Shown here piece after piece: positions 1 to 42,960 of a stretch of DNA of 42,960 nt. How positions within the stretch are numbered: position 1 is the stretch's first letter; every line of letters begins with the position of its first letter. The position numbers and the translations under genes were made by a program. Source of the stretch: Escherichia phage vB_EcoP_P64441. The notes under the pieces are model-generated. The model had not been told where the DNA came from, ran no database searches, and was given only the letters and a program-made list of their open reading frames with translations. The stretch lies in the sequence record PQ847473.1; one strand, 5' to 3'.

Positions 1-9908: not shown

Positions 9909-11465
9909 TTATTGAATTAAACCTAATTGTTGACCTGCTACAGTCGGGTCAGTAACTTGCAATAATGATTGCTGCTGCTGCTGGTCCTGCTGCTGCTGTG
10001 CTTGCTCTGCTTGCTGGCGTGCTTGCAATTCCTCTTCACTATAGAAGAAGGCACTGCTCTGAATGCCGAAGCTATCCATTACACTGTCAATCAAAGCATC
10101 AACGTTAGTACGTACAGTTGCCTGTTGCAGTACTGGTACAATTAATTGAAGACTCTGTACTGCTTCAAGTAGTCTATCAGCCTGGGCTGACTTGTACAAG
10201 CTAGCGGTCCCTACCGTTACATCCAGCTCCAATGCACCGAGCTCGAACATAGGTCGAATCTCAGGATACTTATTAAGAACGTACAGGTACGCGAGTTTAC
10301 GAAGCCAATTATCTGCAAGTGTAGAGTAAGCGTCACCTAAGGCTGATTGTGCTTCTTGAGCATTCTGACGAATCTCATAAGCAGTTACACGCTCACCTTG
10401 ACGAGTGTTACCGCCGTACATGAATGCACGGGATAGCTTCTGCTCGATAGTGCTAATCTCAGCTTGTAGCGCGGCAATCTTCTGAGCGTTCCCACCTTCA
10501 TGGGACCATACTCCAGAACTGGTACCTGCGGGCTGGTTAGTCTGTACGAACTCACCTGTCTCTGCATCTTGCAATGCATCAATATCTACACCAGAAGCTG
10601 AGCTAACCATGTTAACTACTCTCGCTGCTTCCACCTCATACAAGGTTAAGCTACGGGAAAGTACAGATAAACGGGCGAAGTCACCAGCGTAATCCTCAAC
10701 GAGGCTACGACCGTAGTGCTCACCATTAACAAGGTTCCATGCCAGTACTACGTACGGACATTGGTCCTCAGGATAATAGCTAGGCTCACCTACAGGGTAG
10801 GTTTCGACTTCCTGATATACTTTATATACATAACCAAGCTCACGACGCTCACGCATAATTCCAGTAAATAAGCGCACATCATCGTACATCTCCTTATTGG
10901 AGAAGTGAGCTCGTCGGATATCATCTGGGATATCCGCAACGCTGATACGTTCACGTAGGATTGTAGTCAGTACGTTACCGGCTCCATCACGCTTAGTAGC
11001 ATAATCGCGCACGCTGTATACGTAAGAACGTTCAGTTTCGGAGTCGAAGTATTCCAGAGCATTGCCAGTTACGAGTAATAGTTTAATAGCGCGTAGCTTT
11101 GCAGCATACCCACCTTTAGTGAATACGATACTAGATGCTACAGCTTCCATTTCAGCCTGAGCTGAGAAGACCGGACCTTGCAGACCTAATTGGTCAACAA
11201 TCCCTGTAAGGTCAGCGGATGCCGCGAATCTAAAGAATGGACTGCCTTGTGGAAACAATGCATCTACAATCTTAGTAGCTGCTGAGTTGACAAGCAGCGC
11301 ACCAGTACTCTGATAGTCATGCACCAGAGAAGTACGCTTACCGTCACTCGCTGTAATATCCTTAGTGAATACGTTAGGAAGTGTCCAGCGAGCGTATTGC
11401 TCAGCAGCGTCTAGTGTAGATGCATCCTTCAATCGAACGAATAAATCTGCTAAACGCTTTTGCAT
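9909..11465 (-). CDS. Portal (head-to-tail connector) protein (gp8-like)
   Basis: 518 aa. 'GERVTAYEIRQNAQEAQSALGDAYSTLADNWL' parallels T7 gp8 'GERVTAEEIRYVASELEDTLGGVYSILSQEL'. Gln-rich C-terminus. Confidence 0.85.
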   Translation of the reverse strand: MQKRLADLFVRLKDASTLDAAEQYARWTLPNVFTKDITASDGKRTSLVHDYQSTGALLVNSAATKIVDALFPQGSPFFRFAASADLTGIVDQLGLQGPVFSAQAEMEAVASSIVFTKGGYAAKLRAIKLLLVTGNALEYFDSETERSYVYSVRDYATKRDGAGNVLTTILRERISVADIPDDIRRAHFSNKEMYDDVRLFTGIMRERRELGYVYKVYQEVETYPVGEPSYYPEDQCPYVVLAWNLVNGEHYGRSLVEDYAGDFARLSVLSRSLTLYEVEAARVVNMVSSASGVDIDALQDAETGEFVQTNQPAGTSSGVWSHEGGNAQKIAALQAEISTIEQKLSRAFMYGGNTRQGERVTAYEIRQNAQEAQSALGDAYSTLADNWLRKLAYLYVLNKYPEIRPMFELGALELDVTVGTASLYKSAQADRLLEAVQSLQLIVPVLQQATVRTNVDALIDSVMDSFGIQSSAFFYSEEELQARQQAEQAQQQQDQQQQQSLLQVTDPTVAGQQLGLIQ

Positions 11466-11468
11466 AAT

Positions 11469-11699
11469 TTAAATCCCAAGTGCAGACGATGCTGCGCCTT
11501 GACGACGTCGCTTCTGGTCTGAGGTAATTGCAGTTGCAGATGCAGAGGCTGCGCCGCCTGAATCTACCTGAGTCAGGTTCTCACCAGAAGCATCGTTATC
11601 TAATGCAGCCTGTGCCGCGATGGCTTGCCGCTGTTGTTCAGCTGCTTTCTGCTGCGCTTCCAGTGCCGCAGTGTCAGTCAGTCCAACAAGGTCAGTCAC
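11469..11699 (-). CDS. Hypothetical protein (76 aa)
   Basis: Small ORF directly upstream of the portal gene. The called start is GTG. Confidence 0.3.
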   Translation of the reverse strand: MTDLVGLTDTAALEAQQKAAEQQRQAIAAQAALDNDASGENLTQVDSGGAASASATAITSDQKRRRQGAASSALGI

Positions 11700-11758
11700 A
11701 GATGATAATGCTTTCTTAATCCCGCCGATGATGCTACCCTCCGCCCGAAGGCTATATG

Positions 11759-12187
11759 TTAGTTGAGTTTGATTCCGCGCTGAAGATAGTCCTTATCCGA
11801 CACCGCACGGGTGAGTATTAACCAGTCTGCACCGTTCTCTCGAACAATACGTTTTAAATTCCTGTAGAGTGTAGCAACTGCCTGGGGATGATAAGGCTCA
11901 ACTACCAAGAAGCCCGTAACCATACTCTTCCCAGGGTAATGTGAATTCTCTAGTAATTCAGGCAGGATACTTACCCCACCTACCAACTCATCTCCACTGA
12001 ACACAGCTAAGACACTGTGCCCTTGTATCTCCTGGACAACCTTCTGGAAGTGCTCTTCCTCGTCCATACCTAGCTTAATGCCAATGCCCCAGATATGAAG
12101 CTGTTTTACAATCTTGATTATGTAATCACTGGAAGTATTCCAATTGTATAATCTAGTGTTGTAGAGAGTGTTGTTTTGTTTGCTCAT
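11759..12187 (-). CDS. Hypothetical protein (142 aa)
   Basis: ORF between the RNA polymerase and portal genes. No recognisable motif. Confidence 0.4.
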   Translation of the reverse strand: MSKQNNTLYNTRLYNWNTSSDYIIKIVKQLHIWGIGIKLGMDEEEHFQKVVQEIQGHSVLAVFSGDELVGGVSILPELLENSHYPGKSMVTGFLVVEPYHPQAVATLYRNLKRIVRENGADWLILTRAVSDKDYLQRGIKLN

Positions 12188-12249
12188 GTTGGTTGCTACC
12201 CCTTACTATTACCTGTGGTTTCTGAGATACCTGTAGTACATTTAATGAA

Positions 12250-14700
12250 CTAACAGAAAAAGAATCTGCTACCCAGTACCTGCTTAAGGTCCAAAGAACC
12301 TTTAGCTGGTAACTCCAGCCCTTCTAAGTCTGCCCCACAAGCTACTGCCGCATCAGTAATCTCCTGAAGTACGTCATGCTCTGTGTACAGACGTAGGAAC
12401 TGTTCGCGGATAGCAGAATGCATTTCATCTACATCGCAAGCGTGAGTAGCTACCGAGTCGTGGATAGGCATAATGTCTCCTGAGAATGCAGAGATAGTCA
12501 TACCTAAGTGAGTAGCGTCTAAGCTGTGCACCCAATTAGGGGAGATGCCTGACTTAGCCTTACGCTTGTTGTTTACATTGTAGTTACGGTTGTACACCAG
12601 CAGGTGTGTCAGGTTCATGCTCTTAACAGAAACCTTAGTCTCTTCTGATTCAGTGTATCGGTTGATAACCAGCCCGCCTAACGGAGTCTTCCATTGAAGG
12701 TGGTTGGCTGCTGGTACACGATAGCACAGTGACTGTACATATTTCATCGCCTCAGTAGCTGCTGGGTTAGCGTCCTCTACTGCTGCCTTCATGCGAGTAC
12801 TCAGATATCCTGCCAGCTTGAACAGGCTGTACTCTTCCGTCCCTTCGTAACCTTCTTCCTGTGCAGACTGAAGGATGTACTCTGAGCAAGAGCGCACAGT
12901 AGCCGAGTATACGTGTGTCATGCATGGACGTTTAGCCATGCTGCGGGTAATCTCGTTCCCACGCCAGTAGTTAGCCTGCACTACGAAGTCAGGATTGTCC
13001 AGGTCCATGATGACCTTAGCATCAGTACGGCGCTTAACGTCCATGTACATATCTGCTTTCTCTTCGTTACCCTCCCAGAACAGGTTAACTAAACGACCAC
13101 CTACTGAGTCACGCAGTAACGCGGCGAAGTGCTGCTGCCCCGAGTTGGTTGCATCCATAGCCACCGGAATGCGTGATTCGTATGTTTCCGGGCTGCCCGA
13201 GTCAATAGCAGCAACGAGGTCGATGCAGGCTGCCAGAAAACACCACGGGCTGTCTGCACTCCTGAAAGCTTCTGCATTAAACGGATTTGATGCGACAAGT
13301 CGAATCTGCTCGATATTAGCATCAGTCCAAGCTGCACGCTTTTCGAATAAGGCTTTATCATAACCATAGCAGGTAGCGACGTGTACCTTGAGCCAAAACA
13401 AACCCCGCTCTCCCAGAGGCTTTGCCCGACTGAAGGAGAGCAAAGCTTTCTGCATGTCAGGACCCTGAGGGTGCAGGCTTGATTTGAAGTACAGGCGGTA
13501 GCGCCAGTCAACGCAGGTTGGGAAGTACAGTTCTTTCTCATCCTTAAACTCCTCGCAGAGTTGAACCAGTGTCACCATGGAACGCAACTTACTTACGCGA
13601 GTACGCTCTTGGATGTACCAGTTACGCATATTCATCTTCCAAGTCTGGAAGTCATCCATCTGGCGCTCGGTGTAATCCTCTTTAGGTACACCGTCCAGAT
13701 ACCACTCAGGTTTAGGGGCTGGGTAGGAACTAGGCATACCTGTCGTTACACCTTCACGACGTGCTTGGTTAAGCAGATTAAGTACTTCCTTGTTGATAAC
13801 GTAAGGCACTTCCTGCGCCTTGTTCAGCATATCCTTCAGTCCCTCTGCCTGCTTGAATGCCTCTGCTACTTCACGTTTCATTGCACGAGTAATCTGGTGA
13901 TTATGGTAAGTACCGCGCTTGCAAGTGCTGCTTAGAAGGTATCCACCTGAGAACATGTCTACATGCTTCTGCGGAGGTACAATCATTGGGGGTTTAATCT
14001 CTACGGTATCTGCGTCCAGTACTAAATCGCCTAGTACCTCAGCTAATACTTCAGACGGTGCCAAGTATTGTAGCTGGGTTGCGTCAGTGCTCTTATCCCA
14101 CGTGAACAGGCCTGTTTCCCACACAGGTTGTAGGATTAATTTACCTACTGCTACACACTGAGAAGCGGACCAAGGTTCATGCCCGTAGTGCACATTCTCT
14201 GCTGAAGCACGTAAGGTCTTCATAATATGCGACTGACTTGTAGTGTTACGTTCTTTCAAGTACTCAAATACACGATTCATATATGCGGGTGCAACTACTT
14301 CTAACTGTATGCTAAGGACCTCGGCTTGAACCTGGCGCCCTAGGCTAGCCAGCAAAGCTTGTGCAGATGTACGGCTTCCACCAGACTCTTTAAGGAAGAG
14401 GGAGTCAATGCATTTAGTGAGTGCCATTACAGCGAGAACGTCAGTAGGGACCAGACGGATAATGCTGCGGTACTTACCGCCGACGCCTGCGGTCTTCTGT
14501 GCCTTCATCTCGTCAATGCCTTGAGCAACAGTATCATAGGCTGCTGCAATCATGCGACTTACCTTAGGCAGGCTGCTTAAGTTACCTGCTGCCAGTGCCT
14601 TCTGCACCAGCTCACGCGACTTGTTCAGGCTACGAGTGCGGTAATCTTTCTCTAGCTGTAACTGGCGTTCTACTTTCTGTTCTAATGTTTCGTGTTGCAT
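12250..14700 (-). CDS. T7-like single-subunit DNA-dependent RNA polymerase
   Basis: 816 aa. 'MDATNSGQQHFAALLRDSVGGRLVNL' matches the T7 RNAP motif A region '[25 protein letters not shown]'. 'IHDSVATHA' matches motif C (HDSFG). The C-terminus 'LGSRFFFC' parallels T7 'ESDFAFA'. Confidence 0.9.
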   Translation of the reverse strand: MQHETLEQKVERQLQLEKDYRTRSLNKSRELVQKALAAGNLSSLPKVSRMIAAAYDTVAQGIDEMKAQKTAGVGGKYRSIIRLVPTDVLAVMALTKCIDSLFLKESGGSRTSAQALLASLGRQVQAEVLSIQLEVVAPAYMNRVFEYLKERNTTSQSHIMKTLRASAENVHYGHEPWSASQCVAVGKLILQPVWETGLFTWDKSTDATQLQYLAPSEVLAEVLGDLVLDADTVEIKPPMIVPPQKHVDMFSGGYLLSSTCKRGTYHNHQITRAMKREVAEAFKQAEGLKDMLNKAQEVPYVINKEVLNLLNQARREGVTTGMPSSYPAPKPEWYLDGVPKEDYTERQMDDFQTWKMNMRNWYIQERTRVSKLRSMVTLVQLCEEFKDEKELYFPTCVDWRYRLYFKSSLHPQGPDMQKALLSFSRAKPLGERGLFWLKVHVATCYGYDKALFEKRAAWTDANIEQIRLVASNPFNAEAFRSADSPWCFLAACIDLVAAIDSGSPETYESRIPVAMDATNSGQQHFAALLRDSVGGRLVNLFWEGNEEKADMYMDVKRRTDAKVIMDLDNPDFVVQANYWRGNEITRSMAKRPCMTHVYSATVRSCSEYILQSAQEEGYEGTEEYSLFKLAGYLSTRMKAAVEDANPAATEAMKYVQSLCYRVPAANHLQWKTPLGGLVINRYTESEETKVSVKSMNLTHLLVYNRNYNVNNKRKAKSGISPNWVHSLDATHLGMTISAFSGDIMPIHDSVATHACDVDEMHSAIREQFLRLYTEHDVLQEITDAAVACGADLEGLELPAKGSLDLKQVLGSRFFFC

Positions 14701-14739
14701 TTGATTCCCTCTAGCTAATCGTGGCTGTATGTGAGGTTA

Positions 14740-15504
14740 TTACTGGTTTGCTAGGAACACTGCCTTAGCAAACCCTCTTGGAGTTAATGAGCGAATTACT
14801 TTAGTCTTAACAGATTTACCGCCCAGTTTACTATGTTGGGCGCTGTACCCTGCTTCCACTTCTACAGGTTTAACTTCAGGTATATTAAAACCATTACCTA
14901 CCCATAAGCACGTCTTCTTAGGATAAGCGTCCCGTGGCTTTATATAGTCTGGGAACTCAGGATGACTGTCGTCAGTATCCAAATAGCCGCCATACTGGTA
15001 TGGGTGAAAGGAGTAGTCCGGCTTACGCCACTTACTACTCAGTACACTTACTGGATTCTCAATCATGTAAGGTACAGCGTACTTATCCCCTAAGATAGCA
15101 GCTAGCTTAGCCGTAGCTACTGCCTTGTTCTGTACCTCTGGGTCTTTAGCTATCTTAGCTGCAAAGTGCGCGGCGCCGCTTACTGCTAAGTCAGTACATG
15201 GAGGGAATGCGAGTATTAAATCAGGCGTCTCTTCAAAATCAAATGAACTATCTAACCACACGTTAACGTATGTAATATTAAGGTGCTTAACCTTAATACC
15301 ACTATAAGGCCCGTGGTCGGCATCGTCAGAGTTAAAGCAGTAGCACTTGTAACCGGCCTCAGCGAAGGGAAGAACAGCATACCCTGAACCGTCAAATAAA
15401 GACCATACAACTTTACCCATAATTACCTCACTTGGACTCGCGTCCCTTCCAAATCTGATAAAGCTCTTCGTAATCCTTAGCTGCTGCCGTGTCTCCACGC
15501 TCAA
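14740..15504 (-). CDS. Putative SAM-dependent DNA (cytosine-5) methyltransferase-like protein
   Basis: 'SLFDGSGYA' resembles C5-methyltransferase motif I (FxGxG), 'FPPCTDLAVSG' motif IV (PC), and 'YMIENPVSV' motif VI (ENV). Only 254 aa, so a full target-recognition domain is doubtful. Confidence 0.4.
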   Translation of the reverse strand: MSVETRQQLRITKSFIRFGRDASPSEVIMGKVVWSLFDGSGYAVLPFAEAGYKCYCFNSDDADHGPYSGIKVKHLNITYVNVWLDSSFDFEETPDLILAFPPCTDLAVSGAAHFAAKIAKDPEVQNKAVATAKLAAILGDKYAVPYMIENPVSVLSSKWRKPDYSFHPYQYGGYLDTDDSHPEFPDYIKPRDAYPKKTCLWVGNGFNIPEVKPVEVEAGYSAQHSKLGGKSVKTKVIRSLTPRGFAKAVFLANQ

Positions 15505-15543
15505 CAGCCTCTGACCACTTCTGCATTGCCCACTCTGAATTAC

Positions 15544-15735
15544 TCAATGTAATACTTCCCCTGTAGACTCTGTACCTTCCATTAGGTAGAAGTCGTAATC
15601 ATGCTCTACTATGCCAGCTTGCTGCCCAGCCCAGAACAGGTCCTGCATGAACTGCTCTGCATAGTCTAAGTCAGTACTGTCAATCTCAATTACTGCAATA
15701 ATCTTGTTTGGTTTATGCATTCTCAAGTACCTCAA
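15544..15735 (-). CDS. Hypothetical small acidic protein
   Basis: 63-aa ORF. No motif. Confidence 0.3.
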   Translation of the reverse strand: MRYLRMHKPNKIIAVIEIDSTDLDYAEQFMQDLFWAGQQAGIVEHDYDFYLMEGTESTGEVLH

Positions 15736-15934
15736 TCAGTCGGTCAGTGTACCAGCGTGCCTTCTTCAGGTCTTCCACCGGATTAATCTTCTTCTCATAG
15801 CGCCAGAAGTATTTCTGTGCATTCCCTTTCAAGTATCCACAGAAGGCTTCCTCGGTCATACTAGCTTCAATAGCTTCAATGCACTCAATGCTGCCATCAG
15901 CATAGTGTGATGGGTGATTTACCATATCAGTCAT
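15713..15934 (-). CDS. DUF3310-like phage protein
   Basis: 'NHPSHYADGSIECIEAIEA...KGNAQKYFWR' matches my recollection of the DUF3310 signature (HPxHY ... IEcIdai ... KGNaiKYiwR) that is common in phages. Confidence 0.5.
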   Translation of the reverse strand: MTDMVNHPSHYADGSIECIEAIEASMTEEAFCGYLKGNAQKYFWRYEKKINPVEDLKKARWYTDRLIEVLENA

Positions 15935-16356
15935 TTCTTAATCTCCCGTGCTGCGCGTTTAACTGCGCGTTGCTTACGTGTCTTAGCGTTAGCTGCTAGA
16001 CGTTTCTCTTCTTCGGTCTTATGTGTAGGGTAAATATAATTGGTGGGTTCACGGTCTAAGTAATCTGCCATATTGCGTAAAGCATTGGCGATAGCAGCAC
16101 TACTACCCATGCTGCCAACAATCCACCTACCACAAGCGGACGCCACTTTCCCCTCACCCCCATTGCATGACCTATGCAATGCACCACGTATACGCCCATT
16201 ATTATGGTCATGGTCACATACAACACTGTCACCTTTAGCCCCCTTAATTGAGAAATCTAGCGGCTTACCGCAGAGTAGGCAATTGCCACCCTGCTCCTTA
16301 GCAAGCTTCATAGTAATGGTACGAAGCTGTGCTCGTGTAACCTTCCTTAAGGCCAT
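15931..16356 (-). CDS. Recombination endonuclease VII (Holliday-junction resolvase type)
   Basis: 'CLLCGKP...VCDHDHNNGRIRGALHRSCN' gives the CxxC ... DHDH ... G..RG ... C.CN pattern of the endonuclease VII family. Confidence 0.7.
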   Translation of the reverse strand: MALRKVTRAQLRTITMKLAKEQGGNCLLCGKPLDFSIKGAKGDSVVCDHDHNNGRIRGALHRSCNGGEGKVASACGRWIVGSMGSSAAIANALRNMADYLDREPTNYIYPTHKTEEEKRLAANAKTRKQRAVKRAAREIKK

Positions 16357-16529
16357 ACCTGCTCCTTAACGCAACGTTTATACTGGATTACCCTAAGTGC
16401 TTGTTCGAGAGTAACGTATTCGTAATCATTGTATCTAAACCACCAAAACAGTGCCTTTACCTCTATAGCGTAGTAAACGCGCTTTAATGAAGTGACCTTA
16501 ACTACACGTATCTTATTAGGCTTTACCAC
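16347..16529 (-). CDS. Hypothetical protein (60 aa)
   Basis: ORF only. Confidence 0.25.
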   Translation of the reverse strand: MVKPNKIRVVKVTSLKRVYYAIEVKALFWWFRYNDYEYVTLEQALRVIQYKRCVKEQVWP

Positions 16530-16759
16530 AGGTTCAACTCCTCGCCTTCATCTAAATAGTGCTGCTCTGCAATCAAGTCTTCAAGCTGTACCTGCGCCTG
16601 CTTATACAATGCAGGGTCTTGCTTGTACAGCTCAGCCAGCTTGTCTTCCATCTCTGCGAAGTTCTCTTGGAAGTACAGTTCAATTACTGCTTCTACTGCT
16701 GCGTTGAAAGTCGCCATGCCTTGTATTCCTCGTTGTATTGATGCAAGGCTTCCGCCCAT
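16523..16759 (-). CDS. Hypothetical acidic protein (78 aa)
   Basis: ORF only. Confidence 0.3.
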   Translation of the reverse strand: MGGSLASIQRGIQGMATFNAAVEAVIELYFQENFAEMEDKLAELYKQDPALYKQAQVQLEDLIAEQHYLDEGEELNLW

Positions 16760-17619
16760 TTCTGGAGGTCGCCCTCCAGTAGGGGGTGTATATAACTGAA
16801 TGCCGAGTCATCTGGACTGCGACGAAGGAACAAGCATTCCATCTCAGCTAGGAAGTTCTGGTTAATCTCTGCGTAGGCCGCGACTACTTTGTTAGCCGCT
16901 CCCTTCTCCGTACTGCAATCCTCTAGGAACTCATACGCACCAGCTGGGCCTATGTTCTTTCCCTTGTACTTAGTAAGTCCAGCAACGTGGTCAGCAGCGT
17001 CACCCATTAGCATCTGGGCGAACATGAAAGCTAAACCATGACCGACTACCTTACCTCTGGATTTATCGTACTCAATCCAGCCGTAAGCATCATCAATCGC
17101 ATCTACAGTACCTAGCTCAGGGTTCCACTTAGGACCTCGGCAGAGGTTCATATCCTTATCGAAGCTGCTTACTAAGCCACGCTCACCAAACAGGATACTA
17201 TCGGTAATGATAAGGTCATCGGCCTCCTGCTGGTAGTCGAAGATAATCTCAATCCCTTGCTGAGCATACTCATTCGGGTTAGCTATGAGGTGTGCCTTAA
17301 GCGGCGCCTTCAGCGGTATCTCTGCTCTAGTTGCACGCTGACCTTGGTAAGGCTTGACGGTAGGCAGGAGGAACCTGCCGCACTTAAAGTTATCAGAAGG
17401 AGTAATGTAGGCGCGTACTTCCTTAGCGTTCGTGTAGAACTTATCTTCCAGAACCAGTTGATAGAAGCGCCGGATAGCTGTATCTAAGCGCTTCACTGTA
17501 CTGGCTGCCTTGTACACTGCTTGGTCTGCATCAAGCAGCAGCACAGTATCTGAAGGAGCAGGCGTCTCTAACTGAGCGCCTAACTCATCTAAGTTAATGC
17601 CTTTAAAGTTAATCAGCAT
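16693..17619 (-). CDS. 5'-3' exonuclease (T7 gp6-like, FEN/PIN fold)
   Basis: Acidic clusters 'LLLDADQAVYKA', 'DDLIITDSIL', 'SFDKDMN' and 'GDAADHVAGL' parallel T7 gp6 'SCDKDFKTIP' and 'GDITDGYSGIAGWG'. Confidence 0.65.
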   Translation of the reverse strand: MLINFKGINLDELGAQLETPAPSDTVLLLDADQAVYKAASTVKRLDTAIRRFYQLVLEDKFYTNAKEVRAYITPSDNFKCGRFLLPTVKPYQGQRATRAEIPLKAPLKAHLIANPNEYAQQGIEIIFDYQQEADDLIITDSILFGERGLVSSFDKDMNLCRGPKWNPELGTVDAIDDAYGWIEYDKSRGKVVGHGLAFMFAQMLMGDAADHVAGLTKYKGKNIGPAGAYEFLEDCSTEKGAANKVVAAYAEINQNFLAEMECLFLRRSPDDSAFSYIHPLLEGDLQKWAEALHQYNEEYKAWRLSTQQ

Positions 17620-18130
17620 ACTTTAATCTCCAGTGACTTAGGCAGTAGTCATATTCCCTTAATGCAGCCATACGACAGGCTACTGCCTCTAATAGCTCCG
17701 GATAGACCCCCAAGTGCTTACGAGACCCTTCTACATTTATATACACCTGCCACTTGCATAGCCTAGACACCCAGGTTACACCTGCAATTCCAGATTTATT
17801 ATTACGCTGAATACTTCTGTTCCGCTGGTTCTCTGCACATGTGACTAACCTAAGATTTTCAATTCTGTTATTAAGAACATCCCTGTCCACATGAGCTACT
17901 TCTAGGTTAAAAGGAATAGCGCCGTTATGCAGTTCCCATACAATCCTGTGAACATACCAATTGGTACCCTTCAGTGCTACAGATAACCTACCCTCAGAAC
18001 CGCTGGGCGTACCTGCTTCAGTGCCAACTTTTATCCGTCGAGCAGCAGCTACCTTCCACAGTAACTGCCCGTCCTCATATTGGAAGTAATCTTCCCAAGC
18101 TATACCGTAGTCGCTAGCTGCCTTCTTCAT
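17609..18130 (-). CDS. HNH homing endonuclease with AP2-like DNA-binding domain
   Basis: 'YVHRIVWELHNG...EVAHVDRDVLNNRIENLRLVTCAENQRN' is an HNH motif, followed by 'GIAGVTWVSRLCKWQVYI...KHLGVY', which looks like an AP2 domain. Confidence 0.7.
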   Translation of the reverse strand: MKKAASDYGIAWEDYFQYEDGQLLWKVAAARRIKVGTEAGTPSGSEGRLSVALKGTNWYVHRIVWELHNGAIPFNLEVAHVDRDVLNNRIENLRLVTCAENQRNRSIQRNNKSGIAGVTWVSRLCKWQVYINVEGSRKHLGVYPELLEAVACRMAALREYDYCLSHWRLKYAD

Positions 18131-18504
18131 CAGATGTAGCCCATTTCTTCCAAGATTAAGAGTGTACCAATCATCTCATTGATAGCACCTACTGCGTGCA
18201 GACCCTGCTCAATGTCGTAGATGATTGAGGCGATATTACTTACGTGAGCGAACAGGCTACCAGTGATACGAACATACACTAGCTCATCACCAGTCAGCTT
18301 ACCAGCCTGAGCTGTAATGTCGTTGTTATCCTTCAGGACCTGTACGACCTCATCAGCCGTGATGCCAAAGTCTTCAGCGACTGCCCAGAGAGCAGCCTTA
18401 ATATCACATACGCCCAGACTTTCATCTGAGGTGTACAGGCTAACTACAAAGTCAGACACAGAGTTGCAGAGTTCAGTGTAATGGTTAAGTACTTTATCAG
18501 TCAT
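18130..18504 (-). CDS. Hypothetical protein (124 aa)
   Basis: ORF only. Confidence 0.35.
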   Translation of the reverse strand: MTDKVLNHYTELCNSVSDFVVSLYTSDESLGVCDIKAALWAVAEDFGITADEVVQVLKDNNDITAQAGKLTGDELVYVRITGSLFAHVSNIASIIYDIEQGLHAVGAINEMIGTLLILEEMGYI

Positions 18505-18518
18505 AGCCTAATCCTTAA

Positions 18519-19319
18519 TTAAAGTGCAGGAGGAACAACAGCGAATGTAGGTGCGGCTGGAGCTACTGGAGCTACTGGAGCAGCAGGTGCAGCAGGTGCA
18601 GCAGGTGCAGCAGGTGCAGATACTGAAGCAGGTGCAGCCATAGCCGCCATGTCAGGAACATCGCCCATTAGCATCTGCTGAAGAGCCGAGCCTTCGAAGT
18701 TAACAGCGCTTAAAATATCTTCTTGCAGAAAATTGTTCTTCTCAATATGCAGAGAATCCCAAGTTTCTTTAGTCGGGTTATCAAACAGGAACAGACGAAG
18801 ACCTGATTCGTCCAATGCTGGCAGCTCTACCGGAGCGCCAGTCTGCGGGTCAAACTTAGGTAGAGTACGCAGACTCAGGAAGTCGATGGTGTTAGAAGTC
18901 TTACCAGCCTTACTGGTGTACTGCTCAACCTCAAACATGAACGCTTGGCCTAGACGTTGTGCCATGTGCTTCAGCGTGCCGTCATAGTTCATCTTGTCGA
19001 AGACTTGTTTAAACTTAGCTTTCTCGAAGCTGCTAATGGCCATTGGGAACGGATTAATACGCTTGATAGAACCATCAGGGGTGTAAACGATGAAGCCTAA
19101 GCGCACGTTCATTACTGCTGGCTTGCCAGTCGGCTTACCCATGTGCATAGGAATCTTTTTACCTAACTCGATGTACTCCATGAAGCGACCAAAGTAAGTA
19201 CCACGCGGAAGCAGTACATCAGCGAAGTTACCGCCAGCCTGTGTTACTGACTGGTCGATGCCCTGAGTAGCTACGGTTTCGTTAACGAGGGAAGACAGTG
19301 CGTTCAGATTGATAGTCAT
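18519..19319 (-). CDS. Hypothetical protein with C-terminal (Pro-Ala-Ala)n low-complexity tail
   Basis: 266-aa ORF. The C-terminus 'APAAPAAPAAPAAPVAPVAPAAP' is encoded by a 9-bp tandem repeat (gcaggtgca)n at about 18556-18625. Confidence 0.45.
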   Translation of the reverse strand: MTINLNALSSLVNETVATQGIDQSVTQAGGNFADVLLPRGTYFGRFMEYIELGKKIPMHMGKPTGKPAVMNVRLGFIVYTPDGSIKRINPFPMAISSFEKAKFKQVFDKMNYDGTLKHMAQRLGQAFMFEVEQYTSKAGKTSNTIDFLSLRTLPKFDPQTGAPVELPALDESGLRLFLFDNPTKETWDSLHIEKNNFLQEDILSAVNFEGSALQQMLMGDVPDMAAMAAPASVSAPAAPAAPAAPAAPVAPVAPAAPTFAVVPPAL

Positions 19320-19416
19320 ATTTAAATCCTTAATTAGTTACTGAGGCGGCGCGATATGCGCTCGCCGGATTAATGTAATTTTAACGTGCTTATGCAGGGC
19401 TTACTTCTTAAGGTAA

Positions 19417-20403
19417 TTAAGTACGTTTGTTTCTTCCAATCCAACGACCCTCATCATCTAGAAGCATAGGTACTAGGCTTGGACAGCCTTCAGTTATTGT
19501 TAAAATTCCCAGAATCGGTTTGTTACGGCTTAGCTTCCCGTAAGCAAATGCCATTGCCTTATGGTCAATTAAGCAGCCGGCATGCGCCCCGAAGTACAGC
19601 GATGTTGAACTTGCTTTATAAGTTACATCGAAGGCTCCATGGAAGTGACCTATTACCATAGACATCCGCTCATGAGCAGCATTAATCAGCAAGTCACCGG
19701 CTACTTGGTGTTGAAAACGAACCGGGCCTAGCGGAGTATTCAGTACCCACGCATCTGACCAAGACCACTTCTTAGCACCATGCTCAGGGAACAGTATGTC
19801 GCGGTACTTCTTGATGAACTGTACCGGAAGGCCATGCGCCTTGGCTCTGCGATAGATAAGTGAGCCGTGGTTAGAGTCACATACCAGTAGGTTAGGGAAT
19901 AGTGCATGCACCTTCTCCAGTACCATCTTAGCTTTCTCCAGCTCAACCCCTGCGCTGTCTAGGTCAGGGTCAGAGTTGTGGAAGCTGATAGCGTGCCCAT
20001 CTGTCTCATCACCTACCTGCACTACCATGTCAGGAGCATAGCTATCCCGGACGCTGCTAAGGAAGTCAAGAGCGTCAGGATGAGTATAAGGAGCGTGCAA
20101 GTCTCCGACCACAAGGATGCGATGGCACATCTCAGGTACGTCAGTAGTTCCTATATCATCGGTCGGGGAAGGCTGGATGAGTTTACGAGCTTCAACCAAA
20201 CCCTTGTTAGCTTTTGCTTTACTGCCATTAGCTGCCTCATAAATTCTGCGCCAGTATTTAACCAGTTGACGGTAAGCTACTGGCTCGCTCAGACCAGATG
20301 CCTTGTTATAAGCTGCCGCTGCCTCAGCGTTGGATTTGTACTTGCTGAGAATCTCTTGGTGTTGCTCTTTAGTGAACAGCTTAATAGCGTTAATGCGTGG
20401 CAT
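19417..20403 (-). CDS. Calcineurin-like metallophosphoesterase (phosphatase or Mre11/SbcD-like nuclease)
   Basis: 'VVGDLHAPY' (GDxH), 'VGDETDGH' (GDxxD), 'CDSNHG' (GNH) and 'GHFHG' are the signature metal-binding motifs of the metallophosphoesterase fold. Confidence 0.6.
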   Translation of the reverse strand: MPRINAIKLFTKEQHQEILSKYKSNAEAAAAYNKASGLSEPVAYRQLVKYWRRIYEAANGSKAKANKGLVEARKLIQPSPTDDIGTTDVPEMCHRILVVGDLHAPYTHPDALDFLSSVRDSYAPDMVVQVGDETDGHAISFHNSDPDLDSAGVELEKAKMVLEKVHALFPNLLVCDSNHGSLIYRRAKAHGLPVQFIKKYRDILFPEHGAKKWSWSDAWVLNTPLGPVRFQHQVAGDLLINAAHERMSMVIGHFHGAFDVTYKASSTSLYFGAHAGCLIDHKAMAFAYGKLSRNKPILGILTITEGCPSLVPMLLDDEGRWIGRNKRT

Positions 20404-20489
20404 TGTAATTCCTCAGTTGTCTGTGCTATACCTATCAGACCTATCCCTCAAGTTTCATACTCAAGGGAATAAGTCAACAGTTTATTTAA

Positions 20490-21071
20490 TTATTCGCTTA
20501 CATTAACCCAATCAGGACGCTCACCCTTACCGCAGTAAAAGTCAATCAGGTCTAGTAAGCGTGGATAATACTTCAGCGAACTCTTACCGTCCATTTCCGC
20601 AACCTGGCGCTTACTGAAGCTGCGCCACTCTGCTGCCGTATGCTGCTGACATCCTACACGCACTATGTCATTACAGATACTAATGAAGTACGTTTCTCCG
20701 TATATAATGACAGTCTTGGCGCCGCGCAGGTCAGCGCGGCGCAGGTTAGCGCTGCGCAGGTCAGCTTCGCGCAGGTCAGCGTCGCGCAGGTCAGTGCCGG
20801 TCAGGTCAGCGCCGCGCAGGTCAGCGCCGCGCAGGTCAACGTCGCGCAGGTCAGCGCCGCTCAGGTCAGCGCCGCGCAGGTCAGTGCCGGTCAGGTCAGC
20901 GCCGCGCAGGTTAGCGTAGCGCAGGTTAGCGCCGCGCAGGTCAACGTCGCGCAGGTTAGCACTGCTCAGGTCAGCGTCGCGCAGGTCAGCGTCGCGCAGG
21001 TTAGCGCGGCGCAGGTCAACGCTGTGCAGTCTTCCTAACTTATACTTTTCGCAGATTTCTTGATAGTTCAT
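20490..21071 (-). CDS. Pentapeptide-repeat protein 2 (about 22 A(D/N)LxG/R-type repeats plus a roughly 75-aa non-repeat C-terminal domain)
   Basis: '[56 protein letters not shown]...' is a continuous pentapeptide repeat as in Qnr/MfpA DNA mimics. Encoded by a 15-bp tandem DNA repeat. The N-terminus is paralogous to 27205..27741. Confidence 0.8.
20718..21030. repeat. 15-bp tandem repeat array (coding; pentapeptide repeats)
   Basis: Units such as 'gcgcaggtcagcgcc' / 'gcgcaggttagcgcc' repeated about 20 times. Confidence 0.9.
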
Positions 21072-21111
21072 AGTTAACCTATATGTAAAGAATTATTTAT
21101 TACTGGACAAA

Positions 21112-21160
21112 TCCTGATATTCATGATATAATAAAACCCTTCCTACGCAGGGCTACACCT
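21112..21160. repeat. Copy B of the conserved ~45-bp element (inverted relative to 1418..1482)
   Basis: Plus strand 'catgatataataaaacccttcctacgcagggctacacct' is the reverse complement of the match at 1438-1482. Confidence 0.5.
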
Positions 21161-21347
21161 ACTTCTCCACAACTTCATACTCAGAGGGTGCAAAAGTAAA
21201 CTCCTCATCTTCATCTCCTAAATCAACCTCTCCTGTGTCAGGGAAGAACTCATATACTTCGTGAACACTGCCTACCGGGAATCTATCCATGTACTCGAAC
21301 ATCTCGCCTACACCATATGCACTGTAGTTAAGAATGCGAACTTTCAT
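21159..21347 (-). CDS. Hypothetical small acidic protein (62 aa)
   Basis: 'DTGEVDLGDEDEEFTFAPSEYEVVEK' is strongly acidic. First ORF downstream of promoter P1. Confidence 0.4.
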   Translation of the reverse strand: MKVRILNYSAYGVGEMFEYMDRFPVGSVHEVYEFFPDTGEVDLGDEDEEFTFAPSEYEVVEK

Positions 21348-21461
21348 ATTGAATCCTCTTAAGTCTGCAACCTCACCGCGAAGTTGCTTAACTAAGAGAC
21401 TTCCTTAGCGAGCCTTATTTCTCTTAGACTCTTATCTACATCGCACTGTATTACCTGTGCA

Positions 21462-21512
21462 CGGGAGGAACCGCTCAAGCTCGTACTATCTACCCAGAGC
21501 TTTCAGGAGGGC
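21462..21512 (-). promoter_or_regulatory. Conserved leader element copy 1 (6-bp stem AAGCTC/GAGCTT, 14-nt loop with invariant GGGTAGATA on the transcribed strand)
   Basis: Flanks 'gggaggaaccgctc' and 'caggagggca' are conserved with the copies at 28797-28850 and 30337-30391. The stem sequence differs between copies but pairing is kept. Confidence 0.55.
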
Positions 21513-21579
21513 ACCGGGATTAAAGTCCCCGGTGACTATCAATCCGCTTTGCTATCTGCATCTCGTCTTGATGAAATGA

Positions 21580-21607
21580 ATTCTACAGCATTCTAAAACT
21601 GTGTCAA
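21580..21607 (-). promoter_or_regulatory. Sigma70-like promoter P1 (TTGACA-16 nt-TAGAAT) reading the minus strand
   Basis: Minus strand 'gtgTTGACAcagttttagaatgctgTAGAATtc'. Sits between the DNA polymerase gene and the 62-aa ORF. Confidence 0.5.
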
Positions 21608-21619
21608 CACTTATTTTAA

Positions 21620-22807
21620 TTAAATTACCATCTCCCCTTTAAAGGACTTACCAATCTCACATTCAGCGGGAAACTTAACTTCAGACAGTATGCCAAAGTT
21701 AGGCCACAGCTGTAGCATCCTATCACGGGCTCCTTCCATAACGTTTTTGATGAGCTTACCCGCCTTACGGGCCGTCTCTTCGTCAGCACAATCTATGTAC
21801 AAACAGTCATGGACGGTAACCAGCAAACACCATTTACCCCCCATCCAATTGTCAGCTATACCAGCCCTCATAGCCATTCCGGTTGCAATAAGCATAAGCA
21901 GGGAACCTGATCCTTGAAACGGATAGTTAGCCATCTCTGTGGGCTTAAAGTCCATTACCTGCTTACCTTCGCGCCACACCGGCTTCTGACGGAAGCGGTA
22001 GCGAGTACCGCAAGGCGTAGTGAAGTAGCCCTCGCGATAGATACGCCAGCTGCCGTCATCTGCTTGTTCACGGCGTATAGGCTCCAGCAGCGCAGTACGG
22101 TTTACTTCAGCTGCAATGACATCCCTGTACTTAATAGACTCAGGGAATAGTGCCTCCTCGTTAGCTAAGAACTTCTCAGCGTCGGCTAAGCTAGCACCTG
22201 AGGCGAACGCCAGTCCTTTAGCGGATGCTCCATATTGTGCTGCGAAGCTGAAGGTTTTGATGGCTGTTCGCTTCTTCTTCCATCCTTTATGGTCCGGTGC
22301 ATCCAGGTTATGGCAAAGCTCGTAGACTTCTTCATAAGGCATACCTTCTTGGAATGCTAGACGATAGCAGTGCATATCCGTACCGGCTTCAAGCAAGCTC
22401 AGTAATTTCTTATCACCAGTGATTACACAGCCCATTACAACCTCCATAGCTGAGTAGTCACACTGTGCAATCATACCCTGCTCACCATAGCGGCTACGCA
22501 GAATCTGCTTAACCTTAGACTCACGCGGCAGCTGCTGCATGTTCGGGTTAGATGTTGACAGGCGTCCGGTAGTAGTTGAGCAGTGATTCGACCTGTGGTG
22601 AATGATGCCAGAACCATCTGCTGATGTAGGGATGACGTACGGCAGCATGCCCGTCACCTTACGCAGACTGCCATCCTTATTAGTCTCACGTACTTCATAG
22701 AAGCCGAGGTCCTTCTGGCGTGTAGTCATTTCTTTGTATGTTTTGAAGAAGTCTGAAGCTAACTTAGCCATCTTGTTCCATCCCAATAAAATAATGTGCA
22801 AGGTCAT
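21620..22807 (-). CDS. DNA polymerase (family A), polymerase-domain ORF
   Basis: 'GRLSTSNPNMQQLP' (pre-motif A), 'CDYSAMEVV' (motif A, DYSxxE), 'RTAIKTFSFAAQYGAS' (motif B), 'VTVHDCLYID' (motif C, HD). Overlaps the upstream exonuclease-domain ORF by 44 nt in the +1 frame. Confidence 0.8.
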   Translation of the reverse strand: MTLHIILLGWNKMAKLASDFFKTYKEMTTRQKDLGFYEVRETNKDGSLRKVTGMLPYVIPTSADGSGIIHHRSNHCSTTTGRLSTSNPNMQQLPRESKVKQILRSRYGEQGMIAQCDYSAMEVVMGCVITGDKKLLSLLEAGTDMHCYRLAFQEGMPYEEVYELCHNLDAPDHKGWKKKRTAIKTFSFAAQYGASAKGLAFASGASLADAEKFLANEEALFPESIKYRDVIAAEVNRTALLEPIRREQADDGSWRIYREGYFTTPCGTRYRFRQKPVWREGKQVMDFKPTEMANYPFQGSGSLLMLIATGMAMRAGIADNWMGGKWCLLVTVHDCLYIDCADEETARKAGKLIKNVMEGARDRMLQLWPNFGILSEVKFPAECEIGKSFKGEMVI

Positions 22808-23915
22808 TCATTGCGTCCATTCCTGTGCTGTACACAGGGCTACCATCCGCTAATGTTTGAGCACCTTTGTATTCACCGCGGTCTCCGTACTTCTCACGTA
22901 GAGACTGAGGTAGGTCCTGAATATTAACCAGCCCGTCGAAGCGGTACAGGCGTTCACCCCACTTCATAGCTTGCTCGTCAGTGTCTACTTTTATGAACTT
23001 AGGCATACCCTTATTACGCCCAGACTTATACACCCCGTCCTGTACTTCCTTCTTAATGTATTTAGGTGGGTCATAAGGAACCTTGCACTTGTACTTAACC
23101 GTGCCGCCATACACTAAAGCGGACATATGATAACCGCTATTCCATTTAAACTCGAAGCCCTCTGGCAATTCTGGCAAGAATGTCTGAAGTAACTCCCGCA
23201 GATTCCGAATAGCGTCCTCCTGCTCCTTCTGATTAGCTCTGGCTGTAGGCATATCAACGTACACGCCATTGAACTCACAGTATGCCAGAGCTGCGACTGC
23301 CTCCATCCTTTCCCAGACCATAGGCATCTGTCCACGTTCCGCAAATACTGCGCATTGCCCGTAGAAGCACAGCGCTGTGTTGACTATGTCACCGTTAGGC
23401 CCTGTTAAGTATTCATGTAGTAGCATAGGGTCAATGTCTGCTGTCAGAACCCCTTGCTGCCATAGTAGCTTAACGCCGTCGACTTTGTGTGACCCGCCAT
23501 ACTTAGGGGCAGTCTCATCTAGTGACGGGTAAAGATTCTGGAAGTCGCTGGCAATGTACTCGCCCTGCATAGTATCAAAGACTCGACCTCCTCGTCTAAG
23601 GAACGACTCGAACTGCTCACGGGCAAAGGTCAGCGCCCAGCTAATCTCGTACGCTGCGTTGTGCGCTACGATTAACCACGTATCATCCTGAATAGGTAGC
23701 CACTGCTTAGGGTCAGCTGCTAAGAAATCAGTTCGGGATTCATAGCGTACACTCTGCACCTCGCTGCACTGTACAGTCCCATCCGGCATAGTCCTATCGA
23801 TGCGGAAGCCTGATTCTACGATGTAGTTATCAGGGCAGTACGGAGTTGCGACCCCGCCGTAGTACGGATGATTTTGAGTTTCAATATCCCAAATTAGAAT
23901 GCTACTCATTTCCAA
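22764..23915 (-). CDS. DNA polymerase (family A), N-terminal 3'-5' exonuclease-domain ORF
   Basis: 'LIWDIETQ' is an Exo I (DxE) motif. Contiguous with the polymerase-domain ORF. The called start at 23915 is TTG; a likely ATG start lies at 23909 (MSSILIWDIET). Confidence 0.7.
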   Translation of the reverse strand: MEMSSILIWDIETQNHPYYGGVATPYCPDNYIVESGFRIDRTMPDGTVQCSEVQSVRYESRTDFLAADPKQWLPIQDDTWLIVAHNAAYEISWALTFAREQFESFLRRGGRVFDTMQGEYIASDFQNLYPSLDETAPKYGGSHKVDGVKLLWQQGVLTADIDPMLLHEYLTGPNGDIVNTALCFYGQCAVFAERGQMPMVWERMEAVAALAYCEFNGVYVDMPTARANQKEQEDAIRNLRELLQTFLPELPEGFEFKWNSGYHMSALVYGGTVKYKCKVPYDPPKYIKKEVQDGVYKSGRNKGMPKFIKVDTDEQAMKWGERLYRFDGLVNIQDLPQSLREKYGDRGEYKGAQTLADGSPVYSTGMDAMNDLAHYFIGMEQDG

Positions 23916-24047
23916 TTACTCCGACGTGATTTATTAATGGCTGCCCGTACAATCATCTCGCTACTGTCCAGCGTGTAGCGCCTAACCTGCTTACGATTGT
24001 TAGCAATTGCTCTGATGACTTCGTAGTCTGCCTCAGTAATATCACTT

Positions 24048-24203
24048 TGCTTTAGCATTGTTATTCACCTCACCTTTAAGGCCAGCTAGATGGGATTTAA
24101 GGCACTCGACTAACTCAACAATAGTATCCTCATCCAGTTCGAACATTCCTGAATCCCCCTGCTCCAACTCTATTAATTTTAAAGCTGCTTCATGTAATGT
24201 CAT
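24048..24203 (-). CDS. Small ORF (about 52 aa), below the track threshold
   Basis: Hand translation of the minus strand gives 'MTLHEAALKLIELEQGDSGMFELDEDTIVELVECLKSHLAGLKGEVNNNAKAK'. Acidic. Unverified. Confidence 0.25.
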
Positions 24204-24256
24204 TGCCTTACCTCCTAGTTAGTTGACACTACGCCCCTTGCGAGACGTAGTAGCTA

Positions 24257-24682
24257 CTATACTACGGCTTTCCACTTCTTACCAGTACGTGCCTCACATA
24301 CTGTAGCAGGGTCTACTCCGAATTTAAGGGCTAATGCCCTACCTCCAAACTCAGGATGTCGCGGCACATAGTTCTCTCGAATGTAACGTACTGCATCCTC
24401 AGTAAGCTTAGATATGTAGTGCTGACTTCCTTTACTCATACGCCCCTTTCCTTGCATATCCTTCATGTTATCATCCTGACTACCTAACCTTAAGTGTTCA
24501 GGATTAACACATCTTGGGTTATCGCAAGTGTGCATCACTACGCTACCTTTTATCTGGCTGACTGGAATCTGCTTATTAAAACAGTAGGCCAGCCTGTGCA
24601 GCATTACCTGTTCCCCTTCCCAATACCCATTACCATAACCAGCCTTATTACCTTTCTGATTATGCTCTATGCAATTACTCAT
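24257..24682 (-). CDS. HNH homing endonuclease
   Basis: 'LHRLAY...VVMHTCDNPRCVNPEHLRLGSQDDN' is a classic phage HNH motif. Inserted between the helicase and DNA polymerase genes. Confidence 0.75.
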   Translation of the reverse strand: MSNCIEHNQKGNKAGYGNGYWEGEQVMLHRLAYCFNKQIPVSQIKGSVVMHTCDNPRCVNPEHLRLGSQDDNMKDMQGKGRMSKGSQHYISKLTEDAVRYIRENYVPRHPEFGGRALALKFGVDPATVCEARTGKKWKAVV

Positions 24683-25965
24683 GCTAACCCCTCGCTAAAT
24701 TGACATGTACCACCGTTAAACTCTACCTGAAATTGAACATACGCTGGACTGCCTGACAGTCCTAGCTTATTTTTTGGTGTCGAGATTCCACGTACCGTAG
24801 CCATATCCGGCCTATCGTTAACATTCATGCGACCCATCATAATACACAAATCTAAAGCCCCTTGAATTCCTATCTTAGAACCTTTCAGCGCTGTCAGCGG
24901 GGGGTACATACAGTCATACCCTTCGACTGACAGCTGCACAGTTCCTAAGATTATACAGTCGTGTTCGCATCCTAAGATTCGTAACTGCTGCCACTTCTGC
25001 TCTAATGCCTGGTATTCAGATTCAGCGTTCCCGCCTTTGATGTTACTTACCATGTCCACCACCAGCACAGCTGGGCGCATCTCTTCCAGCAGACTGCTAA
25101 TCTGCCCGAGCCCAATGCTATGCGCATCCTTAACGCGAATCTTATCCCACGTCCCAACCTTCTTCAGATACTTATCAGCGAACTTACCTTCTTTATGCTG
25201 CTCAACAATCTGCTGCAAGGTAAGTCCAGTAGCTGCCTGATAGATACGCGGAACAGTACGCTTAGCTAGTGATTCGTTCACTAACCAGAGTATAGGTCTG
25301 TCAGAGTAGATGTCAGGGCTTTGATGCATCTGCTCTGCAAGCGAGACAACGGTAGCAGCAAGCAGACTCGTCTTTCCCGCGTCCACTGGTGCAGCAACAG
25401 CGACGCAATCACCACCACGCAGGCCGCGAATGTTCCGAGATAACTCAGAGAATACAGTAAGCTGTAACCCGCCGCTTTCATCAGTAGCTGCAAGGATATC
25501 ATCTACACCTCCGTCTTCCCATTTCAATAATGAATCATTAGCAGCTGCTACGCCTGAGTACTTACGCTCAAGCGCTTTAGCTTCTTGTACGAAATCTATT
25601 TCCCCTCCTGCCTGATACTTACTTACAAGCGCAGCCATCTCACCTGAGTAAGCCAGCTCGTTCAGAGTCTTAACTGTACCAGCTACAAGCTCGTTAGGTA
25701 CGTTCTGGATAGTCTTAAGCATATGCTTCAGGATATCCATCTGCTCTTTCTGAAGATGCGTACCGCGCATATCCAAGAGCGTATTCATCGTCTCAAAGTT
25801 AACTTCGTTAGAGTCAGGGTAAGTTGCAAAGTACAGTTGCAGCCAACCAATCATCGCTACTGTATCAGGTGCTAACAGAGACTTAGGTGTCTGCTCATAC
25901 AACCTGTCCATTATCTTACGTTCACAGAAAGCGCGTAGTAAATTAAAGTCCATCAAGTGCTCCAA
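24679..25965 (-). CDS. Replicative DNA helicase (DnaB / T7 gp4 helicase-domain-like)
   Basis: 'VAVAAPVDAGKTSLL' is a Walker A motif; 428 aa; directly downstream of the primase gene. Confidence 0.75.
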   Translation of the reverse strand: MEHLMDFNLLRAFCERKIMDRLYEQTPKSLLAPDTVAMIGWLQLYFATYPDSNEVNFETMNTLLDMRGTHLQKEQMDILKHMLKTIQNVPNELVAGTVKTLNELAYSGEMAALVSKYQAGGEIDFVQEAKALERKYSGVAAANDSLLKWEDGGVDDILAATDESGGLQLTVFSELSRNIRGLRGGDCVAVAAPVDAGKTSLLAATVVSLAEQMHQSPDIYSDRPILWLVNESLAKRTVPRIYQAATGLTLQQIVEQHKEGKFADKYLKKVGTWDKIRVKDAHSIGLGQISSLLEEMRPAVLVVDMVSNIKGGNAESEYQALEQKWQQLRILGCEHDCIILGTVQLSVEGYDCMYPPLTALKGSKIGIQGALDLCIMMGRMNVNDRPDMATVRGISTPKNKLGLSGSPAYVQFQVEFNGGTCQFSEGLA

Positions 25966-26713
25966 GTATTTGGCTGCATTGAGCAGCCTTTGGGTCTACG
26001 TTCAGATGCCTATCATGCACGGGCACGAAGGGCTTAAGTTGCTTAGTAATTGAAACCGTGCCGTTCCAACCTGCACGGTCATCGTCTAACATACAGATTA
26101 CTGGCTTACCTTCTTTAATAAGTTGGGCCTTAAGCCCAAGCGGAAACTTCGTCCCAAGCAAAGCTATTGCCTGAGCAGTCTGTGAAGAATACTTCTCCAA
26201 GACCTGCTGAACCTTCAGCGCTGAAAGGTAGTCCTCGGTCAGTATCGTTATGGTTCCAGTATTCCCAAGCTGCACCCACTGTAATGACTTCCCTAGCATC
26301 ACCCACTTCGGATGCTGGTACTCGTGCAGTGCTCTTGCTATGTAACTTCCCGTTGATAATTTCCACACTAACCTCTTGTATTGTTCTGAGTAATAAACGT
26401 CGCCGACCATATCAGGCCAGATGCCTTTCTGTATTAAGAATCCGTATAGGAACTGCTGAAGCCCTACGTCCAGTTCAGGCAGCGGCTTCAGGTCCTGAGG
26501 GGCGGCTAACTCACGCCCCAGCACTTCTGGTACTGCTAATTGAGCGTACTGCTTACGCTCTGAATGATATGACTTGCATCTGAAGCAAGAGCAAGTCCAC
26601 TTATCTGGCTCGTTCCTGATTACTGCTGCTGCTGTTTTACCGCAGCATCGGAATCTTTCAGTTTGACCAACAGCCAATCTCTGTGCTGCTCTAAGCCATT
26701 GCTCGTTAGCCAT
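25943..26713 (-). CDS. DNA primase (zinc-ribbon plus TOPRIM-like)
   Basis: N-terminal Cys cluster 'CCGKTAAAVIRNEPDKWTCSCFRC' looks like a zinc ribbon. 'VICMLDDDRAGWNG' is an acidic TOPRIM-like motif. Overlaps the helicase gene by 23 nt. Confidence 0.6.
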   Translation of the reverse strand: MANEQWLRAAQRLAVGQTERFRCCGKTAAAVIRNEPDKWTCSCFRCKSYHSERKQYAQLAVPEVLGRELAAPQDLKPLPELDVGLQQFLYGFLIQKGIWPDMVGDVYYSEQYKRLVWKLSTGSYIARALHEYQHPKWVMLGKSLQWVQLGNTGTITILTEDYLSALKVQQVLEKYSSQTAQAIALLGTKFPLGLKAQLIKEGKPVICMLDDDRAGWNGTVSITKQLKPFVPVHDRHLNVDPKAAQCSQILGALDGL

Positions 26714-26892
26714 GATTCTATTAACTCCTTAACGTTATCACTCGTAACAAATACCGTACTGCATGCAGGGTTATCCTCAAATCCGTGCAGCTGGTCTATA
26801 CGGTAGATACTGCTACTCCCTGTCTTGATAGGGGAAATCTTTAAGTTGTGCTCAACGAAGTTCATTAGATGCCTCTGTAGGATGTCTGCCAT
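26620..26892 (-). CDS. Hypothetical protein (90 aa)
   Basis: ORF only. Confidence 0.3.
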   Translation of the reverse strand: MADILQRHLMNFVEHNLKISPIKTGSSSIYRIDQLHGFEDNPACSTVFVTSDNVKELIESWLTSNGLEQHRDWLLVKLKDSDAAVKQQQQ

Positions 26893-27194
26893 TCATAATA
26901 CTCAATGCAAGCAGCCTTAAACGCCTGCTTAGCGCCCTCATACCCCAGCTGCTGCAACTGCCTTACTATATCGAAATTGATGCGTCGCAGGACCTCTGAG
27001 GCCCTTTCAGCATCATACTTATAATAACCTACCAACAACCGCATACCTTCCTTAGTATCGTAGTCCCTGCACCATTTTAAAGGGCAGAGCTTACGCAGTT
27101 CAATCGGTACGTCCTTTAACGTCTTAAGGCCTAAGCTGCTCTGGCTCTCGAGCATACGCCAGTACTGCTCTGTTACTTCTTCTACTGGTAACAT
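26865..27194 (-). CDS. Hypothetical protein (109 aa)
   Basis: ORF only. Confidence 0.35.
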   Translation of the reverse strand: MLPVEEVTEQYWRMLESQSSLGLKTLKDVPIELRKLCPLKWCRDYDTKEGMRLLVGYYKYDAERASEVLRRINFDIVRQLQQLGYEGAKQAFKAACIEYYEWQTSYRGI

Positions 27195-27204
27195 GCCTAG
27201 CTCC

Positions 27205-27741
27205 TTAGATACTAACCCAATCAGCGACGCGCAGGTCAGCGTCGCGCAGGTCAGTGCCGGTCAGGTCAGCGCCGCGCAGGTCAGCGCCGCGCAGGTTAGC
27301 GCCAATCAGGTTAGCGTCGCGCAGGTTAGCGCCGCTCAGGTCAGCGCCGCGCAGGTTAGCGCCGCGCAGGTTAGCGCCGTGCAGGTCAGCGCTGCGCAGG
27401 TCAGCGCCGCTCAGGTCAGCGCCGCTCAGGTCAGCGATGTTCAGGTCAGCGTAGCGCAGGTCAGCGCCGCGCAGGTCAGCGCCGCTCAGGTCAGCGCCGC
27501 GCAGGTTAGCGCCAATCAGGTTAGCGTCGCGCAGCTTAGCGTCGCTCAGGTCAGCGACGCGCAGGTCAGCGTCGCTCAGGTCAGCGTAGCGCAGGTCAGC
27601 GCCGCTCAGGTCAGCGCCGCGCAGGTCAGCGTCGAGCAGGTTAGCGCGGCGCAGGTCAGCGCCGCACAGGTCAGCGCCGCACAGGTCAGCGCCTTCCAAG
27701 GATTCCAACTTGTATTTATTACAGATATTGTCATAAGTCAT
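27205..27741 (-). CDS. Pentapeptide-repeat protein 1 (about 30 contiguous pentapeptide repeats)
   Basis: '[44 protein letters not shown]...' runs almost to the C-terminus. Likely start is the ATG at 27741 (MTYDNICNKYKL) with a GAGG ribosome-binding site; the track ORF extends to 27792. Confidence 0.8.
   Translation of the reverse strand: MTYDNICNKYKLESLEGADLCGADLCGADLRRANLLDADLRGADLSGADLRYADLSDADLRVADLSDAKLRDANLIGANLRGADLSGADLRGADLRYADLNIADLSGADLSGADLRSADLHGANLRGANLRGADLSGANLRDANLIGANLRGADLRGADLTGTDLRDADLRVADWVSI
27225..27695. repeat. 15-bp tandem repeat array (coding; pentapeptide repeats)
   Basis: About 30 units of 'gcgcaggtcagcgcc'-type repeats. Near-identical at the DNA level to the array at 20718-21030. 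Confidence 0.9.
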
Positions 27742-27751
27742 ATTAGTAACC

Positions 27752-27991
27752 TCAGTTAATTTTAATATTAAAACGTGCACAATACCCTTCAAGGGTCATC
27801 CCTACTTTAGCTGCTTTAAGACTGTAAGCTAACTTAAGAGCTTCCTTAGCGTCATGCTCACGAGCCAGCTTCTCAATCGTTACTTCATCATTACGCATCA
27901 GAATCATTTCGGGGTTCCGGTTAATCATTTCTGCATCTCCAGTTTGAAAAGGGCCATTGCAGCGTTCAGGCGAAACGCGGGTTGCATTCAT
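27752..27991 (-). CDS. Hypothetical protein (79 aa)
   Basis: ORF only. Confidence 0.3.
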   Translation of the reverse strand: MNATRVSPERCNGPFQTGDAEMINRNPEMILMRNDEVTIEKLAREHDAKEALKLAYSLKAAKVGMTLEGYCARFNIKIN

Positions 27992-28048
27992 TGTTAATCA
28001 GGAAAGTGTGATAAGCCTTAGCAATCTGCTGTGCTTTCTGTTGCTGTG

Positions 28049-28261
28049 TCATTCTAAATTCCTCTGTAAGTAATACATGTATACTTCACGAGCTCGCATT
28101 TTAGCGTAATCTTCGCAATGCCCTCTCTTAATCGCAGCAAGGTAAGTTTCGGTAGCCGCCTTCCGAGCGCATGTCTTTACATAAGAGTTAAACCAGTTAT
28201 TAAAGCCCATCATTTTGTAATCCTCTGTAGAAGTAAGTTTGCTGACGCTGACGTTTCTCAT
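28049..28261 (-). CDS. Hypothetical protein (70 aa)
   Basis: ORF only. Confidence 0.3.
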   Translation of the reverse strand: MRNVSVSKLTSTEDYKMMGFNNWFNSYVKTCARKAATETYLAAIKRGHCEDYAKMRAREVYMYYLQRNLE

Positions 28262-28375
28262 TAAGGTAGGCGCTAGCTTCGTTAGCTGCCCCGCCTGTCA
28301 GGAATTCGAAAAGCTTGAACATCTCAGCTTCACGTTGACGCTCAACCTCAACTGTCTGGCTAGTTTGACCGACCA

Positions 28376-28702
28376 TTATTTAACTCCTTTCGGTGTAGAA
28401 GACTTAGATTTAAAATAACTGTTAATGCGCTGGCAAGTCTTGCTACTAGGGCGGCAAGTGCGTTCACCACGTTCTTTGTACTCAGCGCTCTTAGCACTGC
28501 GCTGAGAGGCTTTATCTGACCAGTCATTACTAGGAATGGCTTCTGCTTTATAAGTATGCGTCATGAGCTTCTTAAGAGCTTTACGGGCCTCAGTACCCTC
28601 AGGCTTCTGTGCCAGCTGAACTAATTCACTACGATTAGCTTCTAACTTCTTAGCATCTTCAACAGAGATACCGAAACGACGTGCTTGAGCTTTAGCGTTC
28701 AT
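28376..28702 (-). CDS. Hypothetical basic protein (108 aa)
   Basis: Lys/Arg/Ser-rich. First ORF downstream of promoter P2 and its leader. Confidence 0.4.
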   Translation of the reverse strand: MNAKAQARRFGISVEDAKKLEANRSELVQLAQKPEGTEARKALKKLMTHTYKAEAIPSNDWSDKASQRSAKSAEYKERGERTCRPSSKTCQRINSYFKSKSSTPKGVK

Positions 28703-28796
28703 CTTAACTCCTTAGTGGTTTTATTAAAGCCCTCCGCAGAAGGCTTTGTAAAACTACTTTAGTTTCTTTCATCTCAGACCCACTGAATTATCCGTG

Positions 28797-28850
28797 GACG
28801 GGAGGAACCGCTCGAGCCTGTTCTATCTACCCTAGGCTCTCAGAAGGGCA
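28797..28850 (-). promoter_or_regulatory. Conserved leader element copy 2 (stem GAGCCT/AGGCTC, loop with GGGTAGATA)
   Basis: Plus strand 'gacgggaggaaccgctcGAGCCTgttctatctaccctAGGCTCtcagaagggca'. Confidence 0.55.
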
Positions 28851-28890
28851 ATCACTTAGCGTTGTTGATTAACGTCCTGCTATGAATCCA

Positions 28891-28918
28891 ACTATACTCC
28901 TATTTTATTTTGTGTCAA
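28891..28918 (-). promoter_or_regulatory. Sigma70-like promoter P2 (TTGACA-16 nt-TATAGT) reading the minus strand
   Basis: Minus strand 'gtgTTGACAcaaaataaaataggagTATAGTtgg'. Confidence 0.5.
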
Positions 28919-28921
28919 CAC

Positions 28922-29587
28922 TTATTTTGAAATTCTTTCTGAAATATACACAAATCCCTTAGGAGTAAACTGCGCAGAGATGCGTGCAACCTTTAATCTG
29001 TCAAAAGTAACCTTATGCTCCCCACGTTTAGCCTTTAGCCAGCCTGCACTGAATGTCCACGTACCATTCAATTTATACATATGCTTATTCTCTACCAGCC
29101 AACTTCTTACTTCAGCTTCAGTGTAAGATAAGAACTTACACATCTCACGTAAAGTCATAAGACCTGTAGTATCTACATAGTTACCTACGAACTCAACCTT
29201 AGGCGCTGCTTCTTCTACCTTCTCTTGGAGCTTCAAGTTCTCTTCTGCGTAGTTCTGGAGAAGTCCCAGCAACTGCTTAGGGTCATGCAAGTTAATAGTA
29301 GGCTGACGTTGCTTACGCTCCAGCTCTTCCCAACGGTCAATGATACGGGCGCGCAGTTCTACATTGTAGCCAGAGATAACAAGCAATGTATCACGTTTAG
29401 TTAAATGCCACTCGCGCTGTTGCTGATTATTATATCCGGCGTAAGTTACTGATTTACTTGATTGGCTCAAAACTGAGCCAATGCTTTCAATGTCCCTAAG
29501 TACGTTCTTATGCAACTTACCAGTCAGCTCAGCAATCTCGCGGCTAGTCATGGTCTGTACATCAGTAGTAGTAGTTAAATCAAACAT
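28922..29587 (-). CDS. Rha-family phage regulatory protein-like
   Basis: N-terminal 'QTMTSREIAELTGKLHKNVLRDIESI' resembles the Rha-domain signature (MSSREIAELTGK.H..VLRDI). Confidence 0.6.
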   Translation of the reverse strand: MFDLTTTTDVQTMTSREIAELTGKLHKNVLRDIESIGSVLSQSSKSVTYAGYNNQQQREWHLTKRDTLLVISGYNVELRARIIDRWEELERKQRQPTINLHDPKQLLGLLQNYAEENLKLQEKVEEAAPKVEFVGNYVDTTGLMTLREMCKFLSYTEAEVRSWLVENKHMYKLNGTWTFSAGWLKAKRGEHKVTFDRLKVARISAQFTPKGFVYISERISK

Positions 29588-29838
29588 TACATAGTCCCCA
29601 TAGAATCAACAAAGCAAGCAACAACGATAGTCTTATCTTCATAAGGCATAGCCTCGACACTGTTGAGAGTGTCTACAAGGTCCTTCAGCTCGATACCTTG
29701 TGTGTACGCCCACTTACCCCAGTTGCACAGCTCAATACTGTTAGGCGCTGCTTTAGACGGGTTACAGTACACCATAGCCGCAGTACCTACCAGTGCCGCA
29801 CAGAACCAGATTTTAAACGTATTCAGTTTCATATACAC
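29587..29838 (-). CDS. Small secreted protein (signal peptide) of unknown function
   Basis: 'MYMKLNTFKIWFCAALVGTAAMVYC' has a hydrophobic N-terminal signal-like segment. 83 aa. Confidence 0.4.
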   Translation of the reverse strand: MYMKLNTFKIWFCAALVGTAAMVYCNPSKAAPNSIELCNWGKWAYTQGIELKDLVDTLNSVEAMPYEDKTIVVACFVDSMGTM

Positions 29839-29933
29839 CTCAGGAGAGTAGTTGTATTAAGCCGTAAATGGCTAAGAAAGGTGCTGCTACCTGCAACAGC
29901 ATTAAAGGGATGATGAACAGCATGTACAGTGCA

Positions 29934-30272
29934 TTACGCATTATGTGCATTCTCCTCACAATACTGTAACGCAAAGCGCAGCAATTCATTATACAGCGAA
30001 GTAGTCAGAATCCCTTCATTATAGTACTCAGCCTCATGTTTACGGACAGTATCCTTAGCAATGCATGCTACCTTCAGACTGCACCCTGTAGCCTGCATAA
30101 GGCTGCGTACAAGCTGTGTATCCTTATAAGCTTTCTTAGCATGCCATTTAACAGCGCTTACTGCTGCACCTACAACAACCATACCACCCATCACGACAAA
30201 GCCAATTGCACTAGACATATCATATACCTTTAATTCTGTACCCTCGCAGCGAGGATACTTAACTAAAGACAT
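29934..30272 (-). CDS. Small membrane protein of unknown function
   Basis: 'AIGFVVMGGMVVVGAAVSAV' is a single predicted transmembrane segment. 112 aa. Confidence 0.4.
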   Translation of the reverse strand: MSLVKYPRCEGTELKVYDMSSAIGFVVMGGMVVVGAAVSAVKWHAKKAYKDTQLVRSLMQATGCSLKVACIAKDTVRKHEAEYYNEGILTTSLYNELLRFALQYCEENAHNA

Positions 30273-30336
30273 CTTAGCGAAGCTCTTGTCTCTTCAATCT
30301 AGTGAGCTTCTCATCTATTCCCTCTGTATAATCCGA

Positions 30337-30391
30337 GGACGCTAGGTAACGCTCAGAACCTGTTTATCTACCCCGGTTCTTCAGAAGGGCA
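30337..30391 (-). promoter_or_regulatory. Conserved leader element copy 3 (stem AGAACC/GGTTCT, loop with GGGTAGATA)
   Basis: Plus strand 'ggacgctaggtaacgctcAGAACCtgtttatctaccccGGTTCTtcagaagggca'. Confidence 0.55.
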
Positions 30392-30430
30392 ACCAGTTAT
30401 CGTATCTGGCTAACGTCTTGCTATGTACTG

Positions 30431-30459
30431 ACTATACTTCTACAAAACAGGTAAGTCAA
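30431..30459 (-). promoter_or_regulatory. Sigma70-like promoter P3 (TTGACT-17 nt-TATAGT) reading the minus strand
   Basis: Minus strand 'TTGACTtacctgttttgtagaagTATAGT'. Confidence 0.5.
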
Positions 30460-30465
30460 CAACTA

Positions 30466-30612
30466 TTTAAACTTTCTTCTATCTGCTTTAAACCTTATAG
30501 CATACTCCTTAGGGTATCGTTCTTTAAGCTGTAGCCTATAATAGTGAAACCCTTCCATATCATCCTGATTTAAACATTCATACATTCGGTATACTAAGTA
30601 ACTTGCTGTCAT
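30466..30612 (-). CDS. Micro-ORF (49 aa), paralogue of 30634..30747
   Basis: Hand translation 'MTASYLVYRMYECLNQDDMEGFHYYRLQLKERYPKEYAIRFKADRRKFK', with a GAGGA ribosome-binding site. Shares the MT..YL..M.EC...DM.G(F/Y)FHY pattern with the upstream micro-ORF. Confidence 0.4.
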
Positions 30613-30633
30613 GGTTTAGTCCTCATTGTTTTA

Positions 30634-30747
30634 ATTACCTTTAAACGCATACATCTCACACAGCTTGCACCAGTAATGAAAGTACCCGTTCATATCACCT
30701 ATATCAGCGCATACCTCTACCATCTTCTCTAAATACTCTCGAGTCAT
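30634..30747 (-). CDS. Micro-ORF (38 aa), paralogue of 30466..30612
   Basis: Hand translation 'MTREYLEKMVEVCADIGDMNGYFHYWCKLCEMYAFKGN'. Its 5' leader ('caacacatagtaataggagataattgagac') is near-identical to the leader of the 244-aa gene at 31539-31572. Confidence 0.4.
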
Positions 30748-30803
30748 GTCTCAATTATCTCCTATTACTATGTGTTGTGCGGAGGCTCTCGCCGAACGCA
30801 CCC

Positions 30804-31538
30804 TTACCTACGCTGTTGCTGCATCCATTCGTACAACTCACCCTGCGACCACTTAACCTGACGCGCTGTAGCGCCCTTAGTAGTCTCTTTAATCTCTTCA
30901 TACTCTACTACAGCATCCTTACTATGTATATACGTAGTACTATCATTACTTAGTATACTGCGCTCATACTCCTTCTTACTAAGCTCCGGCTTAGACTCAT
31001 GCTTCAGCCACTCATTATGTCTAGCATCAAGCATTGCATCTATCTCTAGTGCTAAAGCATCCAACGGCTCAGCGTCTATCCAATCCCTGTCCTCGCACCA
31101 CGTAGGGTTAAGATAGAGGCTATCATCCATATACCGCTTATCCTTCCTAGCGTTGTACTGCTTGTAATGCGCTGTAGCCTCATTAACTGCGCTCAGTACA
31201 GTACCAGCACGCTGCATAGTCTTAAGCCCTGCATAGCCTCTACTACGTCCTTCTAAGTAATCGTTCATGAGATTGTAATGCTTCAACTGGAAGTCATCAC
31301 TGTATGCCCAAGCCAGCACTACATCCTGCATCTTCAACGTAGCATCAGCTACAGCTATTATATTACGCCTAGCTACAGGCTTCTTATCGCTCCTAGCAGG
31401 CTTACTAGTACCTAAAGCAGCGTATGCCTCATCTTTAGTTAAGTACCAGTCATCACCTACTACATACACATTACAGCGCTTCCCATCTATAGTCTTCTTA
31501 CTGCGCTTCATCAATGTACCCGTCTCTTGCTTAGTCAT
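30804..31538 (-). CDS. Hypothetical early protein (244 aa); first gene after the putative left end
   Basis: ORF with an AGGGGA ribosome-binding site. No recognisable motif. Confidence 0.5.
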   Translation of the reverse strand: MTKQETGTLMKRSKKTIDGKRCNVYVVGDDWYLTKDEAYAALGTSKPARSDKKPVARRNIIAVADATLKMQDVVLAWAYSDDFQLKHYNLMNDYLEGRSRGYAGLKTMQRAGTVLSAVNEATAHYKQYNARKDKRYMDDSLYLNPTWCEDRDWIDAEPLDALALEIDAMLDARHNEWLKHESKPELSKKEYERSILSNDSTTYIHSKDAVVEYEEIKETTKGATARQVKWSQGELYEWMQQQRR

Positions 31539-31539
31539 A

Positions 31540-32085
31540 ATGTCTCAATTATCCCCTACTATTATGTGTTGGTAGTGTATTGGCTGTGACTCACCTTATT
31601 GTTAAAAGCTGTACAACTAATACACCAACTAATACAACTACCCGCAGCATAACACAGCACTAACCCTGCGTCAACCATTGCACAGCCTGGAAGCAAAAGA
31701 GGTAAGCCTAACGATACACCTGCACTACCTCTGACTCTCTACTGCGGATAAAATAGGCAAGAGCAGAGAGGACAGCATCTCCCTGTGCTCCACAAAATAG
31801 GCAAGACTAACCTCTCCCGCACCCTCAACAGAGAGCGCAGAGACAGCCAGCCAAGCCAGGTCCTGCCAGAGATACGCAGAGGCACCCCCTACCCTCCCTC
31901 CAGAAGATTCCCAGAGGCCGCCCCTACGGGGGGAACAGCGCGTTGGTCGGGTGAAGGAGGCCCTCGCGTGAGTATAATAAATTCAAGGTGCCTGTTTACA
32001 CTTGCAATCCTGAGCTATGTATGCTATGCCAAAGGATTCCCCAGAGATTCCAGGGGATTCCATTAGCAATTTCTCTAGCTATTCC
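31540..32085. other. Non-coding region, candidate genome-end / terminal-repeat region (collapsed in this circular assembly)
   Basis: About 550 bp with no credible ORF, lying between the last late gene and the first early gene. Contains short direct repeats ('aaaataggcaaga' twice, 'actaatacaNc' twice) and G/C-rich tracts ('ccctccctcc', 'cccctacgggggg'). Confidence 0.35.
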
Positions 32086-33648
32086 TTAGACAATACGAAT
32101 TTCACCACCATGCGGAGAGATAGGACTAGCTAAGTACGGACTACGCACTACTACGTACCCGTTCTCATCAGAAGAGATAACTGGAGGCTTACTAACGTCG
32201 TTAGTACTGAGCGCTACAGCTGTACCACCTGCTACGTGCCCTAACCAGAACCATGTACCCAGGTTGTGGTCAATCTTCAGTGCAACATACAGGAGCTGCG
32301 TATCCGTGTACTCAATGTTAGTGCTCCATACTGCGCGGCTATCAGCACCACTGGTTTCAGTACTAAGAGCAGCGCCTACAGTGAACTGTGCCTGACTACC
32401 GTTAGACATCTTCCCGTTCACCTTCTGAGGATGGTACTTGCTGGTCTGTACTGCCTTACCTACCAGTGCATCCAGCCCTACGTTCGGGTCGTACACTGTG
32501 TAAGTCTGCTGTACAGTACTGGCTTGCTTAGCGTTAGCTAGTGCTAAGCGCTGGTTACCTGCGATGATTCCGGTAGGGAAGTGCAAATCCGAGAGGTTGT
32601 AGTTACTGCCTTCGATAATATCCCACCATACAGCACCACCACCAATGCGGTTGTTAGGCTGCATGATAACGTTCGTGTTCTCATTGAACCCACCGAACAT
32701 CTTTAGACTGCTTCCGTACACCCAGCAGTTATCCATAGTGATAGCGTTGGCACTGGTAGCGATACAACCATAAGCACCAGCGGCATTGCTCTCGATATAG
32801 CAGGAGTCGAACTTAATGTTGTAAGCGCCTTGGATAAACACACCATGTGTCTGGAAGCTCTCGATACCGCAGTTAAACAGCGTCAGTGCTTCTACAGCAG
32901 ATACGAACTTAATACCTACGTCGCATACACCTGTATGCACAGAGATAAGCGGTTGGATATTCACTTCATCACGGAACTCATAACGATGCAGGCCTACTGT
33001 GTAGCTGCCGTTGCACTGCAAGTTCTTGAACGAGCTGTAGAAGCAACGTTCTGTATAAACCAGCTGCTGCACATCCACTGCTACAATGTCCGTAACCTCA
33101 CACCCGAATACATGGTTACGCAGGCGCATACCTTGATAGAAGGACATGAGCGTAGCGTTTCGGATACAGGTACCAACAGTAAGGAACTCCTCCTGACCGC
33201 TACCAAATACTGATACAAGTCTCCCTGAGGTATTGATATAACCAGTCTCAAGGAAGATGTTAGTACTGTCTGCGGTATCTGTGCGCCCTACAATGCGAGC
33301 ACCCTGCATATCCAGAGTAGTAATGCGGCGACGAGGTGTAGTAACTTCAATAGCACTAGGGGACTCTGAGGCCAGCACATACACTTTATTAGCAATATAG
33401 TAGCTCTTCCAGCCTGTAGCTTTAACTGTACCACCACCACGGCGATAGCACTCTACAAGCGCAGCCTGAAAGGCAGCCGAGTCATCTGTAGCGTTAGGGT
33501 TGCGTGTACCATCTGGAAGGAGGGCATCACCTTTAGCCCCGAAGTCGTCTACATAAACGTCACGACCTAGTGCTTCGGATACGCTACCTCCGTTATAGCT
33601 TACCCCTTCTGAATCTACACGTACTTCAATATTAGCGACTAATGTCAT
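32086..33648 (-). CDS. Tailspike 2 / putative capsule depolymerase (pectate-lyase-like beta-helix)
   Basis: 'VYVDDFGAKGDALLPDGTRNPNATDDSAAFQAALVEC' is the N-terminal signature of pectate_lyase_3-type beta-helix tailspikes. 520 aa with no T7 gp17-like N-terminal anchor. Confidence 0.65.
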   Translation of the reverse strand: MTLVANIEVRVDSEGVSYNGGSVSEALGRDVYVDDFGAKGDALLPDGTRNPNATDDSAAFQAALVECYRRGGGTVKATGWKSYYIANKVYVLASESPSAIEVTTPRRRITTLDMQGARIVGRTDTADSTNIFLETGYINTSGRLVSVFGSGQEEFLTVGTCIRNATLMSFYQGMRLRNHVFGCEVTDIVAVDVQQLVYTERCFYSSFKNLQCNGSYTVGLHRYEFRDEVNIQPLISVHTGVCDVGIKFVSAVEALTLFNCGIESFQTHGVFIQGAYNIKFDSCYIESNAAGAYGCIATSANAITMDNCWVYGSSLKMFGGFNENTNVIMQPNNRIGGGAVWWDIIEGSNYNLSDLHFPTGIIAGNQRLALANAKQASTVQQTYTVYDPNVGLDALVGKAVQTSKYHPQKVNGKMSNGSQAQFTVGAALSTETSGADSRAVWSTNIEYTDTQLLYVALKIDHNLGTWFWLGHVAGGTAVALSTNDVSKPPVISSDENGYVVVRSPYLASPISPHGGEIRIV

Positions 33649-33657
33649 GTTCTTCCC

Positions 33658-34221
33658 TTACTTAGGCATAGCAGCGAGTGCTGCTTGCACTGATTTGAAT
33701 TCATTGCCGATAGCTTTAGCTTCCCACTGACGGCGCTCCCAGAGGCCCCAGCACACCTTATTAGGCTTAACCTTTACCAACGTACTGCAGTCGTACTTAA
33801 CCCCGTTACGGGTGATGTAGCGCCAGCTGAGCACGGCTTTAGCTGCACCTGCAGTATCGCCTTGCATTAGCTTTTGCTTCGTGGTACTGTTCTTAAAACC
33901 TGAGATGCCGATGTTATAGGTCATGTCCAAAGCACCGAGAATCTGTACGTCCGTAAGCGACATAGGAAGCCCGTCAAGAGACTTAGCATGCTCACCAGCT
34001 GATTCTATCAGTTGTTGCTTACACTGCGTCAGCGTGGCTGTATCACCCATCCTAACGCCCTTAGTCTCACCATAGCAGATGGTAGGTACGCCAGCTGAGT
34101 CTTTGTATGCTTTAAGGGAGAGGCCTTCGTTATGCTGTATTACCATAGCGATGCTGGCGCCCAGCAGGGAAGTCCCTGCCAGCGCAGCCTTAACCTTGTT
34201 GCTTATGCTCATAGTATTCAA
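33658..34221 (-). CDS. SAR endolysin (GH24 lysozyme, T4/lambda-R-like)
   Basis: N-terminal Gly/Ala/Ser-rich weakly hydrophobic segment 'KAALAGTSLLGASIAMVI' (signal-arrest-release type), followed by 'EGLSLKAYKDSAGVPTICYGET', which gives the E...D...T catalytic triad spacing of GH24 lysozymes. Confidence 0.8.
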   Translation of the reverse strand: MNTMSISNKVKAALAGTSLLGASIAMVIQHNEGLSLKAYKDSAGVPTICYGETKGVRMGDTATLTQCKQQLIESAGEHAKSLDGLPMSLTDVQILGALDMTYNIGISGFKNSTTKQKLMQGDTAGAAKAVLSWRYITRNGVKYDCSTLVKVKPNKVCWGLWERRQWEAKAIGNEFKSVQAALAAMPK

Positions 34222-34438
34222 GGCCCTTCTCTAATGCTCGCTCCTTGAGCTTGTACTCTTTGTGTTTGTAGTATGCGTTCCATGCAAAGGTCAGTACAGC
34301 TACAACCGTACCGACTATGAAGGAGATTGTCCCCCAGTTCCAAGACATTATGTCTGCCATCCATCCACCGCCCATAGTGGCGACAGATACGTTTGTTCCT
34401 ACACGGGTAATAGTTTCCCCGTTAATTGGTAGACTCAT
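34190..34438 (-). CDS. Putative holin (pinholin-like)
   Basis: Transmembrane segment 'WGTISFIVGTVVAVLTFAW' and a charged C-terminus, immediately upstream of the SAR endolysin. The track ORF runs to 34513, but likely starts are the internal ATGs at about 34438 or 34375. Confidence 0.5.
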   Translation of the reverse strand: MSLPINGETITRVGTNVSVATMGGGWMADIMSWNWGTISFIVGTVVAVLTFAWNAYYKHKEYKLKERALEKGLEYYEHKQQG

Positions 34439-34847
34439 CGCTCTCGTCCTTAGTTCTTCCGAGTTTGCGGAACAACAGGACGATGATGAGGATTGCGATT
34501 GGAACCGCTGCACCTGCCAGTCCTGCTAGAATTATGCTAGTACCATCGTTGTTAACAACCTGTACTCGCTCCGTGTTAATGGTTCCAGTAGTAACTGAAC
34601 TGGACTGCTTCTTGGTAGAAGTATCCAGCGTGCCTACGTTAGAATCTTTAATTGATGTTTCATTGTCCGTGCTGGAGTCGGACTTGCCATTAAGGCCTAC
34701 AGTTTGTTTCGTATTCTCTGCGCCAGCTTGCACGGACAGGTCTGGCTTAGAGCCAATAAGATCTGTCAATGCAGAGGTCGCTGAGCAGCCTACCAAACAC
34801 CCTGTAAGAGCCGTAGCGAGGACTAACCCAGCGACCTTAGCCCGCAT
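34422..34847 (-). CDS. Putative unimolecular spanin (outer-membrane lipoprotein with C-terminal transmembrane anchor)
   Basis: N-terminus 'MRAKVAGLVLATALTGCLVGC' has a lipobox (LTGC). C-terminus 'IILAGLAGAAVPIAILIIVLLFRKLGRTKDESDESTN' is a transmembrane segment with a charged tail. This matches the T1 gp11-type u-spanin topology. 141 aa. Confidence 0.5.
   Translation of the reverse strand: MRAKVAGLVLATALTGCLVGCSATSALTDLIGSKPDLSVQAGAENTKQTVGLNGKSDSSTDNETSIKDSNVGTLDTSTKKQSSSVTTGTINTERVQVVNNDGTSIILAGLAGAAVPIAILIIVLLFRKLGRTKDESDESTN

Positions 34848-42960: not shown

Follow-up and report, generated by a model that had tools for sequence, protein, structure and literature searches.

A compact, probably self-protecting cytosine C5-methyltransferase gene lies directly before the RNA polymerase gene of an Escherichia phage

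Directly before its RNA polymerase gene, Escherichia phage vB_EcoP_P64441 carries a short open reading frame with methyltransferase-like motifs, which raises the question of what this gene encodes and what it may do for the phage. The window, that is, the whole stretch of 42,960 nucleotides analysed here (PQ847473.1), is an essentially complete, circularly permuted phage genome, and its first 127 nt are repeated as its last 127 nt. Every long open reading frame to which a function could be assigned lies on the minus strand, and the nearest sequenced relatives belong to the Autographiviridae, subfamily Slopekvirinae. In the vicinity of the RNA polymerase gene, the Escherichia phages ECO104 4-5-2 and vB_EcoP_PAS7 (PAS7) show approximately 80–82% DNA identity to the window, and the Enterobacter phage phiKDA1 shows approximately 71%.

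The longest minus-strand open reading frame at this locus (14740..15504, TTG start) does exist with the 254 aa that a sequence-only reading had attributed to the protein. However, the real coding sequence comprises 226 aa, starts at an internal ATG and occupies 14740..15420, the remainder of the longer frame being a false N-terminal extension. The gene and its surroundings are composed of the following features:

14740..15420, minus strand: methyltransferase coding sequence, 226 aa, with the ATG start codon at 15418-15420 and the TAA stop codon at 14740-14742.
15426..15429, minus strand: GAGG ribosome-binding site of the methylase, as read from the sequence, 5 nt upstream of the ATG.
15428..15547, minus strand: conserved gene of 39 aa (MSNSEWAMQKWSEAVERGD...), in a frame different from that of the methylase.
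14701..14739, minus strand: leader of the RNA polymerase gene, 39 nt (AACCTCACATAC...AGAGGGAATCAA), kept in relatives without the methylase, as seen in a three-way junction comparison.
12250..14700, minus strand: single-subunit RNA polymerase gene, 816 aa, directly downstream of the methylase gene on the same strand.
14740..15437, minus strand: cassette of 698 bp (methylase coding sequence plus ribosome-binding site), missing from the two closest sequenced relatives.

The start was placed at ATG 15420 because the GAGG precedes it, overlapping the TGA stop codon (15428-15430) of the upstream 39-aa gene; because the gene calls of 97%-identical metagenomic relatives begin at the equivalent of this ATG (227 aa), as the aligned family members do to within a few residues; because the false extension of 84 nt (15421-15504) overlaps the conserved 39-aa gene in a different frame; and because window positions 15438-15715 align to ECO104 4-5-2, a genome without any methylase gene. 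The 39-aa gene itself has homologues in a 123-bp coding sequence of PAS7 and in a 42-aa gene call of L007. Therefore, the protein is even shorter than had been supposed. The position immediately upstream of the RNA polymerase gene was confirmed, since the methylase gene ends 39 nt before it and both lie on the minus strand. The polymerase assignment relies on orthologues so annotated in PAS7 and phiKDA1 and on the Pfam RNA_pol domain recorded on the L007 orthologue, and its leader has the layout AACCTCACATAC...GAGGG...ATG. A scan for promoters and terminators near the methylase gene returned none above chance, and the gene probably shares its transcript with the middle genes that flank it and with the polymerase gene.

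Among the relatives, the cassette is present in some and absent from others. No methylase homologue was found by tblastn in PAS7 or ECO104 4-5-2, and a copy 75.7% identical (tblastn) occupies this locus in phiKDA1. Two metagenomic relatives also have the gene at this position. In ECO104 4-5-2, the equivalents of window positions 14739 and 15438 are just 24 bp apart, so that the 698 bp represent an insertion or a deletion. The cassette is bounded by the stop codon of the 39-aa gene on one side and by the RNA polymerase leader on the other, its end coinciding exactly with the leader start. The gene thus appears as a mobile cassette that sits exactly where a small conserved gene gives way to the RNA polymerase leader.

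Regarding the family to which the product belongs, residues 2-226 matched positions 14-219 of the 247 of the PHROG 757 profile, 'DNA methyltransferase' (E 5.1e-83). Homologues were detected by tblastn in 1536 phage records, 1475 of them with at least 80% coverage, mainly from phages of Escherichia, Klebsiella and Salmonella, with Campylobacter and Vibrio also represented; the records sampled ranged from genomes of approximately 40 kb to approximately 165 kb, Drexlerviridae among them, and (C-5) cytosine methylase was the common annotation. A database of 5.8 billion proteins yielded 6310 homologues, and an exhaustive search of cluster representatives returned 1276 clusters at 50% identity. Since family members are mostly 210-260 aa long, compactness is a property of the whole family; the remark that the length of the protein falls short of that of a classic enzyme carrying a target-recognition domain was correct, and this shortness is the family norm rather than an anomaly. 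When ten longer homologues (292-453 aa) were scanned with Pfam for informative fusions, no domains were detected.

The relationship to the classical enzymes is distant at the sequence level. The Pfam family PF00145 was matched with 17.1 bits against a gathering cut-off of 22, through residues 6-84 only (profile positions 4-80), and only 4 of 78 diverse family members matched it at E ≤0.01. An NCBIfam scan of the methylase gave no match, and PDB sequence searches with the single protein or the family profile returned nothing significant, M.HaeIII appearing only at E 1.3. As the Pfam threshold is missed and the large recognition domain is lacking, the gene was filed under PHROG 757, the compact phage Dcm-like family to which it belongs and which is a distant structural relative of the PF00145 enzymes. 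Genes of this kind are already known: GenBank records annotate them, that of phiKDA1 at the very same position, and one member has been studied experimentally. What is new here is one more member of a known compact phage methyltransferase family, and none of the findings would surprise a specialist. They do show that a very common phage family sits under the Pfam and NCBIfam thresholds and that its database function rests on weak similarity and one experimental study, and they replace an ambiguous short open reading frame by a probable accessory counter-defence gene with corrected limits and annotation.

Structure prediction, which had been proposed as a check on the motif-based reading, returned a Rossmann C5-methyltransferase fold. 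An alignment was assembled of 78 diverse members that share 34-85% identity with the window protein, the reference row, and the AlphaFold2 model built from the family alignment had a mean pLDDT of 94.2 and a pTM of 0.91. In Foldseek searches against the PDB, the model matched DNMT3A/B at E ~1e-6 despite a sequence identity of 14-17%, and the best structural matches were all C5-methyltransferases; against viral models, the matches were phage proteins named cytosine methylases. The predicted fold is therefore that of a Rossmann-like class I methyltransferase, closest to the C5-methyltransferases. The C5-methyltransferase-like motifs that had been noticed are indeed encoded on the minus strand (FDGSG at residues 9-13, PPC at 73-75 and ENP at 121-123 when numbered from the ATG), and the PHROG 757 match, the 6310 homologues and the matches to C5-methyltransferase folds indicate that the resemblance is not due to chance. 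The features of the protein, in the same numbering, are:

15382..15396, minus strand: motif I-like SAM-binding loop F9-D-G-S-G13, right after strand beta-1 (residues 4-8).
15196..15204, minus strand: motif IV, P73-P74-C75, with Cys75 as the predicted catalytic nucleophile.
15052..15060, minus strand: motif VI, E121-N122-P123, with ENP for the canonical ENV; an invariant E121 is followed by N122 and P123, each conserved in at least 90% of the members.
14812..15006, minus strand: short insert, approximately residues 139-203 (~65 aa), separating the catalytic core from the C-terminal helices, delimited by conservation and by the secondary structure of the model.
14761..14793, minus strand: C-terminal conserved block R210-S-L-T-P-R-G-F-A-K-A220, candidate equivalent of motifs IX/X.

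In the 78-member alignment, C75, E121, P140, Y166, W173 and P181 were invariant, and P73, T76, N122, P123, R132, K168, R210, S211, P214, G216 and A220 were conserved in at least 90% of the members. The family consensus for motif I is SLFDxTG rather than a strict FxGxG, and the acidic position of motif II, an Asp in at least 90% of 71 aligned members, is Asn30 here, a Warwickvirus homologue having Asn at this position too. The candidates for motifs VIII (RxR), IX and X (GN) of the C-terminal half are R132 in WRKPD and R210-S-x-T-P-R-G-F-A, neither of which sequence methods aligned with M.HhaI. When the family was compared with M.HhaI by hhalign, using a sequence that exactly matched PDB entries, PPC fell on the catalytic FPC (Cys81) and ENP on the ENV (Glu119), in a weak alignment (E 0.054, not significant) that was confined to motifs IV-VI, the C-terminal part giving nothing useful. 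In M.HhaI, a protein of 327 aa, motifs VIII and IX enclose a complete target-recognition domain, unlike in the window protein, where the large domain is absent and approximately 65 residues stand in that place, as across the family. This insert contains K168-K169 (14914-14919) in addition to the invariant P140, Y166, W173 and P181, and, given its position, it would be the part of the protein that recognises the target. Additionally, comparison with two 97%-identical relatives revealed 18-20 synonymous and 8 non-synonymous differences (dN/dS 0.10-0.11), and the methylase is thus under purifying selection.

The experimentally studied member is the Dcm of phage K42 (Drexlerviridae). In a previous study, in every K42 escape mutant a 711-bp dcm gene was either deleted or affected by lesions, which lay within it or just upstream; mutants without dcm stayed viable, and such a Dcm was encoded by 34 of 35 retron-sensitive phages (10.1101/2023.08.16.553469). 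Expression of K42 Dcm inhibited the growth of cells carrying retron Ec86, and its over-expression was considered probably toxic by the authors (10.1101/2023.08.16.553469). It was demonstrated by LC-MS that the wild-type enzyme led to high 5mC in the msDNA, that a C82A/E128A/K175A/K176A quadruple mutant, in which K175 and K176 were proposed as substrate-binding residues, gave no such rise, and that msDNA 5mC was low in MG1655 with its own enzymes only (10.1101/2023.08.16.553469). Changing the CCTGG of the msDNA stem-loop abolished retron defence, and a change of either C sufficed; for K42 Dcm, specificity for CCWGG was assumed by analogy with E. coli Dcm, its support coming only from mutation of this one site, in strain MG1655 (10.1101/2023.08.16.553469).

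As a stand-in for K42 Dcm, the gene of Warwickvirus JLBYU26 was compared, which measures 711 bp from an internal ATG and encodes 236 aa. Its C82, E128, K175 and K176 occur at the K42 Dcm numbering and, because both the gene length and the residue numbering agree, it was taken as the same type of protein. The window protein is 56% identical to it over the full length (E 2e-91), and the residues mutated in the K42 enzyme correspond to C75, E121, K168 and K169 here, within the same architecture. The window protein is 10 residues shorter and differs in the variable stretches 58-66 and 183-196. Both the Drexlerviridae Dcm (K42, KarlJaspers-like) and the window gene are solitary accessory phage genes, although the former belong to Drexlerviridae phages and the latter to a phage of the Autographiviridae, Slopekvirinae.

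These comparisons make it very probable that the gene encodes an active DNA C5-methyltransferase; 5mC formation, reported for K42 Dcm, whose type is matched by the 56%-identical Warwickvirus gene, is predicted by analogy for the window protein. Judging from the fold and motifs, a flipped-out cytosine would be attacked at C6 by Cys75 of PPC and protonated at N3 by Glu121 of ENP, and its C5 would receive the methyl group of SAM, with the segment 139-203 presumably replacing the large target-recognition domain of the classical enzymes. The methylase is expected to be made during phage DNA replication, since its gene ends a DNA-metabolism block and directly precedes the RNA polymerase gene on the same strand; progeny DNA could then be packaged already methylated and would resist restriction in the next host. 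Taken as a whole, the gene may reasonably be read as coding for an orphan, compact Dcm-like C5-methyltransferase that protects the phage's own DNA, probably at CCWGG. The self-protecting anti-restriction methylase, one of the options originally considered, is thereby favoured on account of the fold, the invariant Cys and Glu, the purifying selection and the 56%-identical homologue type, its anti-restriction role being the component drawn by inference.

The known systems to which such an enzyme can be compared differ from it in several respects. With E. coli Dcm and M.EcoRII it shares the predicted Cys/Glu-dependent C5 methylation and probably the target site. Those enzymes are about twice as long and carry a large target-recognition domain, whereas the window protein falls under the PF00145 gathering score and has the segment of approximately 65 residues, and no restriction-enzyme partner for the methylase was found in the window. 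The catalytic domains of DNMT3A and DNMT3B are its best matches among solved structures. The DNMT3 enzymes are eukaryotic, recognise CpG and act as dimers or tetramers equipped with regulatory domains.

The target of the predicted enzyme was approached through the frequency of CCWGG. The window contains 27 such sites, compared with 67 ± 8 in dinucleotide-preserving shuffles (z ~-5) and with 96 expected under a maximal-order Markov model, and none of the 32 NNWNN/NNSNN pentamer quasi-palindromes is more depleted than CCWGG, the next being GGWCC with a ratio of 0.69. The observed and expected counts in the window and its relatives are:

PAS7, methylase absent: CCWGG 6 observed, 86 expected, ratio 0.07.
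ECO104 4-5-2, methylase absent: CCWGG 28 observed, 110 expected, ratio 0.25.
Window genome, methylase present: CCWGG 27 observed, 96 expected, ratio 0.28.
phiKDA1, methylase present: CCWGG 118 observed, 141 expected, ratio 0.84, nearly undepleted.

Evidently, the lineage has been under selection against CCWGG. Unmethylated CCWGG is the substrate of EcoRII-type enzymes, and a scarcity of these sites is a known trait of T7-like phages. Depletion as a proof of specificity had to be rejected, given that it is as strong or stronger in the relatives lacking the methylase, and for this reason it does not by itself identify the target. The methylase carriers tend to be less depleted, as expected if CCWGG is protected, a pattern that is suggestive only, coming from four genomes with different hosts. 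CCWGG is given a somewhat better than even chance of being the target; the methylated base would most likely be the inner cytosine, C(5mC)WGG, and the most likely adversary would be restriction of the EcoRII type.

The alternative that survives best, although it is clearly the less likely one, accepts an active DNA C5-methyltransferase but gives it a shorter or looser target than CCWGG, such as CC, CCW or another site of 2-4 bp, which, if true, would confer broad protection against many restriction systems. It is favoured by the small recognition segment, the nearest solved folds being those of DNMT3A/B with their small recognition loops and a target of only CpG, by the probable toxicity of over-expressed K42 Dcm and by the lack of a simple methylase-to-restriction pattern in the BASEL study. 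The K42 work points the same way, in that the motif was assumed there and the enzymes of MG1655 itself produced low msDNA 5mC. MG1655 is presumably dcm+. On the other hand, the change of either C in the CCTGG of the msDNA was enough to prevent retron triggering, the ratios of 0.07 and 0.25 in genomes lacking the gene and of 0.28 and 0.84 in carriers are in keeping with protection of CCWGG, and the putative recognition segment is highly conserved in the family, which fits a single defined specificity. In a related and similarly doubtful proposal, the family would represent the smallest natural DNA C5-methyltransferase scaffold rather than a simple copy of Dcm, either with the looser motif or with an unusual mode of 5-bp recognition that might involve a DNMT3-like dimer or a preference for hairpin or single-stranded DNA. 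Such unusual recognition, if true, would explain why msDNA 5mC is raised by the phage enzyme and stays low with the host enzymes.

It is considerably less probable that the methylation serves something other than anti-restriction, such as replication, packaging, the timing of transcription or host expression. The location directly before the RNA polymerase gene, with which the methylase is probably co-transcribed, would suit such a role, as would the BASEL study, in which no clear restriction phenotype was seen for such genes and methyltransferase genes of Drexlerviridae did not relate in any simple way to resistance against restriction. However, the gene is dispensable, as PAS7 and ECO104 4-5-2 lack it and are otherwise collinear with the window and as K42 mutants without dcm are viable; moreover, it is scattered over unrelated phage families, as an accessory counter-defence gene would be.

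That the gene is an inactive relic, or codes for an RNA methyltransferase of the DNMT2 type, is highly improbable in view of the selection acting on it, the invariance of its catalytic residues and the activity of its homologue on DNA. The degenerate relic that had been offered as one option was itself ruled out by the dN/dS of ~0.1, the confident, well-folded model and the same invariant residues. Lower still in probability stands a CmoX-like enzyme, which would transfer a non-methyl group (e.g., carboxymethyl from Cx-SAM) to cytosine C5 and so produce a hypermodified base. CmoX of Synechococcus phage S-B43 (PDB 8yf3) is a DNA cytosine C5-carboxymethyltransferase that uses Cx-SAM from a phage-encoded CmoA and in which the Asn of motif X is replaced by Arg. 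Systems of this type carry the phage CmoA, and usually CmoY, alongside, but no candidate for either was found here among the 21 open reading frames scanned against PHROGs or the longer ones of the window. The nucleotide-modifying enzyme, another of the initial options, was discarded, since the predicted fold is the Rossmann fold of a DNA C5-methyltransferase and thus of the wrong class, no partner genes were found, and the 21 open reading frames scanned against PHROGs gave no match to nucleotide-modification, SAM-lyase, Cx-SAM-synthase or other DNA-modification families.

If the gene does encode the self-protecting, Dcm-like methyltransferase favoured here, this protection would probably come at a cost. 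A later paper reported that a phage cytosine methyltransferase activates retron Eco1 and, by analogy with the homologue, the window methylase may likewise trigger retron Eco1 (Ec86). Genes of this kind may influence whether phages used in therapy or as models evade restriction of the EcoRII type, and may at the same time leave those phages vulnerable to retron Eco1.

The coding region immediately upstream of the compact Dcm-like methylase is occupied by a small gene that is tightly packed against its neighbours:

15428-15547, minus strand: conserved 39-aa gene (MSNSEWAMQKWSEAVERGDTAAAKDYEELYQIWKGRESK), TTG start and TGA stop

The TTG start runs into the stop of an upstream 63-aa ORF, and the TGA stop shares bases with the ribosome-binding site of the methylase. 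In relatives lacking the methylase, the next gene after the 39-aa one is that for the RNA polymerase. The compact methylase itself has some relatives that form part of much longer proteins (BFVD A0A6J5SE15 and A0A6J5NPY6, and the homologues designated P0221, P0242 and P0254). Two long methylase-containing proteins, of 1100-1400 aa, come from uncultured phages, one of them being described as 'Helicase/UvrB, N-terminal'; in the N-terminal extensions of about 180 aa carried by other methylase relatives, no Pfam domain was found.

Several other genes also deserve mention:

17609-18130, minus strand: gene for a 173-aa endonuclease of the HNH homing type (PHROG 99)
18519-19319, minus strand: protein of 266 aa without assigned function (PHROG 862)
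21620-22807, minus strand: ORF of 395 aa, slightly overlapping the adjacent one below
22764-23915, minus strand: the other ORF of this pair (383 aa)

The HNH endonuclease gene, which adjoins the exonuclease gene, is a further mobile insertion in the DNA-metabolism block; phiKDA1 carries one at the same place, and it is absent from PAS7 and from L008, the record of another relative. At the position of the ORF pair, the PAS7 annotation shows two successive CDSs named 'DNA-directed DNA polymerase', and phiKDA1 has a single polymerase gene; the split could reflect a frameshift, an intron or intein, or a gene that is truly divided. The C-terminus of the PHROG 862 protein is a low-complexity repeat of Pro and Ala (PAAPAAPAAPAAPVAPVAPAAP); tandem repeats of 9 bp at 18557-18638 encode it.

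Tandem repeats of another kind, 15-bp arrays at 20719-21022 and 27221-27693, underlie two paralogous proteins:

20490-21071, minus strand: pentapeptide-repeat protein
27205-27792, minus strand: pentapeptide-repeat protein

The motif ...ICxKYKL is common to their N-termini, the repeat unit A(D/N)L(R/S)(G/D) occurs in about 20-30 copies, and their PHROG matches are to families of unknown function. Since pentapeptide-repeat proteins can mimic DNA, the two may be considered counter-defence candidates. In PAS7, the equivalent carries a 'modular polyketide synthase' annotation on the other strand that seems to be spurious.

Regarding short motifs, GATC is nearly absent from the window, with 4 sites versus about 136 expected (observed/expected ratio 0.03), and this near-absence is common to three relatives (12 sites in PAS7, 9 in ECO104 4-5-2 and 4 in phiKDA1). 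CCGCGG is also rare (1 site where 6 are expected), and GGWCC shows mild depletion (ratio 0.69).

All long ORFs with assigned function in the window lie on the minus strand. A regulator-like match was observed in the early region of this otherwise lytic, T7-like genome:

28922-29587, minus strand: 221-aa protein with a match to PHROG 63 (E 2.5e-46), the families of the anti-repressor Ant and Rha-type regulators

Finally, the first 127 bases (1-127) are identical to the last 127 (42834-42960), which looks like an overlap from circular assembly, 127 being a common maximum k-mer in assembly; a short terminal repeat is possibly the explanation instead. The unique genome length is about 42,833 bp.

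Follow-up and report, generated by a model that had tools for sequence, protein, structure and literature searches.

A pentapeptide-repeat protein with a conserved C-terminal domain, a candidate accessory anti-defence factor, in Escherichia phage vB_EcoP_P64441

Overview

The most likely role of PRP2, a protein of Escherichia phage vB_EcoP_P64441 that joins pentapeptide repeats to a conserved C-terminal domain, is that of an accessory anti-defence factor, because gp60, the only relative studied so far, assists a Vibrio phage in escaping a suicide defence of the RexAB-like kind. The evidence is best read as making PRP2 a new member of an anti-defence family that has barely been characterised. 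A fuller proposal, whose chances are judged to be about even, is that PRP2 acts as a single-gene accessory host-interaction protein of a 'solenoid plus conserved C-terminal domain' family that includes gp60, and that it counters defences of the RexAB/Sucellos type.

Based on these comparisons, a large subset of the sparsely annotated phage genes called 'pentapeptide repeat-containing' is now defined by one shared C-terminal domain. This domain lies outside Pfam, NCBIfam and the PDB, is joined to interchangeable solenoids, and is tied through gp60 to escape from RexAB-like abortive infection. To our knowledge, the evasion of Rex-type exclusion is poorly understood beyond T4 (rII) and T7 (5.5). 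The family is a candidate Rex-evasion factor in enterobacterial, Vibrio, Acinetobacter and alphaproteobacterial phages. Moreover, accessory anti-defence genes such as those of PRP2's kind influence the host range of therapeutic podoviruses.

The PRP2 gene

vB_EcoP_P64441 is a virulent-type, Autographiviridae-like enterobacterial podovirus. The window, that is, the whole stretch of its DNA that was analysed, has a length of 42,960 nucleotides (PQ847473.1), and a search of the whole window against Rfam returned no match. PRP2 lies in the replication module on the minus strand (20490..21071), between the DNA polymerase and phosphoesterase genes and amid genes for DNA metabolism. In the list of open reading frames it is intact, starts with ATG and encodes 193 aa, with coordinates that take in the stop codon (20490..20492). 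The open reading frame is real, and its program-made translation is identical to the protein string in an earlier note on this DNA; the gene is further supported by a match to Pfam PF00805 (E = 4e-38). Structure prediction of the full-length protein with AlphaFold2 gave a mean pLDDT of 92.6, with both the repeats and the C-terminal domain modelled confidently.

The protein consists of three parts. A 12-aa N-terminal cap (aa 1-12; 21036..21071, minus strand), in which the AlphaFold2 model predicts a helix at aa 3-10, is followed by a solenoid of 21 pentapeptide repeats without interruption (aa 13-118; 20718..21035, minus strand) and then by a 75-aa non-repeat C-terminal domain (aa 119-193; 20493..20717, minus strand).

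The earlier note had placed PRP2 downstream of an internal host-type promoter, P1. A sigma70-like match, TTGACA-16-TAGAAT (11/12), was found in a consensus scan on the minus strand just after the DNA polymerase gene (21580..21607) and is probably this P1, so that a candidate promoter does lie upstream. The same scan placed a terminator-like hairpin with a T-run (21135..21154, minus strand) in between, downstream of the 62-aa open reading frame that precedes PRP2, and the sequence of the hairpin is kept in phage PAS7. Both signals are putative and represent consensus matches only.

The pentapeptide-repeat solenoid

The match of the repeats to PF00805 scores 128.9 bits (gathering cut-off 20.2; E = 4.2e-38) and extends over about aa 14-118. 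The register table resolves the array into 21 A(D/N)L(R/S/T)x units in perfect register, or about five coils, among which ADLRG units dominate. The AlphaFold2 model has pLDDT values of 95-98 across the repeats, and all of its Foldseek matches in the PDB are pentapeptide-repeat solenoids aligned over about 100-120 residues, with a probability of 1.0 over the repeats. The top matches are Np275/276, synthetic beta1 solenoids, Rfr32, HetL, QnrB1 and MfpA, and AlbG is also among the fold matches. The repeats are thus modelled as a right-handed quadrilateral beta-helix.

At the DNA level, Tandem Repeats Finder describes the array as a 15-bp tandem repeat (20719..21022) of 20.3 copies with 82% matches, and the repeat count of PRP2 may have been altered by assembly. 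Natural orthologues have arrays of 4, 8, 16, 21 and 33 units. Repeat number varies among near-identical genes; the P22-like proteins have 129 or 214 aa, and the P22-like gene differs in repeat number between phages L and ST64T (PMC8022706). The PAS7 orthologue is frameshifted within the repeats, as are some database members (P0047), and an antisense open reading frame over the frameshifted PAS7 gene has been annotated as 'polyketide synthase'. The 15-bp array is a recurring cause of mis-assembly and mis-annotation, of which the PAS7 gene and its antisense reading frame are examples.

A conserved C-terminal domain

The earlier note had described the C-terminal domain as unique to PRP2, which is not the case: it occurs in thousands of phages and marks out a large family in phages and prophages. 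A profile search returned 2,501 protein clusters, counted at 50% identity, of which 883 had E <= 1e-10. The domain alone is 64% identical to proteins of P22-like phages and 50% identical to those of phage 24 and CP-T1. In addition, tblastn of the domain against family members gave E values of 1e-17 to 1e-32, and the domain matched phrog_37032 with E = 2e-31; the PHROG matches are all annotated 'unknown function'. Conservation across the family and a confident predicted fold both indicate that the non-repeat domain is genuine. They also rule out that the C-terminus is a frameshifted continuation of the repeats, given the identity to the P22-like proteins (E ~1e-29).

Across the family, the domain comprises about 70 aa with the signature G-C-(Q/E)-x-H ... 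W-x2-F-x4-(I/V)-x2-M-D-G-x2-A-x2-F-(W/Y). In PRP2 the signature begins with G140-C141-Q142-x-H144 (20640..20654, minus strand) and continues with W149, F152 and M160-D161-G162. In three family alignments these residues, together with V157, Y168 and Y169, occupy invariant or nearly invariant columns. The domain, which the earlier note had called Cys-containing, has three cysteines (C132, C141 and C179), of which only C141, in the G-C-(Q/E)-x-H motif, is conserved in the family. A Cys-His catalytic or zinc site is unlikely, since several members have Tyr or Phe in place of the His and there is a single conserved Cys. In particular, gp60 of phage 24, which is functional, has a Tyr at the position of the signature His, and this speaks against a catalytic or metal-binding His.

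The predicted domain is an alpha/beta fold in which four short beta strands precede three or four helices, and it folds with pLDDT above 92. A structure search of this prediction against the PDB matched no known fold. Searches of Pfam, NCBIfam and PADLOC with the isolated domain and 150 family members found no model that covers it, and no PADLOC-DB family was matched at E <= 0.01 by PRP2, PRP1 or the isolated domain. There was likewise no DNA match to the domain among 5,426 complete E. coli genomes, and literature searches found no paper describing the domain itself.

In the members examined, which were drawn from the 150 top-ranking representatives and from 118 loci on viral contigs, the domain forms the extreme C-terminus and directly continues the reading frame of a repeat array; at the viral-contig loci this was true of nearly all 118. 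Related loci were sought with a degenerate DNA pattern. Apparent 'stand-alone' short versions of the domain proved, in all but a few cases, to be loci cut within the gene, with in-frame repeats upstream. The array that precedes the domain is mostly of the pentapeptide type, and arrays of the YdcK or hexapeptide type, bactofilin-like arrays and Cys-rich arrays also occur. The geometries of these solenoids differ, including right-handed pentapeptide, left-handed hexapeptide-type and Cys-rich repeats. The domain is the constant part of the family, and the repeat array is its variable part.

Distribution and genomic context

Homologues of PRP2 are found in the early accessory regions of phages, and temperate phages often carry members of the family, which there lie in nin or immunity regions. 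The P22-like homologue lies in the early-left operon between ral and gene 17/kil/erf/abc, and the ST104 homologue adjoins sieB and gene 17. Other homologues adjoin DNA methyltransferases or replication genes. Clustering of the neighbours across the homologue loci revealed no conserved or recurrent partner gene. Among closer relatives, an orthologue of PRP2 occupies the same site in phage PAS7 and is absent from ECO104 4-5-2. PRP2 is an orthologue of a pre-existing accessory gene that is present or absent among relatives.

Gp60 of Vibrio phage 24

Functional information on the family comes from phage 24, whose gp60 is 54% identical to PRP2 over 127 aa that span both the repeats and the domain (BLASTP, E = 3e-42). 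Sucellos is a RexAB-like abortive-infection system, and according to a 2024 preprint all six of the six phage 24 mutants that escaped it carried mutations in the gene for gp60, 24_60 (Darracq et al., bioRxiv 10.1101/2024.07.02.601686). Moreover, deletion of 24_60 rendered phage 24 far more sensitive to Sucellos, and an anti-defence role of this gene was postulated by the authors, who also noted that the repeat region of the phage 24 reference is mis-assembled (bioRxiv 10.1101/2024.07.02.601686).

The escaper residues N110, Y112 and N115 fit only the N-x-Y-x-x-N of the 'ANLYGANL' repeat in the GenBank version of gp60, with an offset of 70 aa, or 14 repeats. The escaper changes, Y to R and N to D, shift that repeat toward the ADLRG units that dominate PRP2.

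The paralogue PRP1

The window holds two related pentapeptide-repeat genes, of which only PRP2 carries the added domain, as the earlier note had stated. PRP1 (MTYDNICNKYKL...; 27205..27741, minus strand) encodes 178 aa and has the same cap, followed by about 33 repeats that reach the end of the protein. The N-termini are paralogous, as had been proposed: the caps match at 8 of 12 aa and 26 of 39 nt, and the genes additionally share an identical block of 66/66 nt that encodes 22 aa. The cap, MNY..IC..Y(K/N)(L/V), also occurs in the orthologues PAS7, P0001, P0003 and P0048 (MNYREICKEYKLESL...). PRP1 is not present at the syntenic PAS7 site, and it is an extra copy without the domain.

The earlier note had suggested that the two copies were sub-functionalised, for example through an added effector domain. 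Their charges calculated from sequence differ, with a net charge of -12 and pI of 4.4 for PRP1 and a net charge of -2 and pI of 5.8 for PRP2, and this difference makes separate roles plausible. However, since the domain is constant across the family and PRP2 is a pre-existing accessory gene, the pair did not arise simply by local gain of an effector by PRP2.

Proposed role and alternatives

From these comparisons we infer an anti-defence role for PRP2, a target, a division of labour between rod and domain, and a timing of expression. PRP2 would be expressed together with the DNA-metabolism genes. It would fold as a short rigid rod of about five coils, with ladders of Asp and Arg exposed and the compact alpha/beta domain at its end. 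The protein would then bind and neutralise a component of a host or prophage defence, allowing the infected cell to survive until progeny are made, and the likeliest target would be, within an abortive-infection system of RexAB/Sucellos type, the subunit that senses nucleic acids. Specificity would reside in the surface of the solenoid, which could evolve quickly through point changes and the gain or loss of 15-bp units. The C-terminal domain would provide a constant function, consisting of capping plus either oligomerisation or docking on a conserved partner.

The genomic slot of PRP2 is consistent with such a role. In T7, DNA polymerase is followed in this slot by gene 5.5, which is required on lambda lysogens (PMC11482910). 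The same slot also holds the RecBCD inhibitor 5.9. Several points count against the anti-defence reading. The sole functional evidence for the family comes from one preprint, concerns a different host at 50-54% identity and describes a role that was postulated. In addition, PRP2 is near neutral in its sequence charge, unlike classical acidic DNA mimics, the E. coli genomes gave no DNA match to the domain, and assembly may have altered the repeat count. The domain also follows solenoids of differing geometry, which fits poorly with a precise mimic of DNA shape, and the active part may be the domain and not the rod.

A broader and more tentative view, which is possible but on the doubtful side, is that the domain represents a new fold and the constant 'handle', for docking or oligomerising, that is common to a very large class of proteins with which phages counter defences. 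Solenoids of unrelated types would then offer an interaction surface that is rapidly re-tunable, since slippage of short DNA repeats would alter both its length and its surface residues. vB_EcoP_P64441 would possess two differently tuned rods, the handle-less PRP1 and the handled PRP2, whose identical repeat DNA would allow units to be exchanged by recombination.

The charge of PRP2 also bears on an alternative function as a generic DNA-mimic inhibitor of another DNA-targeting host enzyme (restriction-modification, BREX or RecBCD), similar to T7 Ocr or gp5.9, with the domain as a dimeriser that doubles the length of the rod. The pentapeptide-repeat fold is an established mimic of double-stranded DNA, exemplified by MfpA, Qnr and AlbG among the fold matches of PRP2 (review, PMC10886550), homologues adjoin ral, abc1/abc2 and DNA methyltransferases, and gp5.9 is encoded in the syntenic T7 slot. 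However, mimics of the Ocr or ArdA type are strongly acidic, with a negative surface that copies the phosphate backbone of DNA, so that by sequence charge the acidic PRP1 is a better fit than the almost neutral PRP2, whose rod moreover has just about five coils. The one homologue that has been tested counters abortive infection rather than a nuclease. Furthermore, the domain accepts very different solenoid geometries. A DNA-mimic function is considered improbable for PRP2.

The fold class that PRP2 has in common with Qnr, MfpA and AlbG also raises the question of whether it modulates DNA gyrase or topoisomerase IV, shutting down or protecting the host topoisomerases during infection. Gyrase inhibitors encoded by phages are known (PMC10886550), PRP2 lies amid DNA-metabolism genes, and it shows weak similarity to the NCBIfam models for Qnr and MfpA (E = 1e-9 to 1e-12). 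However, these matches score 30-48 bits and the curated cut-offs are 240-500; the best are 48.3 bits for MfpA (cut-off 360) and 45.6 bits for Qnr (cut-off 240). Scores so far under the cut-offs indicate generic repeat similarity. The 21 unbroken repeats contain no Qnr-type loops, and the protein ends in a 75-aa alpha/beta domain without a match in those structures rather than in a short dimerisation helix. Such an activity is quite unlikely.

Chances are lower again that PRP2 works in exclusion or defence and keeps out competing phages, as sieB and gene 17 do in P22-like prophages. The position of the ST104 homologue beside these two genes and the abundance of the family close to the immunity region of temperate phages are compatible with this function, and some defence systems, such as the Hailong-like system, contain pentapeptide repeats (10.64898/2026.02.27.708500). 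However, the PADLOC search gave no match, PRP2 is carried in the replication module of a virulent-type podovirus, and loss of the phage 24 homologue hurts the phage itself under defence pressure. Lastly, although frameshifts in PAS7 and P0047 and the mis-assembled phage 24 repeat might suggest that PRP2 is non-functional, an artefact of assembly or a gene in decay whose 15-bp repeat is prone to slippage and whose C-terminal part was joined on accidentally, this is scarcely credible given an open reading frame that is intact over the entire array, a domain in frame after the repeats both here and at nearly all of the viral-contig loci, and the strong conservation and confident fold of that domain.

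Comparison with known systems

Gp60 of phage 24 (24_60, SBVc24_0060, AIA08749.1), a probable anti-Sucellos protein, resembles PRP2 in possessing a short cap, pentapeptide repeats and the same C-terminal domain. Both are single genes, and gp60 is located in the early phage region and has a repeat array that is hard to assemble. In contrast to PRP2, gp60 belongs to a phage of Vibrio cholerae and of another type, the N-terminal caps differ, and the signature His is a Tyr. Of the two, it is gp60 that has genetic evidence. The P22-like 'orf232', ST104 orf19 and epsilon34 gp42 share the architecture of PRP2 and are annotated as pentapeptide repeat-containing proteins of unknown function. They differ in belonging to temperate phages, in their location in the PL operon between ral and gene 17, and in their cap (MNSADLSKILEEHKVW...).

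Qnr, MfpA and AlbG share with PRP2 the right-handed quadrilateral beta-helix of pentapeptide repeats. However, they are the products of resistance genes on chromosomes or plasmids and not of accessory genes in phages, and PRP2 lacks loops and has another C-terminal module. The T7 proteins 5.5, which binds H-NS, and 5.9 are similar to PRP2 as products of small host-interaction genes that, in an Autographiviridae genome, directly follow the gene for DNA polymerase. PRP2 has no homology to gp5.5 (hhalign probability 0.1%), and the resemblance is limited to position and function. It is T7 gene 5.5 that counters lambda-lysogen (Rex) exclusion, the class of defence that is countered by gp60.

The PRP2 protein and its predicted structure

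The pentapeptide-repeat gene under study, PRP2 (20490..21071, minus strand), is an intact ORF with an ATG start, and its 193-aa translation matches the one in the earlier note exactly. Residues 13-118 consist of 21 pentapeptides without a break, of the form A(D/N)L(R/S/T)x, followed by the non-repetitive C-terminus (residues 119-193) that the note described. PRP2 matches Pfam PF00805 with 128.9 bits (E = 4e-38), and its DNA contains a 15-bp tandem array at 20719..21022 (20.3 copies, 82% matches). PRP2 is a bona fide pentapeptide-repeat protein and belongs to the same family as gp60, the product of Vibrio phage 24 gene 24_60, and the P22-like homologue orf232.

The full protein, whose structure prediction the same note had suggested, was modeled by AlphaFold2 from a 150-sequence alignment (mean pLDDT 92.6). 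In the model, a short N-terminal helix is followed by a regular solenoid (pLDDT 95-98) and a C-terminal domain predicted to possess four short strands (120-123, 130-133, 136-139, and 142-145) and then helices at 146-151, 154-180, and 187-190. The domain alone is predicted with a pLDDT of 93.7 and a pTM of 0.82. When the full model was compared with the PDB by Foldseek, only pentapeptide-repeat solenoids were matched, over about 100-120 residues (Np275/276, synthetic beta1, Rfr32, HetL, QnrB1, MfpA, and AlbG). BFVD matches were limited to uncharacterised family members, and sequence profiles identified no solved relative. Matches to consensus TPRs were rejected as an artefact of weak matches summed over tandem repeats. 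The domain is covered by no Pfam, NCBIfam, or PADLOC model, and its PHROGs entry is of unknown function.

A widespread C-terminal domain

The C-terminal domain had been called unique, but it is genuine and widespread. A tblastn search of GenBank phages with the 76 C-terminal residues of PRP2 found 150 records. Identity to the window domain is 74% in Escherichia phage vB_EcoP_PAS7, 64% in P22-like Salmonella phages (ST104 orf19, L, epsilon34, and g341c; E about 1e-29), 61-63% in Edwardsiella phages PEi21 and MSW-3, and 50% in Vibrio phages 24 and CP-T1, with weaker matches in Caulobacter, Acinetobacter, and Rheinheimera phages. A profile built from eight of these sequences (A1), searched against 1.84 billion cluster representatives, matched 2,501 proteins at E <= 1e-3, of which 883 reached E <= 1e-10; in the best 150 of the 2,501, the domain lies at the C-terminus.

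Alignments define a family signature of G-C-(Q/E)-x-H, W, F, I/V, M-D-G, A, and F-(W/Y). The domain does contain Cys, as previously noted, but of its three Cys only C141 is conserved in the family. The signature His is replaced by Tyr or Phe in several members, including gp60, which speaks against a Cys-His site with a catalytic or metal-binding role.

A degenerate DNA pattern of the signature matches at least 120 viral contigs. Across 100,044 species, each represented by one genome, the same pattern occurs at just 48 places, mainly in Pseudomonadota, and these places are prophage-like in appearance. Therefore, the domain gene is essentially a phage gene. A Roseovarius MAG (OX638333.1, L154-L158) has five separate matches in one chromosome, far above any other scanned genome, and some viral contigs, such as L099, carry two family genes within three genes of one another.

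Across the family, the domain is the constant part and the repeat array the variable part. Of the 150 representatives, Pfam places pentapeptide repeats upstream of the domain in 103, YdcK-type beta-solenoid repeats in 16, bactofilin-like ones in seven, and hexapeptide repeats in a few. In the viral contigs, pentapeptide arrays precede the domain in 68, and G(D/N)AxVx hexapeptides are also found upstream. Other contigs (L039, L055, and L100; also L063/L064 and L122) have the domain fused to long Cys-rich CSDCSR or CTDCMR tripeptide/hexapeptide arrays, VKGYQR-type hexapeptides, or a TSSPSIETRD decapeptide array, none of which has a Pfam assignment. Nearly all apparent stand-alone short domain ORFs proved to be loci cut within the gene, with in-frame repeats upstream.

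Repeat number varies even between near-identical genes, and arrays of the PAS7-like lineage have 4, 8, 16, 21, or about 33 units. Salmonella prophage homologues of 129 and 214 aa have identical ends, and phages L and ST64T differ by one 15-bp unit (PMC8022706). Assembly collapse may lie behind part of this variation. In PAS7 (L001, OQ921331, 5850..6595), the orthologue is split by a single frameshift within the 15-bp repeat array into a 173-aa ORF turning into 'LTCAALTC...' and a separate 75-aa ORF with the domain, likely through an assembly error or as a pseudogene. The antisense ORF at 6087..6590 (plus strand), annotated as a 'modular polyketide synthase', is an artefact of repeats translated on the wrong strand.

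Relationship of PRP1 and PRP2

The other pentapeptide-repeat gene reported earlier, PRP1 (27205..27741, minus strand), encodes 178 aa with repeats up to the last residues. The N-termini are paralogous, as proposed, with the 12-aa caps agreeing at 8/12 residues and 26/39 nt. A 66-nt block coding for 22 aa is 100% identical between the genes, which suggests recent gene conversion between the copies. The block (20766..20831 and 27232..27297, both genes on the minus strand) is in direct orientation about 6.5 kb apart, and the surrounding arrays are about 85% identical in any register. It is also a substrate for recombination, by which the helicase and DNA polymerase genes between the copies would be lost.

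The cap MNY..IC..Y(K/N)(L/V) also starts PRP2 orthologues in PAS7 and metagenomic relatives, and that of the metagenomic orthologue P0048 (MNYREICKEYKLESL...) is even closer to the PRP1 cap. Upstream of PRP2, the DNA is conserved with that of PAS7, whereas the region upstream of PRP1 is unrelated. PAS7 has no gene at the PRP1 position, and in a second relative, ECO104 4-5-2, PRP2 is missing from its slot, which lies between the conserved 62-aa ORF and the phosphoesterase; therefore, both genes are accessory. PRP2 is the older resident of the phage lineage and PRP1 an extra copy without the C-terminal domain.

Genomic context

The window is a podovirus genome in reverse reading, with every long ORF on the minus strand. 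Its nearest database relative is PAS7 (Autographiviridae, Slopekvirinae), with about 78% identity over 68% of a 25-kb query. PRP2 lies within the DNA-metabolism block, where the order along transcription is DNA polymerase, the 62-aa ORF, PRP2, phosphoesterase, others including an exonuclease, and RNA polymerase. The polymerase is encoded by two ORFs of 383 and 395 aa (21620..22807 and 22764..23915, minus strand) overlapping by 44 nt, and PAS7 is likewise annotated with two polymerase CDSs. This could represent a split polymerase, programmed frameshift, or shared sequencing feature.

The acidic 62-aa ORF (21159..21347, minus strand), directly upstream of PRP2, is conserved in PAS7 and ECO104 4-5-2, even where PRP2 is missing, with the C-terminus ...PSEYEVVE(K/E). 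In ECO104 4-5-2 (L131), it is followed by a 394-aa protein (2217..3401) that does not resemble the 328-aa phosphoesterase found in the window and PAS7, so everything in the segment after the polymerase belongs to a variable accessory region. Consensus matches alone define a putative sigma70-like promoter, TTGACA-16-TAGAAT (21607..21580, minus strand), and a terminator-like hairpin between the 62-aa ORF and PRP2 (21154..21135, minus strand). A strong plus-strand sigma70-like match (TGGACA-17-TATAAT, extended -10 TG, 11/12; 21104..21132), intergenic and just upstream of PRP2, is antisense to all the phage genes; it could be an antisense promoter or have arisen by chance in AT-rich DNA.

Elsewhere, the homologue lies in the early-left operon of ST104, between ral and orf18, gene 17, c3, kil, erf, abc1, and abc2; after two DNA methyltransferases in Vibrio phage 24; after a Type I M-like methylase in Acinetobacter phage Acba_13; after DNA polymerase I in Caulobacter phage RapA; shortly downstream of the primase gene in PEi21; and in nin or immunity-proximal regions of metagenomic temperate phages. 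Clustering of the flanking genes, three per side, at about 160 loci revealed no recurrent partner, the largest cluster being a CI-like repressor (14 loci). The domain gene is a single-gene module located where phages accumulate host-interaction and counter-defence genes.

Proposed function

Functional support for the family comes from one preprint, on a homologue from another phage. Sucellos (SclA/SclB) is an abortive-infection cassette resembling RexAB and located in the chromosomal integron of V. cholerae, and its homologues are often carried by Salmonella prophages (10.1101/2024.07.02.601686). Gene 24_60, "a pentapeptide repeats containing-protein", was mutated (Y112R and N110/N115D) in all six phage 24 escapers; its deletion made the phage much more Sucellos-sensitive, and the authors postulated an anti-defence role (10.1101/2024.07.02.601686). 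This gene, SBVc24_0060, was among our matches, with 54% identity to PRP2 over 127 aa (E = 3e-42), an alignment that takes in both repeats and domain. The reference was mis-assembled in the repeat region (10.1101/2024.07.02.601686). The GenBank protein has K, L, and Y at positions 110, 112, and 115, and its sole N-x-Y-x-x-N is in ANLYGANL (residues 40-45), offset from the published numbering by exactly 70 aa, or 14 repeats. The escaper changes would sit on the solenoid surface and shift one unit towards ADLRG, the form dominating PRP2.

As a family member, PRP2 is best explained, we infer, as an accessory protein for counter-defence. Its rigid rod with Asp/Arg ladders would form a specificity surface engaging a defence component, and a constant function, namely end-capping plus oligomerisation or docking, would come from the conserved C-terminal domain. 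Because the C-terminal domain tolerates geometrically different solenoids, it may itself be the active part.

A generic DNA mimic acting against restriction-modification, BREX, or RecBCD would have a like role with another target, but this is less likely: unlike the classical mimics, PRP2 is nearly neutral (net -2, from sequence), while PRP1 is acidic (net -12). A Qnr/MfpA-like topoisomerase modulator is improbable, and membership in that family was rejected, as PRP2 falls far below the cut-offs, lacks the loops, and has a different C-terminus. Still less probable is a superinfection-exclusion protein, since PRP2 has no PADLOC match and deletion of the homologue harms its own phage. That PRP2 is an artefact is very improbable given its intact ORF and a domain that is conserved and predicted to be well folded.

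Comparison with known systems

A Rex-like sensor is the leading candidate target of PRP2, because it is the sole target with data and because the slot after the DNA polymerase gene in T7 holds 5.5 and 5.9. Gene 5.5 is required on lambda lysogens (PMC11482910), and 5.9 is a RecBCD inhibitor. The parallel is positional only, and comparison of PRP2 with T7 gp5.5 found no similarity.

In the searchable literature, we found no account that delimits the C-terminal domain, notes that domain and structure databases lack it, or pairs it with several unrelated solenoid types. The finding, though unsurprising in kind, defines more sharply the phage "pentapeptide" genes, which form a very large family, and provides a concrete, testable candidate for evading Rex-type exclusion. 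An anti-defence phenotype had already been reported for one homologue, and P22-like homologues have long been annotated; therefore, PRP2 belongs to a known, barely characterised kind.

What the first reader, a model, noticed from the sequence alone, without database searches (positions are those of the whole stretch)
20718..27695. Near-identical 15-bp tandem-repeat arrays in direct orientation flank the replication genes
The two pentapeptide-repeat genes are encoded by DNA arrays built from the same 15-bp units (gcgcaggtcagcgcc and variants), about 6.2 kb apart on the same strand. Direct repeats of this length are recombination substrates. Recombination between them would delete primase, helicase and DNA polymerase, so the arrays are probably kept by selection and may undergo concerted evolution or repeat-number variation. 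They could also cause assembly collapse or expansion artefacts.
Basis: seen in the sequence. Interest (0 to 1): 0.5.

Follow-up and report, generated by a model that had tools for sequence, protein, structure and literature searches.

The report
Repeat-built paralogous phage pentapeptide-repeat genes
The two 15-bp repeat arrays are real; they are the coding cores of two related phage genes for rod-shaped pentapeptide-repeat proteins, they gain and lose repeat units quickly, and their position on either side of the replication genes looks incidental.

Summary
Arrays at 20719-21022 (20 units) and 27221-27693 (31 units) share the consensus unit GCTGACCTGCGCGGC. Both are read on the minus strand as A(D/N)LxG pentapeptides (Pfam PF00805).

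"Near-identical" overstates the similarity. Identity between the arrays is 81-88% in every register, the same as within each array. The only colinear stretch is a 69-bp exact block at the 3' ends.

Gene A (20490-21071) adds a conserved 75-aa C-terminal domain. It belongs to a widespread phage family that includes ST64T orf232. Gene B (27205-27741) is missing from all eight relatives that cover its site. It is a 547-bp cassette inserted between a stop codon and the next ribosome-binding site. Its N-cap and tail mark it as an A-type copy that lost the C-domain.

Concerted evolution is supported. Each amino acid uses one codon, none of 63 variant codons is synonymous, and other phage lineages are fixed on other codon sets. 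Orthologues carry 16-31 units in this group and 7.6-20.6 in P22-like phages.

A crossover between A and B would delete 6,460 bp holding primase, helicase and polymerase, which should be lethal. Protein function is untested; the best guess is an early DNA-mimic or host-interference protein. This is a new member of a known kind, of modest interest.

The parts
20490..21071 (-). Gene A, 193 aa. It has an N-cap ([17 protein letters not shown]), 20 pentapeptide units and a 75-aa conserved C-terminal domain.
   Evidence: ORF. Pfam PF00805, E=4e-38. phrog_7713 and phrog_37032. AlphaFold2 gives a beta-helix plus a small alpha/beta domain, mean pLDDT 80. Orthologues occur in PAS7, L013, L014, L020 and L022.
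20719..21022 (-). Array A: 20 units of 15 bp, consensus GCTGACCTGCGCGGC on the coding strand.
20493..20717 (-). C-terminal domain of gene A ([14 protein letters not shown]...[11 protein letters not shown]), function unknown. The same domain follows other kinds of beta-solenoid or stands alone in other proteins.
   Evidence: phrog_37032, E=3e-32. No Pfam or PDB sequence match. 237 representative clusters match it. Of 83 longer members, 60 carry pentapeptide repeats, 13 carry YdcK-solenoid repeats and 4 carry bactofilin repeats. Stand-alone forms of 56-93 aa also exist.
27205..27741 (-). Gene B, 178 aa from the ATG at 27741, which follows a GAGG Shine-Dalgarno sequence. It has an N-cap (MTYDNICNKYKLESLEG) and 31 pentapeptide units, ends ADWVSI*, and has no C-terminal domain. 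pI 4.36, net charge -12.
   Evidence: ORF. Pfam PF00805, E=2e-58. AlphaFold2 gives a pure beta-helix, mean pLDDT 91. Charge.
27221..27693 (-). Array B: 31 units of 15 bp with the same consensus unit as array A.
27203..27749 (-). The 547-bp gene-B cassette, inserted in this lineage only. It sits between the stop codon of the upstream phrog_5136 gene and the TAAGGAGCTAGGCATG ribosome-binding site and start of the 109-aa gene. The junctions are CTGAGG|TTACTAAT... and ...ATCTAAGG|AGC.
   Evidence: Alignment A2. The cassette is absent from PAS7, S.Kent 1-2-1, LM 4-14-1, ECO121 2-1-1, ECO26.1 3-1, L012, L020 and L023.
20768..20836 (-). The 69-bp tract in array A that is identical to 27228-27296.
   Evidence: None of 400 unit-order shuffles reaches 69; the maximum is 54.
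27228..27296 (-). The 69-bp tract in array B that is identical to 20768-20836. A crossover here would delete 6,460 bp.
27211..27224 (-). Tail of gene B, CTGATTGGGTTAGT (codons for DWVS). It matches the last codons of gene A (20502-20515, CTGATTGGGTTAAT, PDWVN) and marks loss of the C-domain by an internal deletion at a CTGA microhomology.
   Evidence: This is the only other match with at most one mismatch in the whole window. Shuffle frequency 2e-4.
21620..26713 (-). Replication module between the arrays: primase 25943-26713, helicase 24679-25965, HNH endonuclease 24257-24682, and DNA polymerase in two ORFs (22764-23915 and 21620-22807).
21580..21607 (-). Sigma-70-like promoter (TTGACA-16-TAGAAT) that heads the transcription unit containing ORF62 and gene A. 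A conserved structured leader follows it at 21431-21557.
28891..28918 (-). Sigma-70-like promoter (TTGACA-16-TATAGT) that heads the operon containing gene B. The same leader family follows it at 28768-28890.

Best explanation
The window is a complete genome of about 42.8 kb from a lytic coliphage of the Cepavirus group (Autographiviridae, Slopekvirinae). It is about 80% identical to phage vB_EcoP_PAS7. The two arrays are the coding cores of two paralogous accessory genes for pentapeptide-repeat proteins, which fold as right-handed quadrilateral beta-helices.

Shown:
- Gene A is the group's usual copy. It sits after the DNA polymerase gene and has a 20-unit helix plus a conserved C-terminal domain.
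- Gene B is a cassette found only in this lineage. It has an A-type N-cap and an A-type tail, has lost the C-domain, and shares a 69-bp identical block with the resident gene A.
- Each array uses one codon per amino acid. All variation between units changes the amino acid, mainly at three positions of the unit (D/N and the last two residues). Different phage lineages are fixed on different codon sets. Unit number differs among orthologues.

Inferred:
- The arrays behave as coding minisatellites. Replication slippage and unequal or ectopic exchange keep adding, removing and homogenising units (concerted evolution). Selection retains only amino-acid differences on the surface of the helix, so helix length and surface can change quickly.
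- The A/B pair also exchanges sequence. The identical 3' block next to a strongly diverged N-cap is best read as gene conversion or a chimeric origin.
- An A x B crossover would be in frame. It would leave one hybrid gene and delete 6,460 bp holding primase, helicase and polymerase. Such genomes cannot replicate on their own and are lost. The flanking arrangement is therefore a tolerated cost, not a selected feature.

Speculative: both proteins are made early from host-type promoters and act as DNA-shaped decoys or binders of a host DNA enzyme or defence protein.
For: Identity and taxonomy.

Protein family and fold: Pfam PF00805, AlphaFold2 beta-helices, Foldseek top hits to solved pentapeptide-repeat proteins such as MfpA, Qnr, AlbG and NP275/276, and to phage pentapeptide-repeat proteins.

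Concerted evolution:
- Codon monomorphism, log10 P = -47 and -70.
- None of 63 variant codons is synonymous; about 31% would be expected from my own count of 14 synonymous among the 45 possible single-base changes to the consensus unit. Differences fall 5 at third codon positions against 73 at first and second positions.
- Codon sets differ by lineage: GCT/CTG/GGC here and in PAS7, GCC/CTG/GGT in ST64T, ST104, epsilon34, g341c and MSW-3, and GCA/CTA/GGC in CP-T1.
- PAS7's array is homogenised on a different mix of units, mainly ANL[R/Y/C]G.

Copy number: 20 units here, 31 in PAS7 and 16 in L013. Seven finished P22-like genomes with near-identical N-caps and the same C-domain start carry 7.6, 11.6, 13.6, 13.6, 14.6, 16.6 and 20.6 units. 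Phages L and ST64T are more than 99.9% identical yet differ by a 15-bp deletion of one repeat (bioRxiv 10.1101/2020.10.05.325894).

Origin of gene B:
- It is absent from eight relatives, with exact insertion junctions.
- Its N-cap is of the Cepavirus type but is only 59-67% identical in DNA to every A allele, whereas A alleles are 67-82% identical to each other.
- Its tail matches the last codons of gene A.
- The 69-bp block is identical only between the two genes of this genome. The other alleles match 34-39 of 43 positions, and no shuffle reaches 69.

Early expression: sigma-70-like promoters lie upstream of both transcription units.

Anti-defence neighbourhoods of homologues: between ral and the superinfection-exclusion gene and near abc1/abc2 in ST64T, two genes from a Lar-like gene in PMBT5, and after two DNA methyltransferase genes in CP-T1.

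Charge: gene B is acidic, pI 4.36, net -12.
Against: - Whole-array unit identity between A and B (0.837) is no higher than between either array and PAS7 (0.826-0.837). Evidence for A-B exchange therefore rests on the 3' block and the tail alone.
- That block could be retained ancestry rather than conversion.
- No reads or population data were available, so ongoing length change in this phage is inferred from relatives.
- Some short orthologues (3-7 units) may be assembly collapses rather than real alleles.
- No experiment bears on function. Gene A is nearly neutral (net -2), so acidity is not a family trait.
- Scores against the Qnr and MfpA models are far below their cut-offs.
- PADLOC gives no hit, and I found no paper that assigns a function to a phage pentapeptide-repeat protein.
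Confidence: 0.75

Rival explanations
1. The unit counts, or even the presence of two arrays, are artefacts of short-read assembly: expansion, collapse or a chimeric join.
For: The window is a graph assembly: positions 1-127 equal 42834-42960 exactly. Related records show trouble at these arrays. A contig ends at the array (L014), PAS7 has a -4 nt frameshift in unit 15, k=31 and metagenome contigs carry only 3-7 units, and many database homologues are 'partial'.
Against: The longest exact repeats are 39 bp within A, 48 bp within B and 69 bp between them. Every 71-mer in the arrays is unique, so a k=127 graph has a single path. Both ORFs are intact and in frame through 20 and 31 units. Gene B has clean, sensible junctions: stop codon, Shine-Dalgarno sequence, ATG, then a stop that overlaps the next ribosome-binding site. 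The N-caps differ (61% identical), so the two genes are not one locus assembled twice. Collapse of a perfectly duplicated block of 127 bp or more cannot be excluded.
Confidence: 0.1
2. The arrays work at the DNA level. They would be iteron-like or protein-binding repeat blocks that bracket the replication module, for example origin or boundary elements, and the reading frames would be incidental.
For: The arrays are direct repeats on both sides of primase, helicase and polymerase. Third codon positions are invariant, as would be expected if the DNA sequence itself were constrained.
Against: Both arrays lie inside ORFs with strong Pfam matches, conserved N-caps and, for A, a conserved C-domain. 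Array B is missing in eight relatives and array A in two, and all of these keep the same replication genes. Homologous arrays in other phages use different nucleotides for the same peptides. They also sit in unrelated places such as the PL operon of P22-like phages. The phage group is T7-like and has its own RNA polymerase. From my own knowledge, such phages are not known to use iteron origins.
Confidence: 0.03
3. The single-codon pattern reflects selection for efficient translation of highly expressed early genes, not DNA-level homogenisation.
For: From my own knowledge, GCT, GAC, CTG, CGC, GGC and AAC are all well-translated codons in E. coli.
Against: The phage's other genes prefer CGT (53%), GGT (48%) and GAT (53%). 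The arrays use CGC, GGC and GAC exclusively. Translational selection would allow mixtures of CGT/CGC and GGT/GGC. Other lineages are fixed on GGT and GCC, and CP-T1 on CTA and GCA. L013, a close orthologue, does mix CTG/CTA and GGC/GGT.
Confidence: 0.05
4. Gene B was brought in whole from a different phage and has never exchanged sequence with gene A. The shared 69-bp block and tail would then be ancestral features of the family.
For: The N-cap of B is more distant from every known A allele (59-67%) than those alleles are from each other. The unit pair ADL(T/H/R)G-TDL recurs near the array end in PAS7 and L013.
Against: The block is 100% identical only to the resident gene A, whereas the other alleles match 34-39 of 43 positions. 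No B-type N-cap or tail was found in IMG/VR. The tail is closest to the window-A and L022 versions.
Confidence: 0.2

Closest known systems
ST64T orf232 / ST104 ORF19 / epsilon34 gp42 family of phage 'pentapeptide repeat family proteins' (phrog_37032 C-domain)
   Same: Gene A has the same architecture: a short N-cap, a variable A(D/N)LxG array and a conserved C-domain of about 70 aa. It is 55-64% identical over residues 41-193. The 15-bp coding array shows the same behaviour, with monomorphic codons and variable unit number. Expression is early.
   Different: The N-cap differs (MNYQEIC... against MNSADLSKILEEHKVW...). The codon set differs (GCT/GGC against GCC/GGT). The host phage is lytic and T7-like, not temperate and P22-like. 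The gene follows the DNA polymerase gene instead of lying in the PL operon. Gene B lacks the C-domain altogether.
vB_EcoP_PAS7 locus at OQ921331 10872-11612
   Same: It is the positional orthologue of gene A, in a genome about 80% identical, with the same codon set and a related N-cap and C-domain.
   Different: PAS7 has 31 units with a -4 nt frameshift. The array is annotated there on the wrong strand as 'modular polyketide synthase', and the C-domain is annotated as a separate hypothetical protein. PAS7 has no gene B.
MfpA / Qnr / AlbG / McbG topoisomerase-protecting pentapeptide-repeat proteins
   Same: They share the right-handed quadrilateral beta-helix fold. Gene B has a similar size (178 aa against about 180-215) and an acidic surface like the proposed DNA mimics.
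   Different: NCBIfam scores are 46-69 bits against cut-offs of 240-360. The B model shows no C-terminal dimerisation helix. From my own knowledge, those genes are not built from near-uniform 15-bp DNA units. Gyrase binding was not tested.
Coding tandem repeats (minisatellite-like or contingency-type arrays) that evolve in concert
   Same: The units are homogeneous within an array at silent sites. Lineages differ from one another. Orthologues show in-frame changes in unit number.
   Different: Here the repeat unit is one rung-quarter of a beta-helix. Copy-number change therefore alters rod length in steps of about 1.2 angstrom per unit, or 4.8 angstrom per four units (my own knowledge of the fold). 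Two arrays in one small lytic genome share a pool of units.

Membership tests
Pentapeptide repeat proteins (Pfam PF00805, Rfr fold) | Tandem A(D/N)LXX pentapeptides detected by the family profile above its gathering score | tested here: met
   Gene A scores 128.9 bits and gene B 194.1 bits against a cut-off of 20.2. Units are listed.
Pentapeptide repeat proteins (Pfam PF00805, Rfr fold) | Right-handed quadrilateral beta-helix, four units per coil | tested here: met
   AlphaFold2 models show one short strand every five residues. Mean pLDDT is 91 for B and 88-96 per ten-residue block over the main body of A's repeat region (residues 21-100). Foldseek matches to solved pentapeptide-repeat proteins reach E=1e-10. 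These are predictions, not experiments.
Phage pentapeptide-repeat plus C-domain family (ST64T orf232-like, phrog_37032) | Conserved C-terminal domain of about 70 aa (YFISI...GCQ.H...EW..FSK..I..MDG...L.FYPRLL..IDFY...RPDW) | tested here: met
   Gene A matches phrog_37032 at E=3e-39 over the whole protein and 3e-32 for the C-domain alone. tblastn reaches residue 193 in P22-like, Edwardsiella and Vibrio phages. Gene B does not meet this feature: it keeps only the last DWV codons.
Qnr / MfpA quinolone-resistance and gyrase-protecting pentapeptide-repeat proteins | Score above the NCBIfam equivalog cut-off | tested here: not met
   Qnr model: 45.6 bits (A) and 68.0 bits (B) against 240. MfpA model: 48.3 and 69.1 bits against 360.
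Qnr / MfpA quinolone-resistance and gyrase-protecting pentapeptide-repeat proteins | C-terminal helix that mediates tail-to-tail dimerisation | tested here: not met
   The B model has no helix at all. Gene A ends in an unrelated alpha/beta domain.
Qnr / MfpA quinolone-resistance and gyrase-protecting pentapeptide-repeat proteins | Binds DNA gyrase or topoisomerase IV and protects it from poisons | not testable with these tools
   This needs supercoiling and protection assays.
DNA-mimic anti-restriction proteins (Ocr, ArdA type) | Strongly acidic, DNA-like surface charge | tested here: inconclusive
   Gene B has pI 4.36 and net charge -12. Gene A has net charge -2. The spatial pattern of charge was not analysed.
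DNA-mimic anti-restriction proteins (Ocr, ArdA type) | Sequence membership in the Ocr or ArdA families | tested here: not met
   Only pentapeptide and decapeptide repeat families were hit in Pfam.
Tandem arrays under concerted evolution | Silent sites are homogeneous within an array but differ between lineages | tested here: met
Tandem arrays under concerted evolution | Unit number varies among orthologues | tested here: met
   20, 31 and 16 units in this phage group. 7.6-20.6 units in finished P22-like genomes. Phages L and ST64T differ by a 15-bp indel. Variation within this phage's own population was not tested.
Iterons or origin-associated direct repeats | Non-coding repeat block conserved together with the replication genes it serves | tested here: not met
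   The arrays are coding. Array B is absent in eight relatives and array A in two, and these have the same replication module.

The most novel reading that the evidence does not exclude
Phage pentapeptide-repeat genes may be a general fast-evolving device. In this reading the protein is a beta-helical rod encoded by a coding minisatellite. Slippage and ectopic exchange would retune its length and surface from generation to generation, to track a changing host target such as a DNA-binding defence nuclease, or a topoisomerase under attack by a toxin. A phage with two copies, as here, could exchange blocks between them. The same direct repeats would continually shed 6.46-kb deletion genomes that lack the replication genes. 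If packaged, these could act as defective interfering particles at high multiplicity of infection.
Probability: 0.2. Interest if true: 0.6.

Novelty: new member of a known kind. Interest (0 to 1): 0.33.

Why it matters
Pentapeptide-repeat proteins are common in phage genomes; a tblastn search found matches in 309 phage records. I found no paper that assigns any of them a function.

This window offers a clean natural comparison: one full-length copy, and one copy reduced to the bare helix and inserted recently at a defined site. It also gives clear sequence evidence that these genes evolve as DNA-level repeat arrays.

That has three practical consequences:
- These genes are often misassembled, cut short or annotated on the wrong strand. 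PAS7's 'modular polyketide synthase' is an example.
- Helix length is a fast-changing trait worth testing against host defence systems.
- Engineered or therapeutic phages that carry two such arrays have a built-in route to deletion of their replication genes.

None of this changes current understanding. It is a well-documented example, not a new kind of system.

Tried and rejected
- **Plus-strand ORFs.** The ORFs through the arrays on the plus strand (AQVSA repeats, 20640-21038 and 27193-27759) are by-products of a stop-free repeat. All neighbouring genes, the Pfam matches, the N-caps and the C-domain are on the minus strand.
- **Colinear alignment of the arrays.** No register stands out; identity is 81-88% everywhere. 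Only weak higher-order periods appear, at offset 5-6 in A and offset 14 in B.
- **Whole-array test for extra A-B homogenisation.** It was negative: 0.837 between A and B against 0.826-0.837 to PAS7.
- **Exact-protein look-ups.** Neither A nor B is on record.
- **Degenerate DNA patterns for B's N-cap and tail in IMG/VR.** No hits.
- **Closer relatives.** The metagenome scan and two IMG/VR scans found only relatives of about 50-90% protein identity (about 74-83% DNA identity to the window for the closest), and none carries gene B.
- **C-domain function.** There is no Pfam family and no solved relative; the PDB profile hits at E=0.16 or worse look like chance. Fold searches of the whole model were dominated by the helix.
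- **Other libraries.** PADLOC gave no hit. The NCBIfam 'Alr5209' hit for B (179 bits against a cut-off of 125) comes from four repeat-driven stretches, so I do not take it as orthology.
- **False positives.** WD40 and other long multi-repeat hits to the C-domain (P0181, P0204) were dismissed.
- **Diversity-generating retroelement.** I considered it as the source of unit variation and dropped it, because the substitutions are not specific to adenines.

Full report
**What is there**

Tandem Repeats Finder reports two 15-bp arrays in the window and nothing comparable elsewhere: 20719-21022 (20.3 copies, 82% matches, score 398) and 27221-27693 (31.5 copies, 84% matches, score 610). Both raise local G+C to 0.54-0.56 against about 0.47-0.49 around them. 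Both sit in minus-strand ORFs, like all neighbouring genes.

Read on the minus strand, the unit is GCT GAC CTG CGC GGC, which encodes A-D-L-R-G. Array A has 20 units and array B has 31. Pfam PF00805 (pentapeptide repeats) matches both proteins, at E=4e-38 and 2e-58. The plus-strand ORFs through the arrays (AQVSA repeats) are by-products of a repeat that contains no stop codons.

**How alike the arrays are**

They share a consensus and seven identical 15-mer unit types, but they are not near-identical as arrays. Ungapped identity is 81-88% at every unit offset. That is the same as the identity of each array to itself at any offset (0.81-0.87). Mean unit-to-unit identity is 0.837 between arrays, against 0.834 and 0.840 within them.

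The exception is a 69-bp exact match at the 3' ends (20768-20836 = 27228-27296). The next longest shared runs are 41, 39 and 39 bp, and fifteen runs reach 24 bp or more. In 400 shuffles of unit order, the longest shared run never exceeded 54 bp. The longest exact repeats inside A and inside B are 39 and 48 bp.

**Which phage this is**

The region is about 80% identical to Escherichia phage vB_EcoP_PAS7 (Autographiviridae, Slopekvirinae) and to several unannotated wastewater contigs. The PAS7 authors proposed the genus Cepavirus for it (PMC11522302).

The window's first 127 bp equal its last 127 bp. I read this as the end overlap of a graph assembly made with k=127. If so, the window is a complete contig of 42,833 unique bases.

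**The two genes**

*Gene A* (20490-21071, 193 aa) has three parts: an N-cap ([17 protein letters not shown]), 20 repeat units and a 75-aa C-terminal domain.
- The C-domain matches phrog_37032 (E=3e-32), a family of unknown function. It has no Pfam family and no solved relative by sequence.
- The same architecture, at 55-64% identity through to the last residue, occurs in P22-like Salmonella phages (ST64T orf232, ST104 ORF19, epsilon34 gp42, g341c, L). It also occurs, at 50-63% identity, in Edwardsiella phages and Vibrio phage CP-T1.
- An exhaustive search with the C-domain found 237 representative clusters. Of 83 longer members, 60 carry pentapeptide repeats, 13 carry YdcK-type solenoid repeats and 4 carry bactofilin repeats. 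Stand-alone forms of 56-93 aa also exist. The C-domain is therefore a module that follows beta-solenoids of several kinds.

*Gene B* (27205-27741, 178 aa) has a related N-cap (MTYDNICNKYKLESLEG) and 31 units, then ends ADWVSI*. It has no C-domain.

AlphaFold2 models both repeat regions as regular beta-helices. Gene B has mean pLDDT 91. Gene A has mean pLDDT 80, with a less confident small alpha/beta C-domain. Foldseek places them with solved pentapeptide-repeat proteins (NP275/276, Rfr23, MfpA, QnrB1, AlbG) and with many uncharacterised phage proteins.

Gene B is acidic (pI 4.36, net -12). Gene A is nearly neutral (net -2). Neither reaches the NCBIfam cut-offs for Qnr or MfpA, and PADLOC has no match.

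**Presence and absence in relatives**

Gene A has orthologues in PAS7, in two IMG/VR contigs (L013, L014), in an ENA contig (L020) and in a Logan contig (L022). It is missing from S.Kent 1-2-1 and ECO104 4-5-2 and from the Koutsourovirus KKP 3828.

Gene B is missing from all eight relatives that cover its site: PAS7, S.Kent 1-2-1, LM 4-14-1, ECO121 2-1-1, ECO26.1 3-1, L012, L020 and L023. In each, homology stops at window position 27208 and resumes at about 27848, with roughly 92-107 bp in between.

The alignment gives exact junctions. In the relatives, the upstream gene's stop codon overlaps the next gene's ribosome-binding site (..CAC TAAGGAGCTAGGC ATG). In the window, 547 bp (27203-27749) lie between CTGAGG and a second CTAAGG. 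The insert brings its own GAGG-N8-ATG start, and its own stop recreates the TAAGGAG site. Both genes are therefore accessory, and B is a recent arrival. The flanking of the replication genes is a consequence of where B landed.

**Where gene B came from**

- *N-cap.* B's N-cap is of the type seen only in this phage group. At the DNA level, however, it is 59-67% identical to every A allele, while A alleles are 67-82% identical to each other.
- *Tail.* B's last codons, CTGATTGGGTTAGT, match only one other place in the window: the last codons of gene A (CTGATTGGGTTAAT, PDWVN). The match is 13 of 14, with a shuffle frequency of 2e-4. The motif RPDW is the conserved end of the family's C-domain. B therefore descends from a full-length A-type gene that lost the C-domain. 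The deletion joined GCTGA in a repeat unit to CCTGA just before TTGGGTTA.
- *3' block.* Immediately upstream lies the 69-bp block, which is identical only to the resident gene A. The other alleles match 34-39 of its central 43 positions.

A diverged 5' end joined to a 3' end identical to the co-resident paralogue suggests gene conversion or a chimeric origin. Retained ancestry cannot be excluded. No B-type N-cap or tail was found in IMG/VR.

**Evidence that the arrays evolve as DNA repeats**

- *One codon per amino acid.* Within both arrays almost every amino acid uses a single codon: Ala GCT 45/45, Asp GAC 48/48, Leu CTG 51/52, Arg CGC 35/35, Gly GGC 27/27. The phage's other genes prefer CGT (53%), GGT (48%) and GAT (53%). 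The log10 probabilities are -47 and -70.
- *No silent variation.* Of the 63 codons that differ from the consensus unit, none is synonymous. By my own count, 14 of the 45 possible single-base changes to the unit (31%) are synonymous. Differences fall 73 at first and second codon positions and 5 at third positions. They concentrate at the D/N position and the last two positions of each unit. From my own knowledge of the fold, these positions face outward.
- *Different codon sets in other lineages.* ST64T, L, ST160, PM43, ST104, epsilon34, g341c and MSW-3 use GCC/CTG/CGC/GGT. CP-T1 uses GCA/CTA/CGC/GGC. PAS7 shares this window's set, but its array is homogenised on a different mix of units, mainly ANL[R/Y/C]G, with internal identity 0.877.
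- *A misleading similarity.* An unrelated Eggerthella phage gene happens to share this codon set and matches array B at 84% nucleotide identity. About 84% identity between such arrays is therefore not evidence of close kinship.

Homogeneity within a lineage and divergence between lineages at silent sites is the classic signature of concerted evolution. Translational selection does not explain the exclusive use of CGC and GGC here, of GGT elsewhere, or of CTA in CP-T1.

**Copy-number variation**

Orthologues of gene A carry 20 units (window), 31 (PAS7) and 16 (L013). Seven finished P22-like genomes with near-identical N-caps and the same C-domain start carry 7.6, 11.6, 13.6, 13.6, 14.6, 16.6 and 20.6 units. 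Phages L and ST64T are more than 99.9% identical yet differ by a 15-bp deletion of one repeat in this gene (bioRxiv 10.1101/2020.10.05.325894). Each unit is a quarter of a helix coil, so these changes alter the length of the rod.

**Assembly**

- Contig L014 ends at the array.
- PAS7's array has an 11-nt unit that shifts the frame. Its annotators called the opposite strand 'modular polyketide synthase' and the C-domain a separate protein.
- Short-read contigs carry only 3-7 units.
- A large share of database homologues are labelled 'partial'.

For this window the risk is lower. Every 71-mer inside the arrays is unique, so a k=127 graph has a single path through them. Collapse of a perfectly duplicated block of 127 bp or more cannot be ruled out without long reads.

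**Recombination**

The shared exact runs that I checked lie in the same 15-bp register, so an A x B crossover would be in frame. At the 69-bp tract it would delete 6,460 bp holding the 109-aa and 90-aa genes, primase, helicase, an HNH endonuclease gene, both polymerase ORFs and ORF62. It would leave one hybrid gene with B's N-cap and A's C-domain.

Such a genome lacks its replication genes and should not form plaques. The reciprocal product, a 6.46-kb duplication, would make the genome about 15% longer. From my own knowledge I expect that to be too long to package, but this is unverified. The arrangement therefore imposes a small continuing loss. It is not evidence that selection keeps the arrays because of their position. 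How often such crossovers happen was not measured.

**Expression and likely role**

Both genes lie downstream of strong sigma-70-like promoters on the minus strand: TTGACA-16-TAGAAT at 21607-21580 and TTGACA-16-TATAGT at 28918-28891. The phage RNA polymerase gene lies further downstream in this group. I infer that the host polymerase transcribes both genes early.

Homologues sit among anti-defence and host-takeover genes:
- In P22-like phages, directly after N and ral, before the superinfection-exclusion gene, and upstream of erf, abc1 and abc2.
- In PMBT5, two genes from a Lar-like restriction-alleviation gene.
- In CP-T1, after two DNA methyltransferase genes.

I found no experimental study of any phage pentapeptide-repeat protein. 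My best guess, marked as speculation, is a DNA-shaped decoy or binder of a host DNA enzyme or defence protein. The C-domain might serve as an added binding or assembly module. Gene B would be a bare, acidic rod of about MfpA size.

**Verdict**

'Near-identical' and 'kept by selection because they flank essential genes' are not supported.

The genes belong to a known but uncharacterised phage family, so this is a new member of a known kind. The lineage-specific paralogue without a C-domain, and the very clean signature of concerted evolution, are the points of modest interest.

Noticed in passing
window 21431-21557, 28768-28890, 30310-30431 (all minus strand); also L001 (three copies), L012 (two copies), L013, L022: A conserved structured RNA of about 123 nt lies directly downstream of each of three strong sigma-70-like promoters: 21607-21580, 28918-28891 and 30459-30431. 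A covariance model finds 11 copies in Cepavirus-like genomes. 93% of cells are paired against 74% in shuffles (0 of 500 reach the observed value) and 27-40% in slid controls. 14 of 21 pairs show double changes, and one 6-bp helix covaries at every pair. It has no Rfam family. Two of the three copies head the transcription units that contain the pentapeptide-repeat genes. It might be a cis-acting leader such as an antitermination RNA of the HK022 put type (my own recollection, untested).
   Followed up: partly
window 1-127 and 42834-42960: The first and last 127 bp are identical. I read this as the end overlap of a k=127 graph assembly of a circular or terminally redundant genome. The unique genome length is then 42,833 bp.
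   Followed up: yes
window 21620-22807 and 22764-23915 (minus strand): The DNA polymerase is encoded in two overlapping ORFs of 383 aa and 395 aa, with a 44-nt overlap. The same split is called in PAS7 and in ENA contig L020. The Koutsourovirus KKP 3828 has a single 774-aa gene. The polymerase is either truly split or made by a programmed frameshift.
   Followed up: no
L001 (PAS7, OQ921331) locus 3761-4501: PAS7's orthologue of gene A is misannotated. The array's opposite strand is called 'modular polyketide synthase', and the C-domain is listed as a separate 75-aa hypothetical protein. The array contains an 11-nt unit (a -4 nt change) that shifts the frame after unit 14. This is either a sequencing error or a real pseudogene.
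   Followed up: partly
window 20493-20717; proteins P0117-P0266: The 75-aa C-domain of gene A has no Pfam family. It recurs after three different kinds of beta-solenoid (pentapeptide, YdcK-type and bactofilin-type) and also as a stand-alone small protein. This suggests an unnamed module that is specifically associated with solenoid rods.
   Followed up: partly
window 17609-18130 and 24257-24682 (minus strand): Two free-standing HNH-type endonuclease genes are present. One lies between the helicase and polymerase genes. PAS7 and L020 also carry an HNH endonuclease gene just downstream of the polymerase gene, which this window lacks. This variable content fits mobile homing endonucleases.
   Followed up: no
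L019 8467-8730 (IMG/VR contig 3300002461_000243): A more distant phage, whose phosphoesterase is 48% identical, has its own 17.6-unit array with a different unit (GCGAACCTTAGCTCT, ANLSS). A divergent version of the same C-domain follows it. This is another independent example of an array with uniform codons.
   Followed up: no
window 18557-18638 (minus-strand gene 18519-19319): A 9-bp tandem repeat (CTGGAGCTA / GCAGCAGGT, about 9 copies) encodes an Ala-Pro-rich tail (PAAPAAPAAPAAPVAPVAPAAP) at the C-terminus of a 266-aa protein of unknown function (phrog_862).
   Followed up: no

Follow-up and report, generated by a model that had tools for sequence, protein, structure and literature searches.

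Sites of the nut type in phage lambda combine boxA with boxB, a 5-bp stem carrying a GNRA-like pentaloop that is bound by an arginine-rich motif, and work with the N protein. The put RNAs of phage HK022 act in cis on Escherichia coli RNA polymerase, through the zinc-binding domain of the beta' subunit and without phage proteins. In the T7 early region, RNase III processing sites (R0.3 and others) lie in the transcripts made by host polymerase, and in T4 the promoter-early stem-loop (PeSL) is a repeated early promoter plus stem-loop that flanks variable genes and mediates their shuffling. In HK022, putL lies just downstream of the transcription start and putR about 270 nt downstream (PMC9378689). 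Among Gram-positive conjugative elements, conAn is described in outline as a small protein that, with a structured 5' leader RNA, brings about processive antitermination of a long operon (PMC8191782).

In Escherichia phage vB_EcoP_P64441, one ~90-nt folded RNA domain recurs downstream of each of the three strongest host-type promoters. Like the T7 RNase III sites, it is structured RNA in leaders or intergenic regions of host-polymerase transcripts in a phage of the T7 group, but it lacks the ~20-bp duplex (two helical turns) of such sites and instead has 4- to 6-bp stems separated by junctions, conserved single-stranded bases, and a probable pseudoknot. The original prediction had rightly judged its stem too short for a classic RNase III site, as the longest helix is 6 bp and there is no long-range duplex. 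The element shares with T4 PeSL a repeated early sigma70 promoter joined to structured sequence, variable small genes, and promoter duplications by inserted ORFs; unlike PeSL, it is a 90-nt covarying domain with unpaired bases apparently under selection, present in three fixed syntenic copies whose stems have not been homogenized.

Genome, relatives, and search scope

The window analyzed here, which is the whole stretch of 42,960 nucleotides (~43 kb; PQ847473.1), is circularly permuted and carries its whole gene set on the minus strand. The phage is a T7-like coliphage of the T7 supergroup, placed in Slopekvirinae and Cepavirus-like, and its RNA polymerase gene stands at the distal end of the early/middle region, ~17 kb downstream of the early end. 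After coding pentapeptide repeats and a 127-bp assembly overlap in the window, the leader element is the largest dispersed repeat of the genome.

Relatives were found mainly via a large protein database and then via contigs encoding the matching proteins, and the alignment and covariance model comprise 29 homologous copies from 11 genomes (26 distinct sequences). Searches of IMG/VR with exact IUPAC patterns added only two further related contigs plus one chance match, and a scan of one JGI metagenome with such patterns gave four matches, all by chance and in coding sequence. Three more relatives were recovered among 22 loci in a pattern scan for part B, the downstream portion of the leader (P5 to P7 in copy c1), the remainder being chance matches, while searches for related loci with the 62-aa and 108-aa proteins described below as queries yielded almost no additional ones. 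Rfam 15 gave no match across the whole window at gathering thresholds and only noise in the three regions at E <= 10 (snoRNA models, STnc380, and PrfA, whose 21 bits fell short of its cutoff of 88). No tRNA or tmRNA was found, blastn of the element against 5,426 E. coli genomes returned no match, literature searches produced no description of the leader element, and promoters and repeats are not discussed in the paper on the relative PAS7.

Three copies behind three host-type promoters

On the window, the covariance model had exactly three matches, c1, c2, and c3 (Table 1), with E values of about 1e-28; the next best score, with filters off, was 7 bits, which places the three copies far beyond chance. 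We scanned the minus strand of the 20-kb early/middle region (12.1 to 32.1 kb) for sigma70-like promoters, and the three best matches were exactly those upstream of c1, c2, and c3, so that the earlier claim of such a promoter before each copy was borne out. The c1 promoter is also present upstream of the c1 copies in relatives, some of which have tandem promoters there. Transcription of the c1 unit probably begins at the A of CAT, about 7 to 8 nt after the -10 hexamer, and a conserved single-stranded 5' tail of ~13 nt precedes the domain.

The original prediction of three hairpins with differing but paired stems and a 14-nt loop was correct, with positions accurate to within 1 to 2 nt. Its supposedly common 3' flank, 'cagaagggca', does not extend to c1, which has 'caggagggca'. 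The P3 loop, 14 nt in all three copies, reads NGGGTAGATANNNN on the minus (sense) strand; its motif GGGTAGATA is invariant as claimed within vB_EcoP_P64441 but only there, as relatives carry GGGTGGATA, GGCTGGATA, and GGGTAGACA.

Table 1. Coordinates of promoters, leader elements, and neighboring features in the window
Feature	Position	Strand	Details
Sigma70-type promoter of c1 (TTGACA-16-TAGAAT)	21580..21607	-	11/12 matches; overlaps end of DNA polymerase gene
Whole 5' leader of unit c1	21348..21573	-	Probable start (A of CAT) to start codon
Leader domain copy c1 (P2, probable pseudoknot, P3, P3b, P4)	21443..21533	-	Covariance model, 113.3 bits; alignment, pair counts
P3 of c1 (hairpin of the original prediction)	21477..21502	-	Sense RNA AAGCUC-UGGGUAGAUAGUAC-GAGCUU
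P3 stem of c1 (AAGCTC/GAGCTT)	21477-21482 / 21497-21502	+	
Proposed pseudoknot of c1	21495-21492 with 21512-21509	-	Loop GGGU with upstream GCCC
Part B of c1, P5	21410-21431	-	Loop UAAGAGAAAUAAG
Part B of c1, P6	21392-21408	-	CUAAG/CUUAG
Part B of c1, P7	21358-21391	-	UUAAGC-hairpin-GC..CUUAAG; covers Shine-Dalgarno AAGAGG 21355-21360
First cistron after c1, acidic 62-aa protein	21159..21347	-	phrog_6862; relatives hold other genes here
Intrinsic-terminator-like hairpin	21135..21154	-	AGCCCU-8 nt-AGGGUU then UUAUUAUAU; directly after 62-aa gene
Sigma70-type promoter of c2 (TTGACA-16-TATAGT)	28891..28918	-	11/12 matches
Leader domain copy c2	28780..28870	-	Covariance model, 117 bits
P2 of c2	28850-28870	-	
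Proposed pseudoknot arms of c2	28846-28849 and 28829-28832	-	
P3 of c2	28814-28839	-	
P3 stem of c2 (GAGCCT/AGGCTC)	28814-28819 / 28834-28839	+	
P3b of c2	28798-28811	-	
P4 of c2	28780-28797	-	
Possible 22-codon upstream ORF behind c2	28704..28772	-	Start at conserved AGAUGA just past P4
108-aa basic protein gene directly behind c2	28376..28702	-	
Sigma70-type promoter of c3 (TTGACT-17-TATAGT)	30431..30459	-	10/12 matches
Whole 5' leader of unit c3	30219..30424	-	Part B homologous to part B of c1
Leader domain copy c3	30321..30411	-	Covariance model, 112 bits; P3b variant GCGU-UACCUA-GCGU
P3 of c3	30355-30380	-	
P3 stem of c3 (AGAACC/GGTTCT)	30355-30360 / 30375-30380	+	
RNA polymerase gene	12250-14700	-	816 aa

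Fold and covariation

The alignment shows a domain of ~90 nt that folds as RNA of the sense strand, with hairpins P2, P3, P3b, and P4 and a probable pseudoknot. The small hairpin initially taken for the whole element is real but makes up only the center (P3) of this four-hairpin domain, and the flanks described as conserved linear sequence appear to be structural themselves, as GCGG...CCGU forms P3b and GCCC would pair with GGGU. Base pairing is conserved in related genomes: 98.7% across the 29 copies, compared with 26 to 42% in slid controls, and none of 500 shuffles reached the observed values. Compensatory changes on both sides were seen in 14 of the 23 pairs. The 6-bp stem of P3, bordered by an invariant CUGA and GA, occurs as nine different sequences in the 29 copies with 100% of cells paired and double compensatory changes at all six pairs, strongly supporting the earlier view of a selected RNA structure, and P2 has 11 different stem sequences among the same copies. 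Variability is 0.06 to 0.17 bit in the pseudoknot arms and junctions versus 0.9 to 1.0 bit in the stems, and the three paralogues of a single genome have the same loops and junctions on different stems. Selection maintains the pairings, as well as the bases of junctions and loops, and leaves the sequences of the stems free to drift.

The G·U wobbles fit the sense strand only (U·G in P3, G·U and U·G in P3b, and G·U in the pseudoknot), and on the opposite strand ~10% of paired cells would become A·C. RNA is thus favored over a DNA cruciform, and the protein-recognized DNA hairpin that had been offered as an alternative is disfavored. A probable H-type pseudoknot would be formed around the 6-bp P3 stem by GCCC (alignment columns 33 to 36) and the GGGU of the P3 loop (columns 50 to 53), which are complementary in this topology in all 26 distinct sequences; the one variant, in c2 of the relative L038, replaces C-G by G-C on both sides, a single event that is suggestive.

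Folding energy z-scores of +0.25, +1.05, and -1.2 (z about 0) give the copies no advantage in stability over shuffled sequence, and the structural case therefore rests on covariation. Loops of 14, 10 to 12, 6, and 10 nt are carried on 4- to 6-bp stems, and the lack of added stability in a fold of such short stems and large loops suggests stabilization by tertiary contacts or a bound partner. That the bases of the pseudoknot and junctions hardly vary points to specific recognition rather than generic structure. Motifs of the GAUA(A/G) type are repeated in the loops of P2, P3, and P4, and the sister lineage (ECO104 4-5-2 type) has one in the loop of its main hairpin.

Several other motifs were considered and rejected. 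A hammerhead ribozyme (CUGA...GA, GAUGAG) would have its core positions in covarying stems, and no Rfam ribozyme matched; a K-turn or C/D-box reading of the CUGA/GA flanks of P3 lacks a complementary C-stem. A DnaA box (TTATCCAC-like, on the other strand) occurs in some copies only and with two mismatches, while the structure is strand specific, and the resemblance to CRISPR repeats (I-E, GGGGAUAAAC; I-F, CUAAGAAA) is superficial. The P4 loop begins GGA, AGG, or GGG, so that the CsrA-type GGA is not conserved, and the P3b loop UUCCUC does not covary consistently with downstream Shine-Dalgarno sequences, as an anti-Shine-Dalgarno role would have it. For a closing helix P1 between the transcript 5' end and AGAUGAGA, the best match (UCAUCUCA/UGAGAUGA) falls before the likely start, and its paired bases are invariant.

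Conservation and downstream genes

Related genomes have up to three syntenic copies, and all three sites are filled in every relative with enough sequence. The sister lineage also has three syntenic copies per genome, with the same hairpin architecture and its own covariation but with different loops in all three. In most copies ~13 nt separate the transcription start from the element, against ~265 nt for c3 of PAS7, where a 56-codon ORF stands between promoter and element and the copy is located inside the transcript; spacing from the start is thus flexible, as for putR and nutR (PMC9378689). The first gene behind c1 and c3 varies between related genomes while the element is unchanged, so that promoter and leader together constitute a generic cassette. 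The P2-P4 domain lies 65 to 100 nt upstream of start codons and does not overlap the ribosome-binding site. Given this distance and the varying downstream genes, a gene-specific translational operator, another of the earlier suggestions, is unlikely.

Part B ends in a helix (UUAAG/CUUAA) over the Shine-Dalgarno sequence, and the loop of its P5, UAAGAGA, looks much like the actual Shine-Dalgarno sequence, UAAGAGG; c2 has the P2-P4 domain with a different part B. A mini-ORF, AUG-AGA-NNN-UAA, and the G-rich 3' arm of P4 before it are kept across three leader lineages. Behind c2, a putative upstream ORF passes through a GC-rich hairpin that shows covariation and ends 1 nt ahead of the main ATG; relatives differ by a 9-nt in-frame indel, and the evidence for it is weak. 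For c3, the start codon is most likely the ATG at 30218-30216 rather than the mechanically listed ATG at 30272. An AT-rich spacer follows the terminator-like hairpin behind the 62-aa gene, and this hairpin is also present in PAS7.

In the 108-aa protein family, the C-terminal half is common to all leader lineages and the N terminus is lineage specific. Its AlphaFold model (pLDDT 66) has a predicted helical N-terminal half; an arginine-rich motif is absent, and Pfam, PDB, and fold (Foldseek) searches gave no significant match. On these grounds the protein was rejected as a recognizable N-like factor. Residues 5 to 20 have a helix-turn-helix-like look, judged by eye only. Pfam and PHROGs scans of ten early ORFs detected no antiterminator family and no N-, Q-, or NusG-like domain.

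Possible functions of the element

In phages of the phiKMV/KP34 type, the gene for the phage RNA polymerase is distant from the genome end, and a long stretch of DNA therefore has to be expressed, and probably drawn into the cell, by host polymerase; in phiKMV-like phages, phage-specific promoters lie downstream of that gene (PMC10914365). In the present phage, the one-strand gene order and the position of the RNA polymerase gene argue for a need for processivity, toward which the terminator-like hairpin behind the first gene after c1 was also counted. Terminator-like sites predicted in the early/middle region were fewer than expected (9, versus 14 from shuffles), and the need for antitermination is therefore a matter of argument. 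Our tentative preference, possible rather than probable, is that the element works in the manner of put or nut and modifies the host RNA polymerase that transcribes it. The domain would fold on leaving E. coli RNA polymerase and act upon that same elongation complex, either unaided, as HK022 put RNA does, or together with an early protein of the phage, as lambda nut does with N, the small basic 108-aa protein encoded directly behind c2 being a speculative partner. The polymerase would become resistant to pausing, Rho, and intrinsic terminators and would transcribe, and probably pull in, ~17 kb of early/middle genes up to the phage RNA polymerase gene, while the three copies would re-arm polymerases starting from each of the three promoters. 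We speculate that the lineage-specific loops and the N terminus of the 108-aa protein, which changes with leader type, mark a co-evolving partner; this association may also reflect plain shared ancestry. The loop differences between sister phages of the same host count against host RNA polymerase as the sole target, and the 108-aa protein has no recognizable RNA-binding or polymerase-binding fold. In its full form, as a nascent-RNA device, perhaps read by a co-evolving protein, that makes RNA polymerase termination resistant at three promoters, the proposal is somewhat unlikely.

Nearly as likely as a polymerase modifier, though doubtful taken by itself, is a leader acting on mRNA stability or translation. 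The domain with P5-P7 would then be a generic 5' UTR module for early mRNAs that blocks RNase E or other decay, denies loading sites to Rho, and sets ribosome loading on the first cistron. The sequestration of the Shine-Dalgarno sequence by P7 and the mini-ORF kept in three leader lineages fit this main rival, and so do the constant location of the domain in the 5' UTR of the first cistron, the Shine-Dalgarno-like P5 loop, the 200- to 310-nt structured leaders that KP34 and Koutsourovirus relatives also have behind their early promoter, and the variable-cargo cassette, which is the expected look of a generic stability or translation enhancer. It sits less well with the 65 to 100 nt separating P2-P4 from the ribosome-binding site, the different part B of c2, the transcript-internal copy of PAS7, and a thermodynamically weak fold; in addition, the ~13-nt single-stranded tail is no block to 5'-end-dependent decay, and the near-invariant pseudoknot and junction bases hint at specific recognition. 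A second rival is a phage RNA-binding regulator that would use the element as an operator and jointly switch the three host-promoter units off or on at the early-to-middle transition, with a logic like that of T4 RegA/RegB but in the leader, perhaps including autoregulation by the 108-aa protein. Identical loops and junctions on different stems among the paralogues of a genome, with other loops in all three copies of the sister lineage, are what co-evolution with one trans-acting factor would produce, and the Koutsourovirus-type genome L003, in which the sole leader found is directly upstream of a 108-aa protein homologue, suggests an ancestral autoregulatory pair. We consider this operator unlikely, as no candidate protein has a recognizable RNA-binding domain, the element is clear of the ribosome-binding site, and phylogeny by itself could account for the link to leader type.

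Still less probable is an abundant early decoy or aptamer RNA. Being the earliest and most heavily transcribed product of the phage, the domain would sequester or block some host factor, such as a nuclease, a defense-system sensor or toxin, or an RNA chaperone, before any phage protein exists. The location behind the strongest promoters, the compact fold with a probable pseudoknot and invariant unpaired bases, and the GAUA(A/G)-type motifs repeated in several loops would suit such a role, and 5'-UTR-derived noncoding RNA candidates have been reported for other virulent phages (PMC10914365). Yet c1 and c3 lack a terminator or processing signal that would free the domain, no similar host RNA was found by blastn in the 5,426 E. 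coli genomes, and the loops vary between phages sharing a host. We regard a role at the DNA level as highly improbable, whether as a protein-recognized hairpin or cruciform (a replication origin, a priming site, or an N4-type hairpin promoter) or as repeated promoter cassettes at which recombination would shuffle genes. The T7 primary origin has promoters and an AT-rich stretch, and c1, which in some relatives follows tandem promoters and is itself followed by an AT-rich stretch, loosely resembles it; the variable cargo genes and, in the relative L002, promoter duplications flanking inserted ORFs recall T4 PeSL. Against this stand the strand-specific structure, with its A·C cells on the other strand, and the pseudoknot covariation and conserved single-stranded junctions, which would be meaningless in duplex DNA. 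Recombination alone would homogenize the stems, yet these are the most variable part, and by phiKMV-like analogy promoters for the phage polymerase are expected downstream of the RNA polymerase gene.

Significance and comparison with known systems

The structured RNA itself is well supported, is absent from Rfam, and is attached to each of three strong host-type promoters, making it a concrete, mutable handle on the reliability of host transcription over the long stretch that leads to the phage RNA polymerase gene. If it does modify host RNA polymerase, it would represent a third independent route to processive antitermination, beside lambda N/nut and HK022 put, and would account for how host polymerase crosses ~17 kb to the RNA polymerase gene in phiKMV-like phages. 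Should its role be limited to mRNA stability or translation, the element would remain a new RNA family whose covariation is unusually clean. Whatever the function, promoter and leader form a compact, portable cassette, and the coliphages that carry it (STEC-infecting Cepavirus relatives) are of therapeutic interest, and the lineage-specific leader versions are natural specificity swaps.

The likeness to conAn, so far as that system is outlined, is conceptual only, as host range, sequences, and proteins are unrelated. The likeness to lambda nut that was originally proposed holds for position: copies lie behind each early host-polymerase promoter, one site per operon, and the order P(c2)-element-108-aa gene parallels PL-nutL-N, both proteins being basic and ~107 to 108 aa long; as with nut, hairpin loops are lineage specific and stems are free to vary. 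It fails for the defining features. No boxA (CGCUCUUA / UGCUCUUUAACA-like) upstream of the hairpin is conserved in any copy, and GCUCUU-like strings occur only in the P6 stem, where they vary as stem bases (UCUCUUAG, GUUCUUAG, and ACUACUUAG); the loops of 10 to 14 nt contrast with a GNRA-like pentaloop on a 5-bp stem, and no N-family domain turned up in the ten early ORFs scanned. Without boxA, boxB, or an N protein, the element is no lambda nut site. HK022 put resembles the element in neither sequence nor structure, having two long irregular stems and a triplex, compared with four short hairpins and a probable pseudoknot here; this phage is T7-like rather than lambdoid, and the activity of its element on RNA polymerase is only inferred; on the HK022 genome, the covariance model with filters off scored 14 bits or less, with no credible match in the PL and PR regions. 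What the element shares with put is the occurrence, in a coliphage, of multiple copies of a 70- to 90-nt folded RNA downstream of early sigma70 promoters, at a variable distance from the start and with complex folds and conserved nonhelical bases.

Three leader copies and their promoters

The three copies of the leader element (c1, c2, and c3) lie within 1 to 2 nt of the coordinates in the original prediction, and their stems and loop match its description. With a covariance model built from homologous copies, c2 scored 117 bits, c1 113, and c3 112 (E value about 1e-28), and the next best match in the window, with filters off, reached only 7 bits; with scores so far above the next match, the three-copy repeat is not due to chance. 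The predicted sigma70-like promoters were likewise recovered, since the three best minus-strand matches between 12.1 and 32.1 kb are exactly these three sites, and the promoters and an A/T-rich upstream stretch are kept before almost all homologous copies. Alignment of the three regions showed conservation reaching well past the 51 to 55 nt first described, so that the initial observation is both confirmed and extended.

In some relatives, two tandem sigma70-like promoters (TTGACA..TATAGT and then TTGACA..TAAGAT) precede the c1 leader, with a conserved ~90-nt segment (..GAGCCAACCGGAAACGGTCAGTAG..) between them, whereas at c1 of the window there is only one promoter and the P2 hairpin is not the same. 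A near-consensus sigma70-like site on the antisense strand (TGGACA-17-TATAAT, with an extended -10 TG) overlaps the T-tract of a terminator-like hairpin and is directed back towards the 62-aa gene and the leader of c1. This site is probably incidental to the AT-rich tail of the terminator, but an antisense RNA could start from it. Two early genes upstream of promoter c3 share a 32-nt repeat (91% identical) that spans their ribosome-binding regions (sense strand, ..ACACATAGTAATAGGAGATAATTGAGACATG) and is a second, smaller repeated leader.

Features of the leaders and the genome (L numbers are related genomes or contigs; L001 is PAS7 and L002 is ECO104 4-5-2)
Feature	Position	Strand	Remark
Sigma70-like site upstream of c1	21607-21580	minus	promoter match, 12.1-32.1 kb
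Sigma70-like site upstream of c2	28918-28891	minus	promoter match, 12.1-32.1 kb
Sigma70-like site upstream of c3	30459-30431	minus	promoter match, 12.1-32.1 kb
Tandem-promoter c1 regions	L001 10230-10375; L004; L035 c1; L002 5490-5640
Antisense sigma70-like site	21104-21132	plus
32-nt repeat	30746-30777, 31540-31571
P2			5 bp, 11-12-nt loop; stem entropy 0.87 bits
P3			6 bp, 14-nt loop; the stem first predicted; stem entropy 0.97 bits
P3b			4 bp, 6-nt loop; made by the predicted 'gggaggaaccgctc' flank
P4			4 bp, 10-nt loop
Pseudoknot arms			entropy 0.06 bits
L1 (UYCUGA)			entropy 0.17 bits
GA after P3			entropy 0.00 bits
P5			c1 and c3; loop UAAGAGA(C/A)AA
P6			c1 and c3; CUAAG/CUUAG
P7			c1 and c3; UUAAGC-hairpin-GC..CUUAAG helix, covers Shine-Dalgarno sequence
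Mini-ORF sites	30314-30294 (c3), 28772-28704 (c2); L003 about 40181-40192; L002/L029/L039/L040 leaders
Primase/helicase and DNA polymerase genes	25965-21620	minus
Split DNA polymerase	21620-23915; L001 7368-10225		two overlapping ORFs in both; 383 + 395 aa in the window
Mobile-endonuclease hotspot	L034 13796-15588; L001 7368-10225		DNA polymerase regions; HNH endonuclease genes inside or beside them in relatives
Pentapeptide-repeat protein genes	20490-21071, 27205-27792	minus	15-nt periodic repeats
Phage RNA polymerase gene	14700-12250	minus	816 aa

Fold and covariation

The homologue set comprised 29 copies from 11 genomes or contigs, drawn from PAS7, two IMG/VR contigs, and seven Logan/ENA contigs reached via homologues of the 108-aa protein encoded behind c2. 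Every genome with enough sequence carries all three copies in matching syntenic positions, with c3 in the early region, c2 ~1.5 kb further and upstream of the 108-aa gene, and c1 immediately after the DNA polymerase gene. Helices were derived from RNAalifold and manual inspection (alignment A3, 110 columns). Pairing is kept among the homologues, with standard pairs in 98.7% of 598 cells and both-sided changes in 14 of 23 pairs. None of 500 shuffles reached the observed pairing values, a control that overstates significance because the sequences are related paralogues and orthologues. Stronger evidence comes from sliding the 3' partners by 1 to 3 columns, which lowers pairing to 26 to 42%, and from the numbers of distinct stems (11 for P2, 9 for P3, 4 for P3b, and 4 for P4). 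The fold is very well supported.

The P3 loop opens with an invariant GGGU that is complementary to a GCCC, also invariant, immediately 5' of P3, in the classical H-type order S1a (GCCC), L1 (UYCUGA), P3 5' arm, 1 nt, S1b (GGGU), L3 (RGAUANNAC), and P3 3' arm. This makes an H-type pseudoknot probable; the sole arm variant (GGCC with loop GGCU in c2 of contig L038) changes one C-G pair to G-C, a single compensatory event that is suggestive but no proof. The column entropies fit such a folded core. Sense-strand G·U pairs make up about 10% of paired cells, occurring in P3 (U·G), P3b (G·U and U·G), and the pseudoknot (G·U); on the opposite strand they would be A·C, which favors an RNA structure over the DNA hairpin first offered as an alternative. 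Folding energies are ordinary (z = +0.25, +1.05, and -1.2); because short stems hold large conserved loops, tertiary contacts or a partner are probably required for folding.

The remainder of the leader and its mini-ORF

If the A of a conserved CAT, ~7 to 8 nt after the -10, is taken as the probable transcription start, the domain begins ~13 nt further on, within an untranslated leader of 180 to 225 nt. In c1 and c3 it is followed by three further hairpins with covarying stems (P5 to P7), and in c2 instead by a covarying GC-rich hairpin ahead of the Shine-Dalgarno sequence. Directly 3' of P4 is a conserved AGAUGA, which in most c1 and c3 copies opens a putative three-codon ORF (AUG AGA NNN UAA/UAG), preceded by the G-rich (GAGG/GGAG) 3' arm of P4 and with the first bases of the P5 loop as its stop codon; c1 of the window has AUA where others have the AUG. 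In c2, the same motif opens a putative uORF of 19 to 22 codons that runs up to the main start codon. The three-codon form also occurs in two sister leader types, those of ECO104 4-5-2 and of Koutsourovirus-type genomes, and recalls phage "minigenes" with the rare AGA codon, although constraints on the RNA may have produced it incidentally. Behind c3, the mechanical ORF call places the start codon (ATG 30272) within the conserved P6 hairpin; when c3 is aligned with c1 and relatives, ATG 30218 is indicated as the true start (MSSAIGFVVMGG..., a small membrane protein).

Genome layout and cargo genes

The window represents a complete phage genome of ~42.8 kb in circularly permuted form, and the phage is classed in Autographiviridae/Slopekvirinae. 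Positions 1 to 127 are identical to 42834 to 42960 (100% over 127 nt), which looks like an overlap from circularized assembly (e.g., k = 127) rather than a terminal repeat of biological origin; the true genome end is probably near 31.6 to 32.0 kb, in a GC-rich, repeat-like, non-coding stretch (minus strand). Within the phage collection, Escherichia phage vB_EcoP_PAS7, the reference phage of the proposed genus Cepavirus (PMC11522302), is the closest relative and shares ~78% nucleotide identity across 68% of the first 25 kb. The minus strand carries every long ORF and is therefore the transcribed sense strand; its genes run from the GC-rich end near 31.9 kb through early genes, primase/helicase and DNA polymerase, nuclease genes, and RNA polymerase to the structural genes. 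The DNA polymerase is split in both the window and PAS7, and HNH insertions in relatives point to a mobile-endonuclease hotspot just upstream of c1. There are two pentapeptide-repeat genes (Pfam Pentapeptide, E = 3e-58, for the product of 27205-27792); the PAS7 counterpart (10872-11375) carries an opposite-strand annotation, "modular polyketide synthase," that is apparently mistaken, since in tblastn the homologue of the pentapeptide protein falls on the main strand.

Genomes differ in which gene comes first after c1 and c3. In the window, c1 is followed by the gene for an acidic 62-aa protein, and in several relatives by genes for unrelated proteins; c3 is followed by genes for small membrane proteins and others. 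ECO104 4-5-2 carries identical 36-nt promoter copies (L002 38734-38769 and 39051-39086) on either side of an inserted ORF, and PAS7 has a 56-codon ORF between promoter and c3 element without a second promoter (811-1109). Promoter and leader thus behave as a fixed cassette with exchangeable cargo, and their junction appears to be a gene-insertion hotspot. An unlisted 33-codon ORF (29941-29840, minus strand) that overlaps the stop codon of the gene before it codes for a hydrophobic peptide (MRNALYMLFIIPLMLLQVAAPFLAIYGLIQLLS) and contains a "terminator-like" match (29901-29882); like peptides lie directly behind c3-type leaders in PAS7 (about 1273-1374, unannotated) and ECO104 4-5-2 (about 39296-39397).

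Relatives and sister lineages

The exact motif is rare, being found in two related IMG/VR contigs and, in the phage collection, in PAS7 alone; a JGI metagenome scan gave only chance matches, and E. coli genomes gave no match to the element. In a sister lineage (ECO104 4-5-2 and contigs L029, L039, and L040), each genome likewise carries three syntenic leaders, whose hairpins come in the same order and show covariation of their own, at 13 of 25 predicted pairs. The sequence of the main hairpin in this lineage is CUGAAGG-5 bp-(C/A)NGAUAACCAAGA-5 bp-YAGCC, so that the loops differ in all three copies. Koutsourovirus-type genomes each showed one leader, ahead of the 108-aa protein homologue, and in one of them (L027) the covariance model weakly recognized P3, P3b, and P4 equivalents (17 bits). 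In KP34, a leader of ~310 nt follows an annotated sigma70 promoter. The paralogues are old within the Cepavirus-like group. A c3-specific P3b variant is common to most orthologous c3 copies and stems differ between paralogues, so selection and not gene conversion keeps the loops alike.

Possible functions

We tentatively favor a nascent leader RNA that would modify the elongation complex by processive antitermination or anti-pausing, possibly using a phage protein; its logic would be akin to that of HK022 put (PMC9378689) or of lambda nut with N. This reading is favored because the element goes with host-polymerase transcription units and not with particular genes, lies at a variable distance from the transcription start, and conserves unpaired or pseudoknotted bases, and because, from one lineage to another infecting the same host species, its loops have changed together in all three copies. 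One copy is always ahead of the small basic 108-aa protein, whose N-terminus varies with leader type while its C-terminus is conserved. The host polymerase has ~17 kb to cross to the phage RNA polymerase gene, and a terminator-like hairpin lies right after the first gene of unit c1. In phiKMV-like phages, phage-specific promoters lie downstream of the RNA polymerase gene (PMC10914365). Our confidence is low because few terminators are predicted and the 108-aa protein gave no informative fold or family match.

Almost as likely as this elongation-complex modifier is a generic mRNA stability and translation leader, a reading supported by the helix covering the Shine-Dalgarno sequence, the Shine-Dalgarno-like loop, and the mini-ORF. 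An operator through which a phage RNA-binding protein coordinates shut-off is rather unlikely and an early decoy RNA improbable, and DNA-level roles are very unlikely.

Comparison with known systems

The element is a new RNA family among structured cis-acting leaders behind phage early promoters, with no family match in Rfam; its notable features are clean covariation, three-promoter logic, and lineage-specific loops, and it makes directly testable how phiKMV-type phages achieve long-range host transcription. The statement that it is not a classic RNase III site holds, as it contains no long duplex. The T4 PeSL cassettes are repeated units of promoter and structure with variable cargo, and the element resembles them in this respect. 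The original interpretation is supported in part: the selected RNA structure stands on covariation and sense-strand G·U pairs, and the nut site is ruled out, with boxA, boxB, and an N-family protein all absent; HK022 put is ruled out by a negative covariance-model result on HK022. What remains of the proposed likeness is position and copy logic, which the element shares with both lambda nut and HK022 put.

Follow-up and report, generated by a model that had tools for sequence, protein, structure and literature searches.

Phages of the phiKMV/KP34 type place the gene of their own RNA polymerase last in the early/middle block, an arrangement that bears on how the host polymerase gets there. Escherichia phage vB_EcoP_P64441 (PQ847473.1) shares with phiKMV- and KP34-like phages a plan in which the RNA polymerase gene ends the DNA-metabolism module and the early and middle genes are left to the host polymerase (PMC10914365, PMC4411677). 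In LUZ19, dependence of early and middle genes on the host enzyme has been reported (PMC10914365). P64441 also carries a host-type promoter sequence, P1, directly behind its DNA polymerase gene, and a preliminary description made from the sequence had proposed that it may ensure expression of the phage RNA polymerase. What, then, does P1 serve at this locus? The answer developed here is that P1 is probably a functional host sigma-70 promoter, the third and relocated copy of the left-end promoter-leader cassette of the Slopekvirinae, with a leader that would act in cis.

P1 and its place in the genome

The window, i.e. the whole stretch of 42,960 nucleotides that was analysed, is a complete, circularly permuted genome with identical 127-bp repeats at its two ends; the phage belongs to the Slopekvirinae and shares about 80% identity with Escherichia phage PAS7. 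The phiKDA1 counterpart of the first early gene (31538..30804), as identified by alignment, is likewise the first gene of that phage and starts 512 bp from its left end. Because the window is circularly permuted, this alignment places P1 at about 10.4 kb from the true left end, and the 21.6 kb into the genome first ascribed to it is an artefact of the permutation, whereas the coordinates and the sequence of the site stand. On the same scale, the related promoters P2 and P3 lie at about 3.1 kb and 1.5 kb, and the start of the phage RNA polymerase gene falls at about 17.3 kb. All long gene-like ORFs of the window are on the minus strand, at most 6.8% of the window falls outside minus-strand ORFs of at least 40 codons (ORF map), and the promoter-leader regions of P1, P2 and P3 account for the three longest gaps without coding sequence in the early/middle region. 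The elements of P1 are the following.

21580..21607, minus strand: P1 core promoter, with the -35 box TTGACA (21607..21602), a 16-nt spacer and the -10 box TAGAAT (21585..21580)
21608..21626, minus strand: A/T-rich flank upstream of P1, UP element-like, AATTTAATTAAAATAAGTG
21564..21573, minus strand: predicted transcription start at the CA of the conserved CAUCAAGACG, 7-8 nt past the -10 box

The near-consensus boxes were correctly described; they lie on the minus (coding) strand and match the sigma-70 consensus (TTGACA / TATAAT) at 11 of 12 positions. P1 is co-oriented with the genes and lies in a 272-nt gap between the stop of the DNA polymerase gene (21620) and an ATG at 21347; it begins 13 nt past that stop codon, in agreement with the placement downstream of this gene given at the outset. 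The sequence AAAATAAGTG just before TTGAC is common to P1, P2, copy b of PAS7 and the P1 and P2 homologues of ECO104/S.Kent, and a CAU(A/C) motif is found 6-8 nt past the -10 box in all copies of P1, P2 and P3 and in their homologues. The weak points of P1 as a promoter are its 16-nt spacer, the G at the third position of the -10 box and the lack of an extended -10.

The consensus match by itself is modest evidence of a promoter. Sites matching at 10 or more of 12 positions are not enriched in the window (7 seen against 7.6 +/- 2.7 in 200 dinucleotide shuffles), while those matching at 11 or more are enriched about seven-fold (4 against 0.57 +/- 0.78, with a shuffle maximum of 4). Three of these four, namely P1, P2 and an antisense site, fall in gaps of the ORF map, and the fourth (1495..1467) is found just after an 898-aa gene (1516..4212), under a short and probably spurious ORF. 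Another site of 10 of 12 positions (24203..24176) was rejected as a promoter, its 'ATGACA' being the start of a small ORF.

As judged from genome comparison, the conservation of P1 among relatives is strong. A promoter occupies the P1 locus in all relatives examined, i.e. PAS7 (L001, 10229), ECO104 4-5-2 (L003, 5493), S.Kent 1-2-1 (L004, 22336) and two metagenomic relatives (L006, 9308 on the minus strand, and L019, 4186). Across these five other genome sequences, two of which are nearly identical in the P1 region, the -35 box TTGACA is invariant and the -10 box reads TAnnnT, while the spacers have diverged. All relatives keep a second tandem promoter at this locus that the P64441 copy has lost. 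The second tandem promoter is about 82% identical in some 80 Klebsiella phage records. Conservation extends to P2 and P3, which have counterparts in PAS7, L008 and ECO104/S.Kent. Taken with the sequence of the boxes, this pattern makes P1 very probably a real host-type (sigma-70) promoter.

It is highly improbable that P1 is a chance consensus match within a sequence conserved for another reason, either as a site for the phage polymerase or as a transcription-primed origin like T7 phi1.1A/B. The lack of overall enrichment of sites of 10 or more positions would fit such a view, and the tandem promoters that follow a replication gene in the relatives recall the primary origin of T7. Nevertheless, the hexamers are kept while the spacers turn over, P1 does not resemble the KP34 polymerase promoter, no A/T-rich origin-like tract follows P1, and the GC-skew profile, used as a replication-origin test, is monotonic and uninformative.

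KP34 carries its strong phage promoters at the left end, downstream of the polymerase gene and within the late region (PMC6834552). In P64441, the KP34-type motif TRATGTTACAGGAGTA has no convincing match in the window, and the sole candidate for a KP34-like phage-polymerase promoter lies right after the RNA polymerase gene, where the sequence AATGTACTACAGGTAT is unique in the window. A 32-nt hairpin repeated twice in KP34 has been ruled out as a phage promoter (PMC6834552), and this element is distinct from the leader module described below.

A leader repeated behind three promoters

P2 and P3 were found where the preliminary description had put them.

28703..28918, minus strand: P2 and its leader; P2 at 28918..28891, TTGACA-16-TATAGT, 11 of 12 positions; 5' module at 28853..28776
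30219..30459, minus strand: P3 and its leader; P3 at 30459..30431, TTGACT-17-TATAGT, 10 of 12 positions; 5' module at 30394..30317

The three promoters share the upstream A/T-rich flank and are each followed by a leader of about 200 nt, and the leaders share a 106-nt repeat (family D3) of three copies. The shared leader element noted early on is therefore real, and it was understated, being a covarying RNA with a candidate pseudoknot that is found across the subfamily. The genes after the leaders are mutually unrelated, so the role of the leader would concern the transcript and not any one gene. In PAS7, a 56-codon ORF separates the P3 homologue from its leader, and the element thus need not sit at the 5' end. 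The parts of the P1 leader are listed below.

21512..21534, minus strand: first leader hairpin of the P1 copy, CACCGGG...CCCGGUG, at the position of H1 in the other copies
21477..21513, minus strand: candidate H-type pseudoknot composed of PK1 and helix H2, the remaining loop being A-rich
21513..21509 with 21495..21491, minus strand: pseudoknot helix PK1, UGCCC with GGGUA
21502..21497 with 21482..21477, minus strand: pseudoknot helix H2, AAGCUC with GAGCUU
21474..21461, minus strand: leader hairpin H3
21460..21443, minus strand: leader hairpin H4, with covariation
21348..21437, minus strand: 3' module, comprising the GAUAAGAG motif, H5a, GUCUCUUAG, H6 and an outer helix
21400..21392, minus strand: anti-SD-like segment GUCUCUUAG within the 3' module
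21387..21367, minus strand: hairpin H6 within the 3' module

The 5' module is made of the candidate H-type pseudoknot and two hairpins, and compensatory changes support it. In 10 copies, 96.8% of the cells are paired against at most 48% in slid controls, with compensatory changes at 14 of 19 pairs, and a MAFFT alignment that was not fitted to the structure still gives 95% pairing, pseudoknot helix included. H2 is always paired and has compensatory changes at all six of its pairs; H3 is 100% paired and H4 98%, the latter in the versions CCAC/GUGG, GCAC/GUGC, CCUC/GAGG and ACAC/GUGU. As for PK1, a MAFFT alignment that takes in 11 copies and two genera has 94.5% of the cells paired, with double changes at 3 of 5 pairs, and the register remains constant through the versions UGCCC/GGGUA, CGCCC/GGGUG, UGGUCC/GGACCA, UGGCAU/GUGCCA and GGGUC/GGCCC. 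The pairing of this upstream strand with the loop of the next hairpin is thus a strong candidate for a pseudoknot on covariation grounds; in any single copy it is not significant against shuffles. The thermodynamics of the leader fold are moderate (z of -1.2 to -3.0).

H1 covaries in the other copies (AACCG, AAUCA, CCGA, AGCCAG, CCGG, AGCGG(G)). The first hairpin of the P1 copy differs from it because about 110 nt, the second tandem promoter included, are missing in comparison with L006. A long-range helix between CCCUUCUG and CAGAGGG was dropped, since it clashes with the covarying H4 and involves invariant bases only.

The 3' module is common to P1, P3, PAS7, ECO104, phiKDA1 and EhYP. The consensus fold of its alignment (A6) has 24 pairs, 16 of which undergo compensatory changes. 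In this fold, the outer helix pairs with the Shine-Dalgarno region AAGAGGA (~21360..21354) and is stacked on H6, giving a predicted irregular and covarying hairpin of about 20 bp by the ribosome-binding site. Behind P3, the module extends to the ATG at 30218. The P2 leader is devoid of it and has instead a hairpin, AAAGCCUUCUGCGGAGGGCUUU, upstream of the Shine-Dalgarno sequence.

Covariance models R1 and R2, in which H2, H3 and H4 are paired, define this Slopekvirinae early-leader RNA. With R1, three copies and no more are detected in the window (125-136 bits), as are three in PAS7; the P1 copy, which was in the training set, reaches 124.6 bits with this model and 84 bits with R2. Among untrained copies, R2 recovers one in KP34 at 1109-1186 (26.4 bits, E = 1e-5), between the annotated host promoter (931-959) and gene 1, and another in EhYP (20.9 bits). 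KP34 therefore has, like P64441, a homologue of the 5' module in the leader of an early host promoter. More generally, the module recurs in left-end leaders of Koutsourovirus and KP34 phages, which suggests that P1 is a relocated copy of the early promoter-leader cassette of the subfamily. ECO104, S.Kent and L019 have a different 5' module behind the same promoters, so this part appears exchangeable.

The leader has no match in Rfam 15 at the gathering threshold over the whole window and only noise in E-value mode for the three leaders, and the family was not found in the literature searched. An exact-pattern search retrieved only two real contigs from IMG/VR (L006 and L008), and scans of metagenomes and GTDB gave chance matches only. 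ARAGORN detected neither tRNA nor tmRNA in the window. Host mimicry by the leader was rejected, as a blastn comparison of the P3 leader with 5,426 E. coli genomes gave no match.

These data bear on the idea that the 5' module is released as an abundant 5' UTR-derived small RNA, which would target a host factor in trans, either as a decoy or as a regulator, P1 being a third copy for dosage. Three paralogous copies behind strong promoters speak for it, as does the stable hairpin that separates the module from the ribosome-binding site in the P2 copy, and small RNAs derived from 5' UTRs have been reported for several phages, LUZ19 included (PMC10914365). On the contrary, no copy is followed by a proper terminator, the P2 hairpin lacks a U-tract, no target of complementarity was identified and the E. 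coli genomes contain no match, and we regard this explanation as very unlikely.

Genes and signals downstream of P1

The segment that follows the leader comprises a small gene, a hairpin and an opposing promoter; the phage RNA polymerase gene comes much further on.

21159..21347, minus strand: first gene of the P1 unit, encoding a 62-aa acidic protein without Pfam match that matches phrog_6862
21125..21154, minus strand: weak terminator-like hairpin followed by UUUUAUUAUAU, directly 3' of the 62-aa ORF
21104..21132, plus strand: convergent antisense sigma-70-type promoter Pas, TGGACA-17-TGaTATAAT
14700..12250, minus strand: T7-type phage RNA polymerase gene, downstream of P1

The phrog_6862 family is without assigned function. 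In PAS7, L006 and L019, the P1 leader is followed by a homologue of the 62-aa ORF; in ECO104/S.Kent, a different small ORF intervenes between the leader and the homologue. The hairpin after the ORF has a 6-bp stem (-9.6 kcal/mol, z = -1.06) and an interrupted U-tract, and its L019 version folds no better than shuffled sequence. Pas is near-perfect and lies about 450 bp downstream of P1; its -10 and extended -10 are invariant, with diverged spacers, in PAS7, ECO104, L006 (12/12) and L019 (12/12).

The genes beyond were identified, largely as first described, as those of a pentapeptide-repeat protein, a metallophosphoesterase, HNH and endonuclease VII nucleases and the T7-type RNA polymerase. 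For the methyltransferase label of 15504..14740, Pfam gives no support. That the RNA polymerase gene comes late in the module was rightly recognized; it is the last one, and the gene order matches that of KP34 and phiKDA1. No promoter of its own was seen for the pentapeptide-repeat gene. The pentapeptide-repeat fold is known as a DNA mimic; the literature searched on phage pentapeptide-repeat proteins and on rifampicin sensitivity in phiKMV-like phages yielded nothing decisive.

The proposal that P1 secures the expression of the RNA polymerase gene meets with obstacles, and the genomic data rather suggest a supplementary role. In the window, no strong terminator was found upstream of P1, P2 or P3 or from P2/P3 to P1, and P1 would thus be dispensable for re-initiation. 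Moreover, phiKDA1 and KP34 have neither the P1 cassette nor the pentapeptide-repeat gene behind it, and yet their polymerase gene has the same late position. The hairpin with its U-tract and the convergent Pas after the 62-codon ORF could limit read-through from P1.

A self-contained cassette is accordingly conceivable, in which P1 would drive only the 62-aa protein and possibly pentapeptide-repeat protein 2; this early unit would have an accessory or anti-defence function, the hairpin with its U-tract and the antisense promoter would insulate it, and nothing meaningful would reach the RNA polymerase gene. We consider this possible, with some doubt. The layout (promoter, leader, small ORF, hairpin with U-tract, opposing promoter) fits, and so do the absence of the cassette and of the pentapeptide-repeat gene from phiKDA1 and KP34 and the nature of the cargo, a small acidic protein and a pentapeptide-repeat protein. 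However, the hairpin is weak and its structure is not conserved in L019, no strong intrinsic terminator was found between P1 and 12250, the end of the polymerase gene, and the pentapeptide-repeat gene would be left without a visible promoter. The unit recalls the morons of lambdoid phages, which are promoter-gene-terminator inserts, in that P1, leader, 62-aa ORF and hairpin form an insert absent from sister genera. It differs from them in belonging to a lytic phage, in its weak terminator, in its co-orientation within an operon-like gene array and in its leader, a copy of the phage's own early leader.

We favour P1 as a functional relocated copy of the early cassette. Transcription would begin at about 21573/21572, and the transcript is predicted to open with a leader of about 225 nt consisting of a hairpin, the H-type pseudoknot with its A-rich loop, two hairpins and the 3' module, whose outer helix would pair with the ribosome-binding site of the first gene. 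P1 would fire early under the host polymerase and mainly express the 62-aa acidic protein, with pentapeptide-repeat protein 2 produced by read-through of the weak hairpin. It would also help the host polymerase to transcribe the middle genes as far as the RNA polymerase gene, a contribution that would be supplementary and not essential.

Possible functions of the leader and comparable systems

Most probably, the leader works in cis, on the early RNA as it is being made. The 3' module may be a site of processing that also gates translation, in the manner of R0.3, the RNase III site that precedes T7 gene 0.3, and the 5' pseudoknot module may protect the RNA or condition elongation. The T7 region with promoters A1, A2 and A3 and R0.3 has in common with P64441 strong sigma-70 promoters, in tandem in the relatives of P64441, and a long, untranslated and structured leader that ends just before the first early gene. 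In contrast, the T7 early promoters form a left-end cluster only, whereas the P64441 cassette is present threefold, once about 10 kb in, and its pseudoknot module is without T7 counterpart. T7 also has the minor E. coli promoters B, C, D and E, host-type promoters away from the left end. These are weak, have no known role and share no leader, unlike P1, which is near-consensus, conserved and part of a repeated cassette. In the same way, P1 stands apart from the host promoters of LUZ19 (P002-P006), the one relative with mapped starts, where all of them are at the left end, and from those of KP34-like phages, predicted only at the left end.

Another comparison is offered by the putL and putR sites of HK022, paralogous structured RNAs which, like the leader, lie just after early host-type promoters and act independently of the following gene. 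They consist of two stem-loops without pseudoknot, and no likeness to the leader in sequence or structure was found; no inverted repeat was found for locating the put sites in HK022. By analogy with put or with Bacillus EAR, the leader could be a cis-acting processive antiterminator or anti-Rho RNA, which would bind or condition the very host polymerase that transcribed it and let this enzyme cross many kb as far as the phage polymerase gene. This would agree with a leader that follows P1, P2 and P3, even at a distance when an ORF intervenes, whatever the downstream gene, and with terminator-like hairpins within or after the units. The host polymerase has about 17 kb to cover, and long-range polymerase processivity has been proposed to sustain transcription in phiKMV-like phages (PMC10914365). 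Nevertheless, we find it unlikely: R1 run with filters off on HK022 27500-30200, the immunity region with putL and putR, gives a best match of 6.2 bits (E = 0.46), the search for strong terminators that such an RNA would have to override found none, and ECO104-type phages have a different sequence in place of the 5' module. Likenesses to the RfaH ops element (GGCGGTAGnnTG versus GGGTAGATA) and to rrn boxA (UGCUCUUUAACAA versus UGCCCUUCUGAAG) are weak and partial and were rejected, phiKDA1 retaining only the pairing potential.

A more far-reaching form of this idea, to which we give little credence, would place the leader in a new class among cis-acting RNAs, one by which the host RNA polymerase is reprogrammed through processive antitermination or Rho resistance, with P1 as a relay copy and Pas as an off-switch. 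If true, the host polymerase would draw in about 17 kb of DNA and transcribe it as far as the phage polymerase gene, and P1 would be a half-way relay reloading modified polymerases in virulent T7-like phages.

Under our preferred reading of P1 as a relocated early cassette, the P64441 lineage has spread three promoter-leader copies over 10 kb, one of which faces a conserved antisense promoter. Its leader, covarying, with a candidate pseudoknot and absent from Rfam, is common to Cepavirus-like, Koutsourovirus and KP34 phages, which include many therapy candidates against Klebsiella and E. coli, and it offers a testable handle on early RNA control in these phages. Phage engineering may also draw on the cassette for promoters that are strong and compact and for 5' UTR parts.

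Position and conservation of P1

The minus strand carries every long gene-like ORF of the window. The two ends of the window (1-127 and 42834-42960) are exact 127-bp copies of each other. Since the full set of T7-like phage functional modules was also found, the window represents a complete phage genome, about 42.8 kb long and circularly permuted. We infer that the 127-bp repeat is most likely an assembler overlap of a permuted contig and not a physical terminal repeat; the true ends are expected at about 31.6-32.08 kb, in non-coding, G+C-rich sequence. Among database records, Escherichia phage vB_EcoP_PAS7 is closest, with about 80% identity across half of the 20-32 kb region. PAS7 belongs to the Autographiviridae, Slopekvirinae, and the new genus Cepavirus was proposed for it (PMC11522302). 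The first early gene (31538..30804) aligns to the first forward-strand gene of phage phiKDA1, 512 bp from the mapped left end of that phage, which places the left end of the present genome near 32.0 kb. P3 is then about 1.5 kb from the left end, P2 about 3.1 kb, P1 about 10.4 kb and the RNA polymerase gene (14700..12250) about 17.3 kb. The preliminary description had placed P1 21.6 kb into the genome, a coordinate artefact of the permuted window, and had correctly put it downstream of the DNA polymerase gene: P1 starts 13 nt past the stop codon of the C-terminal polymerase ORF (21620..22807, minus strand), named by homology with the annotated PAS7 gene. This polymerase is encoded by two overlapping minus-strand ORFs (21620-22807 and 22764-23915), as in PAS7; in phiKDA1 and in KP34 it is the product of a single gene. 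Upstream of P3, two early ORFs share a 32-nt direct repeat (30746-30777 and 31540-31571, 91% identical) that spans their ribosome-binding sites and start codons.

The motifs of P2 and P3 were both found where they had been described:

21607..21580, minus strand: P1, TTGACA, 16-nt spacer cagttttagaatgctg, TAGAAT; 11/12 against the sigma-70 consensus
28918..28891, minus strand: P2, TTGACA-16-TATAGT
30459..30431, minus strand: P3, TTGACT-17-TATAGT

An A/T-rich stretch, AATTTAATTAAAATAAGTG, lies directly upstream of P1. Sites matching at least 10/12 consensus positions are not in excess in the window (7 vs 7.6 +/- 2.7 in shuffles), whereas those matching at least 11/12 are enriched (4 vs 0.57 +/- 0.78). 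Three of these four fall in gaps of an ORF map built from minus-strand ORFs of 40 codons or more, outside which lies at most 6.8% of the window; the fourth (1495..1467), just past an 898-aa gene, is covered by a short, probably spurious ORF. In the early and middle region, the three longest non-coding gaps are the three promoter-leader regions. The consensus match by itself is only partly convincing, and the comparative evidence is decisive. In PAS7, ECO104 4-5-2, S.Kent 1-2-1 and the metagenomic relatives L006 and L019, both IMG/VR contigs, a promoter sits immediately behind the DNA polymerase gene or behind an HNH gene that has been inserted at this point. In these homologues TTGACA is invariant, the -10 box is TATAGT or TATATT and the spacers are almost wholly different; P2 and P3 follow the same pattern. 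Moreover, every promoter copy carries a CAU(A/C) motif 6-8 nt past the -10 box, at the expected transcription start, where the conserved leader begins. Conserved hexamers with diverged spacers, together with this motif, indicate that P1 is very probably a working host-type promoter.

Origin of the P1 locus

The P1 locus of all relatives contains tandem promoters, with promoter B about 115 nt downstream of promoter A and followed by the leader. Such tandem pairs are located at:

L001 (PAS7): 10229-10375
L003 (ECO104 4-5-2): 5493-5640
L006 (metagenomic relative): 9308..9155
L019 (metagenomic relative): 4186-4345
L002 (further relative): 1878-2045

Promoter A is TTGACA-17-TATAGT, followed by a short transcribed hairpin with a GNRA loop, and promoter B is TTGACAAGCAGTAACGAAGTAAGTAAGAT. 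The element between them is conserved and its GNRA-capped hairpin covaries (ACCG-GAAA-CGGU vs CCCG-GUAA-CGGG). The window retains promoter A only. It lacks about 110 nt, among them promoter B and the hairpin that usually comes first, and another hairpin (21534..21512) adjoins the remaining leader. Promoter B is about 82% identical in some 80 Klebsiella phage records, in some of which it is annotated as the host promoter; records that begin at the left end have it at about 1 kb. It follows that the early promoter region found at the left end in this subfamily has been copied to the P1 locus.

The RNA polymerase gene of phiKDA1 and KP34 occupies the same late position as in the window, yet neither phage has a cassette behind its DNA polymerase gene. 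The five host promoters mapped in LUZ19 are all at the left end (PMC10914365), and predictions for KP34-like phages placed host promoters nowhere else (PMC4411677). The location of P1 behind the DNA polymerase gene is thus a lineage-specific variation.

Structure and spread of the leader RNA

The three leader copies of the window share a 106-nt core (repeat family D3). A covariance model built from these and the three PAS7 copies recovered all six, and no others in the two genomes, at 123-146 bits; L006 and L008, both from IMG/VR, gave three further copies, and phiKDA1 matched weakly. Across the 10 copies, in an alignment fitted to the model, 96.8% of cells are paired, vs at most 48% with partners slid, and compensatory double changes occur in 14/19 pairs; in helix H2 pairing is complete (100%) and each of the six pairs has changes. 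In addition, Koutsourovirus copies (phiKDA1, SDFMU_Pec, KKP 3828, Entb_48 and EhYP) were segmented manually. In every case the H2 loop begins with bases that can pair with the strand 5-6 nt upstream of H2, and the remainder of the loop is A-rich:

UGCCC/GGGUA: seven copies
CGCCC/GGGUG: copy b of both PAS7 and L008, where C-G replaces U-A within the genus
UGGUCC/GGACCA: phiKDA1
UGGCAU/GUGCCA: SDFMU_Pec
UGGCGU/GUGCCA: KKP 3828
GGGUC/GGCCC: Entb_48
GGUC/GGCC: EhYP

When 11 copies were aligned with MAFFT alone, pairing reached 94.5% in this pseudoknot helix, where 3/5 pairs had double changes, and 95% over the whole structure, vs at most 50% when slid. The 5' module is accordingly a strong candidate for holding an H-type pseudoknot because the register is constant across lineages; in no single copy is the pairing significant against shuffled loops. 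A second model, made from the MAFFT alignment, found untrained copies in EhYP and in KP34 (1109-1186, 26.4 bits, E about 1e-5), the latter between an annotated host promoter (931-959) and gene 1. The H2 loop of the KP34 copy has its own internal hairpin (CGGGGC...GCCCCG), which could compete with an upstream GGGGC for the pseudoknot pairing and permit alternative folds.

P1 and P3 have the 3' part of the leader and P2 lacks it; ECO104, phiKDA1 and EhYP share it. It comprises two covarying hairpins and an outer helix pairing GUCUCUUAG with the Shine-Dalgarno region, with compensatory changes in 16/24 pairs. Taken alone, the leader folding energies are unremarkable (z = -1.7, -1.2 and -3.0). The leader had no match in Rfam 15 or in E. 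coli genomes and no description in the literature searched; neither tRNA nor tmRNA is present.

The genes behind the leader copies are mutually unrelated:

P1: 62-aa acidic protein
P2: 108-aa protein
P3: hydrophobic protein
PAS7 copy a: 33-aa membrane peptide
L008 copy a: protein with a kinase-like N-terminus

Furthermore, a 56-codon ORF separates the P3 homologue of PAS7 from its leader, and in ECO104, S.Kent and L019 the promoters and the 3' module are retained next to a different 5' module. Together these comparisons show that the leader is modular and goes with transcription units, not with one particular gene, and that a 5'-end position is not required. A small hydrophobic peptide gene (...PFLAIYGLI...; window 29840-29950, minus strand) falls below the 60-aa ORF listing, and its 33-codon PAS7 homologue (1274-1375), directly following a leader copy, is unannotated.

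As host polymerase must cover 17 kb, a put-like antitermination RNA is an attractive explanation of the leader that finds no direct support: the HK022 put region has no similarity to it, and no strong terminators are present to override. The favoured reading is that the leader acts in cis on the nascent early RNA, where its 5' module, with the pseudoknot, may make the RNA more stable or influence elongation. The 3' module looks like a processing or translation gate and is comparable to RNase III site R0.3, which lies in front of T7 gene 0.3.

Predicted transcription from P1 and the convergent promoter

Host polymerase would start at about 21573 and would express the 62-aa protein early, together with pentapeptide-repeat protein 2, while adding to middle-gene transcription. 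Downstream of P1 the window contains, in order:

21347..21159, minus strand: 62-aa ORF, first gene downstream of P1
21154..21125, minus strand: 6-bp hairpin, then UUUUAUUAUAU; -9.6 kcal/mol, z = -1.06
21104-21132, plus strand: antisense sigma-70-type promoter TGGACA-17-TGaTATAAT, 11/12 plus extended -10, between the 62-aa ORF and the pentapeptide-repeat gene
Next: pentapeptide-repeat protein 2, metallophosphoesterase, HNH endonuclease
Then: exonuclease homologue (PAS7 annotation name), endonuclease VII, 254-aa protein without Pfam match, RNA polymerase
1515..1435, minus strand: second copy of the ~75-nt element that carries the antisense promoter; promoter 1495..1467, TTGACG-17-TGaTATAAT, then AAAACCCTTCCnnCGCnGGG

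No convincing intrinsic terminator was found between 21125 and 12250, so read-through from P1 to the polymerase gene is possible. Within the window, no terminator was found upstream of P1, P2 or P3 either, and RNA polymerases started at P3 or P2 can also reach this gene. P1 looks like a booster for the RNA polymerase gene, not a necessity.

The antisense promoter faces P1 about 450 bp away. Its homologues are TGTACA-17-TGcTATAAT in PAS7, TGTACA-17-TGtTATAAT in ECO104 and a perfect TTGACA-17-TGcTATAAT (12/12 plus extended -10) in L006 and L019, with diverged spacers. The second copy of the ~75-nt element forms the other arm of an inverted repeat, 19.6 kb away. Located just past the internal virion protein B gene, on the late region's coding strand, it has its promoter reading sense and is nearly identical in PAS7, ECO104 and S.Kent. 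It is thus a putative host-type promoter inside the structural module. Through its hairpin, the P1-side copy might also be read as a sense-strand terminator; since the promoter hexamers are conserved and this hairpin is not structurally conserved, a promoter is better supported. Convergent transcription from this promoter could limit or time read-through from P1, which weakens the earlier idea that P1 secures polymerase gene expression.

Sigma-70 promoters are ordinary elements of T7-like phages, and as one of them P1 is unsurprising in itself. What is unusual is its position, its origin by duplication of the left-end cassette, the candidate pseudoknotted leader without Rfam match and the conserved convergent partner; experiments are merited by the convergent promoter pair and by the family of leader RNAs.

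The two pentapeptide-repeat genes (20490-21071 and 27205-27792, minus strand) contain 15-nt periodic DNA repeats that create long spurious plus-strand ORFs; the PAS7 homologue, annotated on the opposite strand as 'modular polyketide synthase', looks like a mis-annotation. Directly past the RNA polymerase stop codon, AATGTACTACAGGTAT (12227-12242, minus strand) is unique in the window, and PAS7 differs at this site; KP34 has a strong phage-polymerase promoter, TAATGTTACAGGAGTA, in the same relative place, to which the window sequence bears a loose resemblance.

Follow-up and report, generated by a model that had tools for sequence, protein, structure and literature searches.

The replicative family A DNA polymerase of Escherichia phage vB_EcoP_P64441 (hereafter P64441) is very probably a true "gene in pieces", encoded by 2 adjacent cistrons on the minus strand of the window, that is, the whole 42,960-nucleotide stretch analyzed here (PQ847473.1); coupled translation of the cistrons, pairing of their products into a heterodimer, and a relic origin of the break are what we infer for it. 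The upstream cistron, polA-N (22764..23909, 381 aa, 43.4 kDa), carries the putative 3'-5' exonuclease domain together with the N-terminal portion of the polymerase domain and the thumb as far as its tip. The downstream cistron, polA-C (21620..22771, 383 aa, 43.2 kDa), contains the TGRLS motif (22526-22570) and motifs A, B, and C, along with the second of the long thumb helices.

Overlap of the two cistrons

Two minus-strand frames are open here, one of 383 aa at 22764..23915 with a TTG start and one of 395 aa at 21620..22807 with an ATG start, and the initial annotation had correctly reported both, together with a 44-nt overlap. This overlap exists between the raw ORFs, the downstream one of which lies in the +1 frame, but it is not the conserved one. 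The N-half begins with MSSILIW (ATG 23909) and the C-half with M(A/S/T)K/N..ASxFF (ATG 22771) in all homologs, so that the real overlap is 8 nt, and an exact-sequence look-up retrieved the very same 381-aa and 383-aa products as independently called in public assemblies. The overlap itself, ATGGCTAA (22764..22771, minus strand), is of the stop/start type, with the polA-C ATG overlapping the last sense codon of polA-N and its TAA, and the ATGnnTAA junction is kept in P64441 and in the related genomes L012, PAS7, L009, L010, and L011. The figure of 44 nt is accounted for by 36 nt of additional open +1 frame (22772..22807, minus strand) upstream of the real polA-C start, which is particular to P64441 and its 99%-identical relative L012. 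A TAG lying 10 codons before the polA-C ATG shuts the +1 frame in L010 and L011; in PAS7 and L009, the frame is open, yet no start codon in it precedes the conserved ATG. The 36-nt extension is thus not conserved, and comparison of these sequences indicates that polA-C is probably translated without it.

Alignments placed a clade-specific C-terminal tail of polA-N, HYFIGMEQDG (22767..22796, minus strand), at the junction. Four of the 5 successive gene junctions from the primase to polA-C are stop/start overlaps of 4-17 nt. The Shine-Dalgarno sequence before ATG 22771 is weak (GGGATGG, 7-13 nt upstream), so initiation there would depend on coupling.

Family A motifs and position of the break

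The C-terminal ORF matches the Pfam family DNA_pol_A (PF00476) with an E-value of 6.7e-30 and 104.7 bits, against a cut-off of 34.3 bits, over profile positions 101-379 of 381, and for the N-terminal ORF the matches are to PHROGs of polymerases (phrog_9556, E 1e-106). On the polymerase profile phrog_17, the 2 ORFs cover adjacent, non-overlapping stretches (positions 668-912 and 931-1234), and their pairing is therefore not due to chance. A search of polA-N against Pfam, exonuclease models included, gave no match. Candidate exonuclease motifs are visible in its sequence, namely Exo I DIE (23880-23888), an Exo II-like HNAAYE with Glu where Asp is usual, and an Exo III-like Y-x6-D, and the exonuclease domain has a pLDDT >90 in the AF2 model of P0030, a natural fused relative. 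In polA-C, CDYSAMEV (22439-22462), RTAIKTFSFAAQYG (22229-22270), and the VHD of VHDC (21803-21814) align with Taq motifs A (DYSxxE), B (RxxxKxxxFxxxYG), and C; motifs A and C keep their catalytic Asp residues, and motif B its R/K/F/Y residues. The Glu that follows the motif C Asp in HDE is absent and HDC is found instead, as the initial annotation had pointed out, though this is not peculiar to P64441. The third residue gives HDS in PAS7 and ECO104 and HDA in KP34-type relatives and more distant homologs, with a tally of 11 HDA, 3 HDC, and 1 HDS. T7 RNA polymerase has HDS at motif C. By this sequence comparison, HDC is a minor variation on the HDA/HDS state seen throughout the family and gives no ground to doubt membership of family A.

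The break lies in the thumb, in the loop between 2 helices, and not at the boundary of the exonuclease and polymerase domains. The exonuclease had been assigned to the N-terminal ORF and the polymerase domain to the other; the former assignment probably stands, but the N-terminal ORF also extends over roughly a third of the polymerase domain from its N-terminal end. This third takes in the N-terminal segment of the palm and the greater part of the thumb, which puts the break inside the thumb. In the AF2 model of P0030, which is of moderate quality (pLDDT 76, with residues 437-497 poorly modelled), the junction corresponds to the loop 377-381 between helices 364-376 and 382-400. Foldseek searches of this model against the PDB matched the DpoZ, Pol I, T7, and Bst polymerases with probability 1.00 and low TM-scores (0.3-0.39), which confirms the family A fold without a residue-level mapping. 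In profile searches against PDB sequences, the alignments began only with the helix that follows the junction. We take the flanking helices to be H2 and I of Pol I, presumed from the conserved landmarks S-T-x-x-x-x-[LM]-x-x-L-A and TGRLS and from the Taq and Bst sequences.

Recurrence of the split and selection on both halves

We identified ~55 clusters of N-halves of 378-416 aa, from independent assemblies and with 66-99% identity to the P64441 N-half, and the C-half clusters at an identity of at least 82% are all 383-384 aa long. The split junction is present in L009 (71% identity), in L010 and L011 (69%), which are independent JGI and ENA assemblies, and in L012 (99%), which comes from an independent run. 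For each half, dN/dS is 0.05-0.11 and synonymous sites are close to saturation, and both halves are under strong purifying selection. As judged from the genomes compared, the split is a stable inherited arrangement common to a whole clade of E. coli phages. The initial annotation had listed a genuinely split, two-chain polymerase among its options, and it is this option that the recurrence of the junction across the clade and the purifying selection on both halves favor.

The split clade consists of lytic phages, several of which were isolated in culture. One member is Escherichia phage vB_EcoP_PAS7 (OQ921331; Autographiviridae, Slopekvirinae), in which 2 CDSs annotated in GenBank as 'DNA-directed DNA polymerase' (WMX18793/WMX18794) share an 8-nt ATGnnTAA overlap, as in P64441. 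Its gene order is also that of P64441 (helicase, HNH, small ORF, polA-N, polA-C) and its break point is the same, with the tail NYFIGMEENE, at ~78% nucleotide and 84-87% amino acid identity. Unlike P64441, PAS7 has a 23-aa thumb insertion, HDS at motif C, and an HNH gene directly after polA-C. A literature search on PAS7 found no discussion of the polymerase split.

Fused and interrupted forms at the same site

The polymerase is fused in KP34, Klebsiella phage phi1_066009, P0057, and P0030. Comparison with related polymerases had been proposed as a check on continuity across the junction, and KP34 gp20 and the phi1_066009 polymerase proved orthologous to, colinear with, and 56-67% identical to both P64441 halves, the exception being ~12 extra residues of the split clade at the junction. 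Like P64441, these 2 enzymes lack the motif C Glu (HDA); unlike it, they are single polypeptides of 785-786 aa and do not have the ~12-residue junction peptide. The HYFIGMEQDG tail is missing from fused KP34-type polymerases, and fused P0030 has it as the internal loop DYFISMGKDD. The P0030 junction differs from the split forms by 4 nt only, which P0030 does not have. A placement of P0030 nested within the split clade, which would prove re-fusion, received a bootstrap of only 40%; the deeper bootstrap values of the tree are unreliable owing to its rooting.

In ECO104 4-5-2, the halves are separated by a segment of ~190 nt with a 66-codon ORF that has ATGA-type overlaps at both its ends; this 66-aa ORF had no match in PHROG, and a group I intron (RF00028) occurs elsewhere in the polymerase gene. 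In L007 and L008, a free-standing homing endonuclease gene of 153 aa (HNH_3; phrog_99, E 5e-50) lies between the halves. L007, which is split and has the HNH gene, is 87% identical to the fused P0057, and the two are sisters at 100% bootstrap. L007 and L008 are 88-100% identical to each other within ~20-30 residues of the junction and 30-75% elsewhere, and this peak of identity is, as read from the sequences, a co-conversion tract. No intron signal was found at the HNH insertion of L007 and L008. Between the P64441 halves there is no homing endonuclease gene, the cistrons overlapping, nor is there one at the junction elsewhere in its own clade, and the P64441 junction is at best a relic of an HNH-interrupted arrangement. 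The 10-residue tail of P64441 has no demonstrable similarity to the HNH gene of L007 and L008. A match of ~10 nt (TTTATTGG-AT), picked out by eye between the junction and the ends of that HNH gene, is in another frame and compatible with chance.

Comparison with known split enzymes

Split family B polymerases, gp43A/gp43B, were described in the Aeromonas phages 25 and 44RR (Petrov, Ratnayaka and Karam 2010, reviewed in PMC2988022), and that review reports that the split halves of phage 25 co-purify and are active. As in P64441, the replicative polymerase is here in 2 cistrons relative to close relatives, and the same review places the endonuclease gene seg between the halves in one phage and only a short spacer in another (PMC2988022). 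The question that P64441 poses, whether an endonuclease caused the split or invaded an existing one, arises there as well. gp43A/gp43B differs from P64441 in family and in the position of the break in the fold, P64441 having a family A enzyme in overlapping cistrons without a spacer. The split family B polymerase of PhiKZ forms a stable 1:1 complex (PMC13648687). In phage Aeh1, nrdA is split by the free-standing endonuclease gene mobE, and the split NrdA is active from 2 chains (PMC2988022), which, according to a further report, assemble by way of interaction domains that stem from the mobile element (PMC3045599). By analogy with those domains, the HYFIGMEQDG tail could possibly have a role in assembly. 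Aeh1 differs from P64441 in the enzyme concerned and in that its endonuclease gene is still present, whereas it is absent in P64441.

Among family A polymerases, the Autographiviridae enzyme of Acinetobacter phage phiAB1 (Friunavirus) is split into gp18 and gp20 by the free-standing HNH-AP2 gp19, with the endonuclease gene present and the break after about residue 286, upstream of the P64441 site. The OM43 phages MEP401/402 and an uncultured marine cyanophage lineage have a T7-like/podophage family A polymerase in 2 ORFs, with a small unknown ORF between the halves in MEP401, as in ECO104 4-5-2; these lineages are distant from P64441 and are likened to it by the two-ORF layout alone, and the authors suspected an intron. 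The literature searched contained no biochemical work on a family A polymerase that is split.

Alternative explanations

The initial annotation had also considered a programmed +1 ribosomal frameshift, which near the end of polA-N would yield a fused polymerase of ~87 kDa as the main or a minor product; we regard this as quite improbable. It would fit a second ORF in the +1 frame, open for 44 nt in P64441, and an 8-nt overlap kept across the clade, and P0030, a relative with a naturally fused enzyme, shows an unbroken chain across the junction peptide to be viable. However, the last sense codon before the TAA varies, being GGC in P64441 and GAG in relatives, and neither re-pairs in the +1 frame. 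No shift-prone codon, conserved stimulator, or Rfam element was found at the junction, and the polA-C ATG is invariant, which no frameshift would require. The halves in ECO104 4-5-2, L007, and L008 are 190-470 nt apart with another gene between them, so that a single shift cannot fuse them. We also considered as a cis-element the run TATTTTATTGGGAT, 14-15 nt just upstream of the ATG and identical in all lineages. It is not exceptional, with 5 conserved runs as long or longer elsewhere in the gene (including runs of 17-32 nt) and local nucleotide identity around the junction at the 75th percentile.

The identical junction in the independently sequenced L012, the exact 381-aa and 383-aa proteins in other assemblies, the same architecture in PAS7 and in lineages of 69-71% identity with saturated synonymous divergence, and the ~55 clusters with half-length N-parts leave almost no chance that a sequencing or assembly indel, another option first raised, artificially broke one polymerase gene, even if P0030 shows that a 4-nt change suffices to switch between fused and split states. 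It is very doubtful that the polymerase is broken or decaying, with the phage using the host polymerase or with one half functioning alone, for example as a stand-alone exonuclease. Such decay would account for a C-half without the motif C glutamate (HDC) and an N-half without a Pfam match, but the missing Glu is common to the fused, presumably functional KP34-type enzymes (HDA), the catalytic Asp and motif B residues listed above are intact, dN/dS stays at 0.05-0.11 in both halves over deep divergence, and the split has endured across a whole clade whose members are lytic and in several cases cultured. Joining of the halves by a split intein, or of the mRNA by splicing of a group I intron, is extremely improbable. 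Intein halves need roughly 100 and 35 aa, for which the ~10 extra residues at the polA-N end and ~3 at the polA-C start are far too short, and the overlap of the cistrons leaves no room for an intron. Around the P64441 junction there was no Rfam match at E<=1, the ECO104 4-5-2 intron being detected as a positive control; that intron (RF00028, elsewhere in the polymerase gene) speaks for this explanation, as do the known 'fractured genes' with split inteins and endonuclease genes (PMC2677866).

Proposed assembly and origin

In the two-cistron arrangement that we propose, the proofreading exonuclease, the N-terminal segment of the palm, and the thumb to its tip would come from polA-N; polA-C would add the thumb helix that runs back, the catalytic palm with motifs A and C, and the fingers with motif B. 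Ribosomes that end polA-N would re-initiate at ATG 22771, and this translational coupling would yield roughly equimolar products. The 2 chains of ~43 kDa may then pair non-covalently through the thumb helices and the shared palm, and by analogy with the split family B polymerases of phage 25 and PhiKZ the pair would be a heterodimeric polymerase-exonuclease. Less certainly, the break is possibly a relic of an insertion at a site where relatives of the phage are being actively invaded by HNH genes; the element would later have been lost for the most part, with ~12 extra codons that contain the stop and start remaining. The shared position of insertion is the one feature that suggests this origin. 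A 4-nt insertion into a pre-existing loop, which is exactly the difference between P0030 and the split forms, would explain the split equally well, the endonuclease genes having invaded the same permissive site in other lineages later.

It is unlikely, in our view, that the break at the thumb tip goes beyond being tolerated and is selectively maintained, either because the scar blocks an HNH target, because the new thumb-tip ends are useful, or both. Under such selection, the ~12-codon scar would destroy the HNH target at the invaded position and leave the phage immune to cleavage, and the new ends at the DNA-gripping thumb tip could alter processivity or dock another replisome protein. The enzyme would then be an obligate heterodimeric family A replicase, split for a functional reason.

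Implications

With the polymerase read as 2 cistrons, both ORFs should be named in annotation as subunits of one polymerase, with no 'correction' to one gene and no frameshift or pseudogene flag. Across the clade and its relatives, a single site of a family A polymerase occurs in several states that together make up a natural series: uninterrupted, uninterrupted but with a loop, split into overlapping cistrons, split with a small ORF in between, and split by an active homing endonuclease gene. For protein engineering, the series marks where a Pol I-type enzyme tolerates a cut, and it is usable for studying how an essential enzyme survives invasion by mobile genes.

Two overlapping cistrons in the polymerase region

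We identified two adjacent ORFs on the minus strand of the window, at 22764..23915 (383 aa) and 21620..22807 (395 aa), as the initial annotation had described. The 44-nt overlap between these ORFs and the +1 frame of the second one were confirmed, but the overlap conserved among relatives is only 8 nt (ATGGCTAA, 22764-22771). The upstream cistron on the exonuclease side, polA-N (22764-23909, minus strand; 381 aa, 43.4 kDa), starts at the ATG at 23909 with MSSILIW in every homolog, and the downstream cistron, polA-C (21620-22771, minus strand; 383 aa, 43.2 kDa), starts at the ATG at 22771 with M-x-K/N-x-AS-x-FF in every homolog. An exact-sequence look-up found the same 381-aa and 383-aa proteins as independent calls in other public assemblies. 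The remaining 36 nt of the open frame offer a usable start only in the window and in L012, a relative 99% identical to it. In the related loci L010 and L011, the upstream frame is shut by a TAG 10 codons before the polA-C ATG, and in Escherichia phage vB_EcoP_PAS7 (PAS7) and locus L009 the 36-nt region is without an in-frame start codon.

The polA-C ORF matched Pfam DNA_pol_A (E 6.7e-30) solely from profile position 101 on, and polA-N (22764-23909) had no Pfam match at E<0.01 and matched phage polymerase PHROGs. A profile search against phrog_17 placed polA-N at positions 668-912 and polA-C at 931-1234, adjoining and not overlapping. Judged by these profiles, the two ORFs jointly represent one family A polymerase. 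Despite the Pfam blank, polA-N includes a putative 3'-5' exonuclease domain, modelled with confidence, along with a portion of the polymerase domain. An automatic pipeline would call it "hypothetical," and the database copies of its protein are nameless.

The motif C variant reported initially is present, with VHDC at 21803-21814 in the window. Among 15 scored sequences, motif C read HDA in 11 (KP34-type and more distant homologs), HDS in 1 (PAS7-type), and HDC in 3 (the window sub-clade), and the motif C glutamate is absent family-wide. The window keeps the catalytic Asp residues of motifs A and C as well as the motif B R/K/F/Y residues. HDC is a minor variant and does not point to inactivation.

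Position of the break within the polymerase domain

The break does not separate exonuclease from polymerase, as first proposed, and falls within the thumb of the polymerase domain. The suggested comparison with related phages gave continuous alignments across the junction for the fused orthologues of Klebsiella phages KP34 (gp20, 786 aa) and phi1_066009 (785 aa), which are 56-67% identical. The chain is broken immediately behind the conserved PVYST-x-x-DAM-x-x-LA and ahead of FF-x-x-Y-x-E-[LM]-x-x-[RL]-[QE]-KD-x-G, and compared with these fused enzymes the split clade carries approximately 12 extra residues at the junction (HYFIGMEQDG-stop / MAK). The flanking motifs correspond to Taq TSAAVLEALREAHPIVEKILQYRELTKLKSTY, which we take to be the thumb tip, with the short H1/H2 helices on one side and the long helix I on the other. 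Further downstream, the landmark GML-x-YVIP...TGRLS aligns with Bst EGLLKVVRP...TGRLS, and the C-half aligns to Taq from residue 53 on.

P0030, a relative with a naturally fused polymerase, was modelled with AlphaFold2 (mean pLDDT 76; 73-79 near the junction). In the model, the junction peptide forms a short loop (~377-381) between helices 364-376 and 382-400, and the thumb has a beta-rich insertion at residues 269-324. A structure search matched this model to the PDB family A polymerases DpoZ, Pol I, T7 gp5, and Bst. Thus polA-N carries the exonuclease, the N-terminal segment of the palm, and the outgoing thumb portion, and polA-C the returning thumb helix, palm, and fingers. The two chains would need to interdigitate.

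A variable thumb insertion site follows PYDPPKY[IV]K (window ~23062-23070, N-half residues ~281-283). PAS7 and KP34 have approximately 23 extra residues there, the homologs P0032 and P0009 have other insertions, and the window and ECO104 4-5-2 (locus L002) have none. In the P0030 model, long beta-strands (residues 269-324) occupy this region. In phiAB1 (Autographiviridae), an HNH-AP2 gene splits the polymerase at a site other than that of the window, after approximately residue 286, possibly in the same region as this insertion site.

Junction states and homing endonucleases in relatives

Five states were found at this one polymerase position among relatives. The polymerase is fused without extra peptide in KP34, phi1_066009, P0057, and P0060, and fused with the peptide kept as a loop in P0030 (ADYFISMGKDDHASGFF), whose difference from the split forms is 4 nt, the TAA included. 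Overlapping cistrons are the state of the window, PAS7, and most of the clade; ECO104 4-5-2 has a small ORF between the halves, and in loci L007 and L008 a free-standing HNH gene splits them. The ECO104 ORF (66 codons, L002 ~2945-3148) has an ATGA-type overlap with each neighbor and no PHROG match; an imperfect 9-nt direct repeat, ATGA(G/C)TAAG, borders it, with the stop/start overlap duplicated on both sides.

The gene between the halves in L007 and L008 encodes a 153-aa HNH_3 endonuclease, 76% identical between the two. L007 is 87% identical to the fused P0057, its sister at 100% bootstrap, but over the ~20-30 residues around the junction it shares 88-100% identity with the distant L008 and only 12-70% with P0057; away from the junction the pattern reverses. 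These identities mark the junction stretch as a co-conversion tract, as homing predicts, and the HNH element as mobile. No group I intron was detected around this insertion by a search that found, as positive control, an ECO104 intron elsewhere in the gene. The L007 and L008 C-halves start (V)SLAQFF at the position of MAKLASDFF in the window. The window junction may be a remnant of an HNH-type insertion; the gain of 4 nt in a loop that already existed would account for it just as well, and the placement of P0030 in the tree (40% bootstrap) is too poorly supported to choose between them.

The ECO104 group I intron (L002 3356-4042; RF00028, 51 bits, E 9e-12) interrupts the C-half at TGRLSASNP|NMQQLP, and carries a 180-aa HNH ORF (3468-4010); the window itself lacks an intron. 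Fused KP34-type relatives with 477-aa ORFs (P0072) end at the TGRLSASNP motif, so they seem to be interrupted at this site too. Among related polymerase ORFs, dozens (P0057-P0114, 551-588 aa) stop within motif B at SFA|AQYG, and in locus L006 (1742-2266) this stop is followed by a 147-aa HNH ORF. Motif B is the third place in the gene where interruptions recur.

Alternative explanations for the split

The initial annotation had left a sequencing indel, a programmed +1 frameshift, and a genuine two-chain enzyme as options. PAS7 is annotated with two polymerase CDSs overlapping by 8 nt, and the ATGnnTAA junction recurs in L012 (99% identity, an independent run), L009 (71%), and L010 and L011 (69%; independent JGI and ENA assemblies). 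In approximately 55 protein-database clusters at 66-99% identity to the N-half, the length is 378-416 aa, and all C-half clusters with at least 82% identity are 383-384 aa. The chance that a sequencing error broke a single gene is therefore practically nil. Both halves evolve at dN/dS 0.05-0.11, with synonymous sites near saturation (pS 0.4-0.75). The shared junction together with this purifying selection indicates that the split was inherited and long maintained, which also counts against a decaying gene; with the catalytic residues kept as well, a pseudogene is extremely unlikely.

A ribosome shifting by +1 would restore one chain across the overlapping frames. The codon before the TAA, however, is unconserved (GGC in the window, GAG in relatives) and allows no +1 re-pairing, the ATG of the second cistron is invariant among the compared lineages, and, most tellingly, relatives exist in which the halves lie physically apart. 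An Rfam search around the window junction found no element. We consider programmed frameshifting very improbable, and joining of the halves by an intein or intron has hardly any probability. A 14-nt run just before the ATG is identical in all lineages; it is unexceptional, as other parts of the gene have runs of 17-32 nt and local identity ranks no higher than the 75th percentile.

Genomic context

The nearest GenBank record is PAS7 (Autographiviridae, Slopekvirinae), with ~78-80% nucleotide identity to the window. The gene order, typical of KP34/phiKMV-like phages, is Toprim primase, DnaB-like helicase, HNH, two small ORFs, polA-N, and polA-C, with endonuclease VII and a single-subunit RNA polymerase further along. 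From primase to polA-C, 4 of 5 consecutive junctions are stop/start overlaps of 4-17 nt, and the polA-N/polA-C junction thus resembles any other cistron boundary of the operon. The HNH gene between helicase and polymerase (24257-24682; 141 aa; phrog_6254, E 9e-29) overlaps the helicase stop by 4 nt. PAS7 and ECO104 4-5-2 have an extra HNH gene right behind polA-C, where the window has a 272-nt gap instead.

Approximately 550 nt downstream of the polymerase lies a pentapeptide-repeat gene (20490-21071, minus strand; 193 aa; Pfam Pentapeptide, E 4e-38), whose repeat DNA is open on both strands. Its PAS7 counterpart, on the opposite strand, is annotated "modular polyketide synthase," probably a misannotation. 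DNA mimicry is possible for pentapeptide-repeat proteins, and a putative role against a host DNA-binding enzyme is conceivable.

Three records (OR847098, OR848392, and OR850875), named "Listeria phage LM 4-11-1," "Listeria phage LM 4-14-1," and "Salmonella phage S.Kent 1-2-1," tie with ECO104 4-5-2 (flagged UNVERIFIED_ORG in GenBank) in identity, E-value, and bit score. The Listeria and Salmonella names probably stem from sample carry-over rather than from the true hosts.

Relation to known split polymerases

Split phage enzymes have precedents. In Aeromonas phages 25 and 44RR, the family B halves gp43A/43B are separated by a seg endonuclease gene or a mere spacer, co-purify, and are active; the review of these cases (PMC2988022) asks, as one may here, whether the split was the work of the endonuclease or preceded its arrival. 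The two subunits of the family B polymerase of PhiKZ form a stable 1:1 complex (PMC13648687), and Aeh1 NrdA, split by mobE, is reported to assemble via mobile-element-derived domains (PMC3045599). For family A, split polymerases are on record at the annotation level in OM43 phages and marine cyanophages, and split ORFs with and without endonuclease genes were remarked on in PhiM1-like Autographiviridae (PMC6115819). The two-CDS annotation of PAS7 was already known; what lends the present case modest interest is the exact location at the thumb tip, the series of states that occurs naturally, and the fact that no biochemical study of a split family A enzyme was found in the literature searched.

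The PAS7 CDSs, conserved junction, constrained dN/dS, and separable halves support a polymerase that is very probably split genuinely into two chains. Translation of polA-C would most likely be coupled to that of polA-N, and the two products would assemble as a heterodimer; an origin of the junction as a relic of homing endonuclease insertion is plausible.

Follow-up and report, generated by a model that had tools for sequence, protein, structure and literature searches.

PRP-1, a predicted pentapeptide-repeat solenoid encoded by an accessory gene in the early block of a phiKMV-like Escherichia phage

Analysis of Escherichia phage vB_EcoP_P64441 (PQ847473.1) led to the characterization of PRP-1, a pentapeptide-repeat protein (PRP) encoded by a cleanly inserted accessory cassette within the early block, a variable part of this phiKMV-like genome. 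The same phage carries a second PRP gene, PRP-2, a newly seen paralogue that a first, sequence-only reading of this DNA had missed. On present evidence PRP-1, although well characterised, is an ordinary representative of the known PRP class. By analogy with other phage PRPs it could plausibly act against host defences or interfere with the host, and we give a probability of roughly 0.4 to the explanation as a whole, in which PRP-1 would be an accessory, PRP-2-derived decoy, transcribed early by the host and directed against a host defence protein.

Genomic setting and accessory status of the PRP-1 gene

The window, that is the whole stretch of 42,960 nucleotides analysed, is the whole genome of an Autographiviridae/Slopekvirinae phage in circularly permuted form. 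The RNA polymerase gene follows the replication genes, which is a phiKMV-like trait, and no integrase was found among the ORFs scanned. PRP-1 had been described as an early gene of a lytic T7-like phage; its place in the early block, the Autographiviridae affiliation and the lack of an integrase agree with this, but the phage is phiKMV-like and not T7 proper. The likely left-end region of the genome lies at 31539-32085, about 4.3 kb from PRP-1, which is itself three genes upstream of the primase gene. Its hosts, or those of phages close to it, are E. coli and Salmonella.

The PRP-1 ORF (537 nt, 178 aa) runs on the minus strand from an ATG at 27741 to a stop codon at 27207-27205, and its GAGG Shine-Dalgarno sequence overlaps the TGA stop codon (27752-27754) of the upstream DUF7267 gene (Table 1). 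A longer version of the protein initiated by a TTG at 27792 was considered and rejected as unnecessary. The length of the repeat array is probably correctly assembled because the longest exact repeats measure 48 nt inside the array and 69 nt between PRP-1 and PRP-2, and the ends of the window overlap by 127 bp, which fits an assembly at k=127. Three independent Logan contigs from other samples begin inside the same PRP-1 3' end. An exact look-up in a collection of 15 billion proteins did not retrieve PRP-1, and the DNA pattern of its C-terminus, searched in viral contigs, gave a single match, a chance one inside a portal gene.

Table 1. Coordinates of PRP-1, PRP-2 and associated features in the window
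Feature	Position	Strand	Evidence
PRP-1 coding sequence	27205..27741	minus	ORF and translation; Pfam PF00805; AF2; Foldseek PDB matches to PRPs
15-nt tandem array of PRP-1	27221..27693	minus	TRF; per-unit and per-column analysis
GAGG Shine-Dalgarno sequence of PRP-1	27750..27753	minus	8 nt before the ATG; read directly from the sequence
Upstream neighbour, 79-aa DUF7267 / phrog_5136 protein	27752..27991	minus	Pfam and PHROG matches; tblastn synteny
Downstream neighbour p109, 109-aa phrog_6167 protein	26865..27194	minus	PHROG match
Candidate sigma70-like promoter match, TTGACA-16-TATAGT (11/12)	28918..28891	minus	Promoter/terminator scan
PRP-2, 193-aa paralogue of PRP-1	20490..21071	minus	Translation; codon/k-mer comparison; Pfam; phrog_37032; AF2

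The accessory status of PRP-1 was established by comparison with relatives. In five out of five of them the DUF7267 gene directly abuts p109 (tblastn synteny), and PRP-1 is absent at this slot in PAS7, S.Kent 1-2-1, ECO104 4-5-2, LM 4-14-1 and one IMG/VR contig. The 3' junction is identical: the sequence TAAGGAGCTAGGCATG follows the PRP-1 stop codon here and the DUF7267 stop codon in Salmonella phage S.Kent 1-2-1. Such an accessory status is typical of counter-defence genes. A search for related loci with p109 identified one IMG/VR locus, without a PRP gene, and the same search with the primase found nothing. A 73-aa "short allele" on one Logan contig (L007) was rejected as a repeat-number polymorphism: the contig is a chimeric assembly whose 5' context (a 62-aa ORF and the head) is that of PRP-2 and whose 3' end (ADWVSI and p109) is that of PRP-1.

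PRP-1 had also been placed downstream of a sigma70-like promoter, and a match of this type does lie 1.15 kb upstream, in the gap of 219 bp that follows the Rha/ANT gene, with no terminator-like site detected by the scan between it and PRP-1. This promoter is a candidate only, because the region contains 10 sigma70-like sites for 7.9 expected after shuffling, which is not above chance.

Repeat array, predicted structure and family of PRP-1

PRP-1 consists of a 17-aa head (MTYDNICNKYKLESLEG), 32 uninterrupted pentapeptides (residues 18-177) and one last residue, and has no C-terminal domain. The count, which corresponds to 8 coils of 4, sharpens the earlier description of a protein made nearly entirely of "about 30" repeats. 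The first and third positions of the repeat are A and L, each in 31 of the 32 units; the second is D (23), N (8) or K (1), the fourth is R in 16 units and S in 7, and the fifth is G in 18 and D in 6. At the DNA level TRF reports 31.5 copies of period 15 (84% matches, score 610), and the regularity of the repeats is far beyond chance. The founder unit is GCT GAC CTG CGC GGC and each residue is encoded by a single codon (Ala GCT 31/31, Leu CTG 31/32, Arg CGC 17/17, Gly GGC 18/18). Units differ from one another only at codons 2, 4 and 5, and nearly all of this variation is non-synonymous and falls on the exposed positions i-1, i+1 and i+2, which fits selection on the PRP-1 surface. Part of the non-synonymous excess could however come from variant units that already existed and were then amplified, and not from selection acting in this lineage. 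The GC content of the gene (65.5%, versus 48% for the genome) is weak evidence of a foreign origin, because the codon set of the repeat largely forces it.

The beta-helix anticipated from the repeats was predicted with high confidence. The AF2 model (pLDDT 94.2, pTM 0.88) is a right-handed quadrilateral beta-helix of 8 coils with a beta-bridge every 5 residues and a predicted helix at residues 3-9 of the head, and PRP-1 would accordingly be shaped as a rigid rod of about 8 coils, with an estimated length of about 40 A and a short N-terminal capping helix. Foldseek matched the model to Np275/276, MfpA, QnrB1, AlbG and EfsQnr (TM 0.79 for 2j8k, 0.75 for MfpA 6zt5_A); the closest structures are consensus-type cyanobacterial and synthetic PRPs rather than Qnr or MfpA. 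The exposed positions form Asp/Asn and Arg/Ser ladders, those of Asp being straight and having Arg on their flanks, and the four faces carry net charges of -3, -6, +3 and -5. PRP-1 is acidic (pI 4.36, net charge -12), but its acidity is ordinary: the charge density per residue is -0.069, for a median of -0.050 among the 120 closest PRP homologues, and being typical of PRPs it is not specific evidence of mimicry.

The search against the Pfam pentapeptide families that had been proposed as a check confirmed that PRP-1 belongs to PF00805 (194.1 bits for a cut-off of 20.2, E 1.6e-58). In contrast, it scores far under the NCBIfam cut-offs for Qnr (NF033086, 68.0 bits, cut-off 240) and MfpA (NF000349, 69.1 bits, cut-off 360), and reaches at most 70 bits against all Qnr subfamilies, the cut-offs of which are 425-500. 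The solenoid is not interrupted by loops equivalent to Qnr loops A and B, which in Qnr are needed for protection, and its five-residue register is unbroken over residues 18-177. DSSP analysis of the model detected no C-terminal dimerisation helix, the chain ending one residue after repeat 32; dimerisation by another route is possible. PRP-1 is not a member of the Qnr/MfpA family. It resembles Qnr, MfpA, McbG and AlbG in fold, in its acidic character and in overall size, with about 8 coils per monomer, but these are encoded on a chromosome, on a plasmid or in a toxin-immunity operon, whereas PRP-1 belongs to a lytic phage.

PRP-1 is closest to the consensus-type PRPs (PF00805, Rfr fold), such as Np275/Np276, HetL, Alr5209 and the synthetic beta1 solenoids, which have the same A(D/N)LXX repeat and beta-helix; the best matches are 4yfo (E 3.5e-44) and 2j8k. 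It differs from them in being phage-encoded, in the unusual regularity of its array, with 32 units and no break, in its use of one codon per residue and in its lineage-specific head. Few of these relatives have an assigned function, so the match is uninformative on the activity of PRP-1. PRP-1 also passes the NCBIfam model "Alr5209 family pentapeptide repeat protein" (NF052603, 179.4 bits, cut-off 125), but we rejected this assignment as an equivalog because it is a repeat artefact without functional content, in which the score sums four overlapping stretches of a 113-position repeat profile. PADLOC found no defence-system match for PRP-1 and its neighbours, and PHROGs gives no functional label to PRP-1.

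T7 Ocr and ArdA share with PRP-1 an early-region position, a small size, an acidic character and an elongated rigid shape. Their fold is however unrelated, and the charge density of PRP-1 (-12 over 178 aa) is much lower than that of Ocr (about -28 over 117 aa). The PRP fold by itself does not confer an Ocr-like activity, since against BREX neither McbG nor QnrB can stand in for Ocr, and neither of these PRPs inhibits this system (PMC7261183).

Pentapeptide-repeat proteins in this and other phages

PRPs are very numerous and a role is known for few of them (Qnr, MfpA, McbG, AlbG, HetL). In phages they are common and already annotated, with at least 490 phage records encoding PRPs, including in early regions of Ralstonia Autographiviridae. 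The sequence-only reading named no characterised role for PRPs in T7-like phages, and our literature search likewise brought up no such phage with a characterised PRP; phage PRPs are annotated everywhere and understood almost nowhere.

PRP-2 is made of the lineage-specific head found in PRP-1, 20 pentapeptides and a C-terminal alpha/beta domain of about 75 aa with a GCQxH...W motif (AF2 model, pLDDT 83.9). Its gene, located between the DNA polymerase and metallophosphoesterase genes, is common to PAS7, where the record is frameshifted, and is absent from S.Kent 1-2-1. The heads of PRP-1 and PRP-2 are identical at 9 of 17 residues and only 65% identical in DNA, while the two arrays use a single codon set, have 30 exact 41-mers in common and are identical over a run of 69 nt. 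The common head, the codon set and these exact stretches suggest ongoing gene conversion between the two genes. PRP-1 would derive from a PRP-2-like gene, either the second PRP gene of this phage or that of a relative.

With the C-terminal domain of PRP-2 as query, a word-indexed search retrieved only 2 proteins, and it was an exhaustive profile search that led to the identification of the family, which counts 2,723 clusters and has an invariant G-C-Q-x-H...W signature. The domain forms the C-terminus of the matched proteins, and 127 of the top 150 also have a PRP array. It is present in PRP-2, in the P22-like orf232 and in phrog_37032 and missing from PRP-1; blastn of the domain against E. 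coli genomes gave no match.

Several phage PRPs are early or accessory like PRP-1, namely Vibrio phage 24 gp60, orf232 of phages L and ST64T, PMBT5 gp09, RsoP1IDN gp4, BOESR1 gp9 and the Caulobacter RW-cluster PRP. PRP-1 differs from the other phage PRPs in having neither the C-terminal GCQxH domain nor DUF5758 and in its head, which is specific to the Slopekvirinae lineage; bare PRPs, with an array and no extra domain, are present in other phages. In phage L the PRP-2-type orf232 has ral (antirestriction) on one side and gene 17 on the other, within the PL operon that includes kil, erf and abc1/abc2, and in Eggerthella phage PMBT5 gp09 is two genes from a Lar-like restriction-alleviation gene. 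The Ralstonia phages RsoP1IDN (gp4) and BOESR1 (gp9) have PRPs in their early regions, that of RsoP1IDN just upstream of the primase gene. Deletion of the PRP gene 24_60, which encodes the anti-Sucellos gp60, reportedly sensitised Vibrio phage 24 to the RexAB-like Sucellos system (bioRxiv 10.1101/2024.07.02.601686). The main text of the curated EVADES anti-defence compendium (268 proteins) does not mention PRPs.

Repeat number is unstable in other phage PRPs, with reported indels of 15 bp and 375 bp. PMBT5 gp09 and PRP-1 are built from the very same 15-nt unit, which is also found in a dozen IMG/VR contigs where the N- and C-terminal domains differ. The DNA match to PMBT5 was rejected as whole-gene homology as only the 15-nt unit is in common and the heads and tails differ.

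Possible functions of PRP-1

The proposed anti-defence role is based on the PRP genes adjoining ral and Lar-like genes, in two neighbourhoods, and on one preprint. According to this explanation PRP-1 is a real accessory phage gene, presumably expressed, that encodes a bare pentapeptide solenoid. It would be transcribed by the host RNA polymerase no later than the replication genes, and the protein would act stoichiometrically, offering a host protein a surface to bind or a decoy. Its most likely target would be an anti-phage component sensing or cutting DNA, for example an abortive-infection sensor of the RexAB/Sucellos type or a restriction complex; Qnr-type gyrase protection would be less likely. 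If PRP-1 is a counter-defence protein it would represent a new structural class of anti-defence and offer a handle on hundreds of phage PRPs. A clean genetic test is feasible because there are two paralogues and sequenced natural relatives without PRP-1.

A further proposal, which we consider doubtful, is that PRP-1 and PRP-2 work as a pair of anti-defence decoys that the phage can retune rapidly. Slippage and gene conversion would keep the scaffold uniform, at one codon per core residue, selection would diversify only the surface residues and the coil number, and a rigid DNA-sized surface would be offered to DNA-sensing abortive-infection or restriction proteins of the RexAB/Sucellos type. 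If so, the 15-nt unit common to unrelated phages would mark a horizontally exchanged repeat cassette.

It is unlikely that the role of PRP-1 is internal to the phage, as a scaffold or regulator binding a phage replication or transcription protein, with PRP-1 as a dosage or regulatory variant of PRP-2. The location of PRP-2 inside the replication module, shared with PAS7, the position of PRP-1 and of the RsoP1IDN PRP upstream of primase genes, and the use of PRPs elsewhere as generic protein-binding scaffolds are all consistent with such a role. A core replication accessory would however be expected to be conserved, and neither gene is: both are dispensable in close relatives, PRP-1 being absent from 5 out of 5 and PRP-2 being lost or frameshifted as described above.

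An action on topoisomerases appears rather improbable. PRP-1 would in this case be a DNA mimic bound to host gyrase or topoisomerase IV, and would either throttle host DNA metabolism or shield gyrase from CcdB, ParE or microcin B17 during abortive infection, which, if true, would link phage biology to the quinolone-resistance fold. PRP-1 has the same predicted fold as MfpA, QnrB1, AlbG and EfsQnr and is encoded just upstream of the replication genes, small gyrase inhibitors (Igy and Gip) are known from phages, and gyrase is the target of the only bacterial PRPs with a characterised mechanism (reviewed in PMC10886550). The Qnr and MfpA scores (68 versus 240 bits and 69 versus 360 bits) and the best structural matches, which are cyanobacterial or synthetic PRPs, nevertheless argue against it, as does the lack in PRP-1 of the loops and C-terminal helix that the same review gives as features of this class.

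PRP-1 is without the PRP-2 C-terminal domain, and so it could be a degenerating copy. It is very improbable that it is a by-product without function, left by a recent duplication of PRP-2 in truncated form (head and array), kept open by its repeats and drifting. Its absence from relatives would agree with this, and the very make-up of a repeat array leaves several frames open, which the mirror ORFs illustrate. The start codon, ribosome-binding site and stop codon are however intact in a tightly packed operon, the array has exactly 32 units, or 8 complete coils, compared with 20 units in the parent PRP-2, and the model is of very high confidence and has its own N-terminal cap. The same 3' end in three other samples and the bare PRPs of other phages also argue against a by-product.

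Finally, the plus-strand ORF at 27193-27759 (AQVSA repeats) is a codon-aligned mirror of the PRP-1 array, not the gene, and that it could be the real gene or a second overlapping one is extremely improbable: its inter-unit variation by codon position (3rd > 2nd > 1st, 31:19:6) resembles purifying selection, it matches Pfam PF25296 "Decapeptide" with 65.8 bits and the PAS7 annotators called the equivalent ORF as a gene, but all other genes of the genome are on the minus strand, the plus strand upstream of it has no promoter-like site and no Shine-Dalgarno sequence, and it is the PRP frame that reaches 194 bits against PF00805, that runs on into the conserved head in PRP-1 and PRP-2 and into the conserved C-terminal domain in PRP-2, and that is conserved in phages with other founder units (GCC..GGT, GCG..GGT), in which the mirror peptide would change.

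The PRP-1 protein and its predicted fold

PRP-1, the pentapeptide-repeat protein (PRP) encoded at 27205-27741, is a real, well-defined object: an accessory, early-block, bare pentapeptide-repeat solenoid that is paralogous to PRP-2, a second PRP of the same genome. The sequence-only reading had located and described it correctly. In the ORF list and in the raw sequence the reading frame runs from an ATG at 27741 to a stop at 27205-27207, with a GAGG Shine-Dalgarno sequence 8 nt ahead of the start, overlapping the upstream gene's stop codon. The protein (178 aa, pI 4.36, 32 acidic and 20 basic residues) consists of a short non-repeat N-terminal head, MTYDNICNKYKLESLEG, followed by 32 pentapeptides in perfect register with the consensus A-(D/N)-L-(R/S)-(G/D) and a final Ile. 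TRF reported the array as a 15-nt period with 31.5 copies (score 610), and the Pfam pentapeptide family PF00805 matched at 194 bits (E 1.6e-58).

An AlphaFold2 model built from a 35-sequence alignment (pLDDT 94.2, pTM 0.88) predicts a short N-terminal helix (residues 3-9) and a beta-bridge every five residues from 14 to 174, in line with the beta-helix anticipated from the repeats. The top Foldseek matches of this model in the PDB were PRPs only, including the Np275/276 fusion (TM 0.79), MfpA (TM up to 0.75), synthetic beta1 solenoids, HetL, QnrB1, AlbG and EfsQnr, and a PDB sequence search also pointed to PRPs. One NCBIfam model, Alr5209 (NF052603), was passed by PRP-1 through four summed overlapping matches. 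We rejected this equivalog identity, which sums a short repeat profile and carries no functional information; because the cut-off is passed only by this summing, automated pipelines may give PRP-1 a misleadingly specific name.

An accessory cassette in a phiKMV-like early block

The first and last 127 bp of the window (1-127 and 42834-42960) are identical, a circular-assembly signature indicating a genome of about 42.8 kb that is circularly permuted in the window, and a non-coding region with repeated short motifs inside the window is probably the left end of the genome. Escherichia phage vB_EcoP_PAS7 (Autographiviridae, Slopekvirinae) comes closest among database records, together with several wastewater assemblies that lack annotation, Salmonella phage S.Kent 1-2-1 for example; identity is about 78-83% and covers only a part of the region. 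All genes of the window lie on the minus strand, and their order, from PHROG and Pfam assignments, is phiKMV-like in the direction of transcription. Two overlapping ORFs of 383 and 395 aa make up the DNA polymerase, which may be a split gene, frameshifted or subject to a programmed event; PAS7 likewise has two CDS annotated as 'DNA-directed DNA polymerase'.

Features of the window in the direction of transcription, with the mirror ORFs of the two repeat arrays
Feature	Coordinates	Strand	Remarks
Non-coding region	31539-32085		547 bp; small early ORFs follow
Rha/ANT protein	28922-29587	-	then more small ORFs
DUF7267 gene	27752-27991	-	directly before PRP-1
PRP-1	27205-27741	-	
Mirror ORF of PRP-1 array	27193-27759	+	codon-aligned mirror, AQVSA repeats
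phrog_6167 gene	26865-27194	-	after PRP-1; then 90-aa ORF
Primase, helicase, HNH		-	replication block
DNA polymerase, two ORFs	22764-23915 and 21620-22807	-	replication block; then 62-aa ORF
PRP-2	20490-21071	-	193 aa; head, 20 pentapeptides, ~75-aa C-terminal domain
Mirror ORF of PRP-2 array	20640-21038	+	AQVSA repeats
Metallophosphoesterase, exonuclease, endonuclease VII		-	after PRP-2
DNA methyltransferase	14740-15504	-	phrog_757
RNA polymerase	12250-14700	-	after DNA methyltransferase
Structural genes, terminase, endolysin		-	last block

The start of PRP-1 is about 4.3 kb away from what is probably the left end, and the ORFs scanned include no integrase, so that its assignment to the early region of a lytic T7-like phage was broadly right, the phage being phiKMV-like. 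In phiKMV-like phages the replication genes come before the gene of the phage's own RNA polymerase, and from this gene order the host polymerase would be expected to transcribe PRP-1. The best coding-strand sigma70-like match (TTGACA-16-TATAGT, 28918-28891) is located 1.15 kb upstream of PRP-1, in the gap that follows the Rha/ANT gene, and the promoter/terminator scan found no terminator-like site between them. The earlier claim of a sigma70-like promoter upstream of PRP-1 is matched by this site, but since the region has no more promoter-like sites in total than shuffling would give, it is a candidate promoter only.

The DUF7267 gene directly abuts the phrog_6167 gene, without PRP-1, in PAS7, S.Kent 1-2-1, ECO104 4-5-2, LM 4-14-1 and one IMG/VR contig. 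In S.Kent the DUF7267 stop is followed by the 3' junction TAAGGAGCTAGGCATG, which recurs unchanged after the stop of PRP-1 in the window. PRP-1 is thus a cleanly inserted cassette. A collection of 15 billion proteins did not contain the exact PRP-1 sequence. Its identical 109-aa neighbour (phrog_6167) was found on four Logan contigs (SRR32022326, SRR32022400, SRR25131766 and SRR28201390), three of which start inside the last 17-21 codons of PRP-1, one with an Arg-to-His change. These starts indicate that the gene exists in other samples and that short-k assemblies break exactly at its array. A 73-aa 'short PRP' on one of the Logan contigs (L007) is not an allele; it is a chimera in which the 5' end of PRP-2 is joined to the 3' end of PRP-1.

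PRP-2 and the evolution of the repeat arrays

PRP-2, which went unmentioned in the earlier finding, lies between the DNA polymerase and metallophosphoesterase genes. Its head is identical to that of PRP-1 at 9 of 17 residues. This shared head is lineage-specific, and the database homologues that were aligned after the first search all lack it. The C-terminal domain, for which no Pfam family was found, matches phrog_37032, carries a GCQxH...W motif and is common to orf232 of P22-like phages; an exhaustive profile search recovered 2,723 clusters (50% identity) that contain it, with a PRP array N-terminal to it in 127 of the top 150 matches. The AlphaFold2 model of PRP-2 (pLDDT 83.9) predicts a solenoid and, after it, a domain of three strands and four helices.

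When used as a query, the PRP-1 head matched PAS7 elsewhere, under an opposite-strand CDS named 'modular polyketide synthase'. The PRP-2 orthologue of PAS7 (OQ921331.1, 10867-11612; 1501-2246 of the extracted record L010) is frameshifted, with frames changing near L010 1773, and is either a pseudogene or affected by a sequencing error in the repeat. The CDS (WMX18797.1) is the antisense mirror ORF of the PRP-2 repeat array, and on this correspondence its name is likely a misannotation. In the window, the mirror ORF of PRP-1 matches PF25296, 'Decapeptide repeat region', at 65.8 bits (gathering threshold 45) and that of PRP-2 falls just under the threshold at 42.9 bits. As the true PRP frame matches too, PF25296 may pick up mirror translations of PRP genes. 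Unit variation of PRP-1 looks synonymous when read in the mirror frame. We nevertheless reject this frame as a gene in favour of the PRP frame, on strand, head/tail conservation, PF00805 score and comparison across genes, which leaves dual coding a slim formal possibility.

In the PRP-1 array Ala is always encoded by GCT, core Leu by CTG, Arg by CGC and Gly by GGC. Units differ at the first and second positions of codons 2, 4 and 5 (31:19:6 differences at first, second and third codon positions); about 46 differences are non-synonymous, and synonymous variation is essentially nil. A single founder unit, GCT GAC CTG CGC GGC, builds the arrays of PRP-1 (27221-27693) and PRP-2 (20730-21020), which encode each residue by the same codon and have in common a 69-nt exact run as well as 30 exact 41-mers; at the DNA level the heads reach only 65% identity. 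From this pattern we infer that PRP-1 was probably duplicated from a PRP-2-like gene, of its own genome or of a relative, with continuing gene conversion between the arrays thereafter.

The same founder unit builds the PRP of Eggerthella phage PMBT5 (L009 2944-3429), where 42 non-synonymous differences stand against 0 synonymous ones (a simple neutral model gives P ~1.6e-7 for this), and is found in about a dozen IMG/VR contigs (L012-L025) of 44-60% GC, the N- and C-terminal domains of which are unrelated. Across these arrays synonymous changes are virtually absent. The presence of the unit in unrelated phages may reflect either repeat-cassette exchange between phages or a nucleotide-level constraint. 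Arrays from other founder units are internally homogeneous in phage L (GCC..GGT) and BOESR1 (GCG..GGT), and the RsoP1IDN array is heterogeneous. In our reading PRP arrays would be young or continually homogenised, with variation kept on exposed residues, and the 15-bp and 375-bp indels published for phage PRP genes fit this.

Possible function of PRP-1

PRPs were detected by tblastn in 490 of 50,697 phage records, including mycobacteriophages and Staphylococcus, Listeria, Rheinheimera, Ralstonia, Caulobacter and P22-like phages, and BFVD lists many viral PRP models, none with a functional name. We found no characterised PRP of a T7-like phage in the literature, nor did the sequence-only reading name one. 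PRP-1 is a further case of an already known protein class, and its value is that of a tractable enterobacterial system with natural plus/minus variants rather than of a new element type. Among other Autographiviridae, the PRP of RsoP1IDN is gp4, 1.1 kb upstream of primase, and that of BOESR1 is gp9, in the early block upstream of RNA polymerase. Phage L has orf232 in its PL operon, flanked by ral and gene 17; kil, erf and abc1/abc2 belong to the same operon. In PMBT5, a Lar-like gene for restriction alleviation lies two genes away from the PRP.

We tentatively propose (probability about 0.4) that PRP-1 would bind a host protein stoichiometrically, the most plausible role being that of a counter-defence decoy. 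In Vibrio phage 24, escape mutations are reported to map to the PRP 24_60, the deletion of which sensitises the phage to the RexAB-like Sucellos system (preprint, bioRxiv 10.1101/2024.07.02.601686). Against an anti-defence role, BREX is inhibited by Ocr but not by McbG or QnrB (PMC7261183), and PRPs are absent from the main text of the EVADES compendium of 268 anti-defence proteins. Acidity does not mark PRP-1 in particular as a DNA mimic: the charge density of PRP-1 (-0.069 per residue) is ordinary among its 120 closest PRP homologues (median -0.050, 36 of them more negative), and its faces have net charges of -3, -6, +3 and -5, with straight Asp/Asn ladders beside Arg/Ser ladders. The structural matches also include the solved Hailong HalA structure, in which a PRP-like domain is bound to oligodeoxyadenylate; PRP surfaces are therefore capable of binding nucleic-acid ligands in addition to mimicking them.

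A scaffold role internal to the phage is possible, if rather unlikely. Qnr-like action on gyrase is doubtful, and less likely than the binding of a host protein as a decoy: PRP-1 falls outside the gyrase-acting group with which it had been compared, scoring 68 bits against the NCBIfam Qnr cut-off of 240 and 69 bits against the MfpA cut-off of 360, and its array has no interrupting loops and, since the chain stops one residue past the last repeat, no C-terminal dimerisation helix. That PRP-1 is a functionless duplicate is improbable.

Two other products of the window could bear on host defence or takeover, namely the DNA methyltransferase encoded just upstream of the RNA polymerase gene and the Rha/ANT protein, which is Rha/KilAC antirepressor-like and is encoded in the early region although the phage appears to be lytic.

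Follow-up and report, generated by a model that had tools for sequence, protein, structure and literature searches.

The early region of an apparently strictly lytic podophage genome (the window, by which we mean the whole 42,960-nt stretch of DNA analyzed here) contains a gene for a Rha-family protein, and this raises the question of what a protein of a family usually associated with temperate phages does in such a genome. The open reading frame (ORF), coding for 221 aa from its ATG to its stop codon, fills the interval given in Table 1 exactly, and its product has 596 homologues at E ≤ 1e-10. The peptide that the earlier note had singled out as Rha-like, TMTSREIAELTGKLHKNVLRDI, corresponds to residues 12-33, and the Pfam HMM search bears out a Rha-like N-terminal domain, with Phage_pRha (PF09669) matching residues 13-91 over profile positions 1-91 of 91 (61.3 bits against a gathering threshold of 29.9, E = 1.3e-16). 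This domain picture was correct for the N-terminal half but missed a second domain, ANT/KilAC (PF03374), which matches residues 122-220 over profile positions 2-106 of 108 (50.8 bits against a gathering threshold of 25.3, E = 2.4e-13) and gives the protein a two-domain, AriS-like “antirepressor” architecture. PHROG 63, “anti-repressor Ant”, spans residues 7-218 (159.9 bits, E = 2.5e-46), although this name is an annotation and not a tested function. The narrower phage_pRha subfamily of NCBIfam (TIGR02681) was not reached, its score of 32 bits (E = 9.9e-8) falling under the curated cut-off of 45.95. The GC content of the gene is 42%, compared with 48% for the genome, and neighboring early genes are similar in this respect.

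To place the gene in its genomic context, we examined the rest of the window. The window ends share a 127-bp exact overlap (1-127 = 42834-42960), which identifies the window as a circularly closed assembly and hence a complete genome of ~42.8 kb, with all long ORFs on the minus strand. From sequence comparison, we place the phage among the PAS7-like podophages, as a Cepavirus-like member of the Slopekvirinae within the Autographiviridae. Its closest isolate is Escherichia phage vB_EcoP_PAS7 (OQ921331), with ~78% nucleotide identity over 68% of the first 25 kb; gene order is colinear between the two, and most window ORFs match PAS7. PAS7 has been described as lytic, and it is the podophage proposed as type of a genus Cepavirus (PMC11522302). 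ORFs unexplained by the PAS7 annotation were scanned against Pfam, early-region ORFs against PHROG, and three unexplained ORFs against NCBIfam. These scans recovered HNH nucleases, a primase, a lysozyme, an endosialidase tail fiber, a beta-helix tailspike and two pentapeptide-repeat proteins; among the ORFs of the complete genome without a PAS7 explanation, they returned no integrase, S24/XRE repressor or excisionase. Likewise, the same scans detected no CI/Cro/Arc/Mnt-like or S24 protein, and hence no candidate for the cognate repressor on which classical antirepressors act. The statement in the earlier note that integrase and repressor are missing thus holds for the complete genome in ORF profile scans, and its description of the phage as apparently strictly lytic is well supported by this result, by the Autographiviridae/Slopekvirinae layout and by the reported lytic nature of PAS7.

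The premise that Rha proteins are usually found in temperate phages is sound insofar as the family is abundant there, but it is a weak sign that the gene is out of place, given its fixed slot across a lytic clade (described below) and the Ant-like genes of Acinetobacter phages and of a Jerseyvirus. The best whole-protein matches among deposited phages are 34-51% identical and mostly come from temperate phages, one example being encoded in the nin region of Lederbergvirus phiKp_30. Related “antirepressor” or “transcriptional regulator” genes are found in Acinetobacter phages of ~45 kb, which we take to be virulent Obolenskvirus myophages. An Ant-type gene is also carried by a virulent Jerseyvirus (PMC9409062), and for a lytic phage to carry an antirepressor-like gene is therefore not unusual. 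Considered separately, the Rha module of the window protein is 76-83% identical to those of the E. coli proteins P0035, P0052 and P0082, which have other C-termini. Prophage location was checked for one of these proteins, P0082, which is the closest Rha-module protein; its gene belongs to a lambdoid prophage (L008), where it is flanked by cI/cro and by a 372-aa gene that precedes a DnaB helicase gene, and it shares 74% DNA identity with the window Rha module over 224 nt (short-word blastn). A search of 5,426 complete E. coli genomes with the gene, using blastn in “distant” mode, gave no match, and the likeness to prophage genes is visible only at the protein level or by short-word blastn.

All sampled members of the clade carry a modular protein in a fixed early slot, located between the tailspike/lysis genes and the primase/helicase genes and preceded by a host-type sigma70 promoter. 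Same-slot homologues with 50-99% identity are present in the podophage contigs L002, L003, L005, L009, L010 and L011, which are PAS7-like podophages from metagenomes, and PAS7 also fills the slot. Onward from this position, the Rha-KilAC gene is followed by a 108-aa gene, a DUF7267 gene, a 109-aa gene and the genes for primase, DnaB-type helicase and DNA polymerase. The early regions of phiKDA1 and Buco, from neighboring genera, contain no homologue of the slot protein. The slot protein of PAS7 (WMX18779.1, “putative DNA-binding protein”, 251 aa; OQ921331 2015-2770) resembles the window protein in its position, in its leader of 12-15 aa and in its match to PHROG 63 (phrog_63, E = 5e-25). In contrast to the window protein, it is composed of modules N2 and C1, shows no detectable pairwise similarity beyond the leader and has no Pfam Rha or ANT match.

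For identity comparison, the protein was cut into four segments, namely the leader (residues 1-12), the Rha core, the linker (residues 93-139) and the KilAC core. Leader and linker are conserved across the clade, while the Rha and KilAC cores vary independently of each other. P0004, for example, is identical to the window protein at 76/80 positions of the Rha core and 42/82 of the KilAC core, the corresponding values for P0011 are 29/80 and 70/82, and P0034 combines a Rha core with 73/80 identities with an unrelated C-terminus. Clustering of 34 proteins with an MFDL(T/S) leader yielded three types of N-module (two Rha variants and one unrecognized by Pfam) and two types of C-module (KilAC and a domain with consistent sub-threshold matches to GcrA-like HTH); every N × C combination (6/6) is present among these proteins, with ORFs intact. 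The exchange can be followed at the nucleotide level in L009, which matches the window at 98.2% identity between 34300 and 29308, shows no similarity over 29307..28928 and reaches 94.7% identity again from 28927, a pattern that we read as an exact swap of the C-terminal half between two near-isogenic phages. The leader itself, MFDLTTT..QTM(T/S)S (12-15 aa; 29552-29587 (-) in the window and 2015-2059 in PAS7, contig L001), is shared even by N types that are otherwise dissimilar. The 5′ boundary at which the cassette recombines probably lies at this leader. This cassette-like shuffling of both modules is the most informative feature of the locus and was absent from the earlier note.

An AlphaFold2 model built from 62 homologues (mean pLDDT 79.8, pTM 0.41) is confident for the domain folds but not for the mutual orientation of the domains. 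The N-module is predicted to form an alpha-alpha-beta-beta-alpha-alpha winged helix (residues 15-94) and the C-module an alpha-alpha-beta-beta-alpha-beta-beta-alpha fold (residues 146-219), with a long helix (residues 103-139) joining the two. In the model, both modules look like MerR-like DNA-binding winged helices, and the long helix is a candidate dimerization coiled coil. The resemblance to MerR-family and excisionase winged-helix domains is one of fold, not of family membership; no Pfam match to MerR or HTH_17 exceeded its threshold, and such matches were found only below threshold in relatives, with the KilAC region giving sub-threshold matches to HTH_17, MerR and MADS1-HTH. A sequence search of the PDB returned spurious RTF1 matches only. 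Foldseek found nothing in the PDB below E 0.1, a null result that we attribute to the pTM of 0.41 of the two-domain model.

The start codon of the gene and the stop codon of an upstream 83-aa ORF share one base (TAATG), an arrangement suggestive of translational coupling, and a GGGGA motif is present 8 nt upstream of the start. The gene is the last in the unit that starts at the promoter at 30459..30431, and a further sigma70-type promoter follows its stop codon (Table 1). The gene for the phage RNA polymerase (RNAP), at 12250..14700, is located late and far downstream, as in other Slopekvirinae, and transcription by host RNAP is therefore expected early in infection. We infer that the Rha-KilAC gene would be transcribed by host RNAP in the first minutes of infection. 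An operator motif co-varying with N-module type was looked for at three early promoters, and none was found. Elsewhere in the early region, the first large ORF (30804-31538 (-), 244 aa) is also present in the near-identical contig L009; nothing in Pfam, PHROG or NCBIfam matched it, and PAS7 lacks a counterpart. A 32-nt direct repeat (91% identical; 30746-30777 and 31540-31571), which is a duplicated ribosome-binding region, is found immediately upstream of two early start codons.

The early promoters are associated with a structured RNA leader of ~125 nt, present in three copies in the window, each at +1 of a sigma70-type promoter of the form TTGAC-N17-TATAGT. PAS7 (L001) also contains three copies in its complete genome (1070-1193, 2982-3106 and 10377-10501), and a covariance model identified one to three copies per locus in PAS7-like relatives. 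Most copies in relatives likewise start at +1 of a promoter; copy 1 of PAS7 has no obvious promoter. The leader comprises five helices in which 96.9% of cells are standard pairs, compared with 34-42% in slid controls, and compensatory changes are observed at 17/24 pairs, in five helices; these statistics derive from 19 model hits (18 distinct), two weak ones included. Single-sequence folding of the intergenic region downstream of the gene was not significant (z = -1.0), so that the leader structure is seen only by covariation. Rfam gave no match for the gene region or the leader, at the gathering threshold or at E ≤ 10, and a tRNA search found none. Pattern scans for the leader identified two real IMG/VR contigs, while nine JGI metagenome matches to the pattern were all rejected as chance hits. 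A divergent copy is likely present in phiKDA1 (2088-2209, 20.7 bits). The put sites of HK022 are antiterminator RNAs, and the leader is reminiscent of them in its placement, as it opens every host-RNAP unit at the 5′ end. Candidate roles are a put-like antiterminator and, equally, an mRNA-stabilizing leader or a protein sponge. The covarying RNA leader is probably a more original lead than the Rha-KilAC gene.

Table 1 Coordinates of the Rha-KilAC gene, its segments and the surrounding expression signals in the window.
Feature	Position	Strand	Basis or remark
CDS, 221 aa: Rha (wHTH) - long helix - KilAC/ANT	28922..29587	-	ORF; Pfam PF09669 and PF03374; PHROG 63
N-terminal leader, aa 1-12, MFDLTTTTDVQT	29552..29587	-	Kept in every module variant of the clade, PAS7 included
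Phage_pRha domain, aa 13-91, type N0	29315..29551	-	Pfam; model; segment identities
Linker, aa 93-139, including predicted long helix, aa 103-139	29171..29311	-	Model; strong conservation across the clade
ANT/KilAC domain, aa 122-220, type C0	28928..29224	-	Pfam; model
C-terminal cassette replaced in L009	28928..29307	-	Nucleotide comparison; aa 94 to last residue
Upstream 83-aa ORF, homologous to PAS7 1385-1624	29587..29838	-	
Sigma70-type promoter TTGACT-17-TATAGT, nearest upstream; heads the unit ending in the Rha-KilAC gene	30431..30459	-	
Next sigma70-type promoter, near-consensus TTGACA-16-TATAGT; begins 4 nt past the gene stop	28891..28918	-	
RNA leader copy 1, at +1 of promoter 30431..30459	30305..30428	-	Covariance model
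RNA leader copy 2, abuts the stop of the Rha-KilAC gene	28763..28887	-	Covariance model
RNA leader copy 3	21426..21549	-	Covariance model

Proteins of this kind have been described in several contexts, and their comparison with the window protein delimits what it may do. P1 KilA gave the KilAC domain its name, and P22 Ant, P1 Ant1/KilA and the Gifsy antirepressors are defined by cognate-repressor binding or by host killing within an immunity circuit. The window protein shares the “antirepressor” annotation lineage with these proteins, but its genome has no immunity circuit. AriS (LMRG_02920) of Listeria phage phi10403S carries an N-terminal AntA/B domain and a C-terminal KilAC domain, and AriS-like proteins are those that combine this C-terminal domain with one of a small set of interchangeable N-terminal regulatory domains, AntA/B, Bro-N or pRha (Azulay et al. 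2022, PMC9043618); by Pfam, the 221-aa protein has this architecture, with pRha followed by ANT/KilAC. The KilAC module of AriS is sufficient to block the SOS response, with RecA as the probable point of action, and phage genes are regulated by the N module (PMC9043618), so that AriS consists of two functionally separable modules, a two-module layout that the window protein shares. In contrast to AriS, which comes from temperate Firmicute prophages and has AntA/B as its N domain, the window protein comes from a lytic enterobacterial podophage, and the temperate-phage setting of AriS-like proteins does not extend to this complete genome, which has no integrase or repressor and whose relative PAS7 is lytic. 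In Gp07 of Staphylococcus phage Phi11, the KilA-type C-domain alone keeps the growth inhibition, and over-expression of the full protein leads to filamentation in E. coli (PMC5944126). We liken Gp07 to the window protein by architecture, both pairing an N-terminal viral regulator domain with a KilA-type C domain of the Ant superfamily, although the N domain of Gp07 is Bro-N, not Rha, and its phage is temperate. For the founders of PF09669, phi80 Rha and P22 Orf201, the only known effect is an inhibition of phage growth in hosts deficient in IHF, and the P22 gene, rha (orf201), belongs to the late operon (PMC4936722). These proteins share the Rha-family N-terminal domain with the window protein (above the Pfam threshold), but they are encoded by temperate lambdoid genes, late in the case of P22 rha, whereas the window gene is early and behind a sigma70 promoter. 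Experimental data for the Rha/AriS-like plus KilAC architecture come only from temperate Firmicute phages, and our literature search turned up no experimental study of a Rha/KilAC protein from a virulent phage. Both Pfam domains and the AriS-like architecture are thus already known, and the departure lies in a lytic genome without an immunity circuit. The clean combinatorial shuffling of modules at a fixed slot of a lytic Autographiviridae clade is a modest addition.

By analogy with these systems, we tentatively favor a role for the protein as an early, dimeric, DNA-binding regulator of host takeover, in which the N-module would be directed to host- or prophage-type DNA sites and the KilAC module would interfere with a host function, for example SOS induction or cell division. 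The host-interference or transcription-modulating role suggested in the earlier note is therefore also our preferred reading. Under this proposal, host RNAP would transcribe the gene in the first minutes, the long helix would dimerize the protein and the Rha module would bind specific DNA, with the identity of 76-83% to Rha modules of E. coli prophage proteins indicating host or prophage DNA as the target. The KilAC module would act as a second, separable effector, causing either an AriS-like block of the SOS response or a Gp07-like arrest of growth or division. The net effect would be a reprogrammed host transcription and a silenced stress or prophage response, leaving the lytic cycle undisturbed.

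The protein may instead regulate the phage's own program, binding phage DNA to shut off or retune early transcription by host RNAP in the manner of a Cro-like early-to-middle switch. In favor of this, the gene closes the first early unit and is followed at once by another strong sigma70 promoter, and HK022 Roi, which binds DNA within its own gene, offers a precedent. The N domain of AriS also regulates the genes of its own phage (PMC9043618). However, the three promoter/leader regions of the window are conserved whatever the N-module type, without co-variation, and free swapping of DNA-binding modules would be unexpected if conserved phage sites were bound. The gene is, moreover, missing in the genera of phiKDA1 and Buco, and we consider this explanation unlikely.

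It is quite doubtful that the protein is a classical antirepressor, which would bind and inactivate CI-type repressors of resident prophages, inducing these prophages or neutralizing repressor-dependent interference, and so help the phage in lysogenic hosts. This function is the one named in the annotation of PHROG 63/130 (“anti-repressor Ant”), the nearest Rha modules outside the clade occur in E. coli lambdoid and P22-like prophages, and rapid module swapping fits an arms race over specificity. Trans-acting antirepressors do exist (PMC3121763), and the same idea has been proposed for the Ant-like gene of a virulent Jerseyvirus (PMC9409062). In contrast, the genome contains neither a cognate repressor nor immI-type control, and both modules resemble DNA-binding winged helices. 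We also know of no Rha/KilAC protein shown to bind a repressor.

A more speculative reading, which we regard as improbable, is that the Rha/KilAC slot is an arms-race module of a strictly lytic lineage, in which interchangeable DNA-binding heads borrowed from E. coli prophages would read or manipulate resident prophages or SOS circuitry according to the host strain, maybe together with the flanking RNA leaders. If true, such a slot would constitute a new route of cross-talk between lytic and temperate phages.

A functionless relic or selfish “moron” from temperate phages, kept by chance, would be in keeping with the abundance of the family in temperate phages and with the slightly lower GC content (42% vs 48%, though like that of neighboring early genes), but it is very improbable for a gene that is found as an intact ORF in the same slot of all sampled clade members at 50-99% identity, remains intact in 6/6 module combinations and overlaps the stop of the 83-aa ORF with its start. 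We give equally little credence to an origin-binding or replication-associated protein, as might be suggested by the closest Rha-module protein, encoded in prophage L008 with cro on one side and, on the other, a 372-aa gene and then a DnaB helicase gene, since the window gene is ~2 kb and several genes away from primase and helicase, is absent from sister genera with the same replication gene types (primase, helicase and DNA polymerase) and belongs to a phage with T7-like replication, for which we know of no need for an initiator.

“Rha” and “antirepressor” annotations are routinely used to flag a temperate lifestyle in the screening of therapy phages. Here, the Rha gene holds a constant early position throughout a lytic Autographiviridae clade, and such an annotation should therefore by itself be no ground for rejecting a phage. 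The presence of 6/6 module combinations in near-isogenic genomes further provides a natural experiment by which the roles of Rha and KilAC could be separated.

Several other features of the genome were recorded. A gp16-like internal virion protein of 1256 aa spans the window ends. The tail fiber (37197-40445 (-), 1082 aa) combines a T7-tail-fiber N-terminus with a complete endosialidase (End_beta_propel, E 1e-197; End_tail_spike; Peptidase_S74 chaperone), from which the host is probably a K1-capsulated E. coli. A second tailspike, a beta-helix protein of 520 aa, is encoded at 32086-33648 (-), and together the endosialidase fiber and the beta-helix tailspike suggest dual receptor specificity. 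The DNA polymerase is encoded by two overlapping ORFs (22764-23915 (-), 383 aa, and 21620-22807 (-), 395 aa); the same split is present in PAS7 and in metagenome relatives, and in relatives only the second part matches DNA_pol_A. Two pentapeptide-repeat proteins are encoded at 27205-27792 (-) and 20490-21071 (-). The former consists of ~29 tandem 15-nt units; its GC content is 62% (genome, 48%), and an ORF of equal length runs opposite it on the other strand. The PAS7 counterpart of the latter is annotated on the other strand as a “modular polyketide synthase”, a label that is probably a mis-annotation. Both pentapeptide-repeat proteins could be DNA mimics or anti-defense proteins.
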